A DNA stretch of 49,219 nucleotides, from contig JAWOFK010000051.1 in NCBI GenBank assembly GCA_046497565.1, forward strand, positions 1 through 49,219, written 5' to 3'. The position numbers and the translations under genes were made by a program. The first letter of the stretch is position 1. Each line of letters starts with the position of its first letter. The stretch comes from Dehalococcoidia bacterium. Its GTDB lineage: Bacteria; Chloroflexota; Dehalococcoidia; GIF9; AB-539-J10. The notes below the pieces were generated by a model. That model did no database searches. It was not told the DNA's origin and was given only the letters and a program-made list of their open reading frames with translations. Shown here in pieces: positions 1 to 49,219 of the stretch.

Positions 1-10
1 ATGCAGGTTC

Positions 11-87
11 AGGGGTGTAGCTCAGTTGGCTAGAGCAGCGGTCTCCAAAACCGCAGGTCGTGGGTTCGAGTCCTGCCACCCCTGCCA
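11..87 (+). tRNA. tRNA-Trp (anticodon CCA)
   Basis: Cloverleaf folded by eye: acceptor AGGGGTG/CACCCCT, anticodon stem GCGGT/ACCGC, loop CTCCAAA, T-loop TTCGAGT, encoded CCA; 77 nt. Confidence 0.9.
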
Positions 88-88
88 G

Positions 89-175
89 GCCGAGGTGGTG
101 GAACCGGTAGACACGCCATCTTGAGGGGGTGGTGGGCGCAAGCCCGTGGGAGTTCAAATCTCCCCCTCGGCACCA
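89..175 (+). tRNA. tRNA-Leu (anticodon GAG), long variable arm
   Basis: Acceptor GCCGAGG/CCTCGGC, anticodon stem CCATC/GGTGG with loop TTGAGGG, long variable arm, T-loop TTCAAAT, encoded CCA. Confidence 0.9.
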
Positions 176-221
176 AGTTAGATTTGCTGGAAGTAGAAAA
201 AGACGGTACAATTAATCCCGA

Positions 222-296
222 GCGGAAGTAGTTCAGCGGTAGAATACTTCCTTGCCAAGGAAGGGGTCGCGGGTTCGAATCCCGTCTTCCGCTCCA
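222..296 (+). tRNA. tRNA-Gly (anticodon GCC)
   Basis: Acceptor GCGGAAG/CTTCCGC, anticodon stem CTTCC/GGAAG with loop TTGCCAA, T-loop TTCGAAT, encoded CCA. Confidence 0.9.
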
Positions 297-313
297 GTAA
301 ACCCCGCAGGTGG

Positions 314-386
314 GGCGGTGTAGCCAAGAGGTTAAGGCGGGGGTCTGCAAAACCCCTATACGGCGGTTCGAATCCGCCCGCCGCCT
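314..386 (+). tRNA. tRNA-Cys (anticodon GCA)
   Basis: Acceptor GGCGGTG/CGCCGCC (one G-U pair), anticodon stem GGGGT/ACCCC with loop CTGCAAA, T-arm GGCGG-TTCGAAT-CCGCC; CCA not encoded. Confidence 0.85.
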
Positions 387-638
387 CTGTATTCTCGGTG
401 CGAAGTCATCCTTTCTCATGCCACCCAAATCCCCCTTACATTAAGGGGGAAACCCGAAACTCGAAGCACGAAATCCGAGATGCCGATGAAATCGGCAGGA
501 GTTACAACATAGTTCCCCTCTTAAGGCATGGCCCGATGAAATCGGGGTAAGAGGGGCCAGGGGAGTTATGAACATTATTGAGGTAACCCCCTTGAATCCC
601 CCTTACTCTAAGGGGGGGATTGGAAGAAACCCCCTTTT

Positions 639-755
639 GTCATTGCGAGGAGCCCCGATAGATCGGGGCGACGAAGCAATCTCGGTGGGGCCTTCACTGC
701 GAAGAGATTGCCCCGTCCCGATTGTCCCGATACAACCGGGAGGACTCGCAATGAC
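639..755. repeat. Gene-less MITE-like palindromic unit (GTCATTGCGAG ... CTCGCAATGAC)
   Basis: Left arm is identical to the arm upstream of the GIY-YIG gene (GTCATTGCGAGGAGCCCCGATAGATCGGGGCGACGAAGCAATCTC). A ~20-nt loop follows, then right arm GAGATTGC...CTCGCAATGAC. Confidence 0.75.
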
Positions 756-882
756 CAAAGGTATGTGTGACTGAGGCGGTGAACGACTACAGTTTGTGGA
801 CAGATTCAAGTACCGGGGTTATAATGGAGTTCACTCGTGTTGAGATGGGATAGGATTGAACGGCCAGTAAGGAAGGTAGAAG

Positions 883-1128
883 ATGAAGACTTATGTTTTT
901 AGAGTGGTGATTGAACCTGACGAAGGTCGCTGGTTTGCTTATTGCCCGGTCCTTGAAGAGAAGGGCGGAGCTACGTGGGGATATACCAGGGAGGAGGCCT
1001 TAAAGAATATAAGGGAGGTGGTTGAGATGACAGTCGAAGGCCTCATCGAGCGCGGCGAACTAATCCCTGAGGAACCACAAGCGGAGGTGAGAATTTCCTC
1101 CGAACCCCTGGTGGCTGTTACTCTATGA
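883..1128 (+). CDS. hicB: HicB-family antitoxin (UPF0150-like)
   Basis: 81 aa; RBS GGAAGGTAG upstream; N-terminal YVFRVVIEPDEGRWFAYCPVL...ATWGYTREEALKNIREV is the typical HicB/UPF0150 fold signature. Confidence 0.75.
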   Translation: MKTYVFRVVIEPDEGRWFAYCPVLEEKGGATWGYTREEALKNIREVVEMTVEGLIERGELIPEEPQAEVRISSEPLVAVTL

Positions 1129-1135
1129 GTGGAGG

Positions 1136-1255
1136 GTGACTGTTTCCTTTCACAGTCCGGGTGACACCTTCGCTCCAAAGGTCTTGAAGAGTATGATTGA
1201 AAACCAGGCTAAGTGGGCATACGAAGATCTTGAGAGACTGAGACTCATCGTTTAA
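1136..1255 (+). pseudogene. Truncated hicA-like toxin remnant (C-terminal part only)
   Basis: 39-codon frame VTVSFHSPGDTFAPKVLKSMIENQAKW... resembles the HicA C-terminus (vtiP.H.g.dl..gtl..Il.qag). The N-terminal RNA-binding half is missing. It sits directly after hicB. Confidence 0.4.
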
Positions 1256-1569
1256 TTTGCCCTCTTTGTTCTGTGGTTGCCCCGATTCATCAGGCCGTTC
1301 GGCTGTCAAATAAAGCCCAAAGCCCAAATGACAAAGGCGTTCACGTTTGGCATTGAGGCATTTGGGCTTGTCTCGGCTCTGTCGAGGTCCGATGACCCGC
1401 GACTCCTGTCGGAGATGCCCATAGAATCAGCAATTTGTAATTTGGATTTTGACATTTGGAATTCAGCGGGTGGGTTTGTACAATTCAGCAAAGCCAGCGG
1501 AAATGACCATTCGGGCGTAAATCAGAACGGTGGATTTAATGACGGAAAGTGATGTATCATTATTTGTAA

Positions 1570-1881
1570 GTGGAAATATCAGACCTGGTTGCAGCTATTC
1601 AAGCTGGGCGAATTCGTATTACTGACCATGCCGATGAGGAAGCTCAAGATGACAGGCTGAATTATGATGAAATATTATTTTCAGTGATTCAAGGGGAGGT
1701 TATTGAACACTACGCAAAAGATAGACCATTTCCCAGTTGCCTGGTTTACGGATGTACATTCGAAGGTGAGCCTATACATACTGTTTGGGCTTACAATGAA
1801 CAAACTAGGTGGGCTGTCTTGATTACAGTATATCGTCCCGACCCTGAGCGATGGCTTAACTGGCGGGAAAGGAGAATGTGA
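1570..1881 (+). CDS. DUF4258-domain toxin-like protein
   Basis: 103 aa, GTG start; motif IRITDHADEEAQDDRL is typical of DUF4258; a YgiT-type zinc-finger partner follows immediately. Confidence 0.7.
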   Translation: MEISDLVAAIQAGRIRITDHADEEAQDDRLNYDEILFSVIQGEVIEHYAKDRPFPSCLVYGCTFEGEPIHTVWAYNEQTRWAVLITVYRPDPERWLNWRERRM

Positions 1882-1882
1882 G

Positions 1883-2125
1883 ATGAGGCCTTTTGGTAAA
1901 TGTCCTACTTGTGGGGGAGAACTCGTAGAGAGAGAGGTTGAAAAACTCCTGCGTGGTGGCAGCCACGTAGCAGTAATGAAGGTAACAGCCGAGGTCTGCC
2001 TTGGTTGTGGAGAGCGCCTTTACTCGCAGGAGACAGTCAAGCGCTTCGAGGAGATTAGAAAAAAACTTGAGCGCGAGGAAGTCTCAGCTATGCAACCCCT
2101 GGGACGGAGCTTCCAGGTCAGTTGA
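1883..2125 (+). CDS. YgiT-type zinc-finger antitoxin-like protein (MqsA N-terminal type)
   Basis: 80 aa; CPTCGG...CLGCGE zinc ribbon; starts 2 nt after the DUF4258 stop codon. Confidence 0.7.
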   Translation: MRPFGKCPTCGGELVEREVEKLLRGGSHVAVMKVTAEVCLGCGERLYSQETVKRFEEIRKKLEREEVSAMQPLGRSFQVS

Positions 2126-2280
2126 ATTTTCTGGGGCAAGTCTAAAACGATAATGGCCTGATAAATCAGGCAACTACGAAGATGGCGGGCGGGTACGAGC
2201 CCCACCTCTACAGCGGACTGCTGATAGCTCCTACTTGGCATTCAGGATATAGAGATCAGGATTTAGGATTTCGCTTACGG

Positions 2281-2455
2281 GATTGCCGCGTCCCGACTTG
2301 TCGGGACTCGCAACGACAGAAGCATTGGGGGCAGAGCACTGGGGGCTACGCCCCCAGACCCCCGATTTCACGAGCATTGGGGGCAGAGCACTGGGGGCTA
2401 CGCCCCCAGACCCCCGGACAGGAGCACTGGGGGCTGCGCCCCCAGACCCCCGATT
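2281..2455 (+). repeat. Solo right-arm palindrome plus 52-bp tandem repeat (about 2.5 units)
   Basis: GATTGCCGCGTCCCGACTTGTCGGGACTCGCAACGAC followed by GCACTGGGGGCTACGCCCCCAGACCCCCGATTTCA... units. About 96 percent identical to 9988-10161. Confidence 0.85.
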
Positions 2456-2494
2456 GGAGAGGCATTTATAACCCCCTTGAATCCCCCCTTACAC

Positions 2495-2638
2495 TAAGGG
2501 GGAGAGCAAGAGGGAGATCCTGAAATGCCAAATTACAAAGCTCAAATGTCAAGTGAAGCTCAAAGTCCAAATGACAAAGAGAAGTAGTTTTGACATTGGG
2601 GCATTTGGGTTTTATTTGTAATTTGGATTTTGGCATTT
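2495..2638 (+). repeat. 144-bp hairpin element, family A, copy A1
   Basis: By my reading identical over 144 bp to 7185-7328; internal inverted arms GCCAAATTACAAA / TTTGTAATTTGG. Confidence 0.9.
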
Positions 2639-2664
2639 GGAATTTAGGTGTGGGGGGGCGGCGG

Positions 2665-2716
2665 GCTGATAGCTGACTGCTGATAGCTGACCGCTGACCG
2701 CTGATTGCTGATTGCT
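2665..2716 (+). repeat. Heptanucleotide tandem array (GCTGAYN)n
   Basis: GCTGATA GCTGACT GCTGATA GCTGACC GCTGACC GCTGATT GCTGATT. Confidence 0.9.
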
Positions 2717-2762
2717 CACTCCTTTTGACTTGCCGTTGGGTGCGGTTTACAATAAAGGGCAC

Positions 2763-2848
2763 GCCGAGGTGGCGGAATGGTAGACGCGGCGGACTTAAAA
2801 TCCGCTTCCTGCAAAGGAGTGTGGGTTCGAGTCCCTCCCTCGGCACCA
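2763..2848 (+). tRNA. tRNA-Leu (anticodon TAA), long variable arm
   Basis: Acceptor GCCGAGG/CCTCGGC, anticodon stem GCGGA/TCCGC with loop CTTAAAA, T-loop TTCGAGT, encoded CCA. Confidence 0.9.
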
Positions 2849-2925
2849 AATTGAGCCATTAGAGTCAACGGCGGATTTCACGTTGGGAAGGGCGGGGACA
2901 AGCCCCGCCCGTACGAGTCTAGCCT

Positions 2926-3033
2926 GTCATTGCGAGGCTAACGAAGTGCCGAAGCAATCCCGGCGGGGTCGCAACAGCAAAGAGATCGCCACGTCCCGAT
3001 TGTCCCGATACAATCGGGAGGACTGGCAATGAC
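2926..3033. repeat. Gene-less MITE-like palindromic unit
   Basis: GTCATTGCGAGGCTAACGAAGTGCCGAAGCAATCCC - loop - GAGATCGCCACGTCCCGATTGTCCCGATACAATCGGGAGGACTGGCAATGAC. Confidence 0.7.
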
Positions 3034-3086
3034 AGGAGGGGTGCATCGGGACTCGCGATGACAAAACGGGTGGACGGGGGCAGAGC

Positions 3087-3668
3087 ATGATCCTCTGGAC
3101 TATTCAAGACATGGCAGCCTGGGAACGGCTCCAGCGCGATGGCGTGCTCCGGGCTGATGGTAGGCGCGTTCCGAAATACTTCCGTCACGCCTACCGATGG
3201 ATGTCAGAACAGATGCGTCTCAGGTTACGCTCTCACCCTGCCCGCTTTCCGCTCTGGGGATGGTATCGCTGGGAGGGAACAGAGCGATGCAGGCCAGACC
3301 TGCGCGCTGGGGGACACCTGGCCAGGGGGGCAGCCGGCGTCCGCATTGAAATCAACCTCCCCGATGATATGGTTCTCCTGTCCGACTTCGAGGCCTGGCA
3401 TTGTGTCCTCAACCGGTGCCTTCTTTCTCTGAATGAACACGAATTTGACGGCTTCCATGCGGAGTTGGCGAGCGAAGGGGCTGGTAGGCGCTGGCCCCAT
3501 CCCGAGCCATTCCATTCGCAAGTGGTGTCCAGCTGGGAGCGCATTTTCGAACTGGAGGGCGGTGATGTAGAGTGGCGGGGTCCCATATCCGGACGCAGTG
3601 TTCAGGCGACCTTCTGGGAACTGGCTGTACATCAGATTCGCCGCGTGGACCGGTTTAAGGCAAGATGA
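3087..3668 (+). CDS. DUF3841-domain protein
   Basis: 193 aa; N-terminus MILWTIQDMAAWERLQRDGVL and overall length match my recollection of DUF3841; function unknown. Confidence 0.6.
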   Translation: MILWTIQDMAAWERLQRDGVLRADGRRVPKYFRHAYRWMSEQMRLRLRSHPARFPLWGWYRWEGTERCRPDLRAGGHLARGAAGVRIEINLPDDMVLLSDFEAWHCVLNRCLLSLNEHEFDGFHAELASEGAGRRWPHPEPFHSQVVSSWERIFELEGGDVEWRGPISGRSVQATFWELAVHQIRRVDRFKAR

Positions 3669-3854
3669 AGGTAAGGGTCGGGGCTAAGCAGTGTCCGGTC
3701 AAATCCGAAACTCGAAGCACGAAATCCGAGATGCCGATAGAATCGGCAGGAGTTATGAGAATCAACGAAATAACCCCCCTTGAATCCCCCTTACGTGAAA
3801 GCAGTCAGCTTTAAGCTTTCAGCTTCATATATATACCTGGTATGGGGGGGGTGG

Positions 3855-3947
3855 GCTGACCGCTGATTCCTGACCGCTGATAGCTGAAAGCTGAATGCTG
3901 ATTGCTGATGGCTGATGGCTAATCCCTGATTGCTGACCCCTGACCGC
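3855..3947 (+). repeat. Heptanucleotide tandem array (GCTGAYN)n, about 13 units
   Basis: GCTGACC GCTGATT CCTGACC GCTGATA GCTGAAA GCTGAAT GCTGATT GCTGATG GCTGATG ... Confidence 0.85.
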
Positions 3948-4025
3948 CTAAAGCTCTTTCCTGCATGTCTCAAAGCATCGAGATTCGTGGGAATGGTATA
4001 ATATGTATTCACACGGATGTGAAGA

Positions 4026-4229
4026 ATGACAAGGACAGTCTCGATATCCGAGGACAGCATCATAGCGATGCTGAAAGGATTGCCTGAAGATACCCTGATG
4101 AACATATTTTCAAAGATGCTGGTTGAAAGTGATACCTCTCCGCTCACAGATGAAGAAAACGCATCGTATAAGAAAGCTCTGAAAGAGCATGAGAAAGGGG
4201 AAACTATCGATTGGGAAGACTTGAGATAG
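4026..4229 (+). CDS. Small antitoxin-like protein, family not recognised
   Basis: 67 aa, acidic C-terminal half; followed in another frame by a RelE/ParE-like N-terminal fragment. Compositionally distinct from the flanking repeats. Confidence 0.5.
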   Translation: MTRTVSISEDSIIAMLKGLPEDTLMNIFSKMLVESDTSPLTDEENASYKKALKEHEKGETIDWEDLR

Positions 4230-4276
4230 AGTTTTCTGGACATGCTGAGCGACAACTGAAAGAAGCAGGGCGGTAA
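4211..4276 (+). pseudogene. Possible truncated relE/parE-type toxin remnant
   Basis: 21-codon frame LGRLEIEFSGHAERQLKEAGR* resembles the N-terminus of RelE/ParE toxins (y.iefs..A.kqLkkl). It overlaps the end of 4026-4229 as TA pairs do and stops where a repeat arm begins. Confidence 0.3.
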
Positions 4277-4327
4277 CAACCCCCGCCCCAGATTGCCGCG
4301 CTCCGCTCGCAATGACGCACCCTTGCT

Positions 4328-4419
4328 GTCATTGCGAGGCTAACGAAGTGCCGAAGCAATCCCGTGGTGGACTGGGCAGGATGGGCATCGCCGCGCACCT
4401 TTCAGGCGCTCGCAGTGAC
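4328..4419. repeat. Gene-less MITE-like palindromic unit (degenerate right arm)
   Basis: GTCATTGCGAGGCTAACGAAGTGCCGAAGCAATCCC ... ATCGCCGCGCACCTTTCAGGCGCTCGCAGTGAC; an extra solo right arm at 4291-4316. Confidence 0.65.
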
Positions 4420-4439
4420 TGGAAGTATAGGAGGAAATC

Positions 4440-4655
4440 ATGAGGATAAGCTATGACGAAAAGACGGATTCCCTCTATGTGAGGCTAAAAGAGACCCCTT
4501 ACTACGAAAGCGACGAGGTAAGGCAAGGCGTTCTGCTGGACTATGACGACAAGGGAAACGTAATCGCCATCGAGATTCTGGATGCTAGCGAATACCTGTC
4601 CGGTGATGAGCTTACTTCACTAACGTACAATGTGGAGAAAGCTGTCACCAGATAG
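4440..4655 (+). CDS. DUF2283-domain protein (antitoxin-like)
   Basis: 71 aa; RBS AGGAGG upstream; MRISYDEKTDSLYVRL...VLLDYDDKGNVIAIEIL is the characteristic DUF2283 pattern. Confidence 0.75.
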   Translation: MRISYDEKTDSLYVRLKETPYYESDEVRQGVLLDYDDKGNVIAIEILDASEYLSGDELTSLTYNVEKAVTR

Positions 4656-4957
4656 CCGAAGGAACAGGGGGAGACTAGAATCCCCGTCCAAAATAACCCC
4701 CTGTGTCCCCCGTACGTTAAAGCGGTCAGCGGTCGGCTGTCAGCGGTCAGCACATAACCCCCCTTGAATCCCCCCTTATGTTAAGGGGGAAAGAAGAAGG
4801 GAGCCCTTACACTAAGGGGGAGATGCAGGAGGGTACTTACGTGAAGGGGAAGATCTGAAGGGGCGCTTCCTGGAAGGAGGAGATTAGCAGTGTTAGGAGA
4901 TGTCGCTCCTTTGACAGACCTTGTCGGCTCGTACTAGAATGGAGACGGAGGACAGTC

Positions 4958-5200
4958 ATGCTAACTGAATACATCGACGCAGCCATGGGGAAGGCGAAAT
5001 ATGAGATCCTTTGTGATGACAACACTTTCTACGGATATATCCCTGGCTTTGACGGTGTCTATGCCAATGCTGAGGATTTGGAGGCATGCCGGCGTGAGCT
5101 AAAAGAGGTTCTGGAGGAGTGGATCATGCTTGGCATATCCCGTCATGTAGCGTTGCCTGCTGTTGATGGCATTGAACTGGTCGTAGAGGAAGCGGTCTAG
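4958..5200 (+). CDS. hicB: HicB-family antitoxin
   Basis: 80 aa; RBS GGAGGA upstream; ...FYGYIPGFDGVYANAEDLEACRRELKEVLEEWI; stop overlaps the hicA start. Confidence 0.75.
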   Translation: MLTEYIDAAMGKAKYEILCDDNTFYGYIPGFDGVYANAEDLEACRRELKEVLEEWIMLGISRHVALPAVDGIELVVEEAV

Positions 5201-5418
5201 TGCCCCGCCTCGGCTCCATAAAGAGAATCGATCTAATCAGGTATCTTCAAATCCTAGGCTTTCAAGGCCCCTATTCTGGAGGGAAACACCAATTCATGAT
5301 CAGGGGCGCGCTGCGTTTGCGCCTCCCTAATCCGCACAGGAGCGACGTCGGCAAGGAACTCCTTTCCAGGATTCTAAAACAGGCAGATATCGATAAGGAT
5401 ATCTGGGAGCGGCTGTAG
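5200..5418 (+). CDS. hicA: HicA-family mRNA interferase toxin
   Basis: 72 aa, GTG start overlapping the hicB stop; ...LGFQGPYSGGKHQFMIRG...RLPNPHRSDVGKELLSRILKQADI matches the HicA/YcfA pattern. Confidence 0.8.
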   Translation: MPRLGSIKRIDLIRYLQILGFQGPYSGGKHQFMIRGALRLRLPNPHRSDVGKELLSRILKQADIDKDIWERL

Positions 5419-5420
5419 AT

Positions 5421-5478
5421 CGCTGAAAGCTGATTGCTGAGCGCTGACAGCTATTTTCTCTGACTGCTGATCGCTGAT
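5421..5478 (+). repeat. Heptanucleotide tandem array (degenerate)
   Basis: GCTGAAA GCTGATT GCTGAGC GCTGACA GCT... CTGACT GCTGATC GCTGATT. Confidence 0.7.
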
Positions 5479-5602
5479 TTGTCATTTGGGTTTTGAAATT
5501 TGGCATTTCCCAGAGGAAATCCCCCAAAAGTACCAGGGGAGCGAGGGATTTTCGCTCTGGCAGCGACTAATACTATGACAAAAGTACTGGTCTAGGAGTT
5601 CT

Positions 5603-5956
5603 ATGAGGATAAGAGATAATTCTGGCGACGATGAAGAGCACAGCGAGGAGGTAATCCGGTCCTTGCCCATAATTGCCAGACAGGAAAGTGCCGGGGCGAC
5701 GCCTGTCCCGGGAGTGGGGGGTTGCCCGGTGGAGTTTACGCTGAGCAAAGGCCGGATTATTCTCCCTGACCAGTGGGACCTTTCCATGACAGACCACCCG
5801 GTAAGTGCCGGTTACGATGAACCGGAGGACGAAGCAGACTCGTCCGAGGCAGCTTCTGACCCCGAAGTCGAAAATGGTGCGCCGGCGGAGTCTGTGTGCG
5901 GCGAACGCCGGCCGGGTTCCAATTTGAGATTTCGAATTCATTTAGGCATGTCCTGA
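5603..5956 (+). CDS. Hypothetical acidic protein with C-terminal SNLRFRIHLGMS motif
   Basis: 117 aa; AGGAG 5 nt before the ATG. The C-terminal ~37 aa are conserved at protein level, with mostly synonymous or conservative codon changes, against the fragment at 6903-7034. Confidence 0.55.
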   Translation: MRIRDNSGDDEEHSEEVIRSLPIIARQESAGATPVPGVGGCPVEFTLSKGRIILPDQWDLSMTDHPVSAGYDEPEDEADSSEAASDPEVENGAPAESVCGERRPGSNLRFRIHLGMS

Positions 5957-5980
5957 GCCTGCGCAACGAATTCAGTCCCC

Positions 5981-6067
5981 GCTGATAGCTGATAGCTGAC
6001 TGCTGACTGCTGAAAGCTATTCGCTGACCGCTCAGTGCTGACTGCTGACCGCCGCCCGCTGATTGCT
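5981..6067 (+). repeat. Heptanucleotide tandem array (GCTGAYN)n, about 12 units
   Basis: GCTGATA GCTGATA GCTGACT GCTGACT GCTGAAA GCTATTC GCTGACC GCTCAGT GCTGACT GCTGACC ... Confidence 0.85.
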
Positions 6068-6159
6068 CTGGTAGCCGTGATCTGATACCATGGTTGAGAT
6101 GCCATACCGGCCGTGGTTACTGGTTGAATCGGAATAAGCACAAAGAGGTAGATAGAAAC

Positions 6160-6375
6160 ATGAAGGTGAAAGAGCTTACAGTCGAGCAGTTCAAAACCTT
6201 GATTCAGGAGGCCATTGAGGAAAAGCTAGAGGAGGTGCTTGGTGATCCTGATGAGGGCCTTGAGCTAAGGGAGGAGGTCAAGGAAAGGCTTCGTAGTTCT
6301 CTGGCTGCCAGGGAGGCTGGTGAAAGGGGCATACCCATGGATCAGGTAGCCAGAGAAGTCGGACTGGATTGGTGA
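6160..6375 (+). CDS. Antitoxin partner of the RelE/ParE toxin
   Basis: 71 aa from the ATG at 6160 (the track ORF starts earlier at 6094); helical acidic protein; its 3' end overlaps the toxin start by 7 nt. Confidence 0.65.
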   Translation: MKVKELTVEQFKTLIQEAIEEKLEEVLGDPDEGLELREEVKERLRSSLAAREAGERGIPMDQVAREVGLDW

Positions 6376-6638
6376 CAGAATACGGGATAGTGTTCATGCC
6401 CCGGGCTGCTGATGACCTGCGGCGCCTGGATAAACCCGTTGCCCAGCGGATCATATATAAGCTGAATTGGTTGTCACAGAATTTCAGCGAACTTGCGCCC
6501 AGGACACTGGCAGGCGAATTCAAGGGGTTCTATAGGCTCCGAGCGGGAAACTTTCGAGTTATTTACACTGCCCACCGAGAAGAGCATTTGCTCATGGTGC
6601 ATCTCATCGGTCACCGCAGGGATATTTACAGGCGCTAA
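6369..6638 (+). CDS. relE: RelE/ParE-family type II toxin
   Basis: 89 aa; ...AADDLRRLDKPVAQRIIYKL...FYRLRAGNFRVIYTAHREEHLLMVHLIGHRRDIY is the canonical RelE/StbE pattern. Confidence 0.8.
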   Translation: MVTEYGIVFMPRAADDLRRLDKPVAQRIIYKLNWLSQNFSELAPRTLAGEFKGFYRLRAGNFRVIYTAHREEHLLMVHLIGHRRDIYRR

Positions 6639-6649
6639 GGTTCGTTTTG

Positions 6650-6907
6650 GGCAAGGGCAGGAGCATTGGGGGCAGGGCACTGGGGGCTACGCCCCCAGAC
6701 CCCCGATTTCAGGGGCATTGGGGGCAGGGCACTGGGGGCTACGCCCCCAGACCCCCGATTTCACGGGCATTGGGGGCAGGGCACTGGGGGCTACGCCCCC
6801 AGACCCCCGATTTCACGGGCACTGGCGACAGGGCACTGGGGGCTACGCCCCCAGACCCCCGATTTCAGGGGCATTGGCGGCAGAGCACTGGGGGCTGCGC
6901 CCCCGGA
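6650..6907 (+). repeat. 52-bp tandem repeat, 5 units
   Basis: GCAC of successive units at 6677, 6729, 6781, 6833 and 6885 (period 52). Each unit carries the hairpin GGGGGC-TA-GCCCCC followed by AGACCCCCGATTTCA. Confidence 0.9.
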
Positions 6908-7034
6908 TACCCTGGCAGGAGACGAGGAGCCGGAAACGGAAGAAGAGGCGGGGGCAGACCCCGGCCCTGAAGTTGAGGATGATGTGGCGGCGGATTCCAA
7001 CCTCAAAATCAGAATCTATCTGGGCATGTCGTGA
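6903..7034 (+). pseudogene. C-terminal fragment paralogous to 5603-5956 (ends DSNLKIRIYLGMS)
   Basis: DEEPETEEEAGADPGPEVEDDVAADSNLKIRIYLGMS aligns with DEPEDEADSSEAASDPEVENGAPA...SNLRFRIHLGMS. The upstream part of the open frame is only the 52-bp repeat. Confidence 0.4.
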
Positions 7035-7184
7035 GTTTGTCCCAAGAGTCCGGTGCCCGCCAACTGCTGACTGCTGATCGCTGATTTGTAATTTGGATTT
7101 TGTCATTTGACATTGGCTTACGGGATTCATAACCCCTTGTGTCCCCCGTACTTTAAGGGGGAGATCTGAAGGTACGCCTTACTC

Positions 7185-7328
7185 TAAGGGGGAGAGCAAG
7201 AGGGAGATCCTGAAATGCCAAATTACAAAGCTCAAATGTCAAGTGAAGCTCAAAGTCCAAATGACAAAGAGAAGTAGTTTTGACATTGGGGCATTTGGGT
7301 TTTATTTGTAATTTGGATTTTGGCATTT
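7185..7328 (+). repeat. 144-bp hairpin element, family A, copy A2 (left inverted repeat of the pilin cassette)
   Basis: Identical to A1. Its reverse complement matches 8205-8348 with 2 mismatches in 144. Confidence 0.9.
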
Positions 7329-7374
7329 GTAATTTTCTATCGCCGGGTGTACTATCAAACAGTACTATTGTTCT

Positions 7375-7417
7375 ATTACCCATGGGTGATTGACGCTAAA
7401 ATGCGCTGTGTTATACT
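7375..7417 (+). promoter_or_regulatory. Putative sigma70-type promoter of the major pilin gene
   Basis: ATTAC-N10-TTGACG (7390-7395)-N16-TATACT (7412-7417). The same ATTAC-N10-TTGAC-N16-TATACT layout occurs upstream of pilO and the PilX-like gene at 15076. Confidence 0.6.
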
Positions 7418-7540
7418 GAAGATTATTGAAGCTAAATCCAGAAAAAGCAGAACAAGGAGGTGATAGCAGGCCATACGAGAAAATAGAGTACACGAGATAG
7501 ACCCGGAAGAGCACAAAAAATCAAAGAAAGGAGATAAAGA

Positions 7541-8065
7541 ATGTCGAAAGTAAAGAATCCCATATTCAAGTGCATGCACAGAGGGGAGAAGGGTTTCACC
7601 CTCATTGAGCTGCTGGTAGTGATTGCCATCCTGGGCGTTATCGCTGCCGTAGTGGCGCTCAATATCGCCGGCTTCTTCGGCCGGGGGACCCTCCAGGCGG
7701 CCAACACCGAGCTGCACCAGGCCCAGACGGCCATCATATCCGCCATGGCGGACGCCGAGACTAACAATATCTTCGCGGGTAATACGACCCCGGATGCTGA
7801 TGGCAACATATTGTGGGCCGGTGAGGAGGGCTGGGTATTGGTCCAGGCCTCCGCCGGGAATTCTACCGACGCCGCTAGTTATGTCTACGGGCCGTTCAGG
7901 GCGGTGTACGCGGTCGATGACACCGGCGCCATAGTCGATGGCTGGTGTTACGATCATGGGTCACCCCCCGCTAACCTCCCCGGCAATCCCTGGGGACCCA
8001 CCATCATCTGGGACGCCGACTTCAGTAACTGGAGGGCAGCCGAGGAGGGCGATTATCCTGCATAA
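7541..8065 (+). CDS. pilA: Type IV major pilin (prepilin-type N-terminal cleavage/methylation domain)
   Basis: 174 aa; RBS AAAGGAG upstream; leader ending KG followed by FTLIELLVVIAILGVIAAV (class III signal, Glu at +5); followed by an intrinsic terminator. Confidence 0.9.
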   Translation: MSKVKNPIFKCMHRGEKGFTLIELLVVIAILGVIAAVVALNIAGFFGRGTLQAANTELHQAQTAIISAMADAETNNIFAGNTTPDADGNILWAGEEGWVLVQASAGNSTDAASYVYGPFRAVYAVDDTGAIVDGWCYDHGSPPANLPGNPWGPTIIWDADFSNWRAAEEGDYPA

Positions 8066-8108
8066 TACCGCTGACAGGTAATCGTCAATCTCTCATCCGA
8101 AACCCAAG

Positions 8109-8147
8109 TCTGGCGGCGAAGGTGACTTCGCCGCCAGAGCTTTTTTT
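8109..8147 (+). terminator. Rho-independent terminator of the pilin gene
   Basis: CTGGCGGCGAAG-GTGA-CTTCGCCGCCAG stem-loop followed by AGCTTTTTTT. Confidence 0.85.
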
Positions 8148-8204
8148 GGTTAGATAGCTGTCGGCAATCAGCAATCAGCCCGCCGCCCCCCACACCTGAA
8201 TTCC

Positions 8205-8348
8205 AAATGCCAAAATCCAAATTACAAATAAAACCCAAATGCCCCAATGTCGAAACTACTTCTCTTTGTCATTTGGACTTTGAGCTTCACTTGACATTTG
8301 AGCTTTGTAATTTGGCATTTCAGGATCTCCCTCTTGCTTTCCCCCTTA
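8205..8348 (-). repeat. 144-bp hairpin element, family A, copy A3 (right inverted repeat of the pilin cassette)
   Basis: Reverse complement equals A2 except for G/A and T/C substitutions. Confidence 0.9.
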
Positions 8349-8399
8349 ACGTAAGGGCTCCCTTGTTCTTTCCCCCCTTAGAGTAAGGGGGAGATTTGG

Positions 8400-8666
8400 C
8401 TAGGTTTTTCGTCCGGTTGAGTCGGGACTCAGAGTTATGGGAGAACGCGAGCGCAATCGCTCCAGGATCCACATGCGGGCAAGGGTGGTGGGTCCAATAC
8501 CGAGTTCCCCGGCCTCGGCCCTGATCTGCTCCCACTTGTCCGCCGGCAGCCGTACCGGGATGACCTTGTCCAGAGGCCTCTTAACCTCTACCTGCACCAC
8601 CTCATCACCCTCATCCCAGGCATCGCCCTTTTCGATGTCTTCTACTGCTCTGCGTAGATCAGTCAT
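8400..8666 (-). CDS. BrnA/CopG-like antitoxin
   Basis: 88 aa; ...VIPVRLPADKWEQIRAEAGELGIGPTTLARMWILERL is a ribbon-helix-helix-type C-terminus; starts 2 nt after the upstream toxin-like ORF. Confidence 0.65.
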   Translation of the reverse strand: MTDLRRAVEDIEKGDAWDEGDEVVQVEVKRPLDKVIPVRLPADKWEQIRAEAGELGIGPTTLARMWILERLRSRSPITLSPDSTGRKT

Positions 8667-8667
8667 A

Positions 8668-8952
8668 TTATCCTCCTGTCATCGCCTTGTTGTAGAGCCG
8701 TCTCTCGCTGTCAGTCATCTCCCTGGCTGTGACTATCCTCCAGTTGCCTCCGCCCACGTTGGCCAGGACTACCAGCACATACCTTCCTGCCATAGTCTGG
8801 CTAAACAGCTTGTATAGGCCTTCCCTGCCTCTTCTGACGTGTCGCCTCTCAGAGAGACAGGCCTCCTCCGCCTCCTCGAGAGAAAGGCCGTGCTTGGCCT
8901 CGATCTTATCGAGAATGTGGTCGTCGATCTCCAGAGCTTCGATACGCAGCAC
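8668..8952 (-). CDS. BrnT-like (DUF497-type) toxin
   Basis: 94 aa, GTG start; ...KHGLSLEEAEEA...GRYVLVVLANVGGGNWRIVTAREMTDSERRLYNK resembles the BrnT C-terminal pattern (i.SAR.at..Er..Y). Confidence 0.55.
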   Translation of the reverse strand: MLRIEALEIDDHILDKIEAKHGLSLEEAEEACLSERRHVRRGREGLYKLFSQTMAGRYVLVVLANVGGGNWRIVTAREMTDSERRLYNKAMTGG

Positions 8953-8975
8953 TGACCATCTCCCTACCGTATACT

Positions 8976-9004
8976 ATTGTATAGGAAATGTATACTGCTG
9001 TCAA
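8976..9004 (-). promoter_or_regulatory. Putative promoter/operator of the brnT-brnA-like pair
   Basis: On the - strand TTGACA-N17-TACAAT; the spacer and -10 region carry GTATAC ... GTATA ... GTATAC palindromic boxes. Confidence 0.5.
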
Positions 9005-9014
9005 TCAGAGAAAA

Positions 9015-9108
9015 TAGCGGTCAGCAATCAGCGGTCAGAGAAGATAGCTATCAGCGGTCAGCAGTCAGCAATCAGCAATCAGCAATCAGCTATGAGCTAT
9101 CAGCGATC
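9015..9108 (-). repeat. Heptanucleotide tandem array (reverse orientation, NRTCAGC)
   Basis: ...GGTCAGC AATCAGC GGTCAGA ... TATCAGC GGTCAGC AGTCAGC AATCAGC AATCAGC AATCAGC TATGAGC TATCAGC. Confidence 0.85.
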
Positions 9109-9207
9109 TGTTTTCCCCCTTAGAGTAAGGGGGATTCAAGGGGGTTACTTCAATAATCTTCATAACTCCCCCTAACCCCCTCTTACCTTAAGAGGGGGAG
9201 CAAGTGG

Positions 9208-9253
9208 ATCAGGGGTCAGCGGTCAGCTATCAGCTATCAGCGGTCAGCAATCG
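9208..9253 (-). repeat. Heptanucleotide tandem array (reverse orientation)
   Basis: GGTCAGC GGTCAGC TATCAGC TATCAGC GGTCAGC AATCGG. Confidence 0.85.
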
Positions 9254-9317
9254 GATATGCCTCACCACTACCACCTGGATTGCCGCAGGGCTTCGCCCTT
9301 CGCAAAGACGAGGGGGA

Positions 9318-9394
9318 TTAGCGGTCGGTAAAAAGCTATCAGCGGTCAGCGGTCAGCGATCAGCTATCAGCGATCAGGAATCGGCAGTCAGCAG
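9318..9394 (-). repeat. Heptanucleotide tandem array (reverse orientation)
   Basis: TATCAGC GGTCAGC GGTCAGC GATCAGC TATCAGC GATCAGG AATCGGC AGTCAGC. Confidence 0.85.
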
Positions 9395-9482
9395 ATAACC
9401 CCCCTGAATCCCCCCTTACGTTAAGGGGGACATTAAGAGGGAGCCCTTGCTCTAAGGGGGAGATTGGAAGAAACCCCCTTTT

Positions 9483-9576
9483 GTCATTGCGAAGGGCGTT
9501 AGCCCTGAAGCAACCTCGGTGGGGTGGCAACAGCAAAGGGATTGCCGCGTCCCGACAAGTCGGGACTCGCAATGAC
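9483..9576. repeat. Gene-less MITE-like palindromic unit
   Basis: GTCATTGCGAAGGGCGTTAGCCCTGAAGCAACCTC-GGTGGGGTGGCAACAGCAAAG-GGATTGCCGCGTCCCGACAAGTCGGGACTCGCAATGAC; near-identical to 10262-10355. Confidence 0.8.
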
Positions 9577-9638
9577 AGGAGGGATGCATCGGGACTCGCA
9601 ATGACAAGAGGTGGCTCGCAATGACACACCGCTGACCT

Positions 9639-10024
9639 GTCATTGCGAGGAGCCCCGATAGATCGGGGCGACGAAGCAATCTCTGGTACAATACTGGCAG
9701 TGAACAAGCAATACTACGTCTACATAATGACAAACAACAGGAACACCGTGCTTTACGTGGGGGTCACCGGCGACTTACTAAAGAGAGCCTACGAGCATAA
9801 GGCGAAGCTCGTTGAGGGGTTCACCAAGAAGTACAACATCGTCAAACTTGTATACTACGAGGTCTGTGAGGATATAGAGAGTGCGATTTTGAGGGAGAAG
9901 CAGATAAAGGCTGGGTCGAGGCAGAAGAAGATGCAGTTGATTGATAGTGCAAACACAGAATGGCGTGACCTGTATGACCAGTTATGAGATTGCCGCGTCC
10001 CGACAAGTCGGGACTCGCAACGAC
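9639..10024 (+). mobile_element. Candidate GIY-YIG-encoding palindromic element (inverted arms flanking the nuclease gene)
   Basis: Left arm 9639-9683 and right arm 9986-10024 are inverted copies: outer GTCATTGCGAG / CTCGCAACGAC, inner GCAATCTC / GAGATTGC, each with its own hairpin. The same arms form gene-less units elsewhere. Confidence 0.45.
9700..9987 (+). CDS. GIY-YIG nuclease family protein (small stand-alone type)
   Basis: 95 aa from the in-frame GTG at 9700; YYVYIMTNNRNTVLYVGVTGDL...YEHK...KLVYYE...AILREKQIKAGSRQKK is the GIY-YIG signature. The track ORF start at 9643 lies inside the repeat arm. Confidence 0.85.
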   Translation: MNKQYYVYIMTNNRNTVLYVGVTGDLLKRAYEHKAKLVEGFTKKYNIVKLVYYEVCEDIESAILREKQIKAGSRQKKMQLIDSANTEWRDLYDQL

Positions 10025-10027
10025 AGA

Positions 10028-10161
10028 AGCATTGGGGGCAGAGCACTGGGGGCTACGCCCCCAGACCCCCGATTTCACGAGCATTGGGGGCAGAGCACTG
10101 GGGGCTACGCCCCCAGACCCCCGGACAGGAGCACTGGGGGCTTCGCCCCCAAGCCCCCGAC
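10028..10161 (+). repeat. 52-bp tandem repeat (about 2.5 units)
   Basis: Same units as 2321-2455 and 6650-6907. Confidence 0.85.
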
Positions 10162-10261
10162 TGGAGAGGCATTTATAACCCCCTGTGTCCCCCTTACATT
10201 AAGGGGGGAGATTAAGAGGGAGCCCTTGCTCTAAGGGGGAGATTGGAAGAAACCCCCTTTT

Positions 10262-10355
10262 GTCATTGCGAAGGGCGTTAGCCCTGAAGCAATCTCGGTG
10301 GGGTGGCAACAGCAAAGAGATTGCCGCGTCCCGACAAGTCGGGACTCGCAATGAC
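10262..10355. repeat. Gene-less MITE-like palindromic unit
   Basis: GTCATTGCGAAGGGCGTTAGCCCTGAAGCAATCTC-loop-GAGATTGCCGCGTCCCGACAAGTCGGGACTCGCAATGAC. Confidence 0.8.
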
Positions 10356-10385
10356 AGTAGGGTGGGGCGGGCGTGGGAGGCTCTG

Positions 10386-11465
10386 CTATCTTCCCGAATA
10401 TACCGTCACCCTGCCGATGAGCTTTTCCACTTCCTTCTGGTCGCAGCAGAAACCGAGCAGCGTTTCACCGCTGATGATTCCTCTGAGGTAGAGGCTGACC
10501 AGGGCTTCGTCCATGGAAATCATTCCTATGTCCCGGTGGGTACGGATTACATTGGGCAGCTGGTAGATTTTGCCCTCGCGGATGAGGGCCTTGACCGGCG
10601 GATTGCCGAGCATAATCTCCACGGCAGCTACTCTACCCGAGCCGTCGGCCCTGGGCACCAGCGCCTGGCACAGCACAGCCACCAGCAGAGAAGCCAGCCG
10701 TGATTGAGCCAGGTGGCGCTGATGGGGCGGGAACAAATCGATTATCCTCTCCATGGCCTGAGTAGCGCTGGGGGCATGACCGGTGGTCAGTATGAAGTGC
10801 CCGGTCTCCGCCAGCGTAAGCACGGCATCGGCGGTGTCCGGATCTCTCATCTCACCCAGGAGAATCACGTCCGGGTCCTGCCTCAAGATATGCTTGAGGG
10901 CATTGGCAAAGGACAGGGTATCGCTGCCCAGCTGCCGCTGGGTCACCGCACATTTGCGGCTGGCGTGAACATATTCTATAGGGTCCTCGACGGTGACCAC
11001 ATGACGGGTCTCGTTGAAATTGAGGTGCTGAATCATAGCGGCCATGGTGGTAGTCTTACCGCTGCCGGTAGGTCCCGTTACTATCACCAGTCCCCGCGGC
11101 CTCATTATCAGCTCCTTGCATATGGCGGGCAGCGCCAGCTCATCTATGGTGGGGATTTTGGGCGGCAGCAGGCGGATAGCAAGGCTGATAGACCCCTGTT
11201 GCTGGGCGGCATTGCAGCGCAGCCGACCGACACCGGCCAGGGTATAACCGAAATCGAGCTCCAGATGGCGATGAAAGTGTTCCCTCTCCTCGGGCGTGGT
11301 TATCTGGAGAAAGGCCTCGTTCACCTCCTCAGAAGTGAGTGGAGTGATACCATTTGCCGTTTCCAGGGAGCCATTGATGCGGAACATGGCCGGGCTGGCC
11401 ACCACCATGTGCAGGTCGGAGGCGTCCCTTGACTTGCCTTGACGAAGTAATGCAAAAACGTCCAT
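10386..11465 (-). CDS. pilT: Type IV pilus retraction ATPase PilT
   Basis: 359 aa; ASDLHM, Walker A GPTGSGKTTT, Asp box VTVEDPIEY, Walker B ILLGEMRD, His box TGH...T; typical PilT length. Confidence 0.9.
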   Translation of the reverse strand: MDVFALLRQGKSRDASDLHMVVASPAMFRINGSLETANGITPLTSEEVNEAFLQITTPEEREHFHRHLELDFGYTLAGVGRLRCNAAQQQGSISLAIRLLPPKIPTIDELALPAICKELIMRPRGLVIVTGPTGSGKTTTMAAMIQHLNFNETRHVVTVEDPIEYVHASRKCAVTQRQLGSDTLSFANALKHILRQDPDVILLGEMRDPDTADAVLTLAETGHFILTTGHAPSATQAMERIIDLFPPHQRHLAQSRLASLLVAVLCQALVPRADGSGRVAAVEIMLGNPPVKALIREGKIYQLPNVIRTHRDIGMISMDEALVSLYLRGIISGETLLGFCCDQKEVEKLIGRVTVYSGR

Positions 11466-11607
11466 TTCTGTGCCTCCCTTTATCTCATTAAGTCAAACAC
11501 ATAGTGTTATCTCTGTCAATTCGAAGCCCTGCTCCTCACGCAGATTGCTTCGCCCCGACAGGTCGGGGCTCGCAAAGATATCCATACTATCCTTTCCATA
11601 AATCATC

Positions 11608-13023
11608 TTACTTCGTTAATGAAATACTGAATGACCCGGCCTCGCTGACGGAGGGTATCCAGACCACGGAGAATCTGCCGCTATTTCTCAGCGCCCGGGC
11701 GTAAGCATATGCTGCATCCACAGTGGGACCCGACCCGCTCAGCGACACCGAGCCGCCCGAATGACCGACGCTGCTCAAGGTGACCCTCTCTCCGGCCAGC
11801 CTGTAAATCTCCTGCAAATCTTCATGCATCGTAGCACGGTCCCGCTGAAGCGCGGTAATCGTGTCATGGAGCGTATCGCCGATTTCTTCTGTCGACGTAA
11901 CCTCCGCTCTCAACGCCGTTACATCCCTCTGCTGTTGGGTAACACGGCTTTCGGCAGTTGTCACTGCGGGACGCAATTCCTCTATCCTGGCGCGATTGTG
12001 CAGGACAAGAACTCCGCCCAGGACAACCAGGCCGATGCCGATGACGATACCGACGGGGATAAGGACGCGGGCTATGGAAAAACTGGGAGGTATGTAGGCT
12101 TCGGGCAGGGCATTGAAGTTCACCAACGAGGAATCGGTCGCTTCCTTTTCCAGCGGCAATTCCTTGAGCGCCAGGCCTATATTGACCATGAACTCGTTGG
12201 GGTTGAAGCCCTCGGGGGCTGCCACAGGCGACGGCAGAGGTGACACGGAGTAGCCCGTTTCGCCGACCAGCGCAGGCCACGTCTCCGGTGCTTCTGCCAG
12301 GTCGCCGCAGATAAGGACGGGCACAGATGAGTCGAGCGGCCTTTCCAGGTGGGTGGAATTGTAGAAGGTGACGGTCCTGGTGAACTCCTCGGCGATAAAC
12401 GGCAGTTTGTCCTCCAGCGATTCAACCTCCCCGGGCAGGGACAGGGTACGGATTACCTCGGGAATCCTGTCTGATATAACCATAACATCAAAGTGCTCTA
12501 ACCTGACATTCACCACAATGGCCCGGGGCTGGTTGGGGATGCGGCATACTGCCAGGGGAGCCAGGTCCATAAAATATGGCTTAACACCGGCCTGATGCAG
12601 TGTTCTAACCAGAGCATCGGTCAGATTACGGGGGAAGGTGGCCAGGAAGAAGCGTCTTTCCTTGGTAGCGGGAATGCTCTGGTAGGAGAAGTAGACCTCT
12701 TCCAGACGTGTGGGCATCGTTCTCTGTGCCTCACGCCTTACCGCCTCGGGGAGTACCGCTTCCGGCAAATCGGGCAGGGTTATGATGCGGTACAGCGAAT
12801 CGAACCCGCTCAAGCCGGCGGTAACCTTCTTCGGCTGCACTCCAGTCTCCTTGAACAGCTGCTTAACCCTGTCGGCCACCTGCTCCTCATCGACGATGAG
12901 CCCCTGTCTGACCAATCCCGGTTCCAGAGGCAGGCTGGCCCACTTATCCACCTGCTTGCCCTTCATGACCAGCAGATTGATGCCGGTATCGGTAATGTAG
13001 AGAGTCGTAGCTTTCTTAGCCAT
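11608..13023 (-). CDS. pilM: PilM-PilN fusion, type IV pilus assembly protein
   Basis: 471 aa; actin-like PilM N-terminal ~300 aa, one TM helix (VLIPVGIVIGIGLVVLGGVLVL), then a coiled-coil PilN-like C-terminus; stop lies 2 nt from the pilO start. Confidence 0.75.
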   Translation of the reverse strand: MAKKATTLYITDTGINLLVMKGKQVDKWASLPLEPGLVRQGLIVDEEQVADRVKQLFKETGVQPKKVTAGLSGFDSLYRIITLPDLPEAVLPEAVRREAQRTMPTRLEEVYFSYQSIPATKERRFFLATFPRNLTDALVRTLHQAGVKPYFMDLAPLAVCRIPNQPRAIVVNVRLEHFDVMVISDRIPEVIRTLSLPGEVESLEDKLPFIAEEFTRTVTFYNSTHLERPLDSSVPVLICGDLAEAPETWPALVGETGYSVSPLPSPVAAPEGFNPNEFMVNIGLALKELPLEKEATDSSLVNFNALPEAYIPPSFSIARVLIPVGIVIGIGLVVLGGVLVLHNRARIEELRPAVTTAESRVTQQQRDVTALRAEVTSTEEIGDTLHDTITALQRDRATMHEDLQEIYRLAGERVTLSSVGHSGGSVSLSGSGPTVDAAYAYARALRNSGRFSVVWIPSVSEAGSFSISLTK

Positions 13024-13025
13024 AC

Positions 13026-13550
13026 TTATTCACCTTTATAGGCGTAAATGGTCACCGAGATGGTGGCGCTTCCGCCGCCCATGCTCACCGAGTTCACCCG
13101 GGTGCTGGCAAATCTGGGGTCGGTCCTTATGGTCTGGATGAACTCAAATATGTTATCCCGTGTCCCGCTGATGGGCAGTGAGAGAGTGACAACGGAATAG
13201 GTAACCGGCCCTACTTGTGAGTTGGTCGGTCTGGGAAAGCTCAGACCGGACAGGGTCACGTTACACTTGCGGGCAATGTCAAAGATATGCTCGCCGTATT
13301 CAATGCTGTGGATTGTCTCAGGGTATCTTGCCCGGTTCGTGGCCACGGCCGACCTGGCCCGAGCCAGGTCGTTTTCCAGTTCCTGTTTGTCGGCAATGAG
13401 TCCGGGCAGGCGGGTCTGAGCAACCGCCAGCCTGTCTTCCAGCTGTCCCAGTTCTTCCACCTGCCTGAAGTAGGTCGAGGCCAGAACGGCGATGAGGATA
13501 ACAATAACGCCGATTCCTACGATCAGCCAGACTTTCCTGCTCAATCTCAT
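13026..13550 (-). CDS. pilO: PilO-like type IV pilus assembly protein
   Basis: 174 aa; N-terminal TM helix, coiled coil, then a ferredoxin-like C-terminal region; position after pilMN. Confidence 0.65.
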   Translation of the reverse strand: MRLSRKVWLIVGIGVIVILIAVLASTYFRQVEELGQLEDRLAVAQTRLPGLIADKQELENDLARARSAVATNRARYPETIHSIEYGEHIFDIARKCNVTLSGLSFPRPTNSQVGPVTYSVVTLSLPISGTRDNIFEFIQTIRTDPRFASTRVNSVSMGGGSATISVTIYAYKGE

Positions 13551-13581
13551 TAGCTAATTCGCTCCACTCGCACGAGATATC

Positions 13582-13629
13582 AGTATAGCACGGCGGACTA
13601 CCCTGTCAATAGGCCAACGGTAATGGGAG
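13582..13629 (-). promoter_or_regulatory. Putative sigma70-type promoter of pilO-pilMN
   Basis: - strand: CTCCCATTAC-N10-TTGACA-N16-TATACT (plus-strand TGTCAA 13604-13609, AGTATA 13582-13587). Confidence 0.6.
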
Positions 13630-13640
13630 GTTAGTATAGA

Positions 13641-13789
13641 ATGCCAAATGACAAAATCCAAATTACAAATAAAACCCAAATGCCCCAATGTCAAAACTAC
13701 TTCTCCTTGTCATTTGGACTTTGAGCTTCACTTGACATTTGAGCTTTGTAATTTGGCATTTCAGGATCTCCCTCTTGCTTTCCCCCTTA
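13641..13789 (-). repeat. Hairpin element family A, copy A4
   Basis: Same as A3 with a 7-nt insertion and a few substitutions; lies directly upstream (gene sense) of the pilO promoter. Confidence 0.85.
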
Positions 13790-13812
13790 ACGTAAGGGGG
13801 ATTTAAGGGGGT

Positions 13813-13937
13813 ACCTGCTGATTGCTGACTGCTGACCGCTGACTGCTTCGTAGTAAGGGGGATGCAGGGATTACCTGCTGACGGCTGATTGCTGATAGCT
13901 GATAGCTACTTTCTCTGAGTGCCGAACGCTGATTGCT
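13813..13937 (+). repeat. Two heptanucleotide arrays separated by a CCCCCTTA-type hairpin
   Basis: CCTGCTGATTGCTGACTGCTGACCGCTGACTGC ... CCTGCTGACGGCTGATTGCTGATAGCTGATAGCT. Confidence 0.8.
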
Positions 13938-14010
13938 TTGATGCAACGGGGATTCCAGGGGGGTAAACGAATCACAGTAAATCGGGCCTTCCTTCACGAT
14001 TGAAATGTGT

Positions 14011-14037
14011 CGGGGCGGCACGTATCGTGCCGCCCCG
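14011..14037 (-). terminator. Stem-loop downstream of the PilX-like gene (possible terminator)
   Basis: CGGGGCGGCACG-ATA-CGTGCCGCCCCG, a perfect 12-bp stem 20 nt after the stop; only a weak T-tract follows on the - strand. Confidence 0.45.
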
Positions 14038-14056
14038 AACCGAGGCTCCGGAAACC

Positions 14057-15076
14057 CTAATCAGACTCCGGATTAATGAGGTATATCGTCACCGCCCAGT
14101 CGGTCCAGCCGCCCTCACCTGATCCTGTCCAAATAAGCGGACACTCACAACAGATCCCCTCGCTGTAACATCCCCCCTCCTGGTTCCAGCAGCACATAGG
14201 GCACTCAACAAAGGGGTCGGCGTACGCGTTGTTATAGATGTAGCCGCCCTGATCATCATTTACTGTAAGCTCTCCGCCGACACACACAGTGCCACCCTCA
14301 ATCTTGTCCACTGTCGTGTCTCCCTCAACACAGACCTTAGCTTCATTCTCAATACCGTTGCCGGAACCCACGCCTATAAGGTTTCCCTCAACGTAAACCT
14401 GGACACCGTCCTCACTACAGTGTCCTATATAGAGGTCCCCACCGACACAGACGATAGCCGTATCCTCGATGTTACCGAAACCAGACATTATCAAGTCTCC
14501 CTGGACATACACCTCGACGTCATCACCTTCAATATTCCTGTCTACTGTCAGGTTACCTCCAACATACACCTTGGCCTCCCCTTCGATACTCCCGGTCACG
14601 TGAAGGTTCCCATCCGTATGATACTCATAGTCGAGACTGCCCTCTATTGTTTCATCTTCAACAGTTTCCTCTGTGGCCTCGACATATGACAGTATTGTGG
14701 TACTGCTGCCATCAGCGCTGGCGGTAGAGGTAATCCTGAACACTCCCTCGCCCAGGTAATCTATCGTGACCTGAACGCCTTTGCCATTGACTTCGGATAT
14801 CGTGTAATTGTGGCTCCATGCGGTATCTGCACACTCTCCGTGTCCCAGTCCGGATACGTCGGGGTTCATCAGCTTCCAGATGGCGTCCTCAACGCCGGCG
14901 TCCGCGGCATAAAGCTCGGCCGCCTTTTTCTCGTAGACCTGTCCCGATGCGAGCCCGGTGCTCATCAGACCCAGCAAGGGAGCTAATACCAGGCCGCCCA
15001 CGACAAGCAGAACGAGCACAAGGACGAGCACCTTCCCCGTTTGACTTTTTAGCATTTCCTTCACGGTGGTTTTCAT
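14057..15076 (-). CDS. PilX-N-like pilus-associated protein with beta-helix repeats and Cys-rich C-terminus (paralog 1)
   Basis: 339 aa; N-terminal TM helix plus GQVYEKKAAELYAADAGVEDAIWKL (resembles the PilX N-terminal domain). The centre has ~18-aa repeats VYV.G.L.v...IE... (bactofilin-like). The tail is ECPMCCWNQEGGCYSEGICCECP. Confidence 0.7.
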   Translation of the reverse strand: MKTTVKEMLKSQTGKVLVLVLVLLVVGGLVLAPLLGLMSTGLASGQVYEKKAAELYAADAGVEDAIWKLMNPDVSGLGHGECADTAWSHNYTISEVNGKGVQVTIDYLGEGVFRITSTASADGSSTTILSYVEATEETVEDETIEGSLDYEYHTDGNLHVTGSIEGEAKVYVGGNLTVDRNIEGDDVEVYVQGDLIMSGFGNIEDTAIVCVGGDLYIGHCSEDGVQVYVEGNLIGVGSGNGIENEAKVCVEGDTTVDKIEGGTVCVGGELTVNDDQGGYIYNNAYADPFVECPMCCWNQEGGCYSEGICCECPLIWTGSGEGGWTDWAVTIYLINPESD

Positions 15077-15103
15077 GACATCACCTCCCTCTTGTATAAC
15101 ACC

Positions 15104-15151
15104 AGTATAAGGGATTCGTGTGGAGGGTCAATCACCCGTGAGTAATGGGAG
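15104..15151 (-). promoter_or_regulatory. Putative sigma70-type promoter of PilX-like paralog 1
   Basis: - strand: CTCCCATTAC-TCACGGGTGA-TTGACC-N16-TATACT; the upstream half is nearly identical to the pilin promoter (ATTACCCATGGGTGATTGACG). Confidence 0.6.
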
Positions 15152-15162
15152 ATTGGTACTAT

Positions 15163-15214
15163 AATCAGCGGTCAGCTATCAGCGGTCAGGAATTAGCGGT
15201 CAGCTATCAGCGAT
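15163..15214 (-). repeat. Heptanucleotide tandem array (reverse orientation)
   Basis: AATCAGC GGTCAGC TATCAGC GGTCAGG AATTAGC GGTCAGC TATCAGC. Confidence 0.85.
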
Positions 15215-15450
15215 CTGTTTTCCCCCTTAGAGTAAGGGGGACTTAAGGGGGTTATGAATCCTGTGAGCTAAATTCCAAATGACAAAATCCAAATGACAAA
15301 TAGGGCACGAGGCTAAAGCCTCGAACTACATCTGCTGACTGCTGTTTGCCTTTAGTAAGGGGGATTTAGGGGGTTACTTCAATAATTCTTCGTAACTCCC
15401 CCTAACCCCCTCTTATCCTAAGAGGGGGAAAGAACTAGCGGTCAGCGGCC

Positions 15451-15596
15451 GGATTTCCTCTCCCTCGACGGGAATCCCCTCTCCACTTGCTGGAGAGGGC
15501 CAGGGTGAGGCAAGGTGAGGGTGACCTCAATATACCCCCTCACTCTAACTCTCTCCCGCCAGGGGAGAGAGGACTTGACCGGAACCTGGCGATCTC
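15451..15596 (+). repeat. Dispersed repeat family F (GGTGAGGGTGA ... CTCTCTCCCGCCAGGGGAGAGAG)
   Basis: Core AAGGTGAGGGTGACCTCAATATACCCCCTCACTCTAACTCTCTCCCGCCAGGGGAGAGA is shared with 19068-19216. Confidence 0.85.
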
Positions 15597-15951
15597 TGGC
15601 GGTCGGGAATGGAATAGCTGATAGCTGAGGGCTGAGGGCTTGTATGCTTGGGAGAACGGGGGGCAAGGGGCTTTCCTGCTGAACGCTGACCGCTGTCTGC
15701 CGACTGCTAATTGCTGATTGCTTTGAAGTAAGGGAGACCAAAGGGGAGCTATGCGTGCAGGCGATGATGAGGCTCCCCAGCACCGTCTGTGAATGCCGCA
15801 GTGGCGGAGCATAGCGGGCTTCGAAATCAAAAAACCTGGTAGGCTCGATTGTCTCCGCTGGACCACACAGCTGCGGTTCAGCATCGAGAAGGTGGGGAGT
15901 TCGCCGTCCGCCTATTCCGAAAAATGCCAGAAGCCCGCATCAGGCAAAGCT

Positions 15952-16959
15952 TCAGATTTGGTAGCTTAGTATTTCCACAACTAACTCAAATTCCAGTTCT
16001 ATACAGCACCAGCATTCGATCGGACAGTCCTCAAAAGGCAAAGGTTCGAATCCGTTCGCATGGATAATGGGATTATCTGTATGGATAGCAGGATCATCTT
16101 CAATCTTGTCCTCGACAATGAGCTGTCCACCAACACAGACTACGGTATTCTCTCCTTCGACGGGATCCACTCCTTCGATCTTCCCAGAATTAGGGTGGTC
16201 GTTGACATATACCGTAAGGTTCTCTTCAACATACAACTGAGCGCCATCTTCAACTTTGGGTACCGTGGCATTTCCTCCAACGCACACTTTGCTACCATCC
16301 TCGGCGATACCACCACCTAAGTGAAGATTTCCTTCAACATACACCATCGCACCGAGTTCGATAGTACCATTCATGCTAAGGTCTCCCTTTACATACACAA
16401 CCGTACCTGGATCTTCGATATTATAATCACCATACATGGTAAAGTCCCCGTCCACATAAATTCTGGCGCCGTCTTCGATATTGCCCCCCTCATACGTTGT
16501 TCCCCCCGGCAGCACTTCGTACCAGCCCCCTTCATCCTTAACCCTCAAGGTTGCCTTGACGTACGATTCGACTGTGGTACGACCCTCGCCATCGGCGGCA
16601 GTGGAGATAATCCTGTAAGTGCCGCCACTTAGATATCTTATGGACACGTGCACATTACTCCGATTAATGAGGCCGGGTATGTCGTACTTAAAAGATTCAT
16701 TCCATGGTGCATCTCCGCAGATAGGCGGCAAGCCGGATTCGTCGCGGTGCTGTATCTTCCAGATAGCGTCCTCCACCCCGGCATCGGCAGCATATAGTTG
16801 CAGCGTCTTGTTCTCGTAGACCTGCCCGGCCGTTAGTCCGGTGCTCATCAGCCCCAGCAGAGGAGTCAGGAGAAGCCCGCCCACGACGAGCAAAACGAGG
16901 ACGAGAATCAGTATTTTGCCCTTTTCGTCTCTTATTGCCCTCTTTACCGTAGTTTTCAT
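15952..16959 (-). CDS. PilX-N-like pilus-associated protein with beta-helix repeats and Cys-rich C-terminus (paralog 2)
   Basis: 335 aa; the first ~135 aa are clearly homologous to 14057-15076 (MKTTVK...LVLVLLVVGGL...LGLMSTGL..GQVYE.K...LYAADAGVEDAIWK); beta-helix repeats; tail EDCPIECWCC. Confidence 0.7.
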   Translation of the reverse strand: MKTTVKRAIRDEKGKILILVLVLLVVGGLLLTPLLGLMSTGLTAGQVYENKTLQLYAADAGVEDAIWKIQHRDESGLPPICGDAPWNESFKYDIPGLINRSNVHVSIRYLSGGTYRIISTAADGEGRTTVESYVKATLRVKDEGGWYEVLPGGTTYEGGNIEDGARIYVDGDFTMYGDYNIEDPGTVVYVKGDLSMNGTIELGAMVYVEGNLHLGGGIAEDGSKVCVGGNATVPKVEDGAQLYVEENLTVYVNDHPNSGKIEGVDPVEGENTVVCVGGQLIVEDKIEDDPAIHTDNPIIHANGFEPLPFEDCPIECWCCIELEFELVVEILSYQI

Positions 16960-17005
16960 TGTCTCACCCCCCGATAGTACCGGCTACCGGTACCTTTGTA
17001 TATTA

Positions 17006-17034
17006 GTATAGGCCTGGTCTCTCCCTTTGTCAAA
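17006..17034 (-). promoter_or_regulatory. Putative sigma70-type promoter of PilX-like paralog 2
   Basis: - strand TTGACA-N17-TATACT (plus-strand TGTCAA 17029-17034, AGTATA 17006-17011). Confidence 0.55.
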
Positions 17035-17384
17035 CAGTACTTACCCCTATCGCCACGCCCCGACACTGCTTCGTCGCCCCGATGTATCGGGGCTCCTCGC
17101 AAAGACAAAGGGGGTATCATTGGCCTAGTACCTTTGTCATAGTACTAGTCGCCGGAAATTCGAAAATCCCTCGCCCTTTGTGGTACTTTTGGGAGATTTA
17201 GCGGTCAGCGGGCAGCAGTCAGCTATCAGCTATCAGCTATCGCGAAAGCAAAATCCTAAATCCTAATCTCTAAATCCTGAACAAATCCAAATGTCGAAAT
17301 TCAAAGCTCTAAACTGTTTCGGTCATTTGGACTTCGGGCTTTGATATTGTTCAGGGTTTCGGACTTCGGGTTTCGGATTTGAAC

Positions 17385-17510
17385 TGGAGACTGCTTCGGC
17401 ACTATCGTCCTTCGCGAAGATAGGTGGAGATAAACTCCATCACTTTCGGCGCCTAAAATTTCGGGGCGAGTCCAGCCTGCTTGCATAACTCATTACCAGT
17501 TCTCTGCGTT
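17385..17510 (-). pseudogene. Possible degraded hicA-like toxin remnant downstream of hicB
   Basis: Two frames read ..RELVMSY.. and MQAGWTRPEILGAESDGVYLHLSSRRTIVPKQ. Together they resemble HicA (sgrELiklL.kaGw...r..GSH..l.h.....tvP.H). The frame is shifted and runs into repeats. Confidence 0.3.
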
Positions 17511-17521
17511 TGACAGACAAG

Positions 17522-17740
17522 CTATGCCTCTACAAGTATCTGCTCCAAAAGGTCTCCCCCAAGGGGGATTTCCTTGCCCTGCTGCCTGTATGCCTGCATC
17601 ATCTCGAGGAGAGCATCTCTGAGCATCTCTCTACATTCCTCGATGGTTTTCCCCTCGGTAATTACCCCGGGCCACTCAACAAGCTGCCCCATATAGCCGG
17701 CACTGATTTTGGTATATTTCGCAGTATAGTTTCTCATCAT
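17522..17740 (-). CDS. hicB: HicB-family antitoxin
   Basis: 72 aa; RBS GGAGGTGG upstream; YMGQLVEWPGVITEGKTIEECREMLRDALLEMM is typical HicB; upstream on the - strand TTTACC-N17-TATAAT. Confidence 0.75.
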   Translation of the reverse strand: MMRNYTAKYTKISAGYMGQLVEWPGVITEGKTIEECREMLRDALLEMMQAYRQQGKEIPLGGDLLEQILVEA

Positions 17741-17937
17741 TGAAGGACCACCTCCTCATTAGTCGTCGTGCTAATTATAGCTATTTTCGACTCCCGGGTA
17801 AACAAATGTAGTTGAACAGGATAGTGGCCCTCTGCCGCAGGTAGCCAGGCAAGCCAGACTAAATCAGTGGTGGTGAAAGGGGACATACTTTTCCCCTTAA
17901 AGTAAGGGGGACCAAGGGGGTTACAAACCCCTCAAGC

Positions 17938-18060
17938 CAAATGTCAAATGACAAAATCCAAATTACAAATAAAACCCAAATGCCCCAATGTCAAAACTAC
18001 TTCTCCTTGTCATTTGGACTTTGAGCTTCCTTTGGCATTTGAGCTTTGTAATTTGGCATT
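17938..18060 (-). repeat. Hairpin element family A, copy A5
   Basis: CAAATGTCAAATGACAAAATCCAAATTACAAATAAAACCCAAATGCCCCAATGTCAAAACTACTTCTCCTTGTCATTTGGACTTTGAGCTTCC...TTTGTAATTTGGCATT. Confidence 0.85.
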
Positions 18061-18357
18061 GTTTGCGCTCCCCCTTAGAGTAAGTGGGACCAAGGGGGTT
18101 ATTTCTACTGCTTTCATAACTCCCCTAGCCCCTCTTACCTTAAGAGGGGGAATTCATAACTCCTGCCGATTTCATCGGCGTCTCCGACCGGAGTCGCGAG
18201 TCATCGGACCTCGACAGAGTCGGGACAAGCCCAAATATCGAAATCCAAGAACGATACACCATTTTCCATTATCAAATCCACTGAGTTCTGTACTTATCTT
18301 GAGTGATTTTGTTTTTCCCTCTGCTTTACCGGCTCATACAGGCTTTGGTCAACATGG

Positions 18358-18747
18358 CTACTTTAGAATTTTTAGATTTTCCACCCTCTCAAACTCCCTG
18401 ATATTATCGGTCAGAAGAGTAAGCTCGTGATGAACACAAGTAGAGGCAATTAAAAGGTCGAAGTCACCGATTAGTTTTCCTTCTTTTCTTAACCTCGCCC
18501 TTTCTTTCCCAAAGGTTTTGCAGATTTGACCACTGATTGCCAAAACTGAAACTCCACTCATGAAATCACCTAAAACTTTCTCATCCGAGGTAGAATCAGG
18601 GGACCGATAAACCCCTTCATAAAGTTCGGCTACTGAGATAATGCTTATTGCCAATCCGTCTCCTTTTAATTCAAGGAGTTTCCGCATTACTCGCTTTTCG
18701 CCATGTAGGGCATGAATTATCCAGTCTGTATCAATGAGATATTTCAT
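18358..18747 (-). CDS. vapC: PIN-domain toxin VapC
   Basis: 129 aa; starts MKYLIDTD, ...SVAELYEG..., ...DLLIAST..., LLTDN: the four acidic PIN positions are present. Confidence 0.85.
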   Translation of the reverse strand: MKYLIDTDWIIHALHGEKRVMRKLLELKGDGLAISIISVAELYEGVYRSPDSTSDEKVLGDFMSGVSVLAISGQICKTFGKERARLRKEGKLIGDFDLLIASTCVHHELTLLTDNIREFERVENLKILK

Positions 18748-18974
18748 AATTTAACTTCTGGCCTTCGAGCAGAAAGTCGGCGACTCTCATAGATATCTTT
18801 GATTAGTTGCTCACAATCAATCGTTGCTTTCCAGCCTCCCATTGCTTTCTCAAATCTATCCTCTGAGGGGGGGGCTTTGATGGTAACAATAATTTCCTTC
18901 CCCTCCTCCAAATTTAGTTCTTCCAAAGGTTTAATCACTCCATTTGAAACCTTTGCTCTTATTTCTGTTTCCAT
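18744..18974 (-). CDS. DUF104/AF2212-like antitoxin (VapB-type partner)
   Basis: 76 aa; ...VSNGVIKPLEELNLEEGKEIIVTI is the typical DUF104 antitoxin N-terminus; 4-nt overlap with vapC. Confidence 0.7.
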   Translation of the reverse strand: METEIRAKVSNGVIKPLEELNLEEGKEIIVTIKAPPSEDRFEKAMGGWKATIDCEQLIKDIYESRRLSARRPEVKL

Positions 18975-19067
18975 AGCTTCCTCCCTATGCCTTCACCATT
19001 ATTTGTCTGGTAGCATAGCACCATGCTTTAGCACTATGCAATCCCCGTTTCGTCATTGCGAGGCCCC

Positions 19068-19216
19068 GATTTCCTCTCCCTTGACGGGAGAGGTCCGACT
19101 CTGTCGAGACTGCGATGAAATCGGAGATTAAGGTGAGGGTGACCTCAATATACCCCCTCACTCTAACTCTCTCCCGCCAGGGGAGAGAGTGCTTGACCGG
19201 GACATGGCAATCTCCG
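19068..19216 (+). repeat. Dispersed repeat family F, second copy
   Basis: Shares the ~65-bp core with 15451-15596. Confidence 0.85.
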
Positions 19217-19220
19217 GAGT

Positions 19221-19439
19221 TCAGGTAACGATTGCTTCTACCGGGAGTTGCTCCAAGCCAGCTTGAGCTTCGAGGGTGAGGAAATTGAGCCTTTCAAAGC
19301 CGATGACCCTTCCCGTCTTATCTTTAACCAATATGACCTCTTCGCTTGTTTCTTCACAGATATACTCTTTCTCGGGGTCGTCAAACCAAACGTTCAGGGT
19401 ATTGCCTTGTTTGTCGTAGAAGATCCTTATTTTGTCCAT
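19221..19439 (-). CDS. DUF2283-domain protein (antitoxin-like)
   Basis: 72 aa from the ATG at 19439 (the track starts at a GTG at 19457); MDKIRIFYDKQGNTLNVWF...VILVKDKTGRVIGFERL parallels the DUF2283 protein at 4440. Confidence 0.7.
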   Translation of the reverse strand: MDKIRIFYDKQGNTLNVWFDDPEKEYICEETSEEVILVKDKTGRVIGFERLNFLTLEAQAGLEQLPVEAIVT

Positions 19440-19526
19440 TTGGCGCTTCGCTTTCACCTTCTACAGGCTTTAAATCTAACCCAGTTCACCTCCGTCGGCA
19501 TTCATATTATACCATTTATTGGTGAA

Positions 19527-19558
19527 CAGCTATCAGCGGTCAGCTATCAGCTATCAGC
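19527..19558 (-). repeat. Heptanucleotide tandem array (reverse orientation)
   Basis: CAGC TATCAGC GGTCAGC TATCAGC TATCAGC. Confidence 0.8.
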
Positions 19559-19728
19559 CCGCCGCCCCCCCACACCTAAATTCCAAATGTCAAAATCCAA
19601 ATTACAAATAGGGCACGAGGCTAAAGCCTCGCACTATATGTCCAAAGGACAAATCCCGAAGAAGAGCTGCCGGCAGTAAGTTGCTCAATGAATCAGGCAG
19701 GATGGCTAAAAGAGGGGAAAATCTCAGC

Positions 19729-20292
19729 TTACGCACCGTCGGGTGGTGGAGTCGGCCTGGGTTCGACCTCATAGATTCGCTGCTCGGTTGCTCCGTGCAG
19801 GCCGCCGACCCTTGCAGTGATGGTAATAACGAGCTTGCCATCAGTCGGTTCCCAGTCCGTTTGGTCAACGACGATATACTGGGCAATATTGGTCACCGCT
19901 TGGACTTCGCCGCCTACTGAGTACTCACGCCGAAGCTTCGAGAGTCCGTCGTTCGTAGACACCAATTCATATTCAACATCAATGTCGCGCCTATTACCCT
20001 CAGAATCAAATTCCCACCACGCCAGAACCATAAACTTGTTGTCATCTCTACCTATTCTACCTATGGAATTGGGCTGAGCCTGCAGGACATCTTTGCTGAG
20101 CCTATCGCCCGCCTGCTGCACCTGGCGGACGGCAATCATATGGTTGGAGGCGCGCCTGTTTATGGTCACAATCTGGGAAATCGTCATGGCGATGCCGCCG
20201 GCGATAATACCGATAAGCGCCACTACCGCCAGCATCTCAATCAGGGTGAAACCCCTCTGGCCGCTGTGTATCAGGCTCTTGTGTGTTAACAT
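19729..20292 (-). CDS. Minor pilin / pseudopilin (prepilin-type N-terminal methylation domain)
   Basis: 187 aa; QRG followed by FTLIEMLAVVALIGIIAGG; 6 nt downstream of the preceding pilin-like gene. Confidence 0.8.
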   Translation of the reverse strand: MLTHKSLIHSGQRGFTLIEMLAVVALIGIIAGGIAMTISQIVTINRRASNHMIAVRQVQQAGDRLSKDVLQAQPNSIGRIGRDDNKFMVLAWWEFDSEGNRRDIDVEYELVSTNDGLSKLRREYSVGGEVQAVTNIAQYIVVDQTDWEPTDGKLVITITARVGGLHGATEQRIYEVEPRPTPPPDGA

Positions 20293-20298
20293 CTCTAT

Positions 20299-20805
20299 TT
20301 ACTCCTCTGTCACCAGCCCCCTCTTGTAGCCCTCCAAGGTGATTATCACCTTATCATTGTGGTTGATAATCAGCGTCACCTTTTGAAGGCCGACGTCGAT
20401 GTCAGCCTGTCCATCATCCATACTATCCCAGGGAATCGCGATGATATCCTGAGAATAACCGCAGTTAACCAGTTCACCACCGCGGTTGAGACTACAAATG
20501 GTGTAACCATGAGGTATGGTTCCAATTTTGGGATAGGTGGCTACCTCATTTTGCTCCGCACGCACATACGGCTGGTTCTTGACATGCTCCATCTGGGCGC
20601 GGGCCAGGCTCTCGGCAGTCGTCCGTATATCGCCGAGAAGGACGGCCCGGGAGGCGGTGGTCAGGCCGCCGAGGAAGGTGATGGCAATTATGCTGAAGAG
20701 GGCCAGCGCGATGAGCACCTCAATGAGGGTCATTCCCCCGGAGGCGCCCCGCAAGGCCCGCCTTAGCCTCTTACTGAGTGTTACTCTTCTCATTTCCTCC
20801 GGCAT
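20299..20805 (-). CDS. Minor pilin / pseudopilin (atypical Met at +1)
   Basis: 168 aa; long basic leader then GG followed by MTLIEVLIALALFSIIAITFL (Glu at +5 retained). Confidence 0.75.
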   Translation of the reverse strand: MPEEMRRVTLSKRLRRALRGASGGMTLIEVLIALALFSIIAITFLGGLTTASRAVLLGDIRTTAESLARAQMEHVKNQPYVRAEQNEVATYPKIGTIPHGYTICSLNRGGELVNCGYSQDIIAIPWDSMDDGQADIDVGLQKVTLIINHNDKVIITLEGYKRGLVTEE

Positions 20806-20811
20806 TTCTCA

Positions 20812-21032
20812 AACTGAATTCCAAATTTCAAAATCCAAATGTCAAACGAATTCCAAAGGCCTAAATGTCAAAACCACTACCACTCCTCCTGAATCTCCCC
20901 CTAAAGTAAGAGGGATAAAGGGGGTTACTTCCATGATTCTCATAACTCCCCCTAACCCCCTCTTACCTTAAGAGGGGGATTTTTGCACTCTATTTGGCAT
21001 TTGAGCTTTGTAATTTGGCATTACCTCCCTTG
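20812..21032 (-). repeat. Family A hairpin element interrupted by other repeat modules
   Basis: The family A left part (20812-20890) and right part (20987-21032) are separated by ~100 bp. That insert consists of a CCCCCTAAAGTAAGAGGG hairpin plus the GGGGGTTACTTC...CTTAAGAGGGGG module, which is also seen at 9140, 15369 and 18094. Confidence 0.7.
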
Positions 21033-21050
21033 TAATCCTCGCCCCGCAAC

Positions 21051-22259
21051 CTAGTTGAATTCAGCGTAGATAGAATACATGGCCGAAACCATGGCCAGGA
21101 CAACAAATCCGACCAGCAGACCTATGATTATAATCATCGTCGGCTGAATAAGCGCTATGGCCGAGCTAATCTTATCAGAAGCCTCCATCTCAAAGCTGTC
21201 AGCCACAGTATCCAGCGTGTTGTCCAGGCTGCCGGTCTCCTCACCGACTCTCACCATCTGCGTCATCATGGGCAGGAACAAGGACCGCTTGCCCATGGGG
21301 CGGGACAGGCCTTCGCCCCGGATCAACTCCTGCTGCACTCCGGTCAGGTTCTCGGCCACAGACTTATTATTACTGTTGTTAATAGTCATGGCCATGACTT
21401 CCGGCAGCGGCAGGCCAATCTTTATCAATAGCGACATAGTCCGGCAGCAGCGGCTAAGCTCACCGAGGAGCACAATACGCCCCAGCACCGGCAACCTGAG
21501 TACCCTGGAATCCCACCAGTATTTCCCGCCCGGGCTCCTGATATAAAAATAGCCGGCAACCGCAATGGCCACGATCCCCAGCAGAACAAAGAACCCATAC
21601 TGGCTGAACCAATCAGTAATGCCGATGAGAATTCTGGTGATGAGAGGCAACTCAACCCCAAATTGAGCGTACATGCTGGTAAAGGCCGGCAAAACGTAGG
21701 TGACCAGTACCACCACCACAATAACAGCGACAAGAACCACGATGAAGGGATAGGTCAGGGCGCCCTTTATCTGCTTCTCGGTCATGACCCCTTTTTCTAT
21801 GTGCGTGGCCATCTGTCTGAGCACAACCTCCAGGTTGCCGCCCTGCTCACCGGCGGCAATGGCCCGGTGGTACATCGAGGAGAAGGCCCGGGGGTGCTTG
21901 CTCATGGCCACGGACAGGGCACTACCGGCGCGAATGTCCGAGGCTACCTCACCGACTATGTTTCTCAGCGTCTGGTTATCTATCTGGTCCTGCAATAGGT
22001 CCAGAGAAGTGACGATATCCGTACCGGACTCGAGGAGCAGAGCCAGCTGGCGGGAGAACATGCATATTTCCGCCGGCTTTATGGTGGAAAAACGGGCCAG
22101 GAGCTTCTCCTTGTTGATGAAGGGAACCACCGTCTTAAGGCTGACCACCCGGTAGCCGCCATAGCTCAGCAGCTCGTTTGCCGCTTCCTCATTGCTAGCC
22201 GAAAGCCTGCCCTTAACCAACCTTTTGTCTTCAGTATAAGCTACATAAGCAAAATCCAT
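21051..22259 (-). CDS. pilC: Type IV pilus platform protein PilC (GspF family)
   Basis: 402 aa; duplicated T2SSF motif (AAGEQGGNLEVVL and RVGEETGSLDNTL); three hydrophobic TM segments. Confidence 0.9.
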   Translation of the reverse strand: MDFAYVAYTEDKRLVKGRLSASNEEAANELLSYGGYRVVSLKTVVPFINKEKLLARFSTIKPAEICMFSRQLALLLESGTDIVTSLDLLQDQIDNQTLRNIVGEVASDIRAGSALSVAMSKHPRAFSSMYHRAIAAGEQGGNLEVVLRQMATHIEKGVMTEKQIKGALTYPFIVVLVAVIVVVVLVTYVLPAFTSMYAQFGVELPLITRILIGITDWFSQYGFFVLLGIVAIAVAGYFYIRSPGGKYWWDSRVLRLPVLGRIVLLGELSRCCRTMSLLIKIGLPLPEVMAMTINNSNNKSVAENLTGVQQELIRGEGLSRPMGKRSLFLPMMTQMVRVGEETGSLDNTLDTVADSFEMEASDKISSAIALIQPTMIIIIGLLVGFVVLAMVSAMYSIYAEFN

Positions 22260-22287
22260 TTATACCCTCCTAGACAAGTGCCCAATA

Positions 22288-22378
22288 CTCAGAATTTCAA
22301 ATGCCAAAATCCAAATTACAATTGTCATAACCCTTCCTCATCATTTGACATTTGAGCTTTGTCATTTGGGCTTTCTCA
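22288..22378 (-). repeat. Short variant of the family A hairpin element in the pilB-pilC spacer
   Basis: AAATGCCAAAATCCAAATTACAA ... TTTGACATTTGAGCTTTGTCATTTGGGC. Confidence 0.7.
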
Positions 22379-22382
22379 TCTG

Positions 22383-24683
22383 CTAGGTGGGGGCATAAGC
22401 ACTGCGCAGTATTTCAGAGGGAGTAGTAATGCCTTCCTTAACCTTGCGCATGCCATCGTTCATCATGGTTATCATGCCGTCTTCGATGGCCCGGGCCCGG
22501 ATAGCGGTGCTGCTGTCACGGTTGACGACCATCGCTCCTATGGCATCGTTGACAGTTAGAATCTCAAATATTCCCGTCCGGCCCAGGTAACCGGTATGAG
22601 CACAGGCCTTGCAGCCGGTACCGTAGAGGAACCTGGTCTGGTGCTCTCCCATCTCTTTTTCATATGCCATCTGCTCCACCACGGGAGCTTCCACCAGCCG
22701 GCTACAGTCGGGGCAAATGCGGCGGACCATCCTTTGAGCGATGACTCCGATGACCGAGGAAGCTATCAAGAAGGGCTCCACCTTCAGGTCCAGGAGCCGG
22801 GAGAGAACACCGCCGACCTCATTGGCGTGTACGGAAGATAGCATGAGGTGCCCGGTTAAGGCGGCCTGGGTGGCTATGTTGGCCGTCTCGGCATCCCGTA
22901 TCTCGCCCACCAGTATCACGTCCGGGTCGAGACGGAGTATAGACCGCAGGCCGCTGGCAAAGGTGATGCCGGCCTGGGGGTTAATCTGAATCTGGTTGAT
23001 ATCCTTAAACCGGTACTCGGCAGGGTCCTCGATGGTGATGATGTTCCTGCTCAGGGTATCAAGGGAATTGATTGCGGCATACATGGTAGTAGTCTTGCCG
23101 GCACCGGTAGGACCGCTGACCAGAATCATGCCATAGGGAATCTTGAGCATGCTTTCAAACTTGGCCAGACTGTCCGGCAACAGACCCAGCTCGGCCAAGC
23201 CCAGGGTAGCCATTGTCTTATCGAGAAGCCGCAGGGTTGCTCTCTCGCCGTTGACAGTGGGCGCGGTGGCCACTCTGACATCTATTTCTCGCCCTTTGGC
23301 ATGGGCAGAGAACTGTCCATCTTGAGGACGAAAGTGGTCGGCGATATTCATGCCACCGAGGATCTTGACGCGTGAGATTAGCGCCCGGTGGGTACTCAGG
23401 GGTATGGACATCATATCCTGCAAGCTGCCGTCTATGCGGTAGCGTACTCTGACCCGGTCTTCCTGAGGCTCAATATGAATATCGGAGGCGCGCGCCTTCA
23501 CCGCCTCCTCCACTATCATGTTGAGGGCCTGAACCAGGGGGGCATCGGTGATGGCACTGACGGCCAGCTTCTCGTCGGTTGCTTCGACGGGGACGGAAAT
23601 GCGAGAAATCTGCTGCTCGATTTCGCCGTAGGCCTTGTAGTTGAAGTCAATGGCATCCCTGACATCCTGGGCACTGGCGGCAATGGGCTTAATCCTCATG
23701 CGGCTGTGGGCGGCGAAAGCCTCCAGAGCAAATATGTCGCTGGGGTCTGCCATGGCCACTTCCAGCGTGCGATTGGATATGGTCAGGGGTATGGCATTGT
23801 ACCTCCTGGCCACCACCTCAGGAATCAACTGCAATGCTTCAGGCTGGGGTCTCTGCCTCAGTAGCTTACTCTGTGAGTCTACCTTAACCAGCTTGCTGTC
23901 AACTCGGGCAGGCTTGTCACCAGTCCCGGGTGCAGAAACCTGTTCTTGTTGACCCGGTTCAAAGACCCTTATCCCCTGGTGCTGGGCAAATTGCCTGGCC
24001 TCAACGCTGATGTTCGGCGATACCACGATGACCTTGCCGTCCACTTCGGCATCGTAGGCCTTAGTATCGAATAAGGTTACCTGCTCCAGGCTCACTTCAT
24101 TGTCGGCCCTGAGAAAATCTATGCCCAGAACATGAGCAACCTGACCGGTATTTGTATAGGCCACCACATCAAAGGTGTATTCCACCCCGGACTTACCTTT
24201 GACTTTGTGATTCTTCTCCACCACGTAACCCCGGTTGGCCAGAGATTGGACCAGTTCGTCCTTGGTCTCGAACCTGATCGGCTCACGGGGCCCGGACACC
24301 TGCGCAGGCTTGGATGCCAACAACTTCTCAGCCAGCTCGCCATCAATGACTTTTATGCGCTGCTTGCGCGCCAGTTGCTTAGCCTGTTGACTCAATGCAG
24401 GGACAGCAACCAGAACTCTATCAATTATGCCGCAATCGTAAGCTTTGTTGGCAAAGTGGAAGATCGTCTCCGCTTCTGTTTCCTTGCGACCGCCACCGGT
24501 AACGCAGACGGCCATCATGTAGTTGGTAAAACCATCGTCCAGGCGAGCCAGCATATCAAAGATATGGGTAACGCCCGACTTACCGACGAGCTCAGTCTCT
24601 TCGGTCACCTCATATCCCCGTGCCTCCAGGTATTCCCTGAAGCGGGCCTTGAGGTTTGGACCGGTTTTTGTCTGCTGTACCAT
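22383..24683 (-). CDS. pilB: Type IV pilus assembly ATPase PilB (GspE family) with extended N-terminus
   Basis: 766 aa from the ATG at 24683 (AGGAG 8 nt upstream; the track ORF extends to a TTG at 24833). Contains a GSPII_E_N-like region, Walker A GPTGAGKTTT, Walker B ILVGEIRD, and tetracysteine CPDC...CKAC. The N-terminal ~260 aa hold two tandem ~105-aa repeats. Confidence 0.9.
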   Translation of the reverse strand: MVQQTKTGPNLKARFREYLEARGYEVTEETELVGKSGVTHIFDMLARLDDGFTNYMMAVCVTGGGRKETEAETIFHFANKAYDCGIIDRVLVAVPALSQQAKQLARKQRIKVIDGELAEKLLASKPAQVSGPREPIRFETKDELVQSLANRGYVVEKNHKVKGKSGVEYTFDVVAYTNTGQVAHVLGIDFLRADNEVSLEQVTLFDTKAYDAEVDGKVIVVSPNISVEARQFAQHQGIRVFEPGQQEQVSAPGTGDKPARVDSKLVKVDSQSKLLRQRPQPEALQLIPEVVARRYNAIPLTISNRTLEVAMADPSDIFALEAFAAHSRMRIKPIAASAQDVRDAIDFNYKAYGEIEQQISRISVPVEATDEKLAVSAITDAPLVQALNMIVEEAVKARASDIHIEPQEDRVRVRYRIDGSLQDMMSIPLSTHRALISRVKILGGMNIADHFRPQDGQFSAHAKGREIDVRVATAPTVNGERATLRLLDKTMATLGLAELGLLPDSLAKFESMLKIPYGMILVSGPTGAGKTTTMYAAINSLDTLSRNIITIEDPAEYRFKDINQIQINPQAGITFASGLRSILRLDPDVILVGEIRDAETANIATQAALTGHLMLSSVHANEVGGVLSRLLDLKVEPFLIASSVIGVIAQRMVRRICPDCSRLVEAPVVEQMAYEKEMGEHQTRFLYGTGCKACAHTGYLGRTGIFEILTVNDAIGAMVVNRDSSTAIRARAIEDGMITMMNDGMRKVKEGITTPSEILRSAYAPT

Positions 24684-24965
24684 AGCGGCAACTCCTGTTG
24701 AATCATACAAAGTGTAATTCTCCACCCCCCTAATGTCAAGGCTGTCAACAATGTCGCTCTTCACCGGGTCACCTGTCGTCATGTCACGTCTCAATGACAG
24801 AGGCGGCAGTGAAAAGCGAGAGTCCAGGCACAAAGCGCCGACTTATACCTGCCTGCCTTGAGCATTTCTTCTGGTCGACCGTTCATCTCCTGATTGTTGT
24901 TCCTGCTCACATTACAAACCACGGCCACCCAACAGGCCGGGCGATTACACCTCTCAATATAGTGC

Positions 24966-25030
24966 CATCCACCTTTGCTGTCAATAGGCCGTCCGTACTG
25001 GCAATGGAGTCATGGTCTGGAAGATCCGAT
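24966..25030 (-). promoter_or_regulatory. Putative pilB promoter with upstream conserved box
   Basis: - strand: CAGACCATGACTCCA-TTGC-CAGTAC ... GGCCTA-TTGACA-N17-TATATT. GGCCTATTGACAG is shared with the pilO promoter, and the 15-mer box is shared with the response-regulator leader. Confidence 0.5.
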
Positions 25031-25160
25031 CGGTTAATTGCGTGCTGGTATCCCGGAAATAAGCGCAGTCCGAGTAGTCGAAGGATGCAAGTGAGACGAC
25101 CTGCCTCCTGCTCACCTGCGCCGGAGGGTGCCCTGAGAATTTGTGAAGATGGATGGGCTT

Positions 25161-25856
25161 CTAGCCTTGCTCCGGGCCGGAATCATGTTTCTCTTCCGGC
25201 GTAATCCAGCCACTGCGCAGGGCCAGAGCAACAGCGTGGGCCCTGTCGTTGGCATTGAGCTTGCGAAGGATGGCGCTGACGTGGTTCTTGATTGTTTGCT
25301 CGCTGATTTCCAGAATATAGGCGATTTCTTTATTTGAGTTGCCTTCGGCAATATAGGTTAAAATCTGCGTTTCTCTGTTGGTGAGGGGAGCGACTATGCC
25401 TCCCATCGTTCTCCTCAGACCTCGAAACTGGTTCAACACATGCTTGGCGACCAGGGGTCTGGTCATCAGGCTTTCATTTATGGGATATTCACCGGCGCGG
25501 GCCCGCCTGATAGTGCCGGCCAGTTCATCAGTGCTGGATTTCTTATTCAAGCAGGCTACGGCTGCCGTCTTAATAACCTCAAAAAGCTCCGTATCATCGG
25601 GGTCGGGACTCAGCACTATTACCTTGGTATTCGGGTAGTGTTGTGCAATCTTTCTACCCAGATCAATCCCGCTGAGACTGGCCAGGTCGGAGCCCAGCAG
25701 AACAACATCGGGGAGACTGGCTTCAATTACCTCGAATGTATCCTGGGTCGGGTCGCATTCCAATACCTCCATGTCGGGTTGTGCAGACAGCGCCTGTCGC
25801 ACCCCCGTTCGGAAAAACTCCTGCTCATCGATTACCATCACCTTGATTTTATCCAA
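25161..25856 (-). CDS. LuxR/NarL-family response regulator (REC + HTH_LuxR)
   Basis: 231 aa, TTG start after GGAGGTGG; REC-like N-terminus; C-terminal LTNRETQILTYIAEGNSNKEIAYILEISEQTIKNHVSAILRKL. Confidence 0.85.
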   Translation of the reverse strand: MDKIKVMVIDEQEFFRTGVRQALSAQPDMEVLECDPTQDTFEVIEASLPDVVLLGSDLASLSGIDLGRKIAQHYPNTKVIVLSPDPDDTELFEVIKTAAVACLNKKSSTDELAGTIRRARAGEYPINESLMTRPLVAKHVLNQFRGLRRTMGGIVAPLTNRETQILTYIAEGNSNKEIAYILEISEQTIKNHVSAILRKLNANDRAHAVALALRSGWITPEEKHDSGPEQG

Positions 25857-25928
25857 TAGCCACCTCCTGGTTAAGCTGTTTGTACTGTGGAGTCATGGTC
25901 TGCTCCATCGGGAATCAGTCTTATGTTC

Positions 25929-25957
25929 ATATTATATCACCCTTCCCACACTGTCAA
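25929..25957 (-). promoter_or_regulatory. Putative promoter of the response-regulator gene
   Basis: - strand TTGACA-N17-TAATAT; back-to-back with the divergent promoter at 25973. Confidence 0.5.
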
Positions 25958-25972
25958 GCATTTTCAGGGGGG

Positions 25973-26003
25973 TTGACAAATCGTGCGGTTGCAGTAGTAT
26001 AAT
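25973..26003 (+). promoter_or_regulatory. Putative promoter of the wHTH gene
   Basis: TTGACA (25973-25978) followed by TAGTATAAT: spacer 16 to TAGTAT or 19 to TATAAT. Confidence 0.45.
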
Positions 26004-26042
26004 GGTACTAGGTCAGAAGTAATAGAAAAGCGTGGTGGCAAG

Positions 26043-26318
26043 ATGAACCGGCGCAGGTCTAATATAGAGATAATAGCTGATATGCTGAGGGTGGGGGAGA
26101 ATGGCGCTGGCAAGACGGAGATTATGTACAGCGCCAATATGAGTTATGCCCAGATACAGAAGTATCTGGGTTTTCTGATTAGTCACGGGTTTATCAACAA
26201 AGTGCATGTGGGAAATCCCTCGGTCAGCTACCGGGTAACGGAGAAGGGGGGAGAACTGCTCAGAAATATAGACGGCATAATGGAAGTGCTCGAGTTCCAG
26301 AACGGCAATGGGGCTTGA
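26043..26318 (+). CDS. Winged-helix DNA-binding protein (HTH_45-like)
   Basis: 91 aa; RRSNIEIIADMLRV..NGAGKTEIMYSANMSYAQIQKYLGFLISHGFI...YRVTEKGGELL matches the small archaeal-type wHTH family as I recall it. Confidence 0.7.
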   Translation: MNRRRSNIEIIADMLRVGENGAGKTEIMYSANMSYAQIQKYLGFLISHGFINKVHVGNPSVSYRVTEKGGELLRNIDGIMEVLEFQNGNGA

Positions 26319-26424
26319 GGCCCGAATGGAATGCTGTGCAGTTATACCGGGGTGCCTTGAGGTGGAGCGAGGTCACCCCTGTTTAATATCCGGGTAAAGG
26401 AGCATTTTATGATAGGAGAGGCAC

Positions 26425-26745
26425 ATGTCTGAAAGAAGAATGCTAATAGTCGATGCTGAACTGGTGAAGAGGATAGATGACAATCGGGGCGATATGAGCC
26501 GGCCTGACTTCATCAACTTTCTGATTGACAGTCAGTTGAAAGAAGAAAGCAAAAAGCCGGGCGGCGTAACCCGAGAAGAATTTCACCAGTTTCAGGAAGG
26601 AACCAAAGAGCTACTGCGCAACTTCCTGGAATTCTTTATCAGCTACGGGTTGGAGCTAGGCAAGCAGCCGGCCGACAACGAATTCGAGGAACTGTCCCGG
26701 AAACTGCAAAGTCTGGGTGGCTCTGTAAAGACCAAGAGTTCCTGA
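26425..26745 (+). CDS. Hypothetical protein with ribbon-helix-helix-like N-terminus
   Basis: 106 aa; RBS AGGAGAGG upstream; RMLIVDAELVKRIDDNRGDMSRPDFINFLIDSQL has the beta-strand/helix/helix pattern of RHH proteins. Confidence 0.55.
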   Translation: MSERRMLIVDAELVKRIDDNRGDMSRPDFINFLIDSQLKEESKKPGGVTREEFHQFQEGTKELLRNFLEFFISYGLELGKQPADNEFEELSRKLQSLGGSVKTKSS

Positions 26746-26933
26746 CCCCTCTTATCTGCATTCCCTCGTCGATCACATCTTTCACAGCTTCAAATAGAAC
26801 TATCTTCTAGAACATAATCTCTTCCCAAGCTATCCCCGCCTTGTCATACTGTCTCGTACAGAGTCACGTTCTGTATTGTCGTTGCGGCAAGTTACACCTT
26901 CGGGCAATGACAAGCAGGAACGGAGGTGCAGTT

Positions 26934-28607
26934 ATGACAAGGCCGATCGATTTAATGCGAGAGGGGAGGAAAGAAGAGCTATGGCAGATGTGCTGCGGCT
27001 TTCTCGACCTCAGCCTGGAGCAGTTTATGACGATTCAGACGAGATTGCTCGAGGAGCAGATTGAGCTACTGAAACGGTGTGAGATGGGGAGGAGGGTGAT
27101 GGGGGGTGCCATGCCCGAGACAGTGGAAGAGTTCCGGGAGCAGGTACCTTTGACAACTTATTCCGATTACTTACCGGAGCTTGTGGAAAGGCGAGAGGAT
27201 GTATTACCGATGAAGCCTGTCATATGGGCGCACACTCCCGGAAGGGCTGGTGAGTACACCATTAAACTGGTGCCCATATCGGAGAGGTTGTTATGCGAAT
27301 ATGAGCGGGTGGCCGGTGGCGTTGGGTTGCTGGCCTCCTGCAATTCTCAAGGCGATTTCCTGGCGAAACAGCATTTGAGAACCTTAGCTCCTGCAGGGTC
27401 TCGGTACTATGGATCGGGCATTGTGGGACATATGGCCCAGCAAGCACTCGGGTGCGAGCTCCTGCCTGGCAATACAAACAACCATATGACGTATGATGAG
27501 AGGCTAAAAGCCGGTTTTGAGGAGGCTTTGTCCGGTGGGCTTGATGCGCTTGGCGGCTTAACCTCGATTCTAGCTTATCTGGGCGAGGCATTCAGGCAAG
27601 GGATAATAAGTGTAGACACTCGTTTTCTGCTATCTCACCCCACGGCGTTTGCTCGTCTGACAAGAGGATTAATCAAGAGCAAGCTGGCTCGTCGTCCCAT
27701 GTTGCCCAAAGACCTGTGGTCGATTAAGGTAGCCCTGGGAGGTGGCACCGATAGCGGTTTCTTTGAGAAAAGGGTAGAAGAATTGTGGGGGAGGCGTCCT
27801 CTGGAACTCTATACCGGGATTGATGGTGGTATTTATGCCACCCAGACCTGGGACTACGAAAACCTGACCTTTATTCCCGACCTCAATTTCTTTGAGTTCA
27901 TCCCTGAGTGGGAGTGGTTCAAGTGGCGATTAGACAGTTCCTACCAGCCTAAGACCATCTTGCTGGATGAGGTAAAGGCAGGCGAGAATTACGAGATAGT
28001 CATCACAAATCTCCATGGTGGCATACTGACCAGGTATAGAATTGGCGATACAATCAGTATCACTTCACTCCGAAATGAAAAGCTAGGTATTGATATTCCA
28101 CAGATGGCGTTCCATGGCAGGGCCGACGATCTCATTGATATTTCTGGTTTTGGGCGACTGACGGAGAGGATAATCTGGGAAGCGATTGAAAACACTGGGA
28201 TTCCGTACATAGATTGGACAGCGCGCAAGGAAACAGCCAGCGACCGGGTGGCACTCCATATCTATGTAGAACTCCGGGATAACTACATTGCCAGTGAGCA
28301 AAGTATAGCAGCGGCAATACATGATCAGCTGAAAAGATTGAGTAGCAGGTATCACTATAACGTTTATAAGGTTTTCGGCGACATGCCAAGCGCGCTTAGA
28401 TTAACGAAACCCGTGGAGGTTACTTTGCTTCCCCAGGGTGCCTTCTCCCATTATACCTCCGAGCGGCGAGCTGATGGTGTCGATATAGGTCAGGTGCGCC
28501 CACCCCATACCAATCCCTCTGATGAAGTACTTGCTTCGCTGCAAACTCCCAAGGTTGTGGTGGCGGCTGCGCCTGCAACTAGGAGCGAACGGTTGGCTCC
28601 TCGATGA
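26934..28607 (+). CDS. GH3-family (auxin-responsive-promoter-type) adenylate-forming enzyme
   Basis: 557 aa from the ATG at 26934 (GGAGGTG upstream; the track ORF starts at 26841); ...FREQVPLTTYSDYLPELVER... and overall length are typical of bacterial GH3 proteins. Confidence 0.7.
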   Translation: MTRPIDLMREGRKEELWQMCCGFLDLSLEQFMTIQTRLLEEQIELLKRCEMGRRVMGGAMPETVEEFREQVPLTTYSDYLPELVERREDVLPMKPVIWAHTPGRAGEYTIKLVPISERLLCEYERVAGGVGLLASCNSQGDFLAKQHLRTLAPAGSRYYGSGIVGHMAQQALGCELLPGNTNNHMTYDERLKAGFEEALSGGLDALGGLTSILAYLGEAFRQGIISVDTRFLLSHPTAFARLTRGLIKSKLARRPMLPKDLWSIKVALGGGTDSGFFEKRVEELWGRRPLELYTGIDGGIYATQTWDYENLTFIPDLNFFEFIPEWEWFKWRLDSSYQPKTILLDEVKAGENYEIVITNLHGGILTRYRIGDTISITSLRNEKLGIDIPQMAFHGRADDLIDISGFGRLTERIIWEAIENTGIPYIDWTARKETASDRVALHIYVELRDNYIASEQSIAAAIHDQLKRLSSRYHYNVYKVFGDMPSALRLTKPVEVTLLPQGAFSHYTSERRADGVDIGQVRPPHTNPSDEVLASLQTPKVVVAAAPATRSERLAPR

Positions 28608-28888
28608 CACGACCATAGTGTGGAGAGAAGCTGGCTGCCTGGTCAGGCAATGAGGGCCGGGGTACGGCTTCGCCCCTTTCGTTTATCAATTCCAGTAGTT
28701 CCAGTGTTCTTCGCTGGCAGCTCACAACTCGGGTGTCTAGGAACTCAGCAGGACCCTTCAGCCCTGTCATGCGTGACTTTGAGGAGTCGCACTACAGAGT
28801 TCGAATCGGTACTTCTGGCGGGTTACCATAGTCCTTCTTGACAACGTGCAGATTTATATCAATAATAGCCTTATCCTAGGAAGGTGAT

Positions 28889-31800
28889 ATGATGACTGCC
28901 GATGCCTTAATTCCCTTAATCGCCACCGTCGCATATATTCCCTTATTCGTCATTCTGCTGTCCAATCGGCCATGGCAACAAAAGCAAAGGCTTTTCTTGC
29001 TATTTCTTATCCCGACCATGTTGTGGAGCTTTGGCACGTTCCTGTTCCGCAGTGATTTATTCATACCATATAAACTGCTTACGGCCAGAGTTGCCCTCTG
29101 TATTCTTTTCTGGATGCTGGTTCAGCTTCATTATTTTCTCTTACCCTTCTACCAATCTAAGCGTGTCAAGATACCGTTGGCTTATGTTTTCCCAATAAGC
29201 ACCATTGTGCTGGCAGCATTGGGCCTGATGCCGGAGAGGATTGAACCCACTATCAACTACGGTATCTGGATCGTTGCTGTAGGTCTGCTTTTTCTTTTCA
29301 CAGTAGGCGCAAGAGATATGTTTTGTTTGCTGCGAAGGCACAAGATTTCGACTGATCCAGCAGAGCGTAATCAGATTACCTATCTATTTGTTGCTATCTG
29401 CATCCTGGCGATTTTTCTTCTGGTCGATCTTCTTCCCCGGTCAACTGCATATCCTCTCGCGCATGTAGGCAACTTACTGATGGCCTGCACCCTGACGTAC
29501 GCTGTTGTGACCCATCATCTGCTGGATATGAGCGTCATATTTCGTCGCGCTCTGACGTATGTTGGTATGTATGGCCTGGGCGTTGCCATAATCTTACTGG
29601 TTTTTTTCCTGGCCCGTCTGCTCTTTGGTTTCAGGGCGCACTTCGCCAGTTTAGCACTAGCCCTCACCCTGGCAATTCCGGTGAGCATATTCCTGCTTCA
29701 AAAGGTGCATGATCCATGGCGAAACAGGGTGGAGACGGCTTTTGTCGGGGCCAGACACCATTACCGGCGACGGCTAACTGAGTTTGTCACCCAGATACAC
29801 AGTGTTCCCAGCATAGAACAGCTTGGTGAGGAATTCATAAACCTGCTTTCTCAATCTATCGATTGTCGGAGGGCTTGTTTGCTTCTGCCTCAAGCTGAAG
29901 ACGGGGCTTTTGCCACCCGATTTTACTATCCTCCCGTAGAAGATAATCCCGTTAGGGGATTGAACATAAGGGCGGATAGCCCTATTACGGCCTGGTTGAA
30001 GCGCGAAAAAGCCATCCTGCCGGACAGGAATATCAGCATCTATCCTGAATTCAGAGCTATGTGGCAGGAGGAAAGAGAAGAGATTCGATTAGCGGGGGTG
30101 AAGGTATTCGTGCCCTTGATAAACGTGGAGGAGCTCGTGGGTATTCTGGCAATAGGTGAGAGGCGAGACGGGAAACCCTACACCGTTGAGGAGTTTGACC
30201 TGCTGAATTCCATCGCCGCCCAAGTGGCAGCGAGCATGGAAAAGGAATACATCTATGAGCAGTTGCAAGAACAGGGCAAGGAAATGACCTTTATTAACCG
30301 TTTGACTACAATCGTGACCTCCAGTGTGAGCATCGAGACCATATTTGAAGGTTTCGTCCAGGAACTCAAGAGGATGGTGGATTTTGACTGGATAACCATT
30401 GCCTTGATTGATGGAAACGAGCTGTATTTTTTGGCTCTATCCACCACCGCAGGTTCTCCCTGGCAAGCGAATGAGAGGATACCGCTGGAAGGTACGGGGA
30501 CAGAGTGGGTGTGCCGGGAGGGGAAGAGCATGTACGAAGCTGACCTGTCGCAATATCAGAGATTCTGGACCGGGGAGCAGCACCTGGAGCAAGGGATTCG
30601 CTCTATTGTTTACCTGCCCTTGACTGTCAAAGACCAGAGTATCGGCAGTTTGATTGTGGCCAGTCGCCATTTGGGTGCTTTCACTGCCAGGCAAATCAAA
30701 CTCCTGGAGCAGGTGGCCCGGCAGATTGCCACCCCTGTTGAGAATTCCCAGCTTTATGCGCGGGCGGAACAGAGGTCTCGTATCGATGAGCTTACCGGGC
30801 TGTTCAACCGGCGCCATTTCGAAGAGCGGCTCAAAGAAGAGACTGGCCGACACGCCCGCTATGGCGATGTATTTTCCATTTTCCTGCTTGACCTCGATAA
30901 TTTCAAGACCTATAACGACATATACGGGCATCCTTCCGGAGATGCTCTCCTGCATCAGATAGGGAGGATTATCAAGGGCTCGGTCAGGAATGCTGACCAG
31001 GCCTTTCGCTATGGCGGCGACGAATTCATTGTCATTCTACCCCACACTTCTACGGATGATGCCCGCGTCGTAGCTGAGCGCGTTCGGGAGGAGATTGCTG
31101 AGGAGATGGAGAGGAAGGGAAGTGCTGTGACTTGTAGCATTGGTCTGGCCGGTTATCCTTCAGATGGGGTGATATCAGGGGAGCTTGTTACCGTGGCTGA
31201 CACTGCTCTTTATTTTGCCAAGCGGACCGGAGGTAACCGGGTCTATCTGTCATCCAAGATTCTAGCGGAGCCCCTGGAGAATGCTGGAGTTTATGCCAGG
31301 CGTAATGGTTTGAGTGCCGTTTATGCCCTTGTGTCAACAGTGGAAGCCAGAGACCCCTACACCTACGGTCATTCCAGGAAAGTCAACACTTATGCCGTAG
31401 CTTTAGCCGAGGCGATTGGACTGTCTCCTGACCAGGTATCCAGGGTGAGCACTGCTGCCTTGCTGCACGACATCGGCAAAATCGGCATTCCCGACAAAGT
31501 GCTCAACAAGAAAGGGAAGCTCAGCAAAGAAGATTGGGAGTTGATCAAGTCTCACCCCAGACTGGGAGCAAACATCGTCAGTAACATACCCGAGCTGGTT
31601 CCCTGTGTAAGTAGCATTTTGTACCACCATGAGCGATGGGATGGTGATGGCTATCCCGAAGGACTGAAAGGCGAAGAGATTTCCATAGAAGCCCGCATCC
31701 TCAACATTGCCGATAGCTTCGAGGCTATGAGTGCTGCCCGTCCTTACCGTCCCGCCTTGTGCAGTGACAAGGTGCTGAAAGAACTCCGACGATGTGCCGG

Positions 31801-31912
31801 GTCTCAGTTTGACCCGGAGCTGGTGGAGGTCTTCATCGGCATTATCGAATCGGGGCTGCCTGAGACGGTGAAGCTAGGTCAAGAGCCATCCGGTGAGCAG
31901 GCATCTCCATAG
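28889..31912 (+). CDS. Membrane sensor with GAF, GGDEF and HD-GYP domains (c-di-GMP synthase/phosphodiesterase)
   Basis: 1007 aa; ~7 N-terminal TM helices and GAF-like regions; GGDEF domain with RYGGDEF; HD-GYP domain with HDIGK...HHERWDGDGYP. Confidence 0.9.
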   Translation: MMTADALIPLIATVAYIPLFVILLSNRPWQQKQRLFLLFLIPTMLWSFGTFLFRSDLFIPYKLLTARVALCILFWMLVQLHYFLLPFYQSKRVKIPLAYVFPISTIVLAALGLMPERIEPTINYGIWIVAVGLLFLFTVGARDMFCLLRRHKISTDPAERNQITYLFVAICILAIFLLVDLLPRSTAYPLAHVGNLLMACTLTYAVVTHHLLDMSVIFRRALTYVGMYGLGVAIILLVFFLARLLFGFRAHFASLALALTLAIPVSIFLLQKVHDPWRNRVETAFVGARHHYRRRLTEFVTQIHSVPSIEQLGEEFINLLSQSIDCRRACLLLPQAEDGAFATRFYYPPVEDNPVRGLNIRADSPITAWLKREKAILPDRNISIYPEFRAMWQEEREEIRLAGVKVFVPLINVEELVGILAIGERRDGKPYTVEEFDLLNSIAAQVAASMEKEYIYEQLQEQGKEMTFINRLTTIVTSSVSIETIFEGFVQELKRMVDFDWITIALIDGNELYFLALSTTAGSPWQANERIPLEGTGTEWVCREGKSMYEADLSQYQRFWTGEQHLEQGIRSIVYLPLTVKDQSIGSLIVASRHLGAFTARQIKLLEQVARQIATPVENSQLYARAEQRSRIDELTGLFNRRHFEERLKEETGRHARYGDVFSIFLLDLDNFKTYNDIYGHPSGDALLHQIGRIIKGSVRNADQAFRYGGDEFIVILPHTSTDDARVVAERVREEIAEEMERKGSAVTCSIGLAGYPSDGVISGELVTVADTALYFAKRTGGNRVYLSSKILAEPLENAGVYARRNGLSAVYALVSTVEARDPYTYGHSRKVNTYAVALAEAIGLSPDQVSRVSTAALLHDIGKIGIPDKVLNKKGKLSKEDWELIKSHPRLGANIVSNIPELVPCVSSILYHHERWDGDGYPEGLKGEEISIEARILNIADSFEAMSAARPYRPALCSDKVLKELRRCAGSQFDPELVEVFIGIIESGLPETVKLGQEPSGEQASP

Positions 31913-31975
31913 TGTAACTCGAGACAACATCAAAGGTCACAATGCAAAATCACACGCCAGAATTCAAGGATGAAT

Positions 31976-32626
31976 TCAGGGTTTTCTCACGAGAACACAG
32001 ATGTTGGGGGAGAAGCTCCTTAGGGGCAAATTGTAGGACTTCTCCGGGGACATGCTAATTATGTCCCAGCCTGCTGTGATTAATAGCTTTCTCAGTTCGC
32101 CATAAGAGAAAAGGTGATAGTAGCGGTAAACCGTTCCCTCTCTTAGCCGCCACGGCACCTGCTGCTCTTTGGACTTGAACCAGAACCTTGGTTGTCCGTG
32201 GTTCCACACGGTCAAAAGAGCCTCGCCACCGGGCTTCAACACTCGCCTTAATTCCACGAATGCCTGCTCCCTTTCCTCACTGCCTTGAATATGGTGATAA
32301 GTGGCCACGGATATCGCCCAATCAAAGGCATTATCGGAGAAGGGCAAGAACAGGGCATCGCCAATTACCAAGTTGACATAAAACTCTAGCTTGGCAGAGT
32401 ATCTCACAGCCTGCTTGAGCATAGCAGGGGAGGAGTCCACCCCCCAGAGCTGGAAGCCCTGACTGAAAGGCAAGAAGTCCGGGCCGTGAGCACAGCCCAC
32501 ATTCAGCAGCTTTCCGCTCTGCCACCTCGCCGCCACCTCTTCCAGCTCTTCTCTCAATAAAGGCCAATGCCGTACGCGGTACCAGCTTTCAGCTATTTGG
32601 TCGAAGACTTTTCTGTTTGTCGTCAT
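31976..32626 (-). CDS. Class I SAM-dependent methyltransferase, Trm9-like
   Basis: 216 aa; SAM motif LLNVGCAHG; ISVATYHHIQGSEEREQAFVELRRVLKPGGEALLTVWN, VPW and RYYHLFSYGEL parallel yeast Trm9 blocks (ISIAVVHH..t.erR; GG.ALIY.WA.EQ; VPW; RYYHLY..GEL). Confidence 0.65.
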   Translation of the reverse strand: MTTNRKVFDQIAESWYRVRHWPLLREELEEVAARWQSGKLLNVGCAHGPDFLPFSQGFQLWGVDSSPAMLKQAVRYSAKLEFYVNLVIGDALFLPFSDNAFDWAISVATYHHIQGSEEREQAFVELRRVLKPGGEALLTVWNHGQPRFWFKSKEQQVPWRLREGTVYRYYHLFSYGELRKLLITAGWDIISMSPEKSYNLPLRSFSPNICVLVRKP

Positions 32627-32745
32627 AGATTCGCTCTGCTACACTTTAGCATATCGGAACGAAATACTCATGGGCGAGACTGGCTGAGTTCCAGGAGGGA
32701 GGCGCAGGGTCAGAAGATGAAGACCCGGCGTAACATAGAGATAGC

Positions 32746-34089
32746 GTGAAGAAGGCGTCGCGAACTATTTCTGGAGTAACCCCGGTGGCGGTTATGGCCA
32801 AGCCGTTCCCCTGCCCGGGCAGATGTATCTATTGCCCCAGCTCTCCGGAGGCACCCAAGAGCTATACGCTGGAGTCTCCAGCGGTGCTGCGGGCTCGGAG
32901 CTGCGGCTTTGACGCCAAGAAGCAGGTGGAAATCAGACTCAGAACGCTGGCTGAAATGGGACATGCCCGGGATAAGGTGGAGCTTATCGTCATGGGAGGC
33001 ACCTTTCTGTCCTATTCCCATGACTACCAGTACCAGTTTGTCAAGGATTGCTATGATGCCCTGAACGGCATTCCATCCAGCAGTTTAGAGGAGGCCAAGC
33101 AGCTGAATGAAGATGCTGAACATCGCTGTGTGGGGCTGTGCATCGAGACCAGGCCTGACTTCTGCGGGGAGGAGGAGATAAGGAGGATGCTCGATTTCGG
33201 CACCACCAGGGTAGAGCTCGGGGTACAGACCCTGGATGATGAGATTCAGCGCCTGACAAAGAGAGGCCATGGCGTCGCTGAAGTCGTGTCCGCCACCGGG
33301 CGATTACGGGACTACGGTTTCAAGGTTCACTATCACTGGATGCCCGGGCTACCGGGGTCAACAGCGGAGCATGACCTGGAGCTATCGCGGCACTTGTTCG
33401 ACGACAGGCGTTTTCGACCCGACGGGCTCAAGCTTTACCCGACGCTGGTAGTTGAGGGCAGTGAGCTGGAGGACTGGTACCGGGAGAATCGCTACCAACC
33501 TTATGCTGCTGAGAAGATGATTGATCTGCTTATCGCCATCAAAGCGCTGATTCCCAAGTATGTAAGGATTTCGAGGTTGATGCGGGATATTCCCGGCAAA
33601 TTTATCATTGCCGGCAGCAAAGACCTGGCACTCCGAGGGACCATTAAAGAGAAGATGGGGCAAGCAGGCGTTCACTGTAGCTGCATTCGGTGTCGGGAAT
33701 ACGGACATCGTCTGAGGGATGGCTGGGCAGTCGGCGAGCCCCGGCTGAGCAGACTGGATTATGAAACCTGCGAGGGGAAAGAGGTCTTCCTTTCCTACGA
33801 GGATGAGAATGAAACCCTGTTCGGCTTGCTGAGACTGAGCATAAACGGCAAGAAGGCGGTGGTCAGGGAGCTACATATTTTTGGTCCTGAAGTTCCCCTG
33901 GGCGGCAGGAGCGAGCAAGCGGCGCAGCACCACGGTCTTGGTGAAAGGTTGCTGCGACAGGCGGAGAGGCTCGCAGGGGAGGAATTTGGGACTGATAGAC
34001 TATCCGTGCTCAGTGGCATCGGTGCCAGGCAGTATTACCGCTCGCTCGGTTACGGCCTGGAGGGCGCTTACATGGTCAAGGAGCTTTGA
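32746..34089 (+). CDS. elp3: Elp3-family radical SAM/GNAT tRNA uridine(34) modification enzyme
   Basis: 447 aa, GTG start; ISGVTPVAVMAKPFPCPGRCIYCP (CX3CX2C cluster); ELIVMGGTF; C-terminal acetyltransferase-like region with HHGLGERLL. Confidence 0.85.
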   Translation: MKKASRTISGVTPVAVMAKPFPCPGRCIYCPSSPEAPKSYTLESPAVLRARSCGFDAKKQVEIRLRTLAEMGHARDKVELIVMGGTFLSYSHDYQYQFVKDCYDALNGIPSSSLEEAKQLNEDAEHRCVGLCIETRPDFCGEEEIRRMLDFGTTRVELGVQTLDDEIQRLTKRGHGVAEVVSATGRLRDYGFKVHYHWMPGLPGSTAEHDLELSRHLFDDRRFRPDGLKLYPTLVVEGSELEDWYRENRYQPYAAEKMIDLLIAIKALIPKYVRISRLMRDIPGKFIIAGSKDLALRGTIKEKMGQAGVHCSCIRCREYGHRLRDGWAVGEPRLSRLDYETCEGKEVFLSYEDENETLFGLLRLSINGKKAVVRELHIFGPEVPLGGRSEQAAQHHGLGERLLRQAERLAGEEFGTDRLSVLSGIGARQYYRSLGYGLEGAYMVKEL

Positions 34090-34226
34090 CAAACGGGGGA
34101 ATGGCTGCATGTTGCGGCCCGGACGTAATTGTGCTGTTAGCCATGTTGCTCGGGCTGTACATGTTGAACTCTGGTTAGTTTTATCGTAGAATAACACCTA
34201 CTGGAAATAGACTGTGAGATACGGCG

Positions 34227-34631
34227 ATGCCATACTGTCAGCACTGTGGAAAGAAGATAGATGAAGATGACGTGTTCTGTCCTGAATGCGGGCGGAGTAT
34301 CGTTGGGGAAGACAGAGAATGGCAACAGTTTAAGCTTCTAGAGACAATTGACAGAGTGAAGCGCAGAGCAGATATGTATGTTGCTCTGGCAGCAGTTTCT
34401 GCAACCGTGGGGGTAGTTGTTGGCGGTGCCCTCTGCATAGCATCCCATCCATCCGGGCTTTTTGGAATTGCGCTTGTTTGCTTCGCCATCGGATTTGCCG
34501 CAGCAGCCAAGCGGCATGACCGCAAAGTCGAGAGTTTGGGGAAGTGGCTCAGTCGGTCAAACTCGGTGACATGGCCTCAGTTAGCCGATAAGCTGCCCGA
34601 AAATCCGTATAGTGCAAACCCGCCTCAGTGA
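34227..34631 (+). CDS. Zinc-ribbon membrane protein
   Basis: 134 aa; MPYCQHCGKKIDEDDVFCPECG zinc ribbon followed by two hydrophobic helices. Confidence 0.65.
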   Translation: MPYCQHCGKKIDEDDVFCPECGRSIVGEDREWQQFKLLETIDRVKRRADMYVALAAVSATVGVVVGGALCIASHPSGLFGIALVCFAIGFAAAAKRHDRKVESLGKWLSRSNSVTWPQLADKLPENPYSANPPQ

Positions 34632-35121
34632 CCTGTTGATAGTCATACCAGCCAAGTTGCTCTCCGATAGACCCACCGTTCGGCGGTTCGTTTGTCCTGA
34701 AGAGAGTCGAAGAGCAGGCCAATCTATTCTTGATTGCCGCCCATTGCGCGATGAGCCCGGCAGTGATTCGATAGACAGTTCGCTTCCCTGTATTGACATC
34801 GAGAAATAGCCATGCTTATAATGCATCGAATCGTGCAGAAGCTGGTCAACCGACTGAATGTATTGAAAACTAGCGGAAGCGAACAAAGGAGAAACAAGAG
34901 ATGGACAACGAAGTCAAGCCAACCTGGAGATTAGCCTGGGGATTGTGGTGGCTGAGGTAGTTGCCGCGTTGGGTAAGTTACGAGAGTATTATTAATAGCC
35001 TGGCGATGGGTGGTGTGGTGGGTTAAGCCGTTGCCATAGCGATGATTGAGCCTTGAGGTATTGACAATGGGAGCTTCTAACTATATGTTTATATCAACAG
35101 ACAAAAAAGGAGGGATAAGAA

Positions 35122-35439
35122 ATGGAGCGAACCTGGAAACCGACGACTGCGGGCATACTCTGTATTATTGCGGGAGTAATTGAGGTGATCTGGGGTCTGG
35201 CGGCTGCCATAGTGGGCGGCATTGGAGGTACATTGATAGGTGCTGGATGGTTGGCTGCCATCGGTGGTCCGTTAATTGTATTTGGAATAATTGCCATAGT
35301 GGGTGGCGCCTATGCCTTGAAAAGAAGGGTTTGGGGACTGGCACTTGCCGGGTCTATTTTTGCACTCTTTGGTCCCTGGGCGATTCTCGGGATACTCGCT
35401 ATCATATTCGTCTCCTTAGGGAAGGGGGAATTCGAGTAA
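35122..35439 (+). CDS. Small Gly/Ala-rich integral membrane protein
   Basis: 105 aa; RBS AAGGAGGG upstream; about four TM helices; a TTGACA promoter-like hexamer at 35061. Confidence 0.65.
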   Translation: MERTWKPTTAGILCIIAGVIEVIWGLAAAIVGGIGGTLIGAGWLAAIGGPLIVFGIIAIVGGAYALKRRVWGLALAGSIFALFGPWAILGILAIIFVSLGKGEFE

Positions 35440-35566
35440 AGACCAATAGTCTCCAAGTCATGTGAATCGGAGGAGTTATCCAGTTTGTTATGCACTTGTG
35501 CTCCGATTTTAGCGGAGCAATCACATAGTTGCTTCTGAGTAACTCAGGGGAAACAAGAGGGAGCCG

Positions 35567-36247
35567 ATGTTCTGTAGAAATTGCGGCAAGGAGTTGGCAG
35601 GTAGTCCGCAGAGTTGCTTTTCTTGTGGGGCCACGCCTGTCAGCAGGGCCTCTTGTTTTGCCTGCGGCGCTTCAACAAGGCCACTAGCCAGAATATGTGT
35701 TATGTGTGGCGCGCGGTTGACAGGGAAGCGGGCCAGACGAAAAGCACCAGACATCTATGATCCTGCCTTTGATTTGAACAGTCTGTCCGAGGAACAGCGA
35801 AGCCAATTCAGGCAGCACCAATTTGCATACACGTTCTCAACTGATGGTGTAATCATGCTCCACCTTCTTACGATGGGCATATTTACCCTGATTTATTTCG
35901 GCTTGATGCACTCCAAGCTACCTATGATCAAGCATGACGACTTCAAGGCCAGAAGAGCCATCGGATTCAGTTTCATTCCCTTCTTCAACCTGTACTGGGT
36001 ATTCAGATTCTGGCTTCGCTTGGTAGACCGAGTGAATCTTCAGATGAGACTCAGAGGATTGCCACCGACAGTATCGAAACGCTTGATGCTGGCAACGATA
36101 ATTGTAGGTCTCGTACCAGGTGTTAATCTCGCGGCTCTACTGGTAATGTATCCCCTCTGTATTGCGCAGATTCAAACCAGTTGTAACATAATTGTGCCTG
36201 AAGAATCAGGCCAGTACAAAATCCTGCTGGAAGGATCTTCAGGATAG
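35567..36247 (+). CDS. Double zinc-ribbon protein with DUF4234-like membrane domain
   Basis: 226 aa; CRNCG...CFSCG and CFACG...CVMCG ribbons; C-terminal TM region with GIFTLIYFGL and NLYWVFRFW. Confidence 0.65.
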   Translation: MFCRNCGKELAGSPQSCFSCGATPVSRASCFACGASTRPLARICVMCGARLTGKRARRKAPDIYDPAFDLNSLSEEQRSQFRQHQFAYTFSTDGVIMLHLLTMGIFTLIYFGLMHSKLPMIKHDDFKARRAIGFSFIPFFNLYWVFRFWLRLVDRVNLQMRLRGLPPTVSKRLMLATIIVGLVPGVNLAALLVMYPLCIAQIQTSCNIIVPEESGQYKILLEGSSG

Positions 36248-36259
36248 AAAGGAGGCAAG

Positions 36260-36541
36260 ATGCAAAGATATCCTTTTCTGCGTTTTGCGGCCGGTGTTCT
36301 CAGAGTTGTGGGGTGGATAGCGCTGGTACTTGGCGTTATCGCTTCAATTGGGATGGCTATCACTATTGGCATGGATGGGAACGGATTTATAAGCATTCTG
36401 ATGGCCGCCGCGGCAGCTATAGTGGGACTGATCGGCTCCTTCCTGGTCTGGCTATTCCTGCTTGCGACCAGGGAACTCTTTTACCTGCTTATGGATGTGG
36501 AACAGAACACGAGAAACACTGCTGAGCGCATCAGAGAATAG
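36260..36541 (+). CDS. Small two-TM membrane protein, hypothetical
   Basis: 93 aa; RBS AAGGAGG upstream; two long hydrophobic helices and a polar tail. Confidence 0.6.
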   Translation: MQRYPFLRFAAGVLRVVGWIALVLGVIASIGMAITIGMDGNGFISILMAAAAAIVGLIGSFLVWLFLLATRELFYLLMDVEQNTRNTAERIRE

Positions 36542-36553
36542 ATGATATATTCC

Positions 36554-37726
36554 TTAAAGAAAGCTATTCTTCAGCCTGAATAGTGCTTCCTCGACATCCT
36601 CATCGTTTGCTCTCAGGCGCTTTATTGCCTGCTCTATCGTATCGTGTTTGTAGCTATCGCCGAGGTCGGCCAGGCTGCTGTAGTAACCAGTCCGTTTGCC
36701 AAACTTGAAATTGAGCCTTTCCTCATCCGGCAAAGTCAAATACTGATTTATGATACTCAGGCACTTCTCTTTGTCCTCAGGCATCTTACCTTCGATCTCC
36801 ATCAATAGATTCAGTATGTGGTCGCTCTTCAGATAGCTCGTAACTTCCAGGTTTTCGATGAAAACAGCGATCTCATTTACCACCTCGTCATCCGTTTGCA
36901 GCTCGAAATCTCCGTCTTGAATCCTGGTCCATAACGGCATACCTGGAGTGACGTGGAGACTGCGCAGCCTGATATAAGCAGGGTCAATCTCGTTCAGCAC
37001 CCTGGCTGTCTCCAGGGCATGTTCCTGAGACATTTTCTTGCCCCCAAGACCGGGCATGACGTATTCACATAGAGAAAGGCCTGCTTCTCTCACCTTCTTC
37101 CCACCCTCTATGTGGTTCTTAGCAGTGCAGCCTTTTTCCATATAGGCCAGCAAAGGGTCATAGCCCGTCTCCAGTCCGATGTGAACTCTATCCAGCCCGG
37201 CATCCTTGAGTTCCTTCAATTCTGCCAACGACTTTCTGGCTGCTGTATGGGAGCGACCATATGTAGTCACCCTGGTCAGGCTGGGAAACGTTTTCCTCAG
37301 GAAAGCAATCACCTCAGTTAGCTCGGGGGTGCGCATGATAATCGTATTGGAGTCCTGAAGGAAGGCTGATGTGCCGCCTGCCGCAAGCCACTGGGCAACA
37401 TGGCACACACATTGCCCGTATTGAAGTTGACCGGACAATGCCGCCGCTACCTCTTCCACACTGTTGCCGCGGCCCATCTTCCAGGCTATTTCCTTAATAC
37501 CCTCACTGATGGCTTTGGCAGCCTCAATGTCCCTGATGATTTCTTCCACTGGCCTCAGCTCGAACTTGCTGCCTTTGTATACGGGGCAGAACTGGCACCT
37601 GTTCCAGGGACAATTCCGAGTGGCCCTTATCAAGAGGGAATAAGCCTCGCTGGGCGGTCTTATCGGACCTAACTCAAACGTGTGGCTTAGTTTCTCCGTA
37701 ACTGGGTGATTCAACATTCTGGCCAT
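36554..37726 (-). CDS. Radical SAM protein of unknown specificity
   Basis: 390 aa; cluster motif NCPWNRCQFCPVY (CX4CX2C as read) and a TIM-barrel-like core (...DRVHIGLETG...). Confidence 0.75.
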   Translation of the reverse strand: MARMLNHPVTEKLSHTFELGPIRPPSEAYSLLIRATRNCPWNRCQFCPVYKGSKFELRPVEEIIRDIEAAKAISEGIKEIAWKMGRGNSVEEVAAALSGQLQYGQCVCHVAQWLAAGGTSAFLQDSNTIIMRTPELTEVIAFLRKTFPSLTRVTTYGRSHTAARKSLAELKELKDAGLDRVHIGLETGYDPLLAYMEKGCTAKNHIEGGKKVREAGLSLCEYVMPGLGGKKMSQEHALETARVLNEIDPAYIRLRSLHVTPGMPLWTRIQDGDFELQTDDEVVNEIAVFIENLEVTSYLKSDHILNLLMEIEGKMPEDKEKCLSIINQYLTLPDEERLNFKFGKRTGYYSSLADLGDSYKHDTIEQAIKRLRANDEDVEEALFRLKNSFL

Positions 37727-37795
37727 TATAGCCCGCTAGAAGCGAATAGGCAAATGGACATTCGCATCCTCACCATGATACTATTACTATTCGAA

Positions 37796-38431
37796 ATGCA
37801 GGAAATTGAGGTAATCTCATTTGATGCTGAGGGAACAGTAGTAAAGCCCGATTTCAGCCAGGCTATATGGCATGAAGCCATCCCTGCGCTTTATGCGCAG
37901 AAGAGAGGATTTGACCTTACTGAAGCCAAGAGGTTTGTTTTTGAGGAGTATGACAAAATCGGCGACCAGAGGCTTGAGTGGTATGACATCAAATACTGGT
38001 TTAATTGCCTTGACATGGGTTCTTCCGAGCCAGTAATACAAAGCTGCTTGGGCAAGATAGCCTACTATCCTGAGGTAACCCGGGTCCTTTCTTCCTTAGG
38101 TAACAAATACAGGTTGATTGTTGCCTCAGGCACGCCGTGGGAACTGCTGCATTTGTTGTTACAGGACATCGAGCCCTATTTTGTTCGAATTTTTTCCTCC
38201 GTCTCACATTACGGACGACTGAAGAACCCTGATTTCTACCTCAGCATATGTGAAGAGATGGGTGTCAAGCCAAGCCAGGTCATACATGTGGGTGATAGCT
38301 GGCAATTTGATTTCCTCAACTCCCGACAAGCTGGCATTCATGCTTTTCATCTCGACAGGTCGGGGAATAATCATCAGCAGTCCCTTAGCGACTTAACTCA
38401 ATTAGAGCAGCTTCTCCTGCCCTCGAGATAA
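37796..38431 (+). CDS. HAD-superfamily hydrolase
   Basis: 211 aa from the ATG at 37796; motif I FDAEGTVV, motif II VASGT, motif IV HVGDSWQFD. Confidence 0.75.
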   Translation: MQEIEVISFDAEGTVVKPDFSQAIWHEAIPALYAQKRGFDLTEAKRFVFEEYDKIGDQRLEWYDIKYWFNCLDMGSSEPVIQSCLGKIAYYPEVTRVLSSLGNKYRLIVASGTPWELLHLLLQDIEPYFVRIFSSVSHYGRLKNPDFYLSICEEMGVKPSQVIHVGDSWQFDFLNSRQAGIHAFHLDRSGNNHQQSLSDLTQLEQLLLPSR

Positions 38432-38513
38432 CATGACCCCTTCTGGTCCTGGCATAGCTTCGCCCCGTAGACATTGCAGGCTGTTCTGAGTTACAATTTG
38501 TTAGCCTAAACGA

Positions 38514-39380
38514 ATGCCAAATCATAGTGAAGCATCGCCCGAAAGCGCCTCTGTAACTAATAGATTCAATCTATCCGCAACACAACTGAGGGAAACGGCT
38601 CGGAGGCTGCGCCGTCACGTAATCACCATGATAGCCACGGCAGGTAGCGGGCATCCTGGTGGCTCTCTATCAGCTACTGACATCGTCGCTGCGCTGTATT
38701 TCAGGGTCTTGCGCCACATTCCTGAGAATCCTCACTGGGAAGGCCGTGACCGATTTATACTAAGTAAAGGACATGCTGCCCCAATCTTATACGCTGCCCT
38801 GGCGGAAACCGGCTACTTTCCCGTGGCGGAACTGGGAACCTTGAGGAAGCTGGATAGCCGCCTGCAGGGACACGCCGATGCGCACCTCACTCCCGGGGTA
38901 GAAATGTCATCGGGTTCTCTAGGCATGGGTTTGTCCTTTGCCATTGGCGTCGCCCTGGCAGCAATGTTAGATTCTAAAGCTTACCGGACCTATGTTCTTC
39001 TCAGCGATGGCGAATGTGAAGAGGGGCAAACCTGGGAGGCGGCGCTTTCAGCGGCCCACTTCAAACTTGATAACATAACGGCTATCGTTGACTGCAATGG
39101 TATGCAACTCAGCGGATGGACTAGAGATATTATGAACCTTGAGCCCTTCATCCAGAAATGGCAAGCCTTCGGCTGGCACACCATCGATATCGATGGACAC
39201 GACTTTGACCAGATCCTGTCCGCTTGCCAGGAGGCCGAAAAGACAAAAGGCAGGCCCACTGTCATCGTCGCCCGCACTATCAAAGGCAAAGGGGTTAGCT
39301 TCATGGAAAACAATGTGACCTTTCACGGGAAGGCACCTACCCGGGAAGAAGCCGAAAGAGCACTACAGGAGTTAGAGTAA
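38514..39380 (+). CDS. Transketolase, N-terminal subunit
   Basis: 288 aa; GSGHPGGSLS and LSKGHAAP..Y thiamine-diphosphate-binding motifs; split-gene arrangement. Confidence 0.9.
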   Translation: MPNHSEASPESASVTNRFNLSATQLRETARRLRRHVITMIATAGSGHPGGSLSATDIVAALYFRVLRHIPENPHWEGRDRFILSKGHAAPILYAALAETGYFPVAELGTLRKLDSRLQGHADAHLTPGVEMSSGSLGMGLSFAIGVALAAMLDSKAYRTYVLLSDGECEEGQTWEAALSAAHFKLDNITAIVDCNGMQLSGWTRDIMNLEPFIQKWQAFGWHTIDIDGHDFDQILSACQEAEKTKGRPTVIVARTIKGKGVSFMENNVTFHGKAPTREEAERALQELE

Positions 39381-39382
39381 GC

Positions 39383-40318
39383 ATGGCTGAAGCATCTACT
39401 CGGGAAGCTTACGGCAAAACTCTGTTAGAGCTGGGCAGACTGAACAAAGACATTGTTGTTCTGGATGCCGACCTGTCGCCCTCAACAATGACCGATTTGT
39501 TTGCACAGGAGTTCCCTGACCGTTTTTTCAATTGTGGTCTGCAAGAACAGAATATGGTCGGCATAGCTGCTGGACTAGCTGCCTCGGGCAAAATCCCCTT
39601 TGCCAGCACCTTCGCCATTTTTGCTTCATGCCGCTGCTTTGACCAGCTAAGGCTGTACTTGTCGCAGCCCGCGCTGAATGTCAAAATCGTCGCTACCCAC
39701 GGAGGAATTACCGTTGGTGAGGATGGTAGTTCCCATCACGCTGTTGAGGACTTAGCTTTGTATTGTGCCCTCCCCGGCTTCACCGTTGTCGTTCCCGCCG
39801 ATGCCATAGAGGCCGCTGAAGCAATTAGAACGGCGGCAGGTGCCTACGGCCCTTTCTACATCAGACTAAGCCGCCCAAAAACGCCGCTTGTTTACCCCGA
39901 GGGCTATCATTTTGCGTTGGGCACAGCAGTGACCATGAGACAAGGCAAGGACGTAACCATTATAGCTACCGGCATCATGGTCGCCAAGGCTCTGGAGGCG
40001 GCAGACGTCCTGGCAAGACAAGATGTAGATTGCCGGGTAGTCAACATGCACACCCTCAAACCTCTGGATGAGGCAGCCGTGGTCAGAGCTGCTTCAGAGA
40101 CGGGTGCGCTCGTCGTCGCTGAGGAGCATCTGGCCCAGGGTGGCCTGGGCAGCCGAGTTGCTCAAATCGTAGCCAAAGAGAATCCCGTGCCCATGGAATT
40201 CGTCAACCTTGGCGACAGGTATGCTTCTTCAGGCAAACCTGAGGAGCTACTTCAAAGATGTGGGCTGACCGCCATAGATATTGAAGAGGCAGTAAACTCA
40301 GCGGTCAACAGAAAGTAA
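39383..40318 (+). CDS. Transketolase, C-terminal subunit
   Basis: 311 aa; pyrimidine-binding and C-terminal domains (FNCGLQEQNMVGIAAGLA..., ...GEDGSSHH); starts 3 nt after the N-terminal subunit. Confidence 0.9.
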   Translation: MAEASTREAYGKTLLELGRLNKDIVVLDADLSPSTMTDLFAQEFPDRFFNCGLQEQNMVGIAAGLAASGKIPFASTFAIFASCRCFDQLRLYLSQPALNVKIVATHGGITVGEDGSSHHAVEDLALYCALPGFTVVVPADAIEAAEAIRTAAGAYGPFYIRLSRPKTPLVYPEGYHFALGTAVTMRQGKDVTIIATGIMVAKALEAADVLARQDVDCRVVNMHTLKPLDEAAVVRAASETGALVVAEEHLAQGGLGSRVAQIVAKENPVPMEFVNLGDRYASSGKPEELLQRCGLTAIDIEEAVNSAVNRK

Positions 40319-40479
40319 TGGTTTGAGACGCAGCACAGAGCTTATGTCCCTTTGACAGTCAGGACGAATCTCAATCCGGAGTCAGAGCAGAAGCATAGTC
40401 GAGCACATAAATGAACTCGCATAGCCTGGCATATATTCTGTAACATTTCAGCAACTCATTCGTTATAAGGGGCAAACCG

Positions 40480-41052
40480 GTGTACCGAGACCGTTCTGAA
40501 GGACAAACCTCAGATGAGGCTGTACTGGTCGAGAGAGCTGTCGGTCGTGACGCCAACGCTTTCGGAAAGCTGTATGATATGCATGTCGATAGGGTATACG
40601 GACATATCTATTACCGGGTAGGCAATGAAGCAGACGCCCAGGACTTGACCCAGCAGGTCTTTATCAAGGCCTGGCAGGCAATTGACAGATACAGGAAAAC
40701 GGCGACTCCATTCATTGCCTGGCTGATGACCATCAGCCACAATCTGGTGATAGACTTTTACCGAACCAGAAAAGACAGAGCGTATCTCGAAGCTGAGGTT
40801 CTGGCGAGTGATTCAGGACTGAGCCCGGAGCGGGCGGCCGAAGCCAATCTTGAGCAACAGCGTGTGCGGCGGGCGATTCTGCAGCTAAGAGGGGATGAGC
40901 AACAGGTAGTTATCCTGCGCTTCATGGAAGGGTTCGAGTTCGCTGAAATTGCTACTCTCCTGAAAAAGAAAGAGGGAAATATCAGGGTCATCCTCCACCG
41001 GGCACTGGTCAAACTCCGTGATATTCTGGAAAAGGAGGTGGAGCAGAGTTGA
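40480..41052 (+). CDS. ECF-type sigma-70 family RNA polymerase sigma factor
   Basis: 190 aa, GTG start; region 2 (FGKLYDMHVDRVYGHIYYRVGN..DAQDLTQQVFIKAW) and region 4 (ILRFMEGFEFAEIATLLKKKEGNIRVILHRAL). Confidence 0.85.
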   Translation: MYRDRSEGQTSDEAVLVERAVGRDANAFGKLYDMHVDRVYGHIYYRVGNEADAQDLTQQVFIKAWQAIDRYRKTATPFIAWLMTISHNLVIDFYRTRKDRAYLEAEVLASDSGLSPERAAEANLEQQRVRRAILQLRGDEQQVVILRFMEGFEFAEIATLLKKKEGNIRVILHRALVKLRDILEKEVEQS

Positions 41053-42326
41053 AGAAATTTGAAGATATACTTGCTCAGTGTATAGATAATATCAAGGCGG
41101 GCAGGTGCAGCATTGAGGACTGCCTGAACAGGTATCCGTCTCTGCGTAAGCAATTGGAGCCGCTATTGAGGGTCGCTCTTGAAATCCGGGAGCCGCCGGA
41201 TGTCAAGCCCTCTGGTTCCTTCAAGGTCAAGGCTCGGGTCCAGCTTATGGAGCACATTCATGACAGACAACCTGTAACAAAATGGCCATGGGCTCGTTAT
41301 AATGGACAGACAAAGCAAATACCGCTGCAAAGGAGGTTCAGCATGGTAAGTATTATTGTGGCAATCGTACTCACTCTTTCTGCCGTGGGCGGGGGCACAG
41401 CTTATGCCTCACAGGCCAGTTTGCCTGGTGACACTCTCTACCAGGTGAAACTCAGTACGGAGCAGGTAAGAATGATGATGCCAGCAGACGATGTTGGCAG
41501 GGCCGAGCGAGCTCTGAGCTTCGCCGAAAGACGCGTAGAAGAAATGGAGGCTCTGGCTGAAAAGGGACGTCTGCAACACCTGGGCCTGGCTGTGGAAAAG
41601 TATGATGATGCCATGGCTATGGTTAGCACTAAGATGAGACAGGCGAGTAATGAAGGTCTGCCTACAGGAAACATAACAGCGCTGGTGGGTAATGCCACGG
41701 CAAGACACCTCTCTGTACTGGATAGGGTGTTCGATTTGGTGCCGCCAGAAGCACAGGCAGCCATAGCACAGGCAAGAAACGTGTCGGCGACGGGGCATTT
41801 TCGTGCTCTGGAGGCTCTGGCACAGGTCGACCCGCTAAGGGCTGTGGAAATCAACATGGCTGCCATGGAAGGAAGATTGGATAGGGTCAGGGAGAGGGCT
41901 ATGGCCGGGGATATGAACGGAGCGGAGGCCGCTCTGCAGCAGTTTGAAACGATGGCCGAGTTCGGAGAAGACATTTCTGGAATTGGGCAAGAAATGGGCA
42001 AAGATACAGATGAGGTGGAAGAGCTCATAGCCGCGGCGACCTCGATACATCTGGAGGTACTGGGGGAGGTCTGGGAAGGACTACCGGAACAAGCAAGGCC
42101 AATCATAGAAGAGGCGATGGCTAGAGCACAGATACGTCATGAGAGGAGAGTCCAGGCCTTAGAGCAGAAGGGTATTGAGGCTCCTCACCCTCAGTTAGGG
42201 CCCCAGTTATCGGAAAGGGTACGGGAACGGGTGGAAAACATGTTGAGCCAAACAAGGCCTCTTTGGCCGACCATTCCCGGTGGCGGCACTTCGTCAGGAC
42301 GGCCGTGTCCGAGCTGCAGGCGATGA
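41049..42326 (+). CDS. Anti-sigma-factor-like membrane protein (DUF5667-like extracytoplasmic domain)
   Basis: 425 aa; 4-nt overlap with the sigma gene; N-terminal helical domain, one TM helix (IIVAIVLTLSAVGGG), then a long helical domain starting PGDTLYQVKLSTEQ. Confidence 0.65.
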   Translation: MKKFEDILAQCIDNIKAGRCSIEDCLNRYPSLRKQLEPLLRVALEIREPPDVKPSGSFKVKARVQLMEHIHDRQPVTKWPWARYNGQTKQIPLQRRFSMVSIIVAIVLTLSAVGGGTAYASQASLPGDTLYQVKLSTEQVRMMMPADDVGRAERALSFAERRVEEMEALAEKGRLQHLGLAVEKYDDAMAMVSTKMRQASNEGLPTGNITALVGNATARHLSVLDRVFDLVPPEAQAAIAQARNVSATGHFRALEALAQVDPLRAVEINMAAMEGRLDRVRERAMAGDMNGAEAALQQFETMAEFGEDISGIGQEMGKDTDEVEELIAAATSIHLEVLGEVWEGLPEQARPIIEEAMARAQIRHERRVQALEQKGIEAPHPQLGPQLSERVRERVENMLSQTRPLWPTIPGGGTSSGRPCPSCRR

Positions 42327-42394
42327 GGTTACGGACCCTGACAAGTTAGGGCTCGTAGCGACGGGCAGCGGGCAACTTCCTGTGGAACTTGCGT

Positions 42395-43054
42395 ATGAAG
42401 AAACAGCTTGTAATCCATTTGTTTTGTGGAGTTCTGCTTGGCGCGCTCATCGTGTCCGGGTTGGGCTGCGTCATTCAATTCGAGGTCGTTTACCGGGAAG
42501 GCCCGCTTACCACTCCCTTTGGGATAACCGAGTCTGAAATCAAGACTCTCGTCACACCGGAGTGCCCGGTGGTCAACGAGTATCTACAGATCATCCTCGA
42601 TGATGACTCTCCTTACGAGCCTTCCCAGGACGGCTTCGATGATATCCGGGACTGGGTTGCCATCACCATAGATTATATGTCTGATGACGAGCGATGGGGC
42701 GATAGCATGTACTGGCAAGCGCCTGAACAAACCCTAGCCTTGCGTACCGGCGACTGCAAGGATTTTTCTATTCTATTGATCTCTTTCCTCAGAGCCTACG
42801 GCATCGATGCGGAGCAGGTATATGTCGTCCTTGGTGTTGATGACGAAGGATATGGACATGCCTTCCTGAAAGAGAATTGGTATCACGACGGGGAGTGGCG
42901 GAGGATAGAGCCCCAAGCACCTGCTGAACTCTCTTCGTGGCATCCCAGGTTTGGGACTCGCAGGCCCCACCCTGATTCTGAACTGGACAAATATGAAATT
43001 ATCGTCGCCTTCAATGACCTCTATTACTATGATGAATCTTTTCCGTGGGACTGA
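42395..43054 (+). CDS. Transglutaminase-like cysteine protease domain protein
   Basis: 219 aa from the ATG at 42395; N-terminal signal/TM; TGDCKDFSILLISFLRAYGI...GHAFL...WRRIEPQ gives a Cys-His-acid triad. Confidence 0.7.
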   Translation: MKKQLVIHLFCGVLLGALIVSGLGCVIQFEVVYREGPLTTPFGITESEIKTLVTPECPVVNEYLQIILDDDSPYEPSQDGFDDIRDWVAITIDYMSDDERWGDSMYWQAPEQTLALRTGDCKDFSILLISFLRAYGIDAEQVYVVLGVDDEGYGHAFLKENWYHDGEWRRIEPQAPAELSSWHPRFGTRRPHPDSELDKYEIIVAFNDLYYYDESFPWD

Positions 43055-43084
43055 GGATTCAGGCTAATATTCTTTCCGCTTTCC

Positions 43085-43597
43085 TCAACAGGGTCGACAA
43101 TTAAACCTTTCTAGCTTCCTCCTCAATGTCACCAGGTTAACGACGTCTTCCTTATTGTATTCCAGCAATAAGCTCAAGGCTTTTCTGTCATTGTTAATCT
43201 GGTATCTCCACCACAGCGCTATCGCCTCTGCTCCACCAATATCCTGTAGCCGTCGACGAATACCTAATTGCCGCTCTACAGCCTTGAAACCGCCGTATAA
43301 ATTGTTTCTCCAGCAATCGTGCATCAGGTCACGATGATGAAAATGCTCTGTCAGGTTTACCCCCAGACGAAAATCGATGAAAGGAAGGTCAAAGCGGCTA
43401 CCGTTGTATGTATAGATTGTATCCACACAACGCAAGCTCCTGAGCAAGTTGGCCCTGGTCACCTCACCACCGACAAATTGAACCAGTGTGTTCCCGCTAT
43501 CGTTGGCTAAACAAATGCCGATAACGGTTATTTCGTCATAGAAAGAGCATAAGCCTGTGGTCTCTATATCAAGATAAGCATCAAGTGGCAGCTGCAA
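43085..43597 (-). CDS. RNase H-like 3'-5' exonuclease domain protein (YprB-type)
   Basis: 170 aa; YLDIETTGL...IYTYNGSRFDLPF...EYNKEDV are DEDD-type exonuclease motifs. Confidence 0.7.
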   Translation of the reverse strand: MQLPLDAYLDIETTGLCSFYDEITVIGICLANDSGNTLVQFVGGEVTRANLLRSLRCVDTIYTYNGSRFDLPFIDFRLGVNLTEHFHHRDLMHDCWRNNLYGGFKAVERQLGIRRRLQDIGGAEAIALWWRYQINNDRKALSLLLEYNKEDVVNLVTLRRKLERFNCRPC

Positions 43598-43721
43598 CCT
43601 ACTGCCTTCCTTTCCAATACGTCTGTTTTAGCATATAATAGCATATGTTCAGGAAAGTAGTCTCATTCTATCTTGTCAGCAGAACAGCGTCCAGCCAAAC
43701 AATTGTCGAAGGAGAGCAAAT

Positions 43722-43931
43722 ATGAAAGAGTGTAGCTTGGAGCAAAACAAGGAGGAATGTAACTGCACTTACGAGCCGTGTAGCAGGAAGGGCATTTGCT
43801 GCGAGTGCTTGAGATACCACTGGGGATCCGGCGAGCTGCCCGCCTGTTTTTTCCCCGATGATGTGGAGAGGACATACGACCGCTCCATCCAAAAATTTGT
43901 CGAGACTTATCAACAAAGAGGACGACGATAG
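43722..43931 (+). CDS. Small Cys-rich protein (DUF6485-like)
   Basis: 69 aa; RBS GAAGGAGAG upstream; [22 protein letters not shown] motif. Confidence 0.6.
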
Positions 43932-43988
43932 ATAACAGCTCGAGATGTACAGGTAGATAGCCAGATACTTTGCTATGTTTTTGTGTGC

Positions 43989-44702
43989 ATGCCAAGAATA
44001 GACAACCGAGCCGACGATAAGCTTCGCCCTGTGCGCATAATACTGGGGTACCAGAGTTTTGCTGAGGGTTCTACTCTAATTGAACTGGGGCAAACGAGGG
44101 TGCTGTGTTCTGTGAGCATGGATGAAAGGGTGCCCGGCTTTCTCAGAGGTGGAGGCCAGGGTTGGGTTACTGCGGAGTATGCCATGTTACCCCGTTCCAC
44201 ACTCACTCGTACACCGCGCGGCAAGGGAGAAGGAAGAAGCCAGGAAATTCAACGCCTGATCGGTCGCAGTTTGCGGGCGGTGACTAACCTGGCCGTCCTC
44301 GGAGAAAGAACGTTTGTGGTAGATTGCGATGTATTGCAGGCAGATGGCGGCACCAGAACGGCAGCTATCACCGGTGGATATGTTGCTCTATATGACGCCT
44401 TCCATAACTTAAGAAAACAGGGCATTTTGCCATTTATGCCTTTAAACAAAATGATAGCAGCTACCAGCGTGGGCATTGTCAACGGCAATATGCTACTTGA
44501 CCTTTGTTACGAAGAAGACTACCAAGCTGAAGTTGATTTCAATGTCATAATGACCGACAAGAATGAGTTTGTGGAAATTCAGGGAACTGCCGAAGGCAAG
44601 CCTTTCTCCAAAGAAACTGCCGATGCCGTGCTTTCTCTGGCGCAGCAAGGGATAGACAAACTGTTCAAAATCCAAAAGGAAATCTTAAGGGCTCTGTCCT
44701 GA
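43989..44702 (+). CDS. rph: Ribonuclease PH
   Basis: 237 aa from the ATG at 43989; [11 protein letters not shown]..., [33 protein letters not shown] are canonical RNase PH blocks. Confidence 0.9.
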
Positions 44703-44824
44703 GTCTGCATTCTGGTTCCTTGCTGTTGCGCCGACAATCGCTCCGGGTTAGATTTGCCTTCTAAATTTGCGTAAAATGATTTATACTTTAGGCTTACTGC
44801 AAGTTACGCGAGGTCTATAAGAAG

Positions 44825-46120
44825 ATGACACAGCTACAGTTAGCGCGAAAGGGAATTGTTTCACCCCAGATGAAGCACGTAGCCGAAAAAGAAGGAGTAG
44901 AGACGGACTGCATCATACAAGGCTTGGTTGAGGGCAAAATCGTAATCCCGGCCAATGTCAATCACGCGAATTTGATCCCCTGCGGCATAGGCACAGGGTT
45001 GAAGACAAAGGTCAATGCTAACATAGGCACATCATCAGATTTCTGTGATTTGAATGCAGAACTGAGGAAGCTACAGACCGCCATCGACTTTGGTGCTGAT
45101 ACTGTAATGGACCTGAGCACTGGAGGTGATATTTCAGCTATCAGGCGGAGTGTCTTGAGCGCTAGCACCGTGCCTGTGGGGACGGTGCCCATATATCAGG
45201 TGGGTATTGAGTCGATCGAGAGTCGCGGAGCCATTGTGAACATGACCGTCGATGACATCTTCGCCGTGATTAGCGAACACGCCAAAGACGGTGTCGATTT
45301 CATGACCGTCCATTGCGGAGTTACTCAGGCGTCTGTGGCCAGGCTGAAGAAACAGGGCAGGGTAACTGATATAGTATCTCGAGGAGGAGCTTTCCTGATC
45401 GGCTGGATGCTCCACAACGATAAGGAGAATCCCTTGTATGAATATTATGACCGCCTGCTGGACCTGGCTCTTGAATACGATTTCACTTTGAGTTTGGGCG
45501 ATGGCCTGCGCCCGGGATGTTTGACCGATGCCACTGACAGGGCTCAAATCGAAGAGTTAATCATCCTTGGTGAATTAGTAGAGCGGTCCAGGGAAACCGG
45601 CGTTCAAGCTATGATAGAAGGTCCTGGACATTTGCCATTGGACCAAATCGCCACTAATGTTCAATTAGAAAAAAGCCTCTGCCGTGGAGCGCCTTTCTAT
45701 GTTCTGGGCCCTCTGGTGACCGATGTAGGTGCTGGTTATGATCACATAACTGCTGCTATCGGTGGGGCAATCGCTTCTGCAACTGGTGCGGACTTCTTAT
45801 GCTATGTTACCCCCACTGAACATCTTTCGCTCCCCAATGCGGAGGATGTCAAAGAGGGGGTAATCGCCTCACGTATAGCTGCCCACGCTGGCGATATTGT
45901 TAAGGGAGTAAAGGGCGCCAGAGAGTGGGATGAACAAATGTCCAGGGCGCGCAAGGCTCTTGACTGGAAGACCCAAGCCAAACTATCTCTAGACCCTGAA
46001 CTTTCACAACAGGTCCATAGTAAGATACCTGGTGACGGCGCGACTTGCAGTATGTGCGGTAAGTATTGCGCTATGGCAATAGTGGAAAAGTATCTTGGCA
46101 TCTCAGCAAGCAAATGTTAA
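44825..46120 (+). CDS. thiC: Phosphomethylpyrimidine synthase ThiC
   Basis: 431 aa; ...NANIGTS..., [20 protein letters not shown], and C-terminal CSMCGKYCA cluster motif. Confidence 0.9.
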
Positions 46121-46122
46121 CA

Positions 46123-46149
46123 GAGATTGCTCTGCTGCACTCGCAATGA
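46123..46149. repeat. Isolated mini right-arm palindrome (GAGATTGC-N9-CTCGCAATGA)
   Basis: The only member of the left-half repeat repertoire that I could find in the right half; lies in the 38-bp thiC-cinA spacer. Confidence 0.5.
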
Positions 46150-46158
46150 ACTTTCAAA

Positions 46159-47388
46159 ATGAAGACAGAGATAATTCCCGTTGGCACAGAAATTCTGCTG
46201 GGCAACATAATTGATAGCGATTCTTCCTTCTTGGCCAATCAACTGTCTTTGCTGGGAATCGACCTATATTTCATCTCCACGGTGGGCGACAATCAGGAAA
46301 GGTTAGTTGACACCTTGAGGCGAGCCTGGGCAAGGGCAGACCTTATCATCGTTACAGGTGGCTTGGGACCTACCCAGGACGACATCACCCGAGAGGCAAT
46401 TGCTGAACTGCTGGGCGAAGAACTGGAGGTTGACGAGAAACTATGGCAAGAATTGCAGGATTTGTTAAGTCGCTATCCTGGCAAAATACCGCAAAGCAAT
46501 ATGAAACAGGCAGCTATCATCCCCTCGGCTCAAGTGATTCCCAATCGTATGGGCACAGCACCCGGTTGGTGGGTTGAGAAAGATGACCATATAATTATAG
46601 CCCTGCCGGGGCCACCCGATGAGATGAAATTGATGTGGCAGGAGAGTATCCTTCCCAAACTGAAACAAAGAGTAACCGGAGAGGTCATCCTATCCAGGAC
46701 CATTAAGACTTTTCGGGTGGCCGAAGCCGCGATAGATGAATTAGTAACACCTCTTTCCAGACTATCGAACCCCACACTGGCCACTTACATTAATCCCGAC
46801 GGTGTCTATCTACGTATCACAGCTAAGGCAAAAGGGAAAGAAGAAGCTCAACGCCTCATTTCCCGAAGTGAAGAGCAAATTCGAGACATTCTTTCTCCTC
46901 ATATTTGGGGTGTAGATGATGATACCCTGGACTCTGTAATTGGAGGGTTGCTCATAGCCAGATGCTTGAGTTTAGCCACCATGGAATCTTGCACTGAGGG
47001 ACTTCTATGCACTACCATCGCCAGCGGCCAGGACAGCCATACTTACTTCAAGGGGGGATTGCTAGCCCGGGGTGACCAGGCCAAGATTGCCTGCGGTGTG
47101 GACGCCTCCTTCATAGAGCAACATGGCGAGGAAAGTACTCAAGTAGCTGTGGCAATGGCCGAGGTCGCGCGCAAGAATTTGAAGGCCGATATCGGCATGG
47201 GTGTCGGGGGCAACATCAATCCCGACACGAGTTCTGGTCAGGTATTCATTGGCCTGAAGAGTGATAAATTTGAGGAAACCTTCACCCACATGCTCCGCGG
47301 AAATCGCTCAAGAATGAAACAAAGGGCAGTTTATGCCGCCCTTTTTGATTTGAGAAAGATATTGCTTGAGGAGGCCCAATGCACTTAA
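46159..47388 (+). CDS. cinA: CinA-family protein (MoCF-binding domain + nicotinamide-nucleotide amidohydrolase domain)
   Basis: 409 aa; MKTEIIPVGTEILLG.I.DS...., VTGGLGPTQDDITREA, C-terminal PncC-like domain. Confidence 0.85.
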   Translation: MKTEIIPVGTEILLGNIIDSDSSFLANQLSLLGIDLYFISTVGDNQERLVDTLRRAWARADLIIVTGGLGPTQDDITREAIAELLGEELEVDEKLWQELQDLLSRYPGKIPQSNMKQAAIIPSAQVIPNRMGTAPGWWVEKDDHIIIALPGPPDEMKLMWQESILPKLKQRVTGEVILSRTIKTFRVAEAAIDELVTPLSRLSNPTLATYINPDGVYLRITAKAKGKEEAQRLISRSEEQIRDILSPHIWGVDDDTLDSVIGGLLIARCLSLATMESCTEGLLCTTIASGQDSHTYFKGGLLARGDQAKIACGVDASFIEQHGEESTQVAVAMAEVARKNLKADIGMGVGGNINPDTSSGQVFIGLKSDKFEETFTHMLRGNRSRMKQRAVYAALFDLRKILLEEAQCT

Positions 47389-47774
47389 TCATAGATGGTT
47401 ATTCCAGCAACCAACAGATTCTCCGCGACGAAGATTTCCTCCGAAACTGGTTGGAAAGTTACCCTGCCCAGATTGGAATGACCAGGATTTCACCGCCATA
47501 CGTGCTCCGATACGTAGGGCCAGTTCTGGACGATTGGGGGATATCAGGCTTTGTTTTTATCGCCGAAAGTCATATTGGCATCCATACGTTTGTTGAACGG
47601 AATTACGTTAACATAGATATTTTCTCCTGCAAGGATTTTGATATCGACAAAGCGATAAACGATTTTAGAGAGGGATTCCAGTTAGTTAAATTGAGAACCT
47701 GCCTCATTGATAGAGAATGGCCCGAGGCAACACCTGAGACATCCAACCCCCAGGGTTTCGTCTACCATGAATAA
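47379..47774 (+). CDS. speH: S-adenosylmethionine decarboxylase proenzyme (small SpeH type)
   Basis: 131 aa; GFVFIAESHIGIHTF contains the ES self-cleavage site; overlaps cinA by 10 nt and speB by 8 nt. Confidence 0.8.
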   Translation: MHLIIDGYSSNQQILRDEDFLRNWLESYPAQIGMTRISPPYVLRYVGPVLDDWGISGFVFIAESHIGIHTFVERNYVNIDIFSCKDFDIDKAINDFREGFQLVKLRTCLIDREWPEATPETSNPQGFVYHE

Positions 47775-48690
47775 CCGAGACCGTCATCCCGAGCCTTGCG
47801 GTTATTGGGATGAGGGAAAATTTCTACCGCCTCGGGTCTTTGCTGGATTAGAACCACCTCATGCAAATTTTCAGCAAGCCAAGACTGTGATTCTGCCCGT
47901 CCCCTACGACAGCACCAGTGAATGGCGAACCGGGTCTCGCCATGGCCCTCAGGCTATCATTGATGCCTCCCAGTATTTGGAGCTTTATGATTTAGAGCTA
48001 GACCGCGAGATATACAGGGTTGGTATTCATACCCTGCCTCAGCTAGAACCCGCGCTGGGCAGCCCCCAGGACATGATGTACAGGGTCTATCAAGTGACTA
48101 AAGACTTAATACAAAAGGAGAAATTTGTCGTGATGCTTGGTGGCGAACACTCACTTTCTTCAGGGATGGTGCAAGCTCATAAGGATGCATTTCCCGGACT
48201 TTCTGTGCTGCAACTTGATGCCCACGCTGACCTTCGAGATGAATATCTGGGGACCAAATATAGCCAGGCCTGTGTTATGCGCCGCATCTTTGAGCTGTGC
48301 CCTATCTGTCAGGTGGGAGTGCGCAGCCTCAGCCAGGAAGAAAAACAATTCTTAAGACAAAACAAGCTGACGCCCTTCTATATGTCCGACTTGGCATCAA
48401 AGGCAGTTTCTATAGACCAGATAGTTGAGTCACTCAGTGAAGATGTCTATGTCACCATAGATGTGGATGTTCTGGACCCTTCAATCATGTCGGCAGTAGG
48501 TACGCCTGAACCCGATGGTATGTCCTGGCGACAACTCCTGGATATAATGAAATCGGTAGCCCTTCACAGGCATGTGGTGGGTTTTGATTTAATGGAATTT
48601 TGCCCTGCAGAAGGGCCAGGTTCTTGTGCTTTTCTATTGGCTAAATTAGCCTACAAGCTTATCGGTTGCGCTGTGCCACAAACAACCTGA
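47767..48690 (+). CDS. speB: Agmatinase (ureohydrolase family)
   Basis: 307 aa from the ATG at 47767; GGEHS, LDAHADL, DVDVLDP, and the GxE region are arginase-fold metal-ligand motifs. Confidence 0.85.
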   Translation: MNNRDRHPEPCGYWDEGKFLPPRVFAGLEPPHANFQQAKTVILPVPYDSTSEWRTGSRHGPQAIIDASQYLELYDLELDREIYRVGIHTLPQLEPALGSPQDMMYRVYQVTKDLIQKEKFVVMLGGEHSLSSGMVQAHKDAFPGLSVLQLDAHADLRDEYLGTKYSQACVMRRIFELCPICQVGVRSLSQEEKQFLRQNKLTPFYMSDLASKAVSIDQIVESLSEDVYVTIDVDVLDPSIMSAVGTPEPDGMSWRQLLDIMKSVALHRHVVGFDLMEFCPAEGPGSCAFLLAKLAYKLIGCAVPQTT

Positions 48691-48900
48691 TGACCGGTGT
48701 TCAACTCAATCCCTGGGCTTGCCTTTTGTTGGAGTGATAAATCGAGAGCAATTAGTTCGCTTATGATTTGGAATACGCAACTGACGACGCATAACCACAG
48801 TCGCCAGACAATAAGACAGCTCAAGCAATTTTCACGGGGAAGGAGGTGCCGAATTTCGAGGAGAGTATGCTACAAAGGGTGTCTTTGCCCGGCTTTGACG

Positions 48901-48973
48901 TGAGCCGCCTGGGACTCGAACCCAGAACCGGCTGATTAAGAGTCAGCTGCTCTACCGATTGAGCTAGCGGCCC
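48901..48973 (-). tRNA. tRNA-Lys (anticodon CTT)
   Basis: Reverse complement GGGCCGC-TA-GCTC..GAGC-A-GCTGA-CTCTTAA-TCAGC-CGGTT-CTGGG-TTCGAGT-CCCAG-GCGGCTC-A; CCA not encoded. Confidence 0.9.
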
Positions 48974-49219
48974 GAGATGATAATGTTAGCATTAAGGAAT
49001 AAGGCAAGCAAATGGACCTGTAACGAATGTAACTGTCAACTTTTGGTCGGTGAGAATCCGGGATGGCCATCAACTTATGCCTCCGGTTCCGTGGATCAAT
49101 GCCCGGAGGACTTGCACCCAGGGACGATTCTGGTGTGGTCCAGATAGAGATGGCAGACCAGCCTCCAGCCAGACTTCTTCTGCAGTCCCTGCTTTCGGTT
49201 CTGGCTTGCTGATTTGCCG

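Follow-up and report, generated by a model that had tools for sequence, protein, structure and literature searches.

Why does the gene for a small nuclease lie between two inverted copies of a hairpin repeat that is also scattered, without any gene, through the surrounding DNA? The question is raised by a contig of 49,219 nucleotides from a Dehalococcoidia bacterium (GenBank accession number JAWOFK010000051.1), which is referred to here as the window. A preliminary description of this DNA likened the layout to REP-RAYT and MITE-transposon pairs and took a GIY-YIG-driven, REP-like system to be undescribed. That claim of novelty does not stand, as the same association was reported by Chenal et al. 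2025 (Nat Commun, PMC11893778) and repeats of this sort had already been catalogued (PMC3733652).

The nucleases of the Ssn family, whose founding and type member is SsnA of N. meningitidis, are tied to hairpins termed NTS or SRM and correspond to CDD entry cd10448 (GIY-YIG_unchar_3); their cleavage activity has been shown in vitro, and statistics on the association have been published (PMC11893778). On single-stranded DNA, SsnA makes its cut a few nucleotides to the 5' side of "GTCAT-palindrome-C" hairpins, copies of which flank the gene that encodes it (PMC11893778). Two elements of the Neisseria hairpins are critical, namely the GTC that precedes the palindrome and the C that follows it, and activity of Neisseria SsnA was abolished when the palindrome sequence was altered with its structure kept (PMC11893778). 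Extensions at the loop position are tolerated by SsnA. An analogy with IS elements and with REP/RAYT systems was drawn in the same work (PMC11893778). CGTC/TGTC-tagged REPs had been catalogued earlier, mostly as inverted dimers and as "lacking a dedicated transposase" (Di Nocera 2013, PMC3733652), in a superfamily that includes Neisseria dRS3 and Rickettsia RPE-4 and RPE-6.

The gene-plus-repeat system of the window is real and is of the kind published in 2025, here in a Dehalococcoidia-like genome. On the sequence comparisons presented below, the locus is very probably an Ssn/SRM system, in which the protein is an orthologue-level relative of Neisseria SsnA and the repeats, called arms here, are its cognate hairpins.

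The nuclease gene and its product

The ssn gene (9700-9987, plus strand; GTG start at 9700, TGA stop at 9985-9987) encodes an Ssn-family nuclease of 95 aa that consists of one GIY-YIG domain. A profile search returned Pfam PF01541 (GIY-YIG; E=3.6e-16) over residues 4-78 and no second domain, in agreement with the family's format of one GIY-YIG domain in ~94 aa. Pairwise BLASTP gave 51% identity (E=3e-35) to the SsnA orthologue of N. gonorrhoeae (94 aa; Y6, Y17, E64; NTS-flanked), which served as comparator in place of the meningococcal protein itself. A tblastn search of N. gonorrhoeae, using a chromosome listed as a plasmid in PLSDB, found a single matching locus at E=2e-24; homology to Neisseria SsnA was defined in PMC11893778 by a threshold of E < 1e-10. 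Residues Y8, Y19 and E66 are invariant in our alignment (A1) and are equivalent to Y6, Y17 and E64 of SsnA, the positions mutated in PMC11893778. UPF0213 protein BH0048 (PDB 1ZG2) matched weakly (E=0.03), and the PADLOC defence-system models gave no match. By tblastn, ssn is the only GIY-YIG gene of the 49-kb contig, with no further GIY-YIG paralogues in the window.

A homing endonuclease of the I-TevI type was considered and rejected, given that NCBIfam TIGR01453 scored 20.2 against a cutoff of 56.05, aligned to the first 35 residues only, and that the protein has no DNA-binding domain. The two share the GIY-YIG catalytic fold and a presence/absence polymorphism of the gene, but ssn does not reside in an intron or a phage and the substrate of Ssn would, by homology, be single-stranded hairpin DNA.

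A short leader (9684-9699, plus strand) precedes the gene and carries an extended -10-like box, TGgTACAAT, at 9684-9692, 7 nt before the GTG. The box is conserved in position in the window and in the related loci L001, L004, L007, L016 and L003, in the forms TGGTACAAT, TGATACAAT, TAGTATAAT and TGTATAAT, with a weaker GATATACT in L003. From this conservation we infer a putative extended -10 promoter at 9684-9692; a simple two-hexamer scan reported no sigma-70 promoter upstream of the ORF. The ssn mRNA would then possibly be nearly leaderless.

The arms that bracket ssn

The left arm (9639-9683, plus strand), GTCATTGCGAGgagCCCCGATagaTCGGGGcgacgaaGCAATCTC, is a TGTC-tagged REP hairpin with its tag pointing outward from the gene. 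An internal loop separates its basal stem, ATTGC/GCAAT, from a distal stem of 7 bp (CCCCGAT/ATCGGGG), the tail is CTC, and the arm folds as single-stranded DNA at -10.5 kcal/mol (z = -2.3). The right arm (9986-10024, minus strand) is a hairpin of the same kind on the opposite strand, again with its tag outward; its reverse complement reads GTCGTTGCGAG...GCAATCTC and folds at -11 kcal/mol (z = -3.3). Direct reading of the sequence bore out two statements of the preliminary description, that the ORF is bracketed by mutually inverted arms and that the right arm starts inside the stop codon (the arm from 9986, the TGA at 9985-9987).

Both placements recur in related loci. In the window, L001 and L004, 19 nt separate an arm from the start codon that follows it, and the equivalent position is occupied in L003 and L007. 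At the other end of the gene, the arm overlaps the stop codon or leaves a gap of 0-1 nt in 12 loci (L001, L003, L004, L007, L016, L017, L020, L021, L024, L025, L037 and L051). The arms are 26-51 nt long; on a basal stem of 5 bp, ATTGC/GCAAT, they carry a loop rich in purines and a distal hairpin that varies. The tag reads TGTC in ~15 of 21 copies, as counted by eye, and TGTC or CGTC precedes the palindrome in most; the 3' tail is CTC or CCC.

Arm copies across the window

Arms are present in the window as gene-less inverted pairs, as solo copies and as truncated copies. The sequence GTCATTGCGAG, allowing one mismatch at most, occurs 20 times (0.92 expected; largest shuffle 5), and a two-part arm regex recognized 15 full arms. 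The pattern of GTC, WYNNN and its reverse complement, and C was matched by both arms that flank ssn and by 16 arms in the window, against 5.0 expected.

All five gene-less inverted pairs listed in the preliminary description are present on direct reading. Its proposal that they fold into branched hairpins applies to four of the five as single-stranded DNA (z -4.4 to -6.9) and fails for one. The pair at 639-755 has a plus arm identical to the arm left of ssn and a minus arm with a longer distal part (z = -6.1), and the pair at 2926-3033 (z = -4.4) is followed by an orphan half-arm at 3052-3062. The pair at 9483-9576 is made up of a plus arm (9483-9517), a 20-nt spacer and a minus arm (9538-9576), with a branched fold of z = -4.9. 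The pair at 10262-10355 repeats this design (plus arm 10262-10296, 20-nt spacer, minus arm 10317-10355) and folds at z = -6.9. The exception is the degenerate pair at 4328-4419, with an intact plus arm and a decayed minus arm, which folds no better than its shuffles (z = -0.18).

The earlier list of solo arms was upheld for the entries at 2281-2320, 4291-4316, 11541-11578, 17066-17106 and 46123-46149, all on the minus strand; the entry at 9591-9625 proved to be two orphan 5' half-arms (9595-9605 and 9615-9625, minus strand) that are stacked outside the minus arm of the pair at 9483-9576. The first solo arm (delimited here as 2279-2317) is of the right-arm type and shares ~160 nt of downstream sequence with the arm right of ssn, the duplicated segments being 2275-2477 and 9982-10184 (96%). 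The second (4289-4316) is short, with a CGTC tag and a distal part of only CGGAGCG. The arm at 11541-11578 lies in the pilT-pilM intergenic region, and that at 17066-17106, decayed at its 3' end, belongs to the left-arm type and is 91% complementary to 631-685. The last, a short arm (46123-46150), fills a 38-nt gap between two co-directional ORFs. Two orphan halves were absent from the earlier list, the one at 3052-3062 and one at 19051-19062 (plus strand), which reads CGTCATTGCGAG without a closing half. The pairs at 9483-9576 and 10262-10355 do not count as separate insertions; both are contained in a 184-nt segmental repeat (9400-9583 versus 10179-10362, 93% identical).

Arms and ssn genes across phyla

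The nesting of ssn in the same type of inverted pair that occurs without a gene, as claimed for this locus, extends well beyond it. The nearest arms are plus upstream and minus downstream in 40 of 86 ssn loci from many phyla, the commonest layout. The density of arms at distances of up to 200 nt from an ssn gene exceeds that of the far flanks 20.6-fold (196 arms, 80 ssn genes, many phyla), and the arm total in ssn loci was 345 versus 59 in shuffles. Arm pairs that bracket a gene were oriented +/- in 42 cases, -/+ in 7, ++ in 12 and -- in 6. Gene-less neighboring arms at most 40 nt apart were likewise dominated by inverted arrangements (+/- 54, -/+ 41, ++ 8, -- 9), and the +/- pairs among them had a median spacer of 17 nt.

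This enrichment bears on the reading of the arms as RNA-level or transcription elements (terminators or mRNA stabilizers), with the nuclease gene as an unrelated passenger. REP elements are known in these roles (background in PMC3733652), and the arms do form stable hairpins, one of them over the ssn stop codon and others in short gaps such as that at 46123-46150. We nevertheless regard this reading as very improbable. A plain terminator would have no need of the non-palindromic GTC tag and 3' C, which are conserved strand-specifically across phyla, nor would it account for an enrichment of about 20-fold beside ssn genes in particular. The arms carry no T-tracts, a terminator scan was at background level, and an Rfam gathering scan of the whole window returned six tRNAs only and no family at the arms. 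SsnA, moreover, does not bind RNA (PMC11893778).

Relationship to described repeat families

Agreement with the published Ssn/SRM systems (PMC11893778) is close on the protein side (~94-95 aa, a single GIY-YIG domain, 51% identity and the catalytic Tyr, Tyr and Glu). It extends to the gene's being flanked on both sides by hairpins composed of a GTC tag, an AT-initiated palindrome and a C, to the scattering of repeats in intergenic DNA, often as inverted clusters, and to the presence of the family in many phyla. The published degenerate SRM search sequence, HGTCWYN(0-2)YYVSBRHN(0-5)WNVSBRGN(0-2)RNCYNB, had 0 matches in the window (0.22 expected), 9 in a 3.3-kb N. gonorrhoeae locus and 19 in 80 related loci. 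By that pattern ssn is not flanked by SRMs, and the arms are thus assigned to SRMs by homology of features and not by the published definition. They retain the GTC before and the C after the palindrome, both of which are critical in Neisseria, and their variable distal hairpins fit the tolerance of SsnA for extensions at the loop position. The basal stem here is 5 bp (ATTGC/GCAAT) with an internal loop and variable distal hairpin inserted, whereas the published hairpins have a continuous stem of 8-9 bp (ATTCCCGC). Tags point outward from the gene here (+/-), whereas the nearest arms of Neisseria ssn are -/+. The overlap of the right arm with the stop codon is a further difference, as is the host, which is Dehalococcoidia-like (Chloroflexota). 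As exchange of the palindrome sequence abolished the activity of Neisseria SsnA, specificity for the arms must have co-evolved and is not simply transferable.

With the CGTC REPs (PMC3733652), the arms share an unpaired, terminal CGTC/TGTC tag, a stem starting with A-T and a short (3-nt) unpaired tail at the 3' end. The inverted arrangements that prevail among arms at most 40 nt apart may correspond to the inverted (HH) dimers that predominate in that superfamily. They depart from CGTC-1 to -4 in the stem, which has 8-9 bp and a 4-5-nt loop there; in the arms it likewise starts with A-T but spans only 5 bp, beyond which lie an internal loop and another, variable stem-loop. The tail is CCA there and CTC here, Chloroflexi are not among the reported hosts, and no dedicated enzyme was found (PMC3733652).

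The comparison with REPIN/BIME-RAYT systems (Bertels and Rainey 2011, PMC3116915; Nunvar et al.) was apt for the layout and evolutionary behavior and does not extend to the enzyme. Both consist of inverted doublets of tagged hairpins with short spacers, a highly dynamic repeat population, and a mostly vertical nuclease gene flanked by its own repeats, single-copy here as counted on the 49-kb contig. The RAYT enzyme, however, is an HUH/Y1 (IS200/IS605-like) transposase, whereas the protein here is a GIY-YIG hydrolase, and the tag is GTAG there and GTC here.

Evolution of ssn and possible mobility

In the window, L003 and L004, ssn adjoins pilT, and in L001 it lies ~6 kb from it. Across these four loci, PilT is 80-83% identical and Ssn 80-84% identical. 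In pairwise comparisons, identity at ssn tracks identity at pilT (Spearman 0.77). Comparison of ssn with its relatives gave dN/dS values of 0.06-0.13 at dS of 0.7-1.5, with the arm cores still intact at the same positions. Judged from these comparisons, ssn is a chromosomal gene under strong purifying selection that is inherited mostly vertically.

Close relatives differ in the presence of ssn at the same site. In L123 and L004, whose pilT genes are 90% identical in nucleotide sequence, the pilT-hicA spacer measures 217 nt (two arms, no ssn) and 987 nt (ssn and ~14 arms), respectively. The pilT-pilM spacer is 12 nt without an arm in L003 and 142 nt with one arm in the window, and it contains several arms where it is longer (390 nt in L004, 390-650 nt across L004 and L001). 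A tandem ssn duplicate was found in L095, and in-frame stops interrupt 3 of ~18 ssn copies (L007, L095b and L145).

Some of these features would suit a classical autonomous IS with MITE derivatives, in which the arms would serve as terminal inverted repeats, and gene and arms together would be a selfish unit that is still transposing. A nuclease gene does lie between inverted terminal arms, its presence at pilT-hicA varies among close relatives, L095 carries the duplicate, and the interrupted copies are as expected of decaying elements. Such an element is improbable, however, in view of a single ssn copy in 49 kb that co-diverges with pilT (rho = 0.77) at a dN/dS of ~0.1. The protein has no transposase fold, and no transposase that might act in trans was found among 20 window ORFs scanned. 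No target-site duplications were found at the arms; the sequence that their flanks have in common, CCYTTT ahead of GTCAT on one strand or the other, belongs to the arm consensus. Nearly identical copies in unrelated places are likewise missing, the two most similar pairs sharing the 184-nt repeat. Mobility of the kind implied by the label MITE-like, which the gene-less units had been given, is therefore not supported for units that have no target-site duplication and of which two pairs are copies in a larger segmental repeat. An origin of the 20-nt pair spacer as the remnant of an internal deletion of ssn was also tried and dropped, as the similarity in the alignment was weak and forced.

A predicted mode of action

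The model that follows is built on the homology to SsnA, on the conserved anatomy of the locus, on the concentration of arms around ssn genes and on the way in which gene and arms have evolved; the cleavage specificity in it is inferred from published work on four homologues. SsnA is a monomeric nuclease that is site-specific for single-stranded DNA, and by homology the 95-aa protein would be the same. An arm consists of a T/C-GTC tag, an AT-initiated palindrome (5 bp, ATTGC...GCAAT), a C and a short tail; inserted at the loop position are an internal loop rich in purines and a distal hairpin that varies freely. Where DNA becomes single-stranded, in replication, in repair or as incoming transforming DNA, Ssn would bind the basal stem and the 3' C and then cut the tagged strand, with the break a few nucleotides to the 5' side of GTC. 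Duplex DNA, RNA and the complementary strand would, by homology, be left untouched. Because the tags point outward around the gene and around the gene-less pairs, the predicted cuts fall just outside each unit and on opposite strands. The arms make up a fast-changing intergenic population of pairs, arrays, solo and truncated copies, in a layout like that of REPINs/BIMEs around a single-copy RAYT.

The relation of Ssn to this population may be read in two ways. One is that the population is a REPIN-RAYT-like replicator, in which Ssn nicks at the outward tags and host repair or replication copies the pairs to new intergenic sites. The gene-bearing pair would be copied occasionally, and the nuclease gene, domesticated and single-copy, would have the arms as its non-autonomous partners. 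This hypothesis was raised in PMC11893778, and we hold it to be possible at somewhat less than even chances. It fits the nesting of ssn in the same +/- pair type that is found gene-less with a median spacer of 17 nt, the vertical, single-copy behavior of the gene, as in RAYTs, and the very different arm content of orthologous sites (12 to 650 nt at pilT-pilM; 217 versus 987 nt at pilT-hicA). It also fits the orphan 5' half-arms, which pile up on the side at which SsnA is reported to cut (46 versus 2 of 407) and form one-sided stacks common to Dehalococcoidia, cyanobacteria and Neisseria. Against it, no new arm insertion was found in the compared loci, nor any clean empty site or target-site duplication. 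The pilT-hicA spacer provides occupied and unoccupied states among close relatives, but as it is a hypervariable nest of repeats, exact insertion boundaries are not definable there. Several of the apparent copies lie within larger segmental duplications, which repeat recombination could produce without a dedicated enzyme, and the pair spacer is not demonstrably derived from the gene. GIY-YIG enzymes hydrolyze DNA and, to our knowledge, have no strand-transfer or joining activity, so that spreading driven by a GIY-YIG enzyme stays hypothetical. We only tentatively suggest the more specific mechanism, that the arm pairs are a REPIN-like population copied through nicking of single-stranded DNA outside the tags by a GIY-YIG hydrolase and through host replication and repair, with the half-arm stacks as its footprints.

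The other reading is that, as in Neisseria, Ssn serves the host by restricting single-stranded DNA; it would trim incoming single strands that bear arms and so modulate natural transformation and recombination. The arms would mark chromosomal regions, and the pairs would be places where recognition sites have accumulated. Type IV pili are the usual machines of DNA uptake, and the window, like at least 12 other related loci, has ssn next to a type IV pilus cluster (PilT, PilM, pseudopilins, PilC and PilB). Restriction is also the sole biological role that has been shown experimentally for the Ssn family (PMC11893778). The pilus neighborhood is, however, simply also the most repeat-rich intergenic DNA here, and ssn is absent within 3.5 kb of pilT in 49 of 61 informative pilT loci. 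The precise position of ssn inside an arm pair, with its conserved stop-codon overlap, would be left unexplained, and we view this reading as possible but rather unlikely.

Conclusions

The association that the preliminary description flagged is biologically important, although its headline claim is a rediscovery of the 2025 publication. The ATTGC/GCAAT stem with an inserted variable hairpin is the commonest arm type among relatives of the ssn protein. Because this type escapes the published pattern, the numbers so far reported for SRM-flanked homologues are probably too low. The tags-outward layout and the stop-codon overlap are widespread and constrain models of how Ssn acts on its own locus. 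The one-sided stutter of half-arms and the occupied and empty pilT-hicA sites offer concrete sequences for the question of whether Ssn multiplies its hairpins, and the new enzyme-hairpin pairs are candidate reagents for single-stranded-DNA technology. If the arms are indeed a REPIN-like population copied with the help of a hydrolase, Ssn/SRM would represent a second, mechanistically independent origin of the "domesticated replicator" repeats of bacteria, and the CGTC REP superfamily would gain its missing enzyme in vivo.

Identity of ssn and its protein

The ssn gene runs from a GTG at 9700 to a TGA at 9985-9987 on the forward strand and encodes a 95-aa single-domain protein. The preliminary description had taken this ORF for a GIY-YIG nuclease gene set between two inverted arms; direct reading of the sequence bears out the arrangement, and the Pfam domain search returned PF01541 (E = 3.6e-16). 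No second GIY-YIG gene was found when the whole window was searched with tblastn. It also knew of no described GIY-YIG-driven REP-like system, but an association between Ssn nucleases and Ssn-related motifs (SRM) has been published. SsnA of N. meningitidis is a 94-aa single-domain GIY-YIG protein (CDD cd10448) that binds the NTS hairpin repeat, CGTCATTCCCGCGMAVGCGGGAATCYRG, solely as single-stranded DNA and cuts a few nucleotides upstream of it (Chenal et al. 2025, PMC11893778). In that study residues Y6, Y17 and E64 were mutated; the GTC triplet 5' of the palindrome was most important for cutting and the C directly 3' of the palindrome for binding, and extensions at the loop position were tolerated. 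At least one SRM lay near 71% of homologues, with SRM on both sides in 42%, and the 'NTS-ssnA-NTS' architecture was likened to an insertion sequence and to the REP/RAYT situation (PMC11893778). The same repeats had been catalogued earlier as the CGTC/TGTC-tagged REP superfamily, mostly inverted dimers and 'lacking a dedicated transposase' (Di Nocera et al. 2013, PMC3733652). The feature is real, and the system it belongs to is of a kind published in 2025.

N. gonorrhoeae chromosomes labelled as plasmids in PLSDB served as comparator; NZ_CP119140.1 and NZ_CP119142.1 (locus L005) are 2.17 Mb long, filed as plasmids and apparently chromosomes. The window protein had one single tblastn match there (E = 2e-24), at a 94-aa ORF with Y6, Y17 and E64 that is flanked by NTS hairpins. 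Pairwise, the two proteins are 51% identical (E = 3e-35), and the corresponding residues in the window protein, Y8, Y19 and E66, are invariant in the alignment. The UPF0213 structure 1ZG2 gave a marginal match (E = 0.03), and against the group-I-intron endonuclease model the window protein scored under the cutoff. In every family test that was run, the window protein behaved by sequence as a putative Ssn member. In the gap separating the arm from the start codon, a conserved TGnTAnAAT sequence resembles an extended -10 box and may be a promoter.

Structure and copies of the arms

The left arm (9639-9683, forward strand) reads GTCATTGCGAG-gagCCCCGATagaTCGGGGcgacgaa-GCAATCTC. The right arm (9986-10024, reverse strand) reads GTCGTTGCGAG-TCCCGACttGTCGGGA-cgcg-GCAATCTC as its reverse complement and, given the position of the TGA, starts within the stop codon. 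The GTC tag, a palindrome beginning with AT and the 3' C are all retained in the window arms. Their palindrome is just 5 bp (ATTGC/GCAAT), and within it lie an internal loop rich in purines and a distal hairpin that is free to change in sequence with pairing preserved (CCCCGAT/ATCGGGG, GGGC/GCCC, GGCAC/GTGCC, CACC/GGTG, GCTGGC/GCCAGC). The published degenerate SRM pattern had 0 matches in the window and 9 in the 3.3-kb gonococcal locus; the window arms thus carry the predicted functional features of an SRM and fail the published search pattern. Very likely, in our view, ssn encodes an Ssn nuclease and sits within two inverted copies of the hairpin that this nuclease recognises. Going by its homologues, it would cut single-stranded DNA immediately 5' of the outward-facing tags.

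Within the window, the 11-mer GTCATTGCGAG occurs 20 times with at most one mismatch (0.92 expected), and a two-part regex found 15 full arms. The five gene-less inverted pairs claimed earlier were all recovered in place. Folded as single-stranded DNA, four of the five adopt a predicted branched structure (z -4.4 to -6.9); the fifth, at 4328-4419, has decayed. That the arms act purely at the RNA level is disfavoured and seems to us highly improbable. Two pairs, 9483-9576 and 10262-10355, belong as copies to a 184-nt segmental repeat, and 2275-2477 duplicates the right arm with the next ~160 nt.

Other repeats share this DNA. A 52-nt tandem unit (GGGGGCAGAGCACTGGGGGCTACGCCCCCAGACCCCCG...) is arrayed at 2322-2460, 6611-6921 and 10029-10160, two arrays directly abutting right-arm-type hairpins (direct repeat families D1 and D8). 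Intergenic DNA from ~2650 to 19560 is full, on both strands, of dense 7-nt-periodic repeats (AGCGGTC / AGCTATC / AGCAATC) and a second heptad family, CCAAATG / ACAAAAT (D2-D7, D9, D11-D15 for both), resembling the short tandem heptamer repeats of cyanobacteria. A 140-178-nt family unrelated to the Ssn arms (I1-I6, D10) has five copies of 87-98% identity, at 2473-2657 and 7157-7339 in one orientation and at 8186-8376, 13631-13811 and 17928-18098 in the other. Hairpins of the type CCCCCTTAnnnTAAGGGGG (D13) occupy 12 sites, often just outside arm pairs (e.g. 427-450, 8369-8392, 9111-9134, 9407-9430, 10185-10208). Small toxin-antitoxin genes (BrnT-like, PIN; 8400-8952 and 18358-18747, both reverse strand) and six tRNA genes (11-386, 2763-2845, 48901-48973) are interspersed.

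Distribution of the gene-plus-arm layout

Homologues were sampled as the 80 best loci, with one genome per species scanned, and fell in Dehalococcoidia (best 81% identity), cyanobacteria, Nitrospirota, Ignavibacteria, Bacillota, Planctomycetota, CPR groups, Proteobacteria and others. Arms were detected generically as GTC plus a 5-nt palindrome start (WYNNN), followed within 70 nt by its reverse complement and C. Across these 80 loci, 345 arms were found against 59 in shuffles; 196 lay within 200 nt of ssn genes, a density 20.6 times that of far flanks. In 40 of 86 loci the nearest arms had their tags outward, + upstream of the gene and - downstream; Neisseria has the minority -/+ state. In many lineages the downstream arm lies 0-7 nt from the ssn stop codon. 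Neighbouring arms at most 40 nt apart were predominantly inverted, +- (54) or -+ (41) as opposed to ++ (8) or -- (9), and pairs bracketing the gene were +- in 42 of 67. Arm density, orientation and pair counts show that the central point of the preliminary description holds broadly across the gathered loci: ssn sits in the same pair type that is also found gene-less.

Among individual loci, Planktothrix agardhii plasmid p1 (L006, 18847-19131) carries a 63% identical homologue that has ATTCT-type arms and is flanked by an MmeI-type restriction-modification gene and DISARM drmA, within a plasmid defence island. A 23S_rRNA_IVP (four-helix-bundle) gene is found in the vicinity of ssn in L001 (4169-4567) and L002 (359-757). 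Such genes are often bracketed by similar repeats.

Evolution at the pilus cluster

The window carries a type IV pilus cluster (PilT, PilM, pseudopilins, PilC, PilB; 10386-24833) with ssn at its edge. Such proximity is repeated in at least 12 related metagenome loci and missing from 49 others. The PilB-type ATPase of the cluster (22383-24833, reverse strand) joins T2SSE and MshEN to an N-terminal Mrr_cat restriction-endonuclease-like domain, a combination also listed in L003 and L004. As it does in Neisseria, Ssn could restrict single-stranded DNA that enters the cell; the nearby pilus genes hint at this, weakly, and we put it forward with low confidence.

Three other assemblies have close homologues (80-84% identical) next to this pilT-pilM cluster or ~6 kb away from it, and their PilT is 80-83% identical to that of the window. 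Between the window and its close homologues, ssn dN/dS is 0.06-0.13 at dS 0.7-1.5, and arm cores are retained at the same positions despite this divergence. Scanning metagenomes with PilT yielded 80 orthologous loci, of which 61 extended far enough downstream; ssn lay within 3.5 kb of pilT in 12 of the 61 and was missing there from 49. Among ssn-bearing loci, the pairwise identities for ssn track those for pilT (Spearman 0.77, 104 non-independent pairs), which suggests that ssn has been inherited mostly vertically and at times lost. Altogether three in-frame stops turned up: one each in L007 (4001-4288) and L145 (3082-3366), and one in a copy of a tandem duplicate of 90% nucleotide identity (L095, 4955-5773). 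Orthologous spacers differ greatly in their arms: the one between pilT and pilM has none at its shortest (12 nt) and several at its longest (650 nt).

Occupied and empty sites in relatives had been proposed as a comparison, and both states exist at the pilT-hicA spacer, with boundaries that are not clean. In L004 (reverse complement of 9561-10860) the spacer is 987 nt, with ssn and ~14 arms. That of L123 (4520-4830) measures 217 nt and contains two arms but not ssn; other repeats take up the spacer in L137, L122 and L092. These four share 90-93% nucleotide identity with L004 in pilT and 93-96% in the hicA flanks. No target-site duplication was found in this comparison, and an IS or MITE transposing at present is disfavoured as improbable. 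The region is a hypervariable repeat nest of 217 to ~1840 nt, L102 included, and related loci such as L137 hold long CCCCCTTAnnnTAAGGGGG arrays between pilT and hicA.

Half-arm stacks and a possible spread of arms

The segment 9591-9625, earlier read as a solo arm, is in fact two orphan 5' half-arms (9595-9625); others lie at 3052-3062 and 19051-19062. An orphan half consists of the 5' 11-18 nt of an arm, with a C/T-rich spacer of ~10 nt after it. Such halves are stacked outside full arms at 20-29 nt and ~52 nt, with peaks at 21-26 nt and ~52 nt. Of 407 full arms, 46 had an orphan 5' half beyond the tag and 2 an orphan 3' half beyond the opposite end. Stacks occur in 26 loci from different phyla, including Neisseria (L005) and the Planktothrix plasmid (L006, 1840-1900), with many in L004 and L001. 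We found no earlier description of this one-sided stacking. The stacks fall on the side where SsnA reportedly cuts, and may be tied to nick-and-repair.

It is possible, and we suggest it tentatively, that arm pairs multiply in an Ssn-dependent, REPIN-RAYT-like manner. The layout of arms around ssn, the fluid arm content and the half-arm stutter favour such multiplication, but no joining activity is known and no event was observed. Multiplication and restriction of incoming DNA are not mutually exclusive, and both at once remain in play. For the Ssn family, the variant arm escapes the published motif and the tags-outward layout is widespread; the stutter and the occupied and empty sites provide material for testing whether Ssn spreads its own hairpins.
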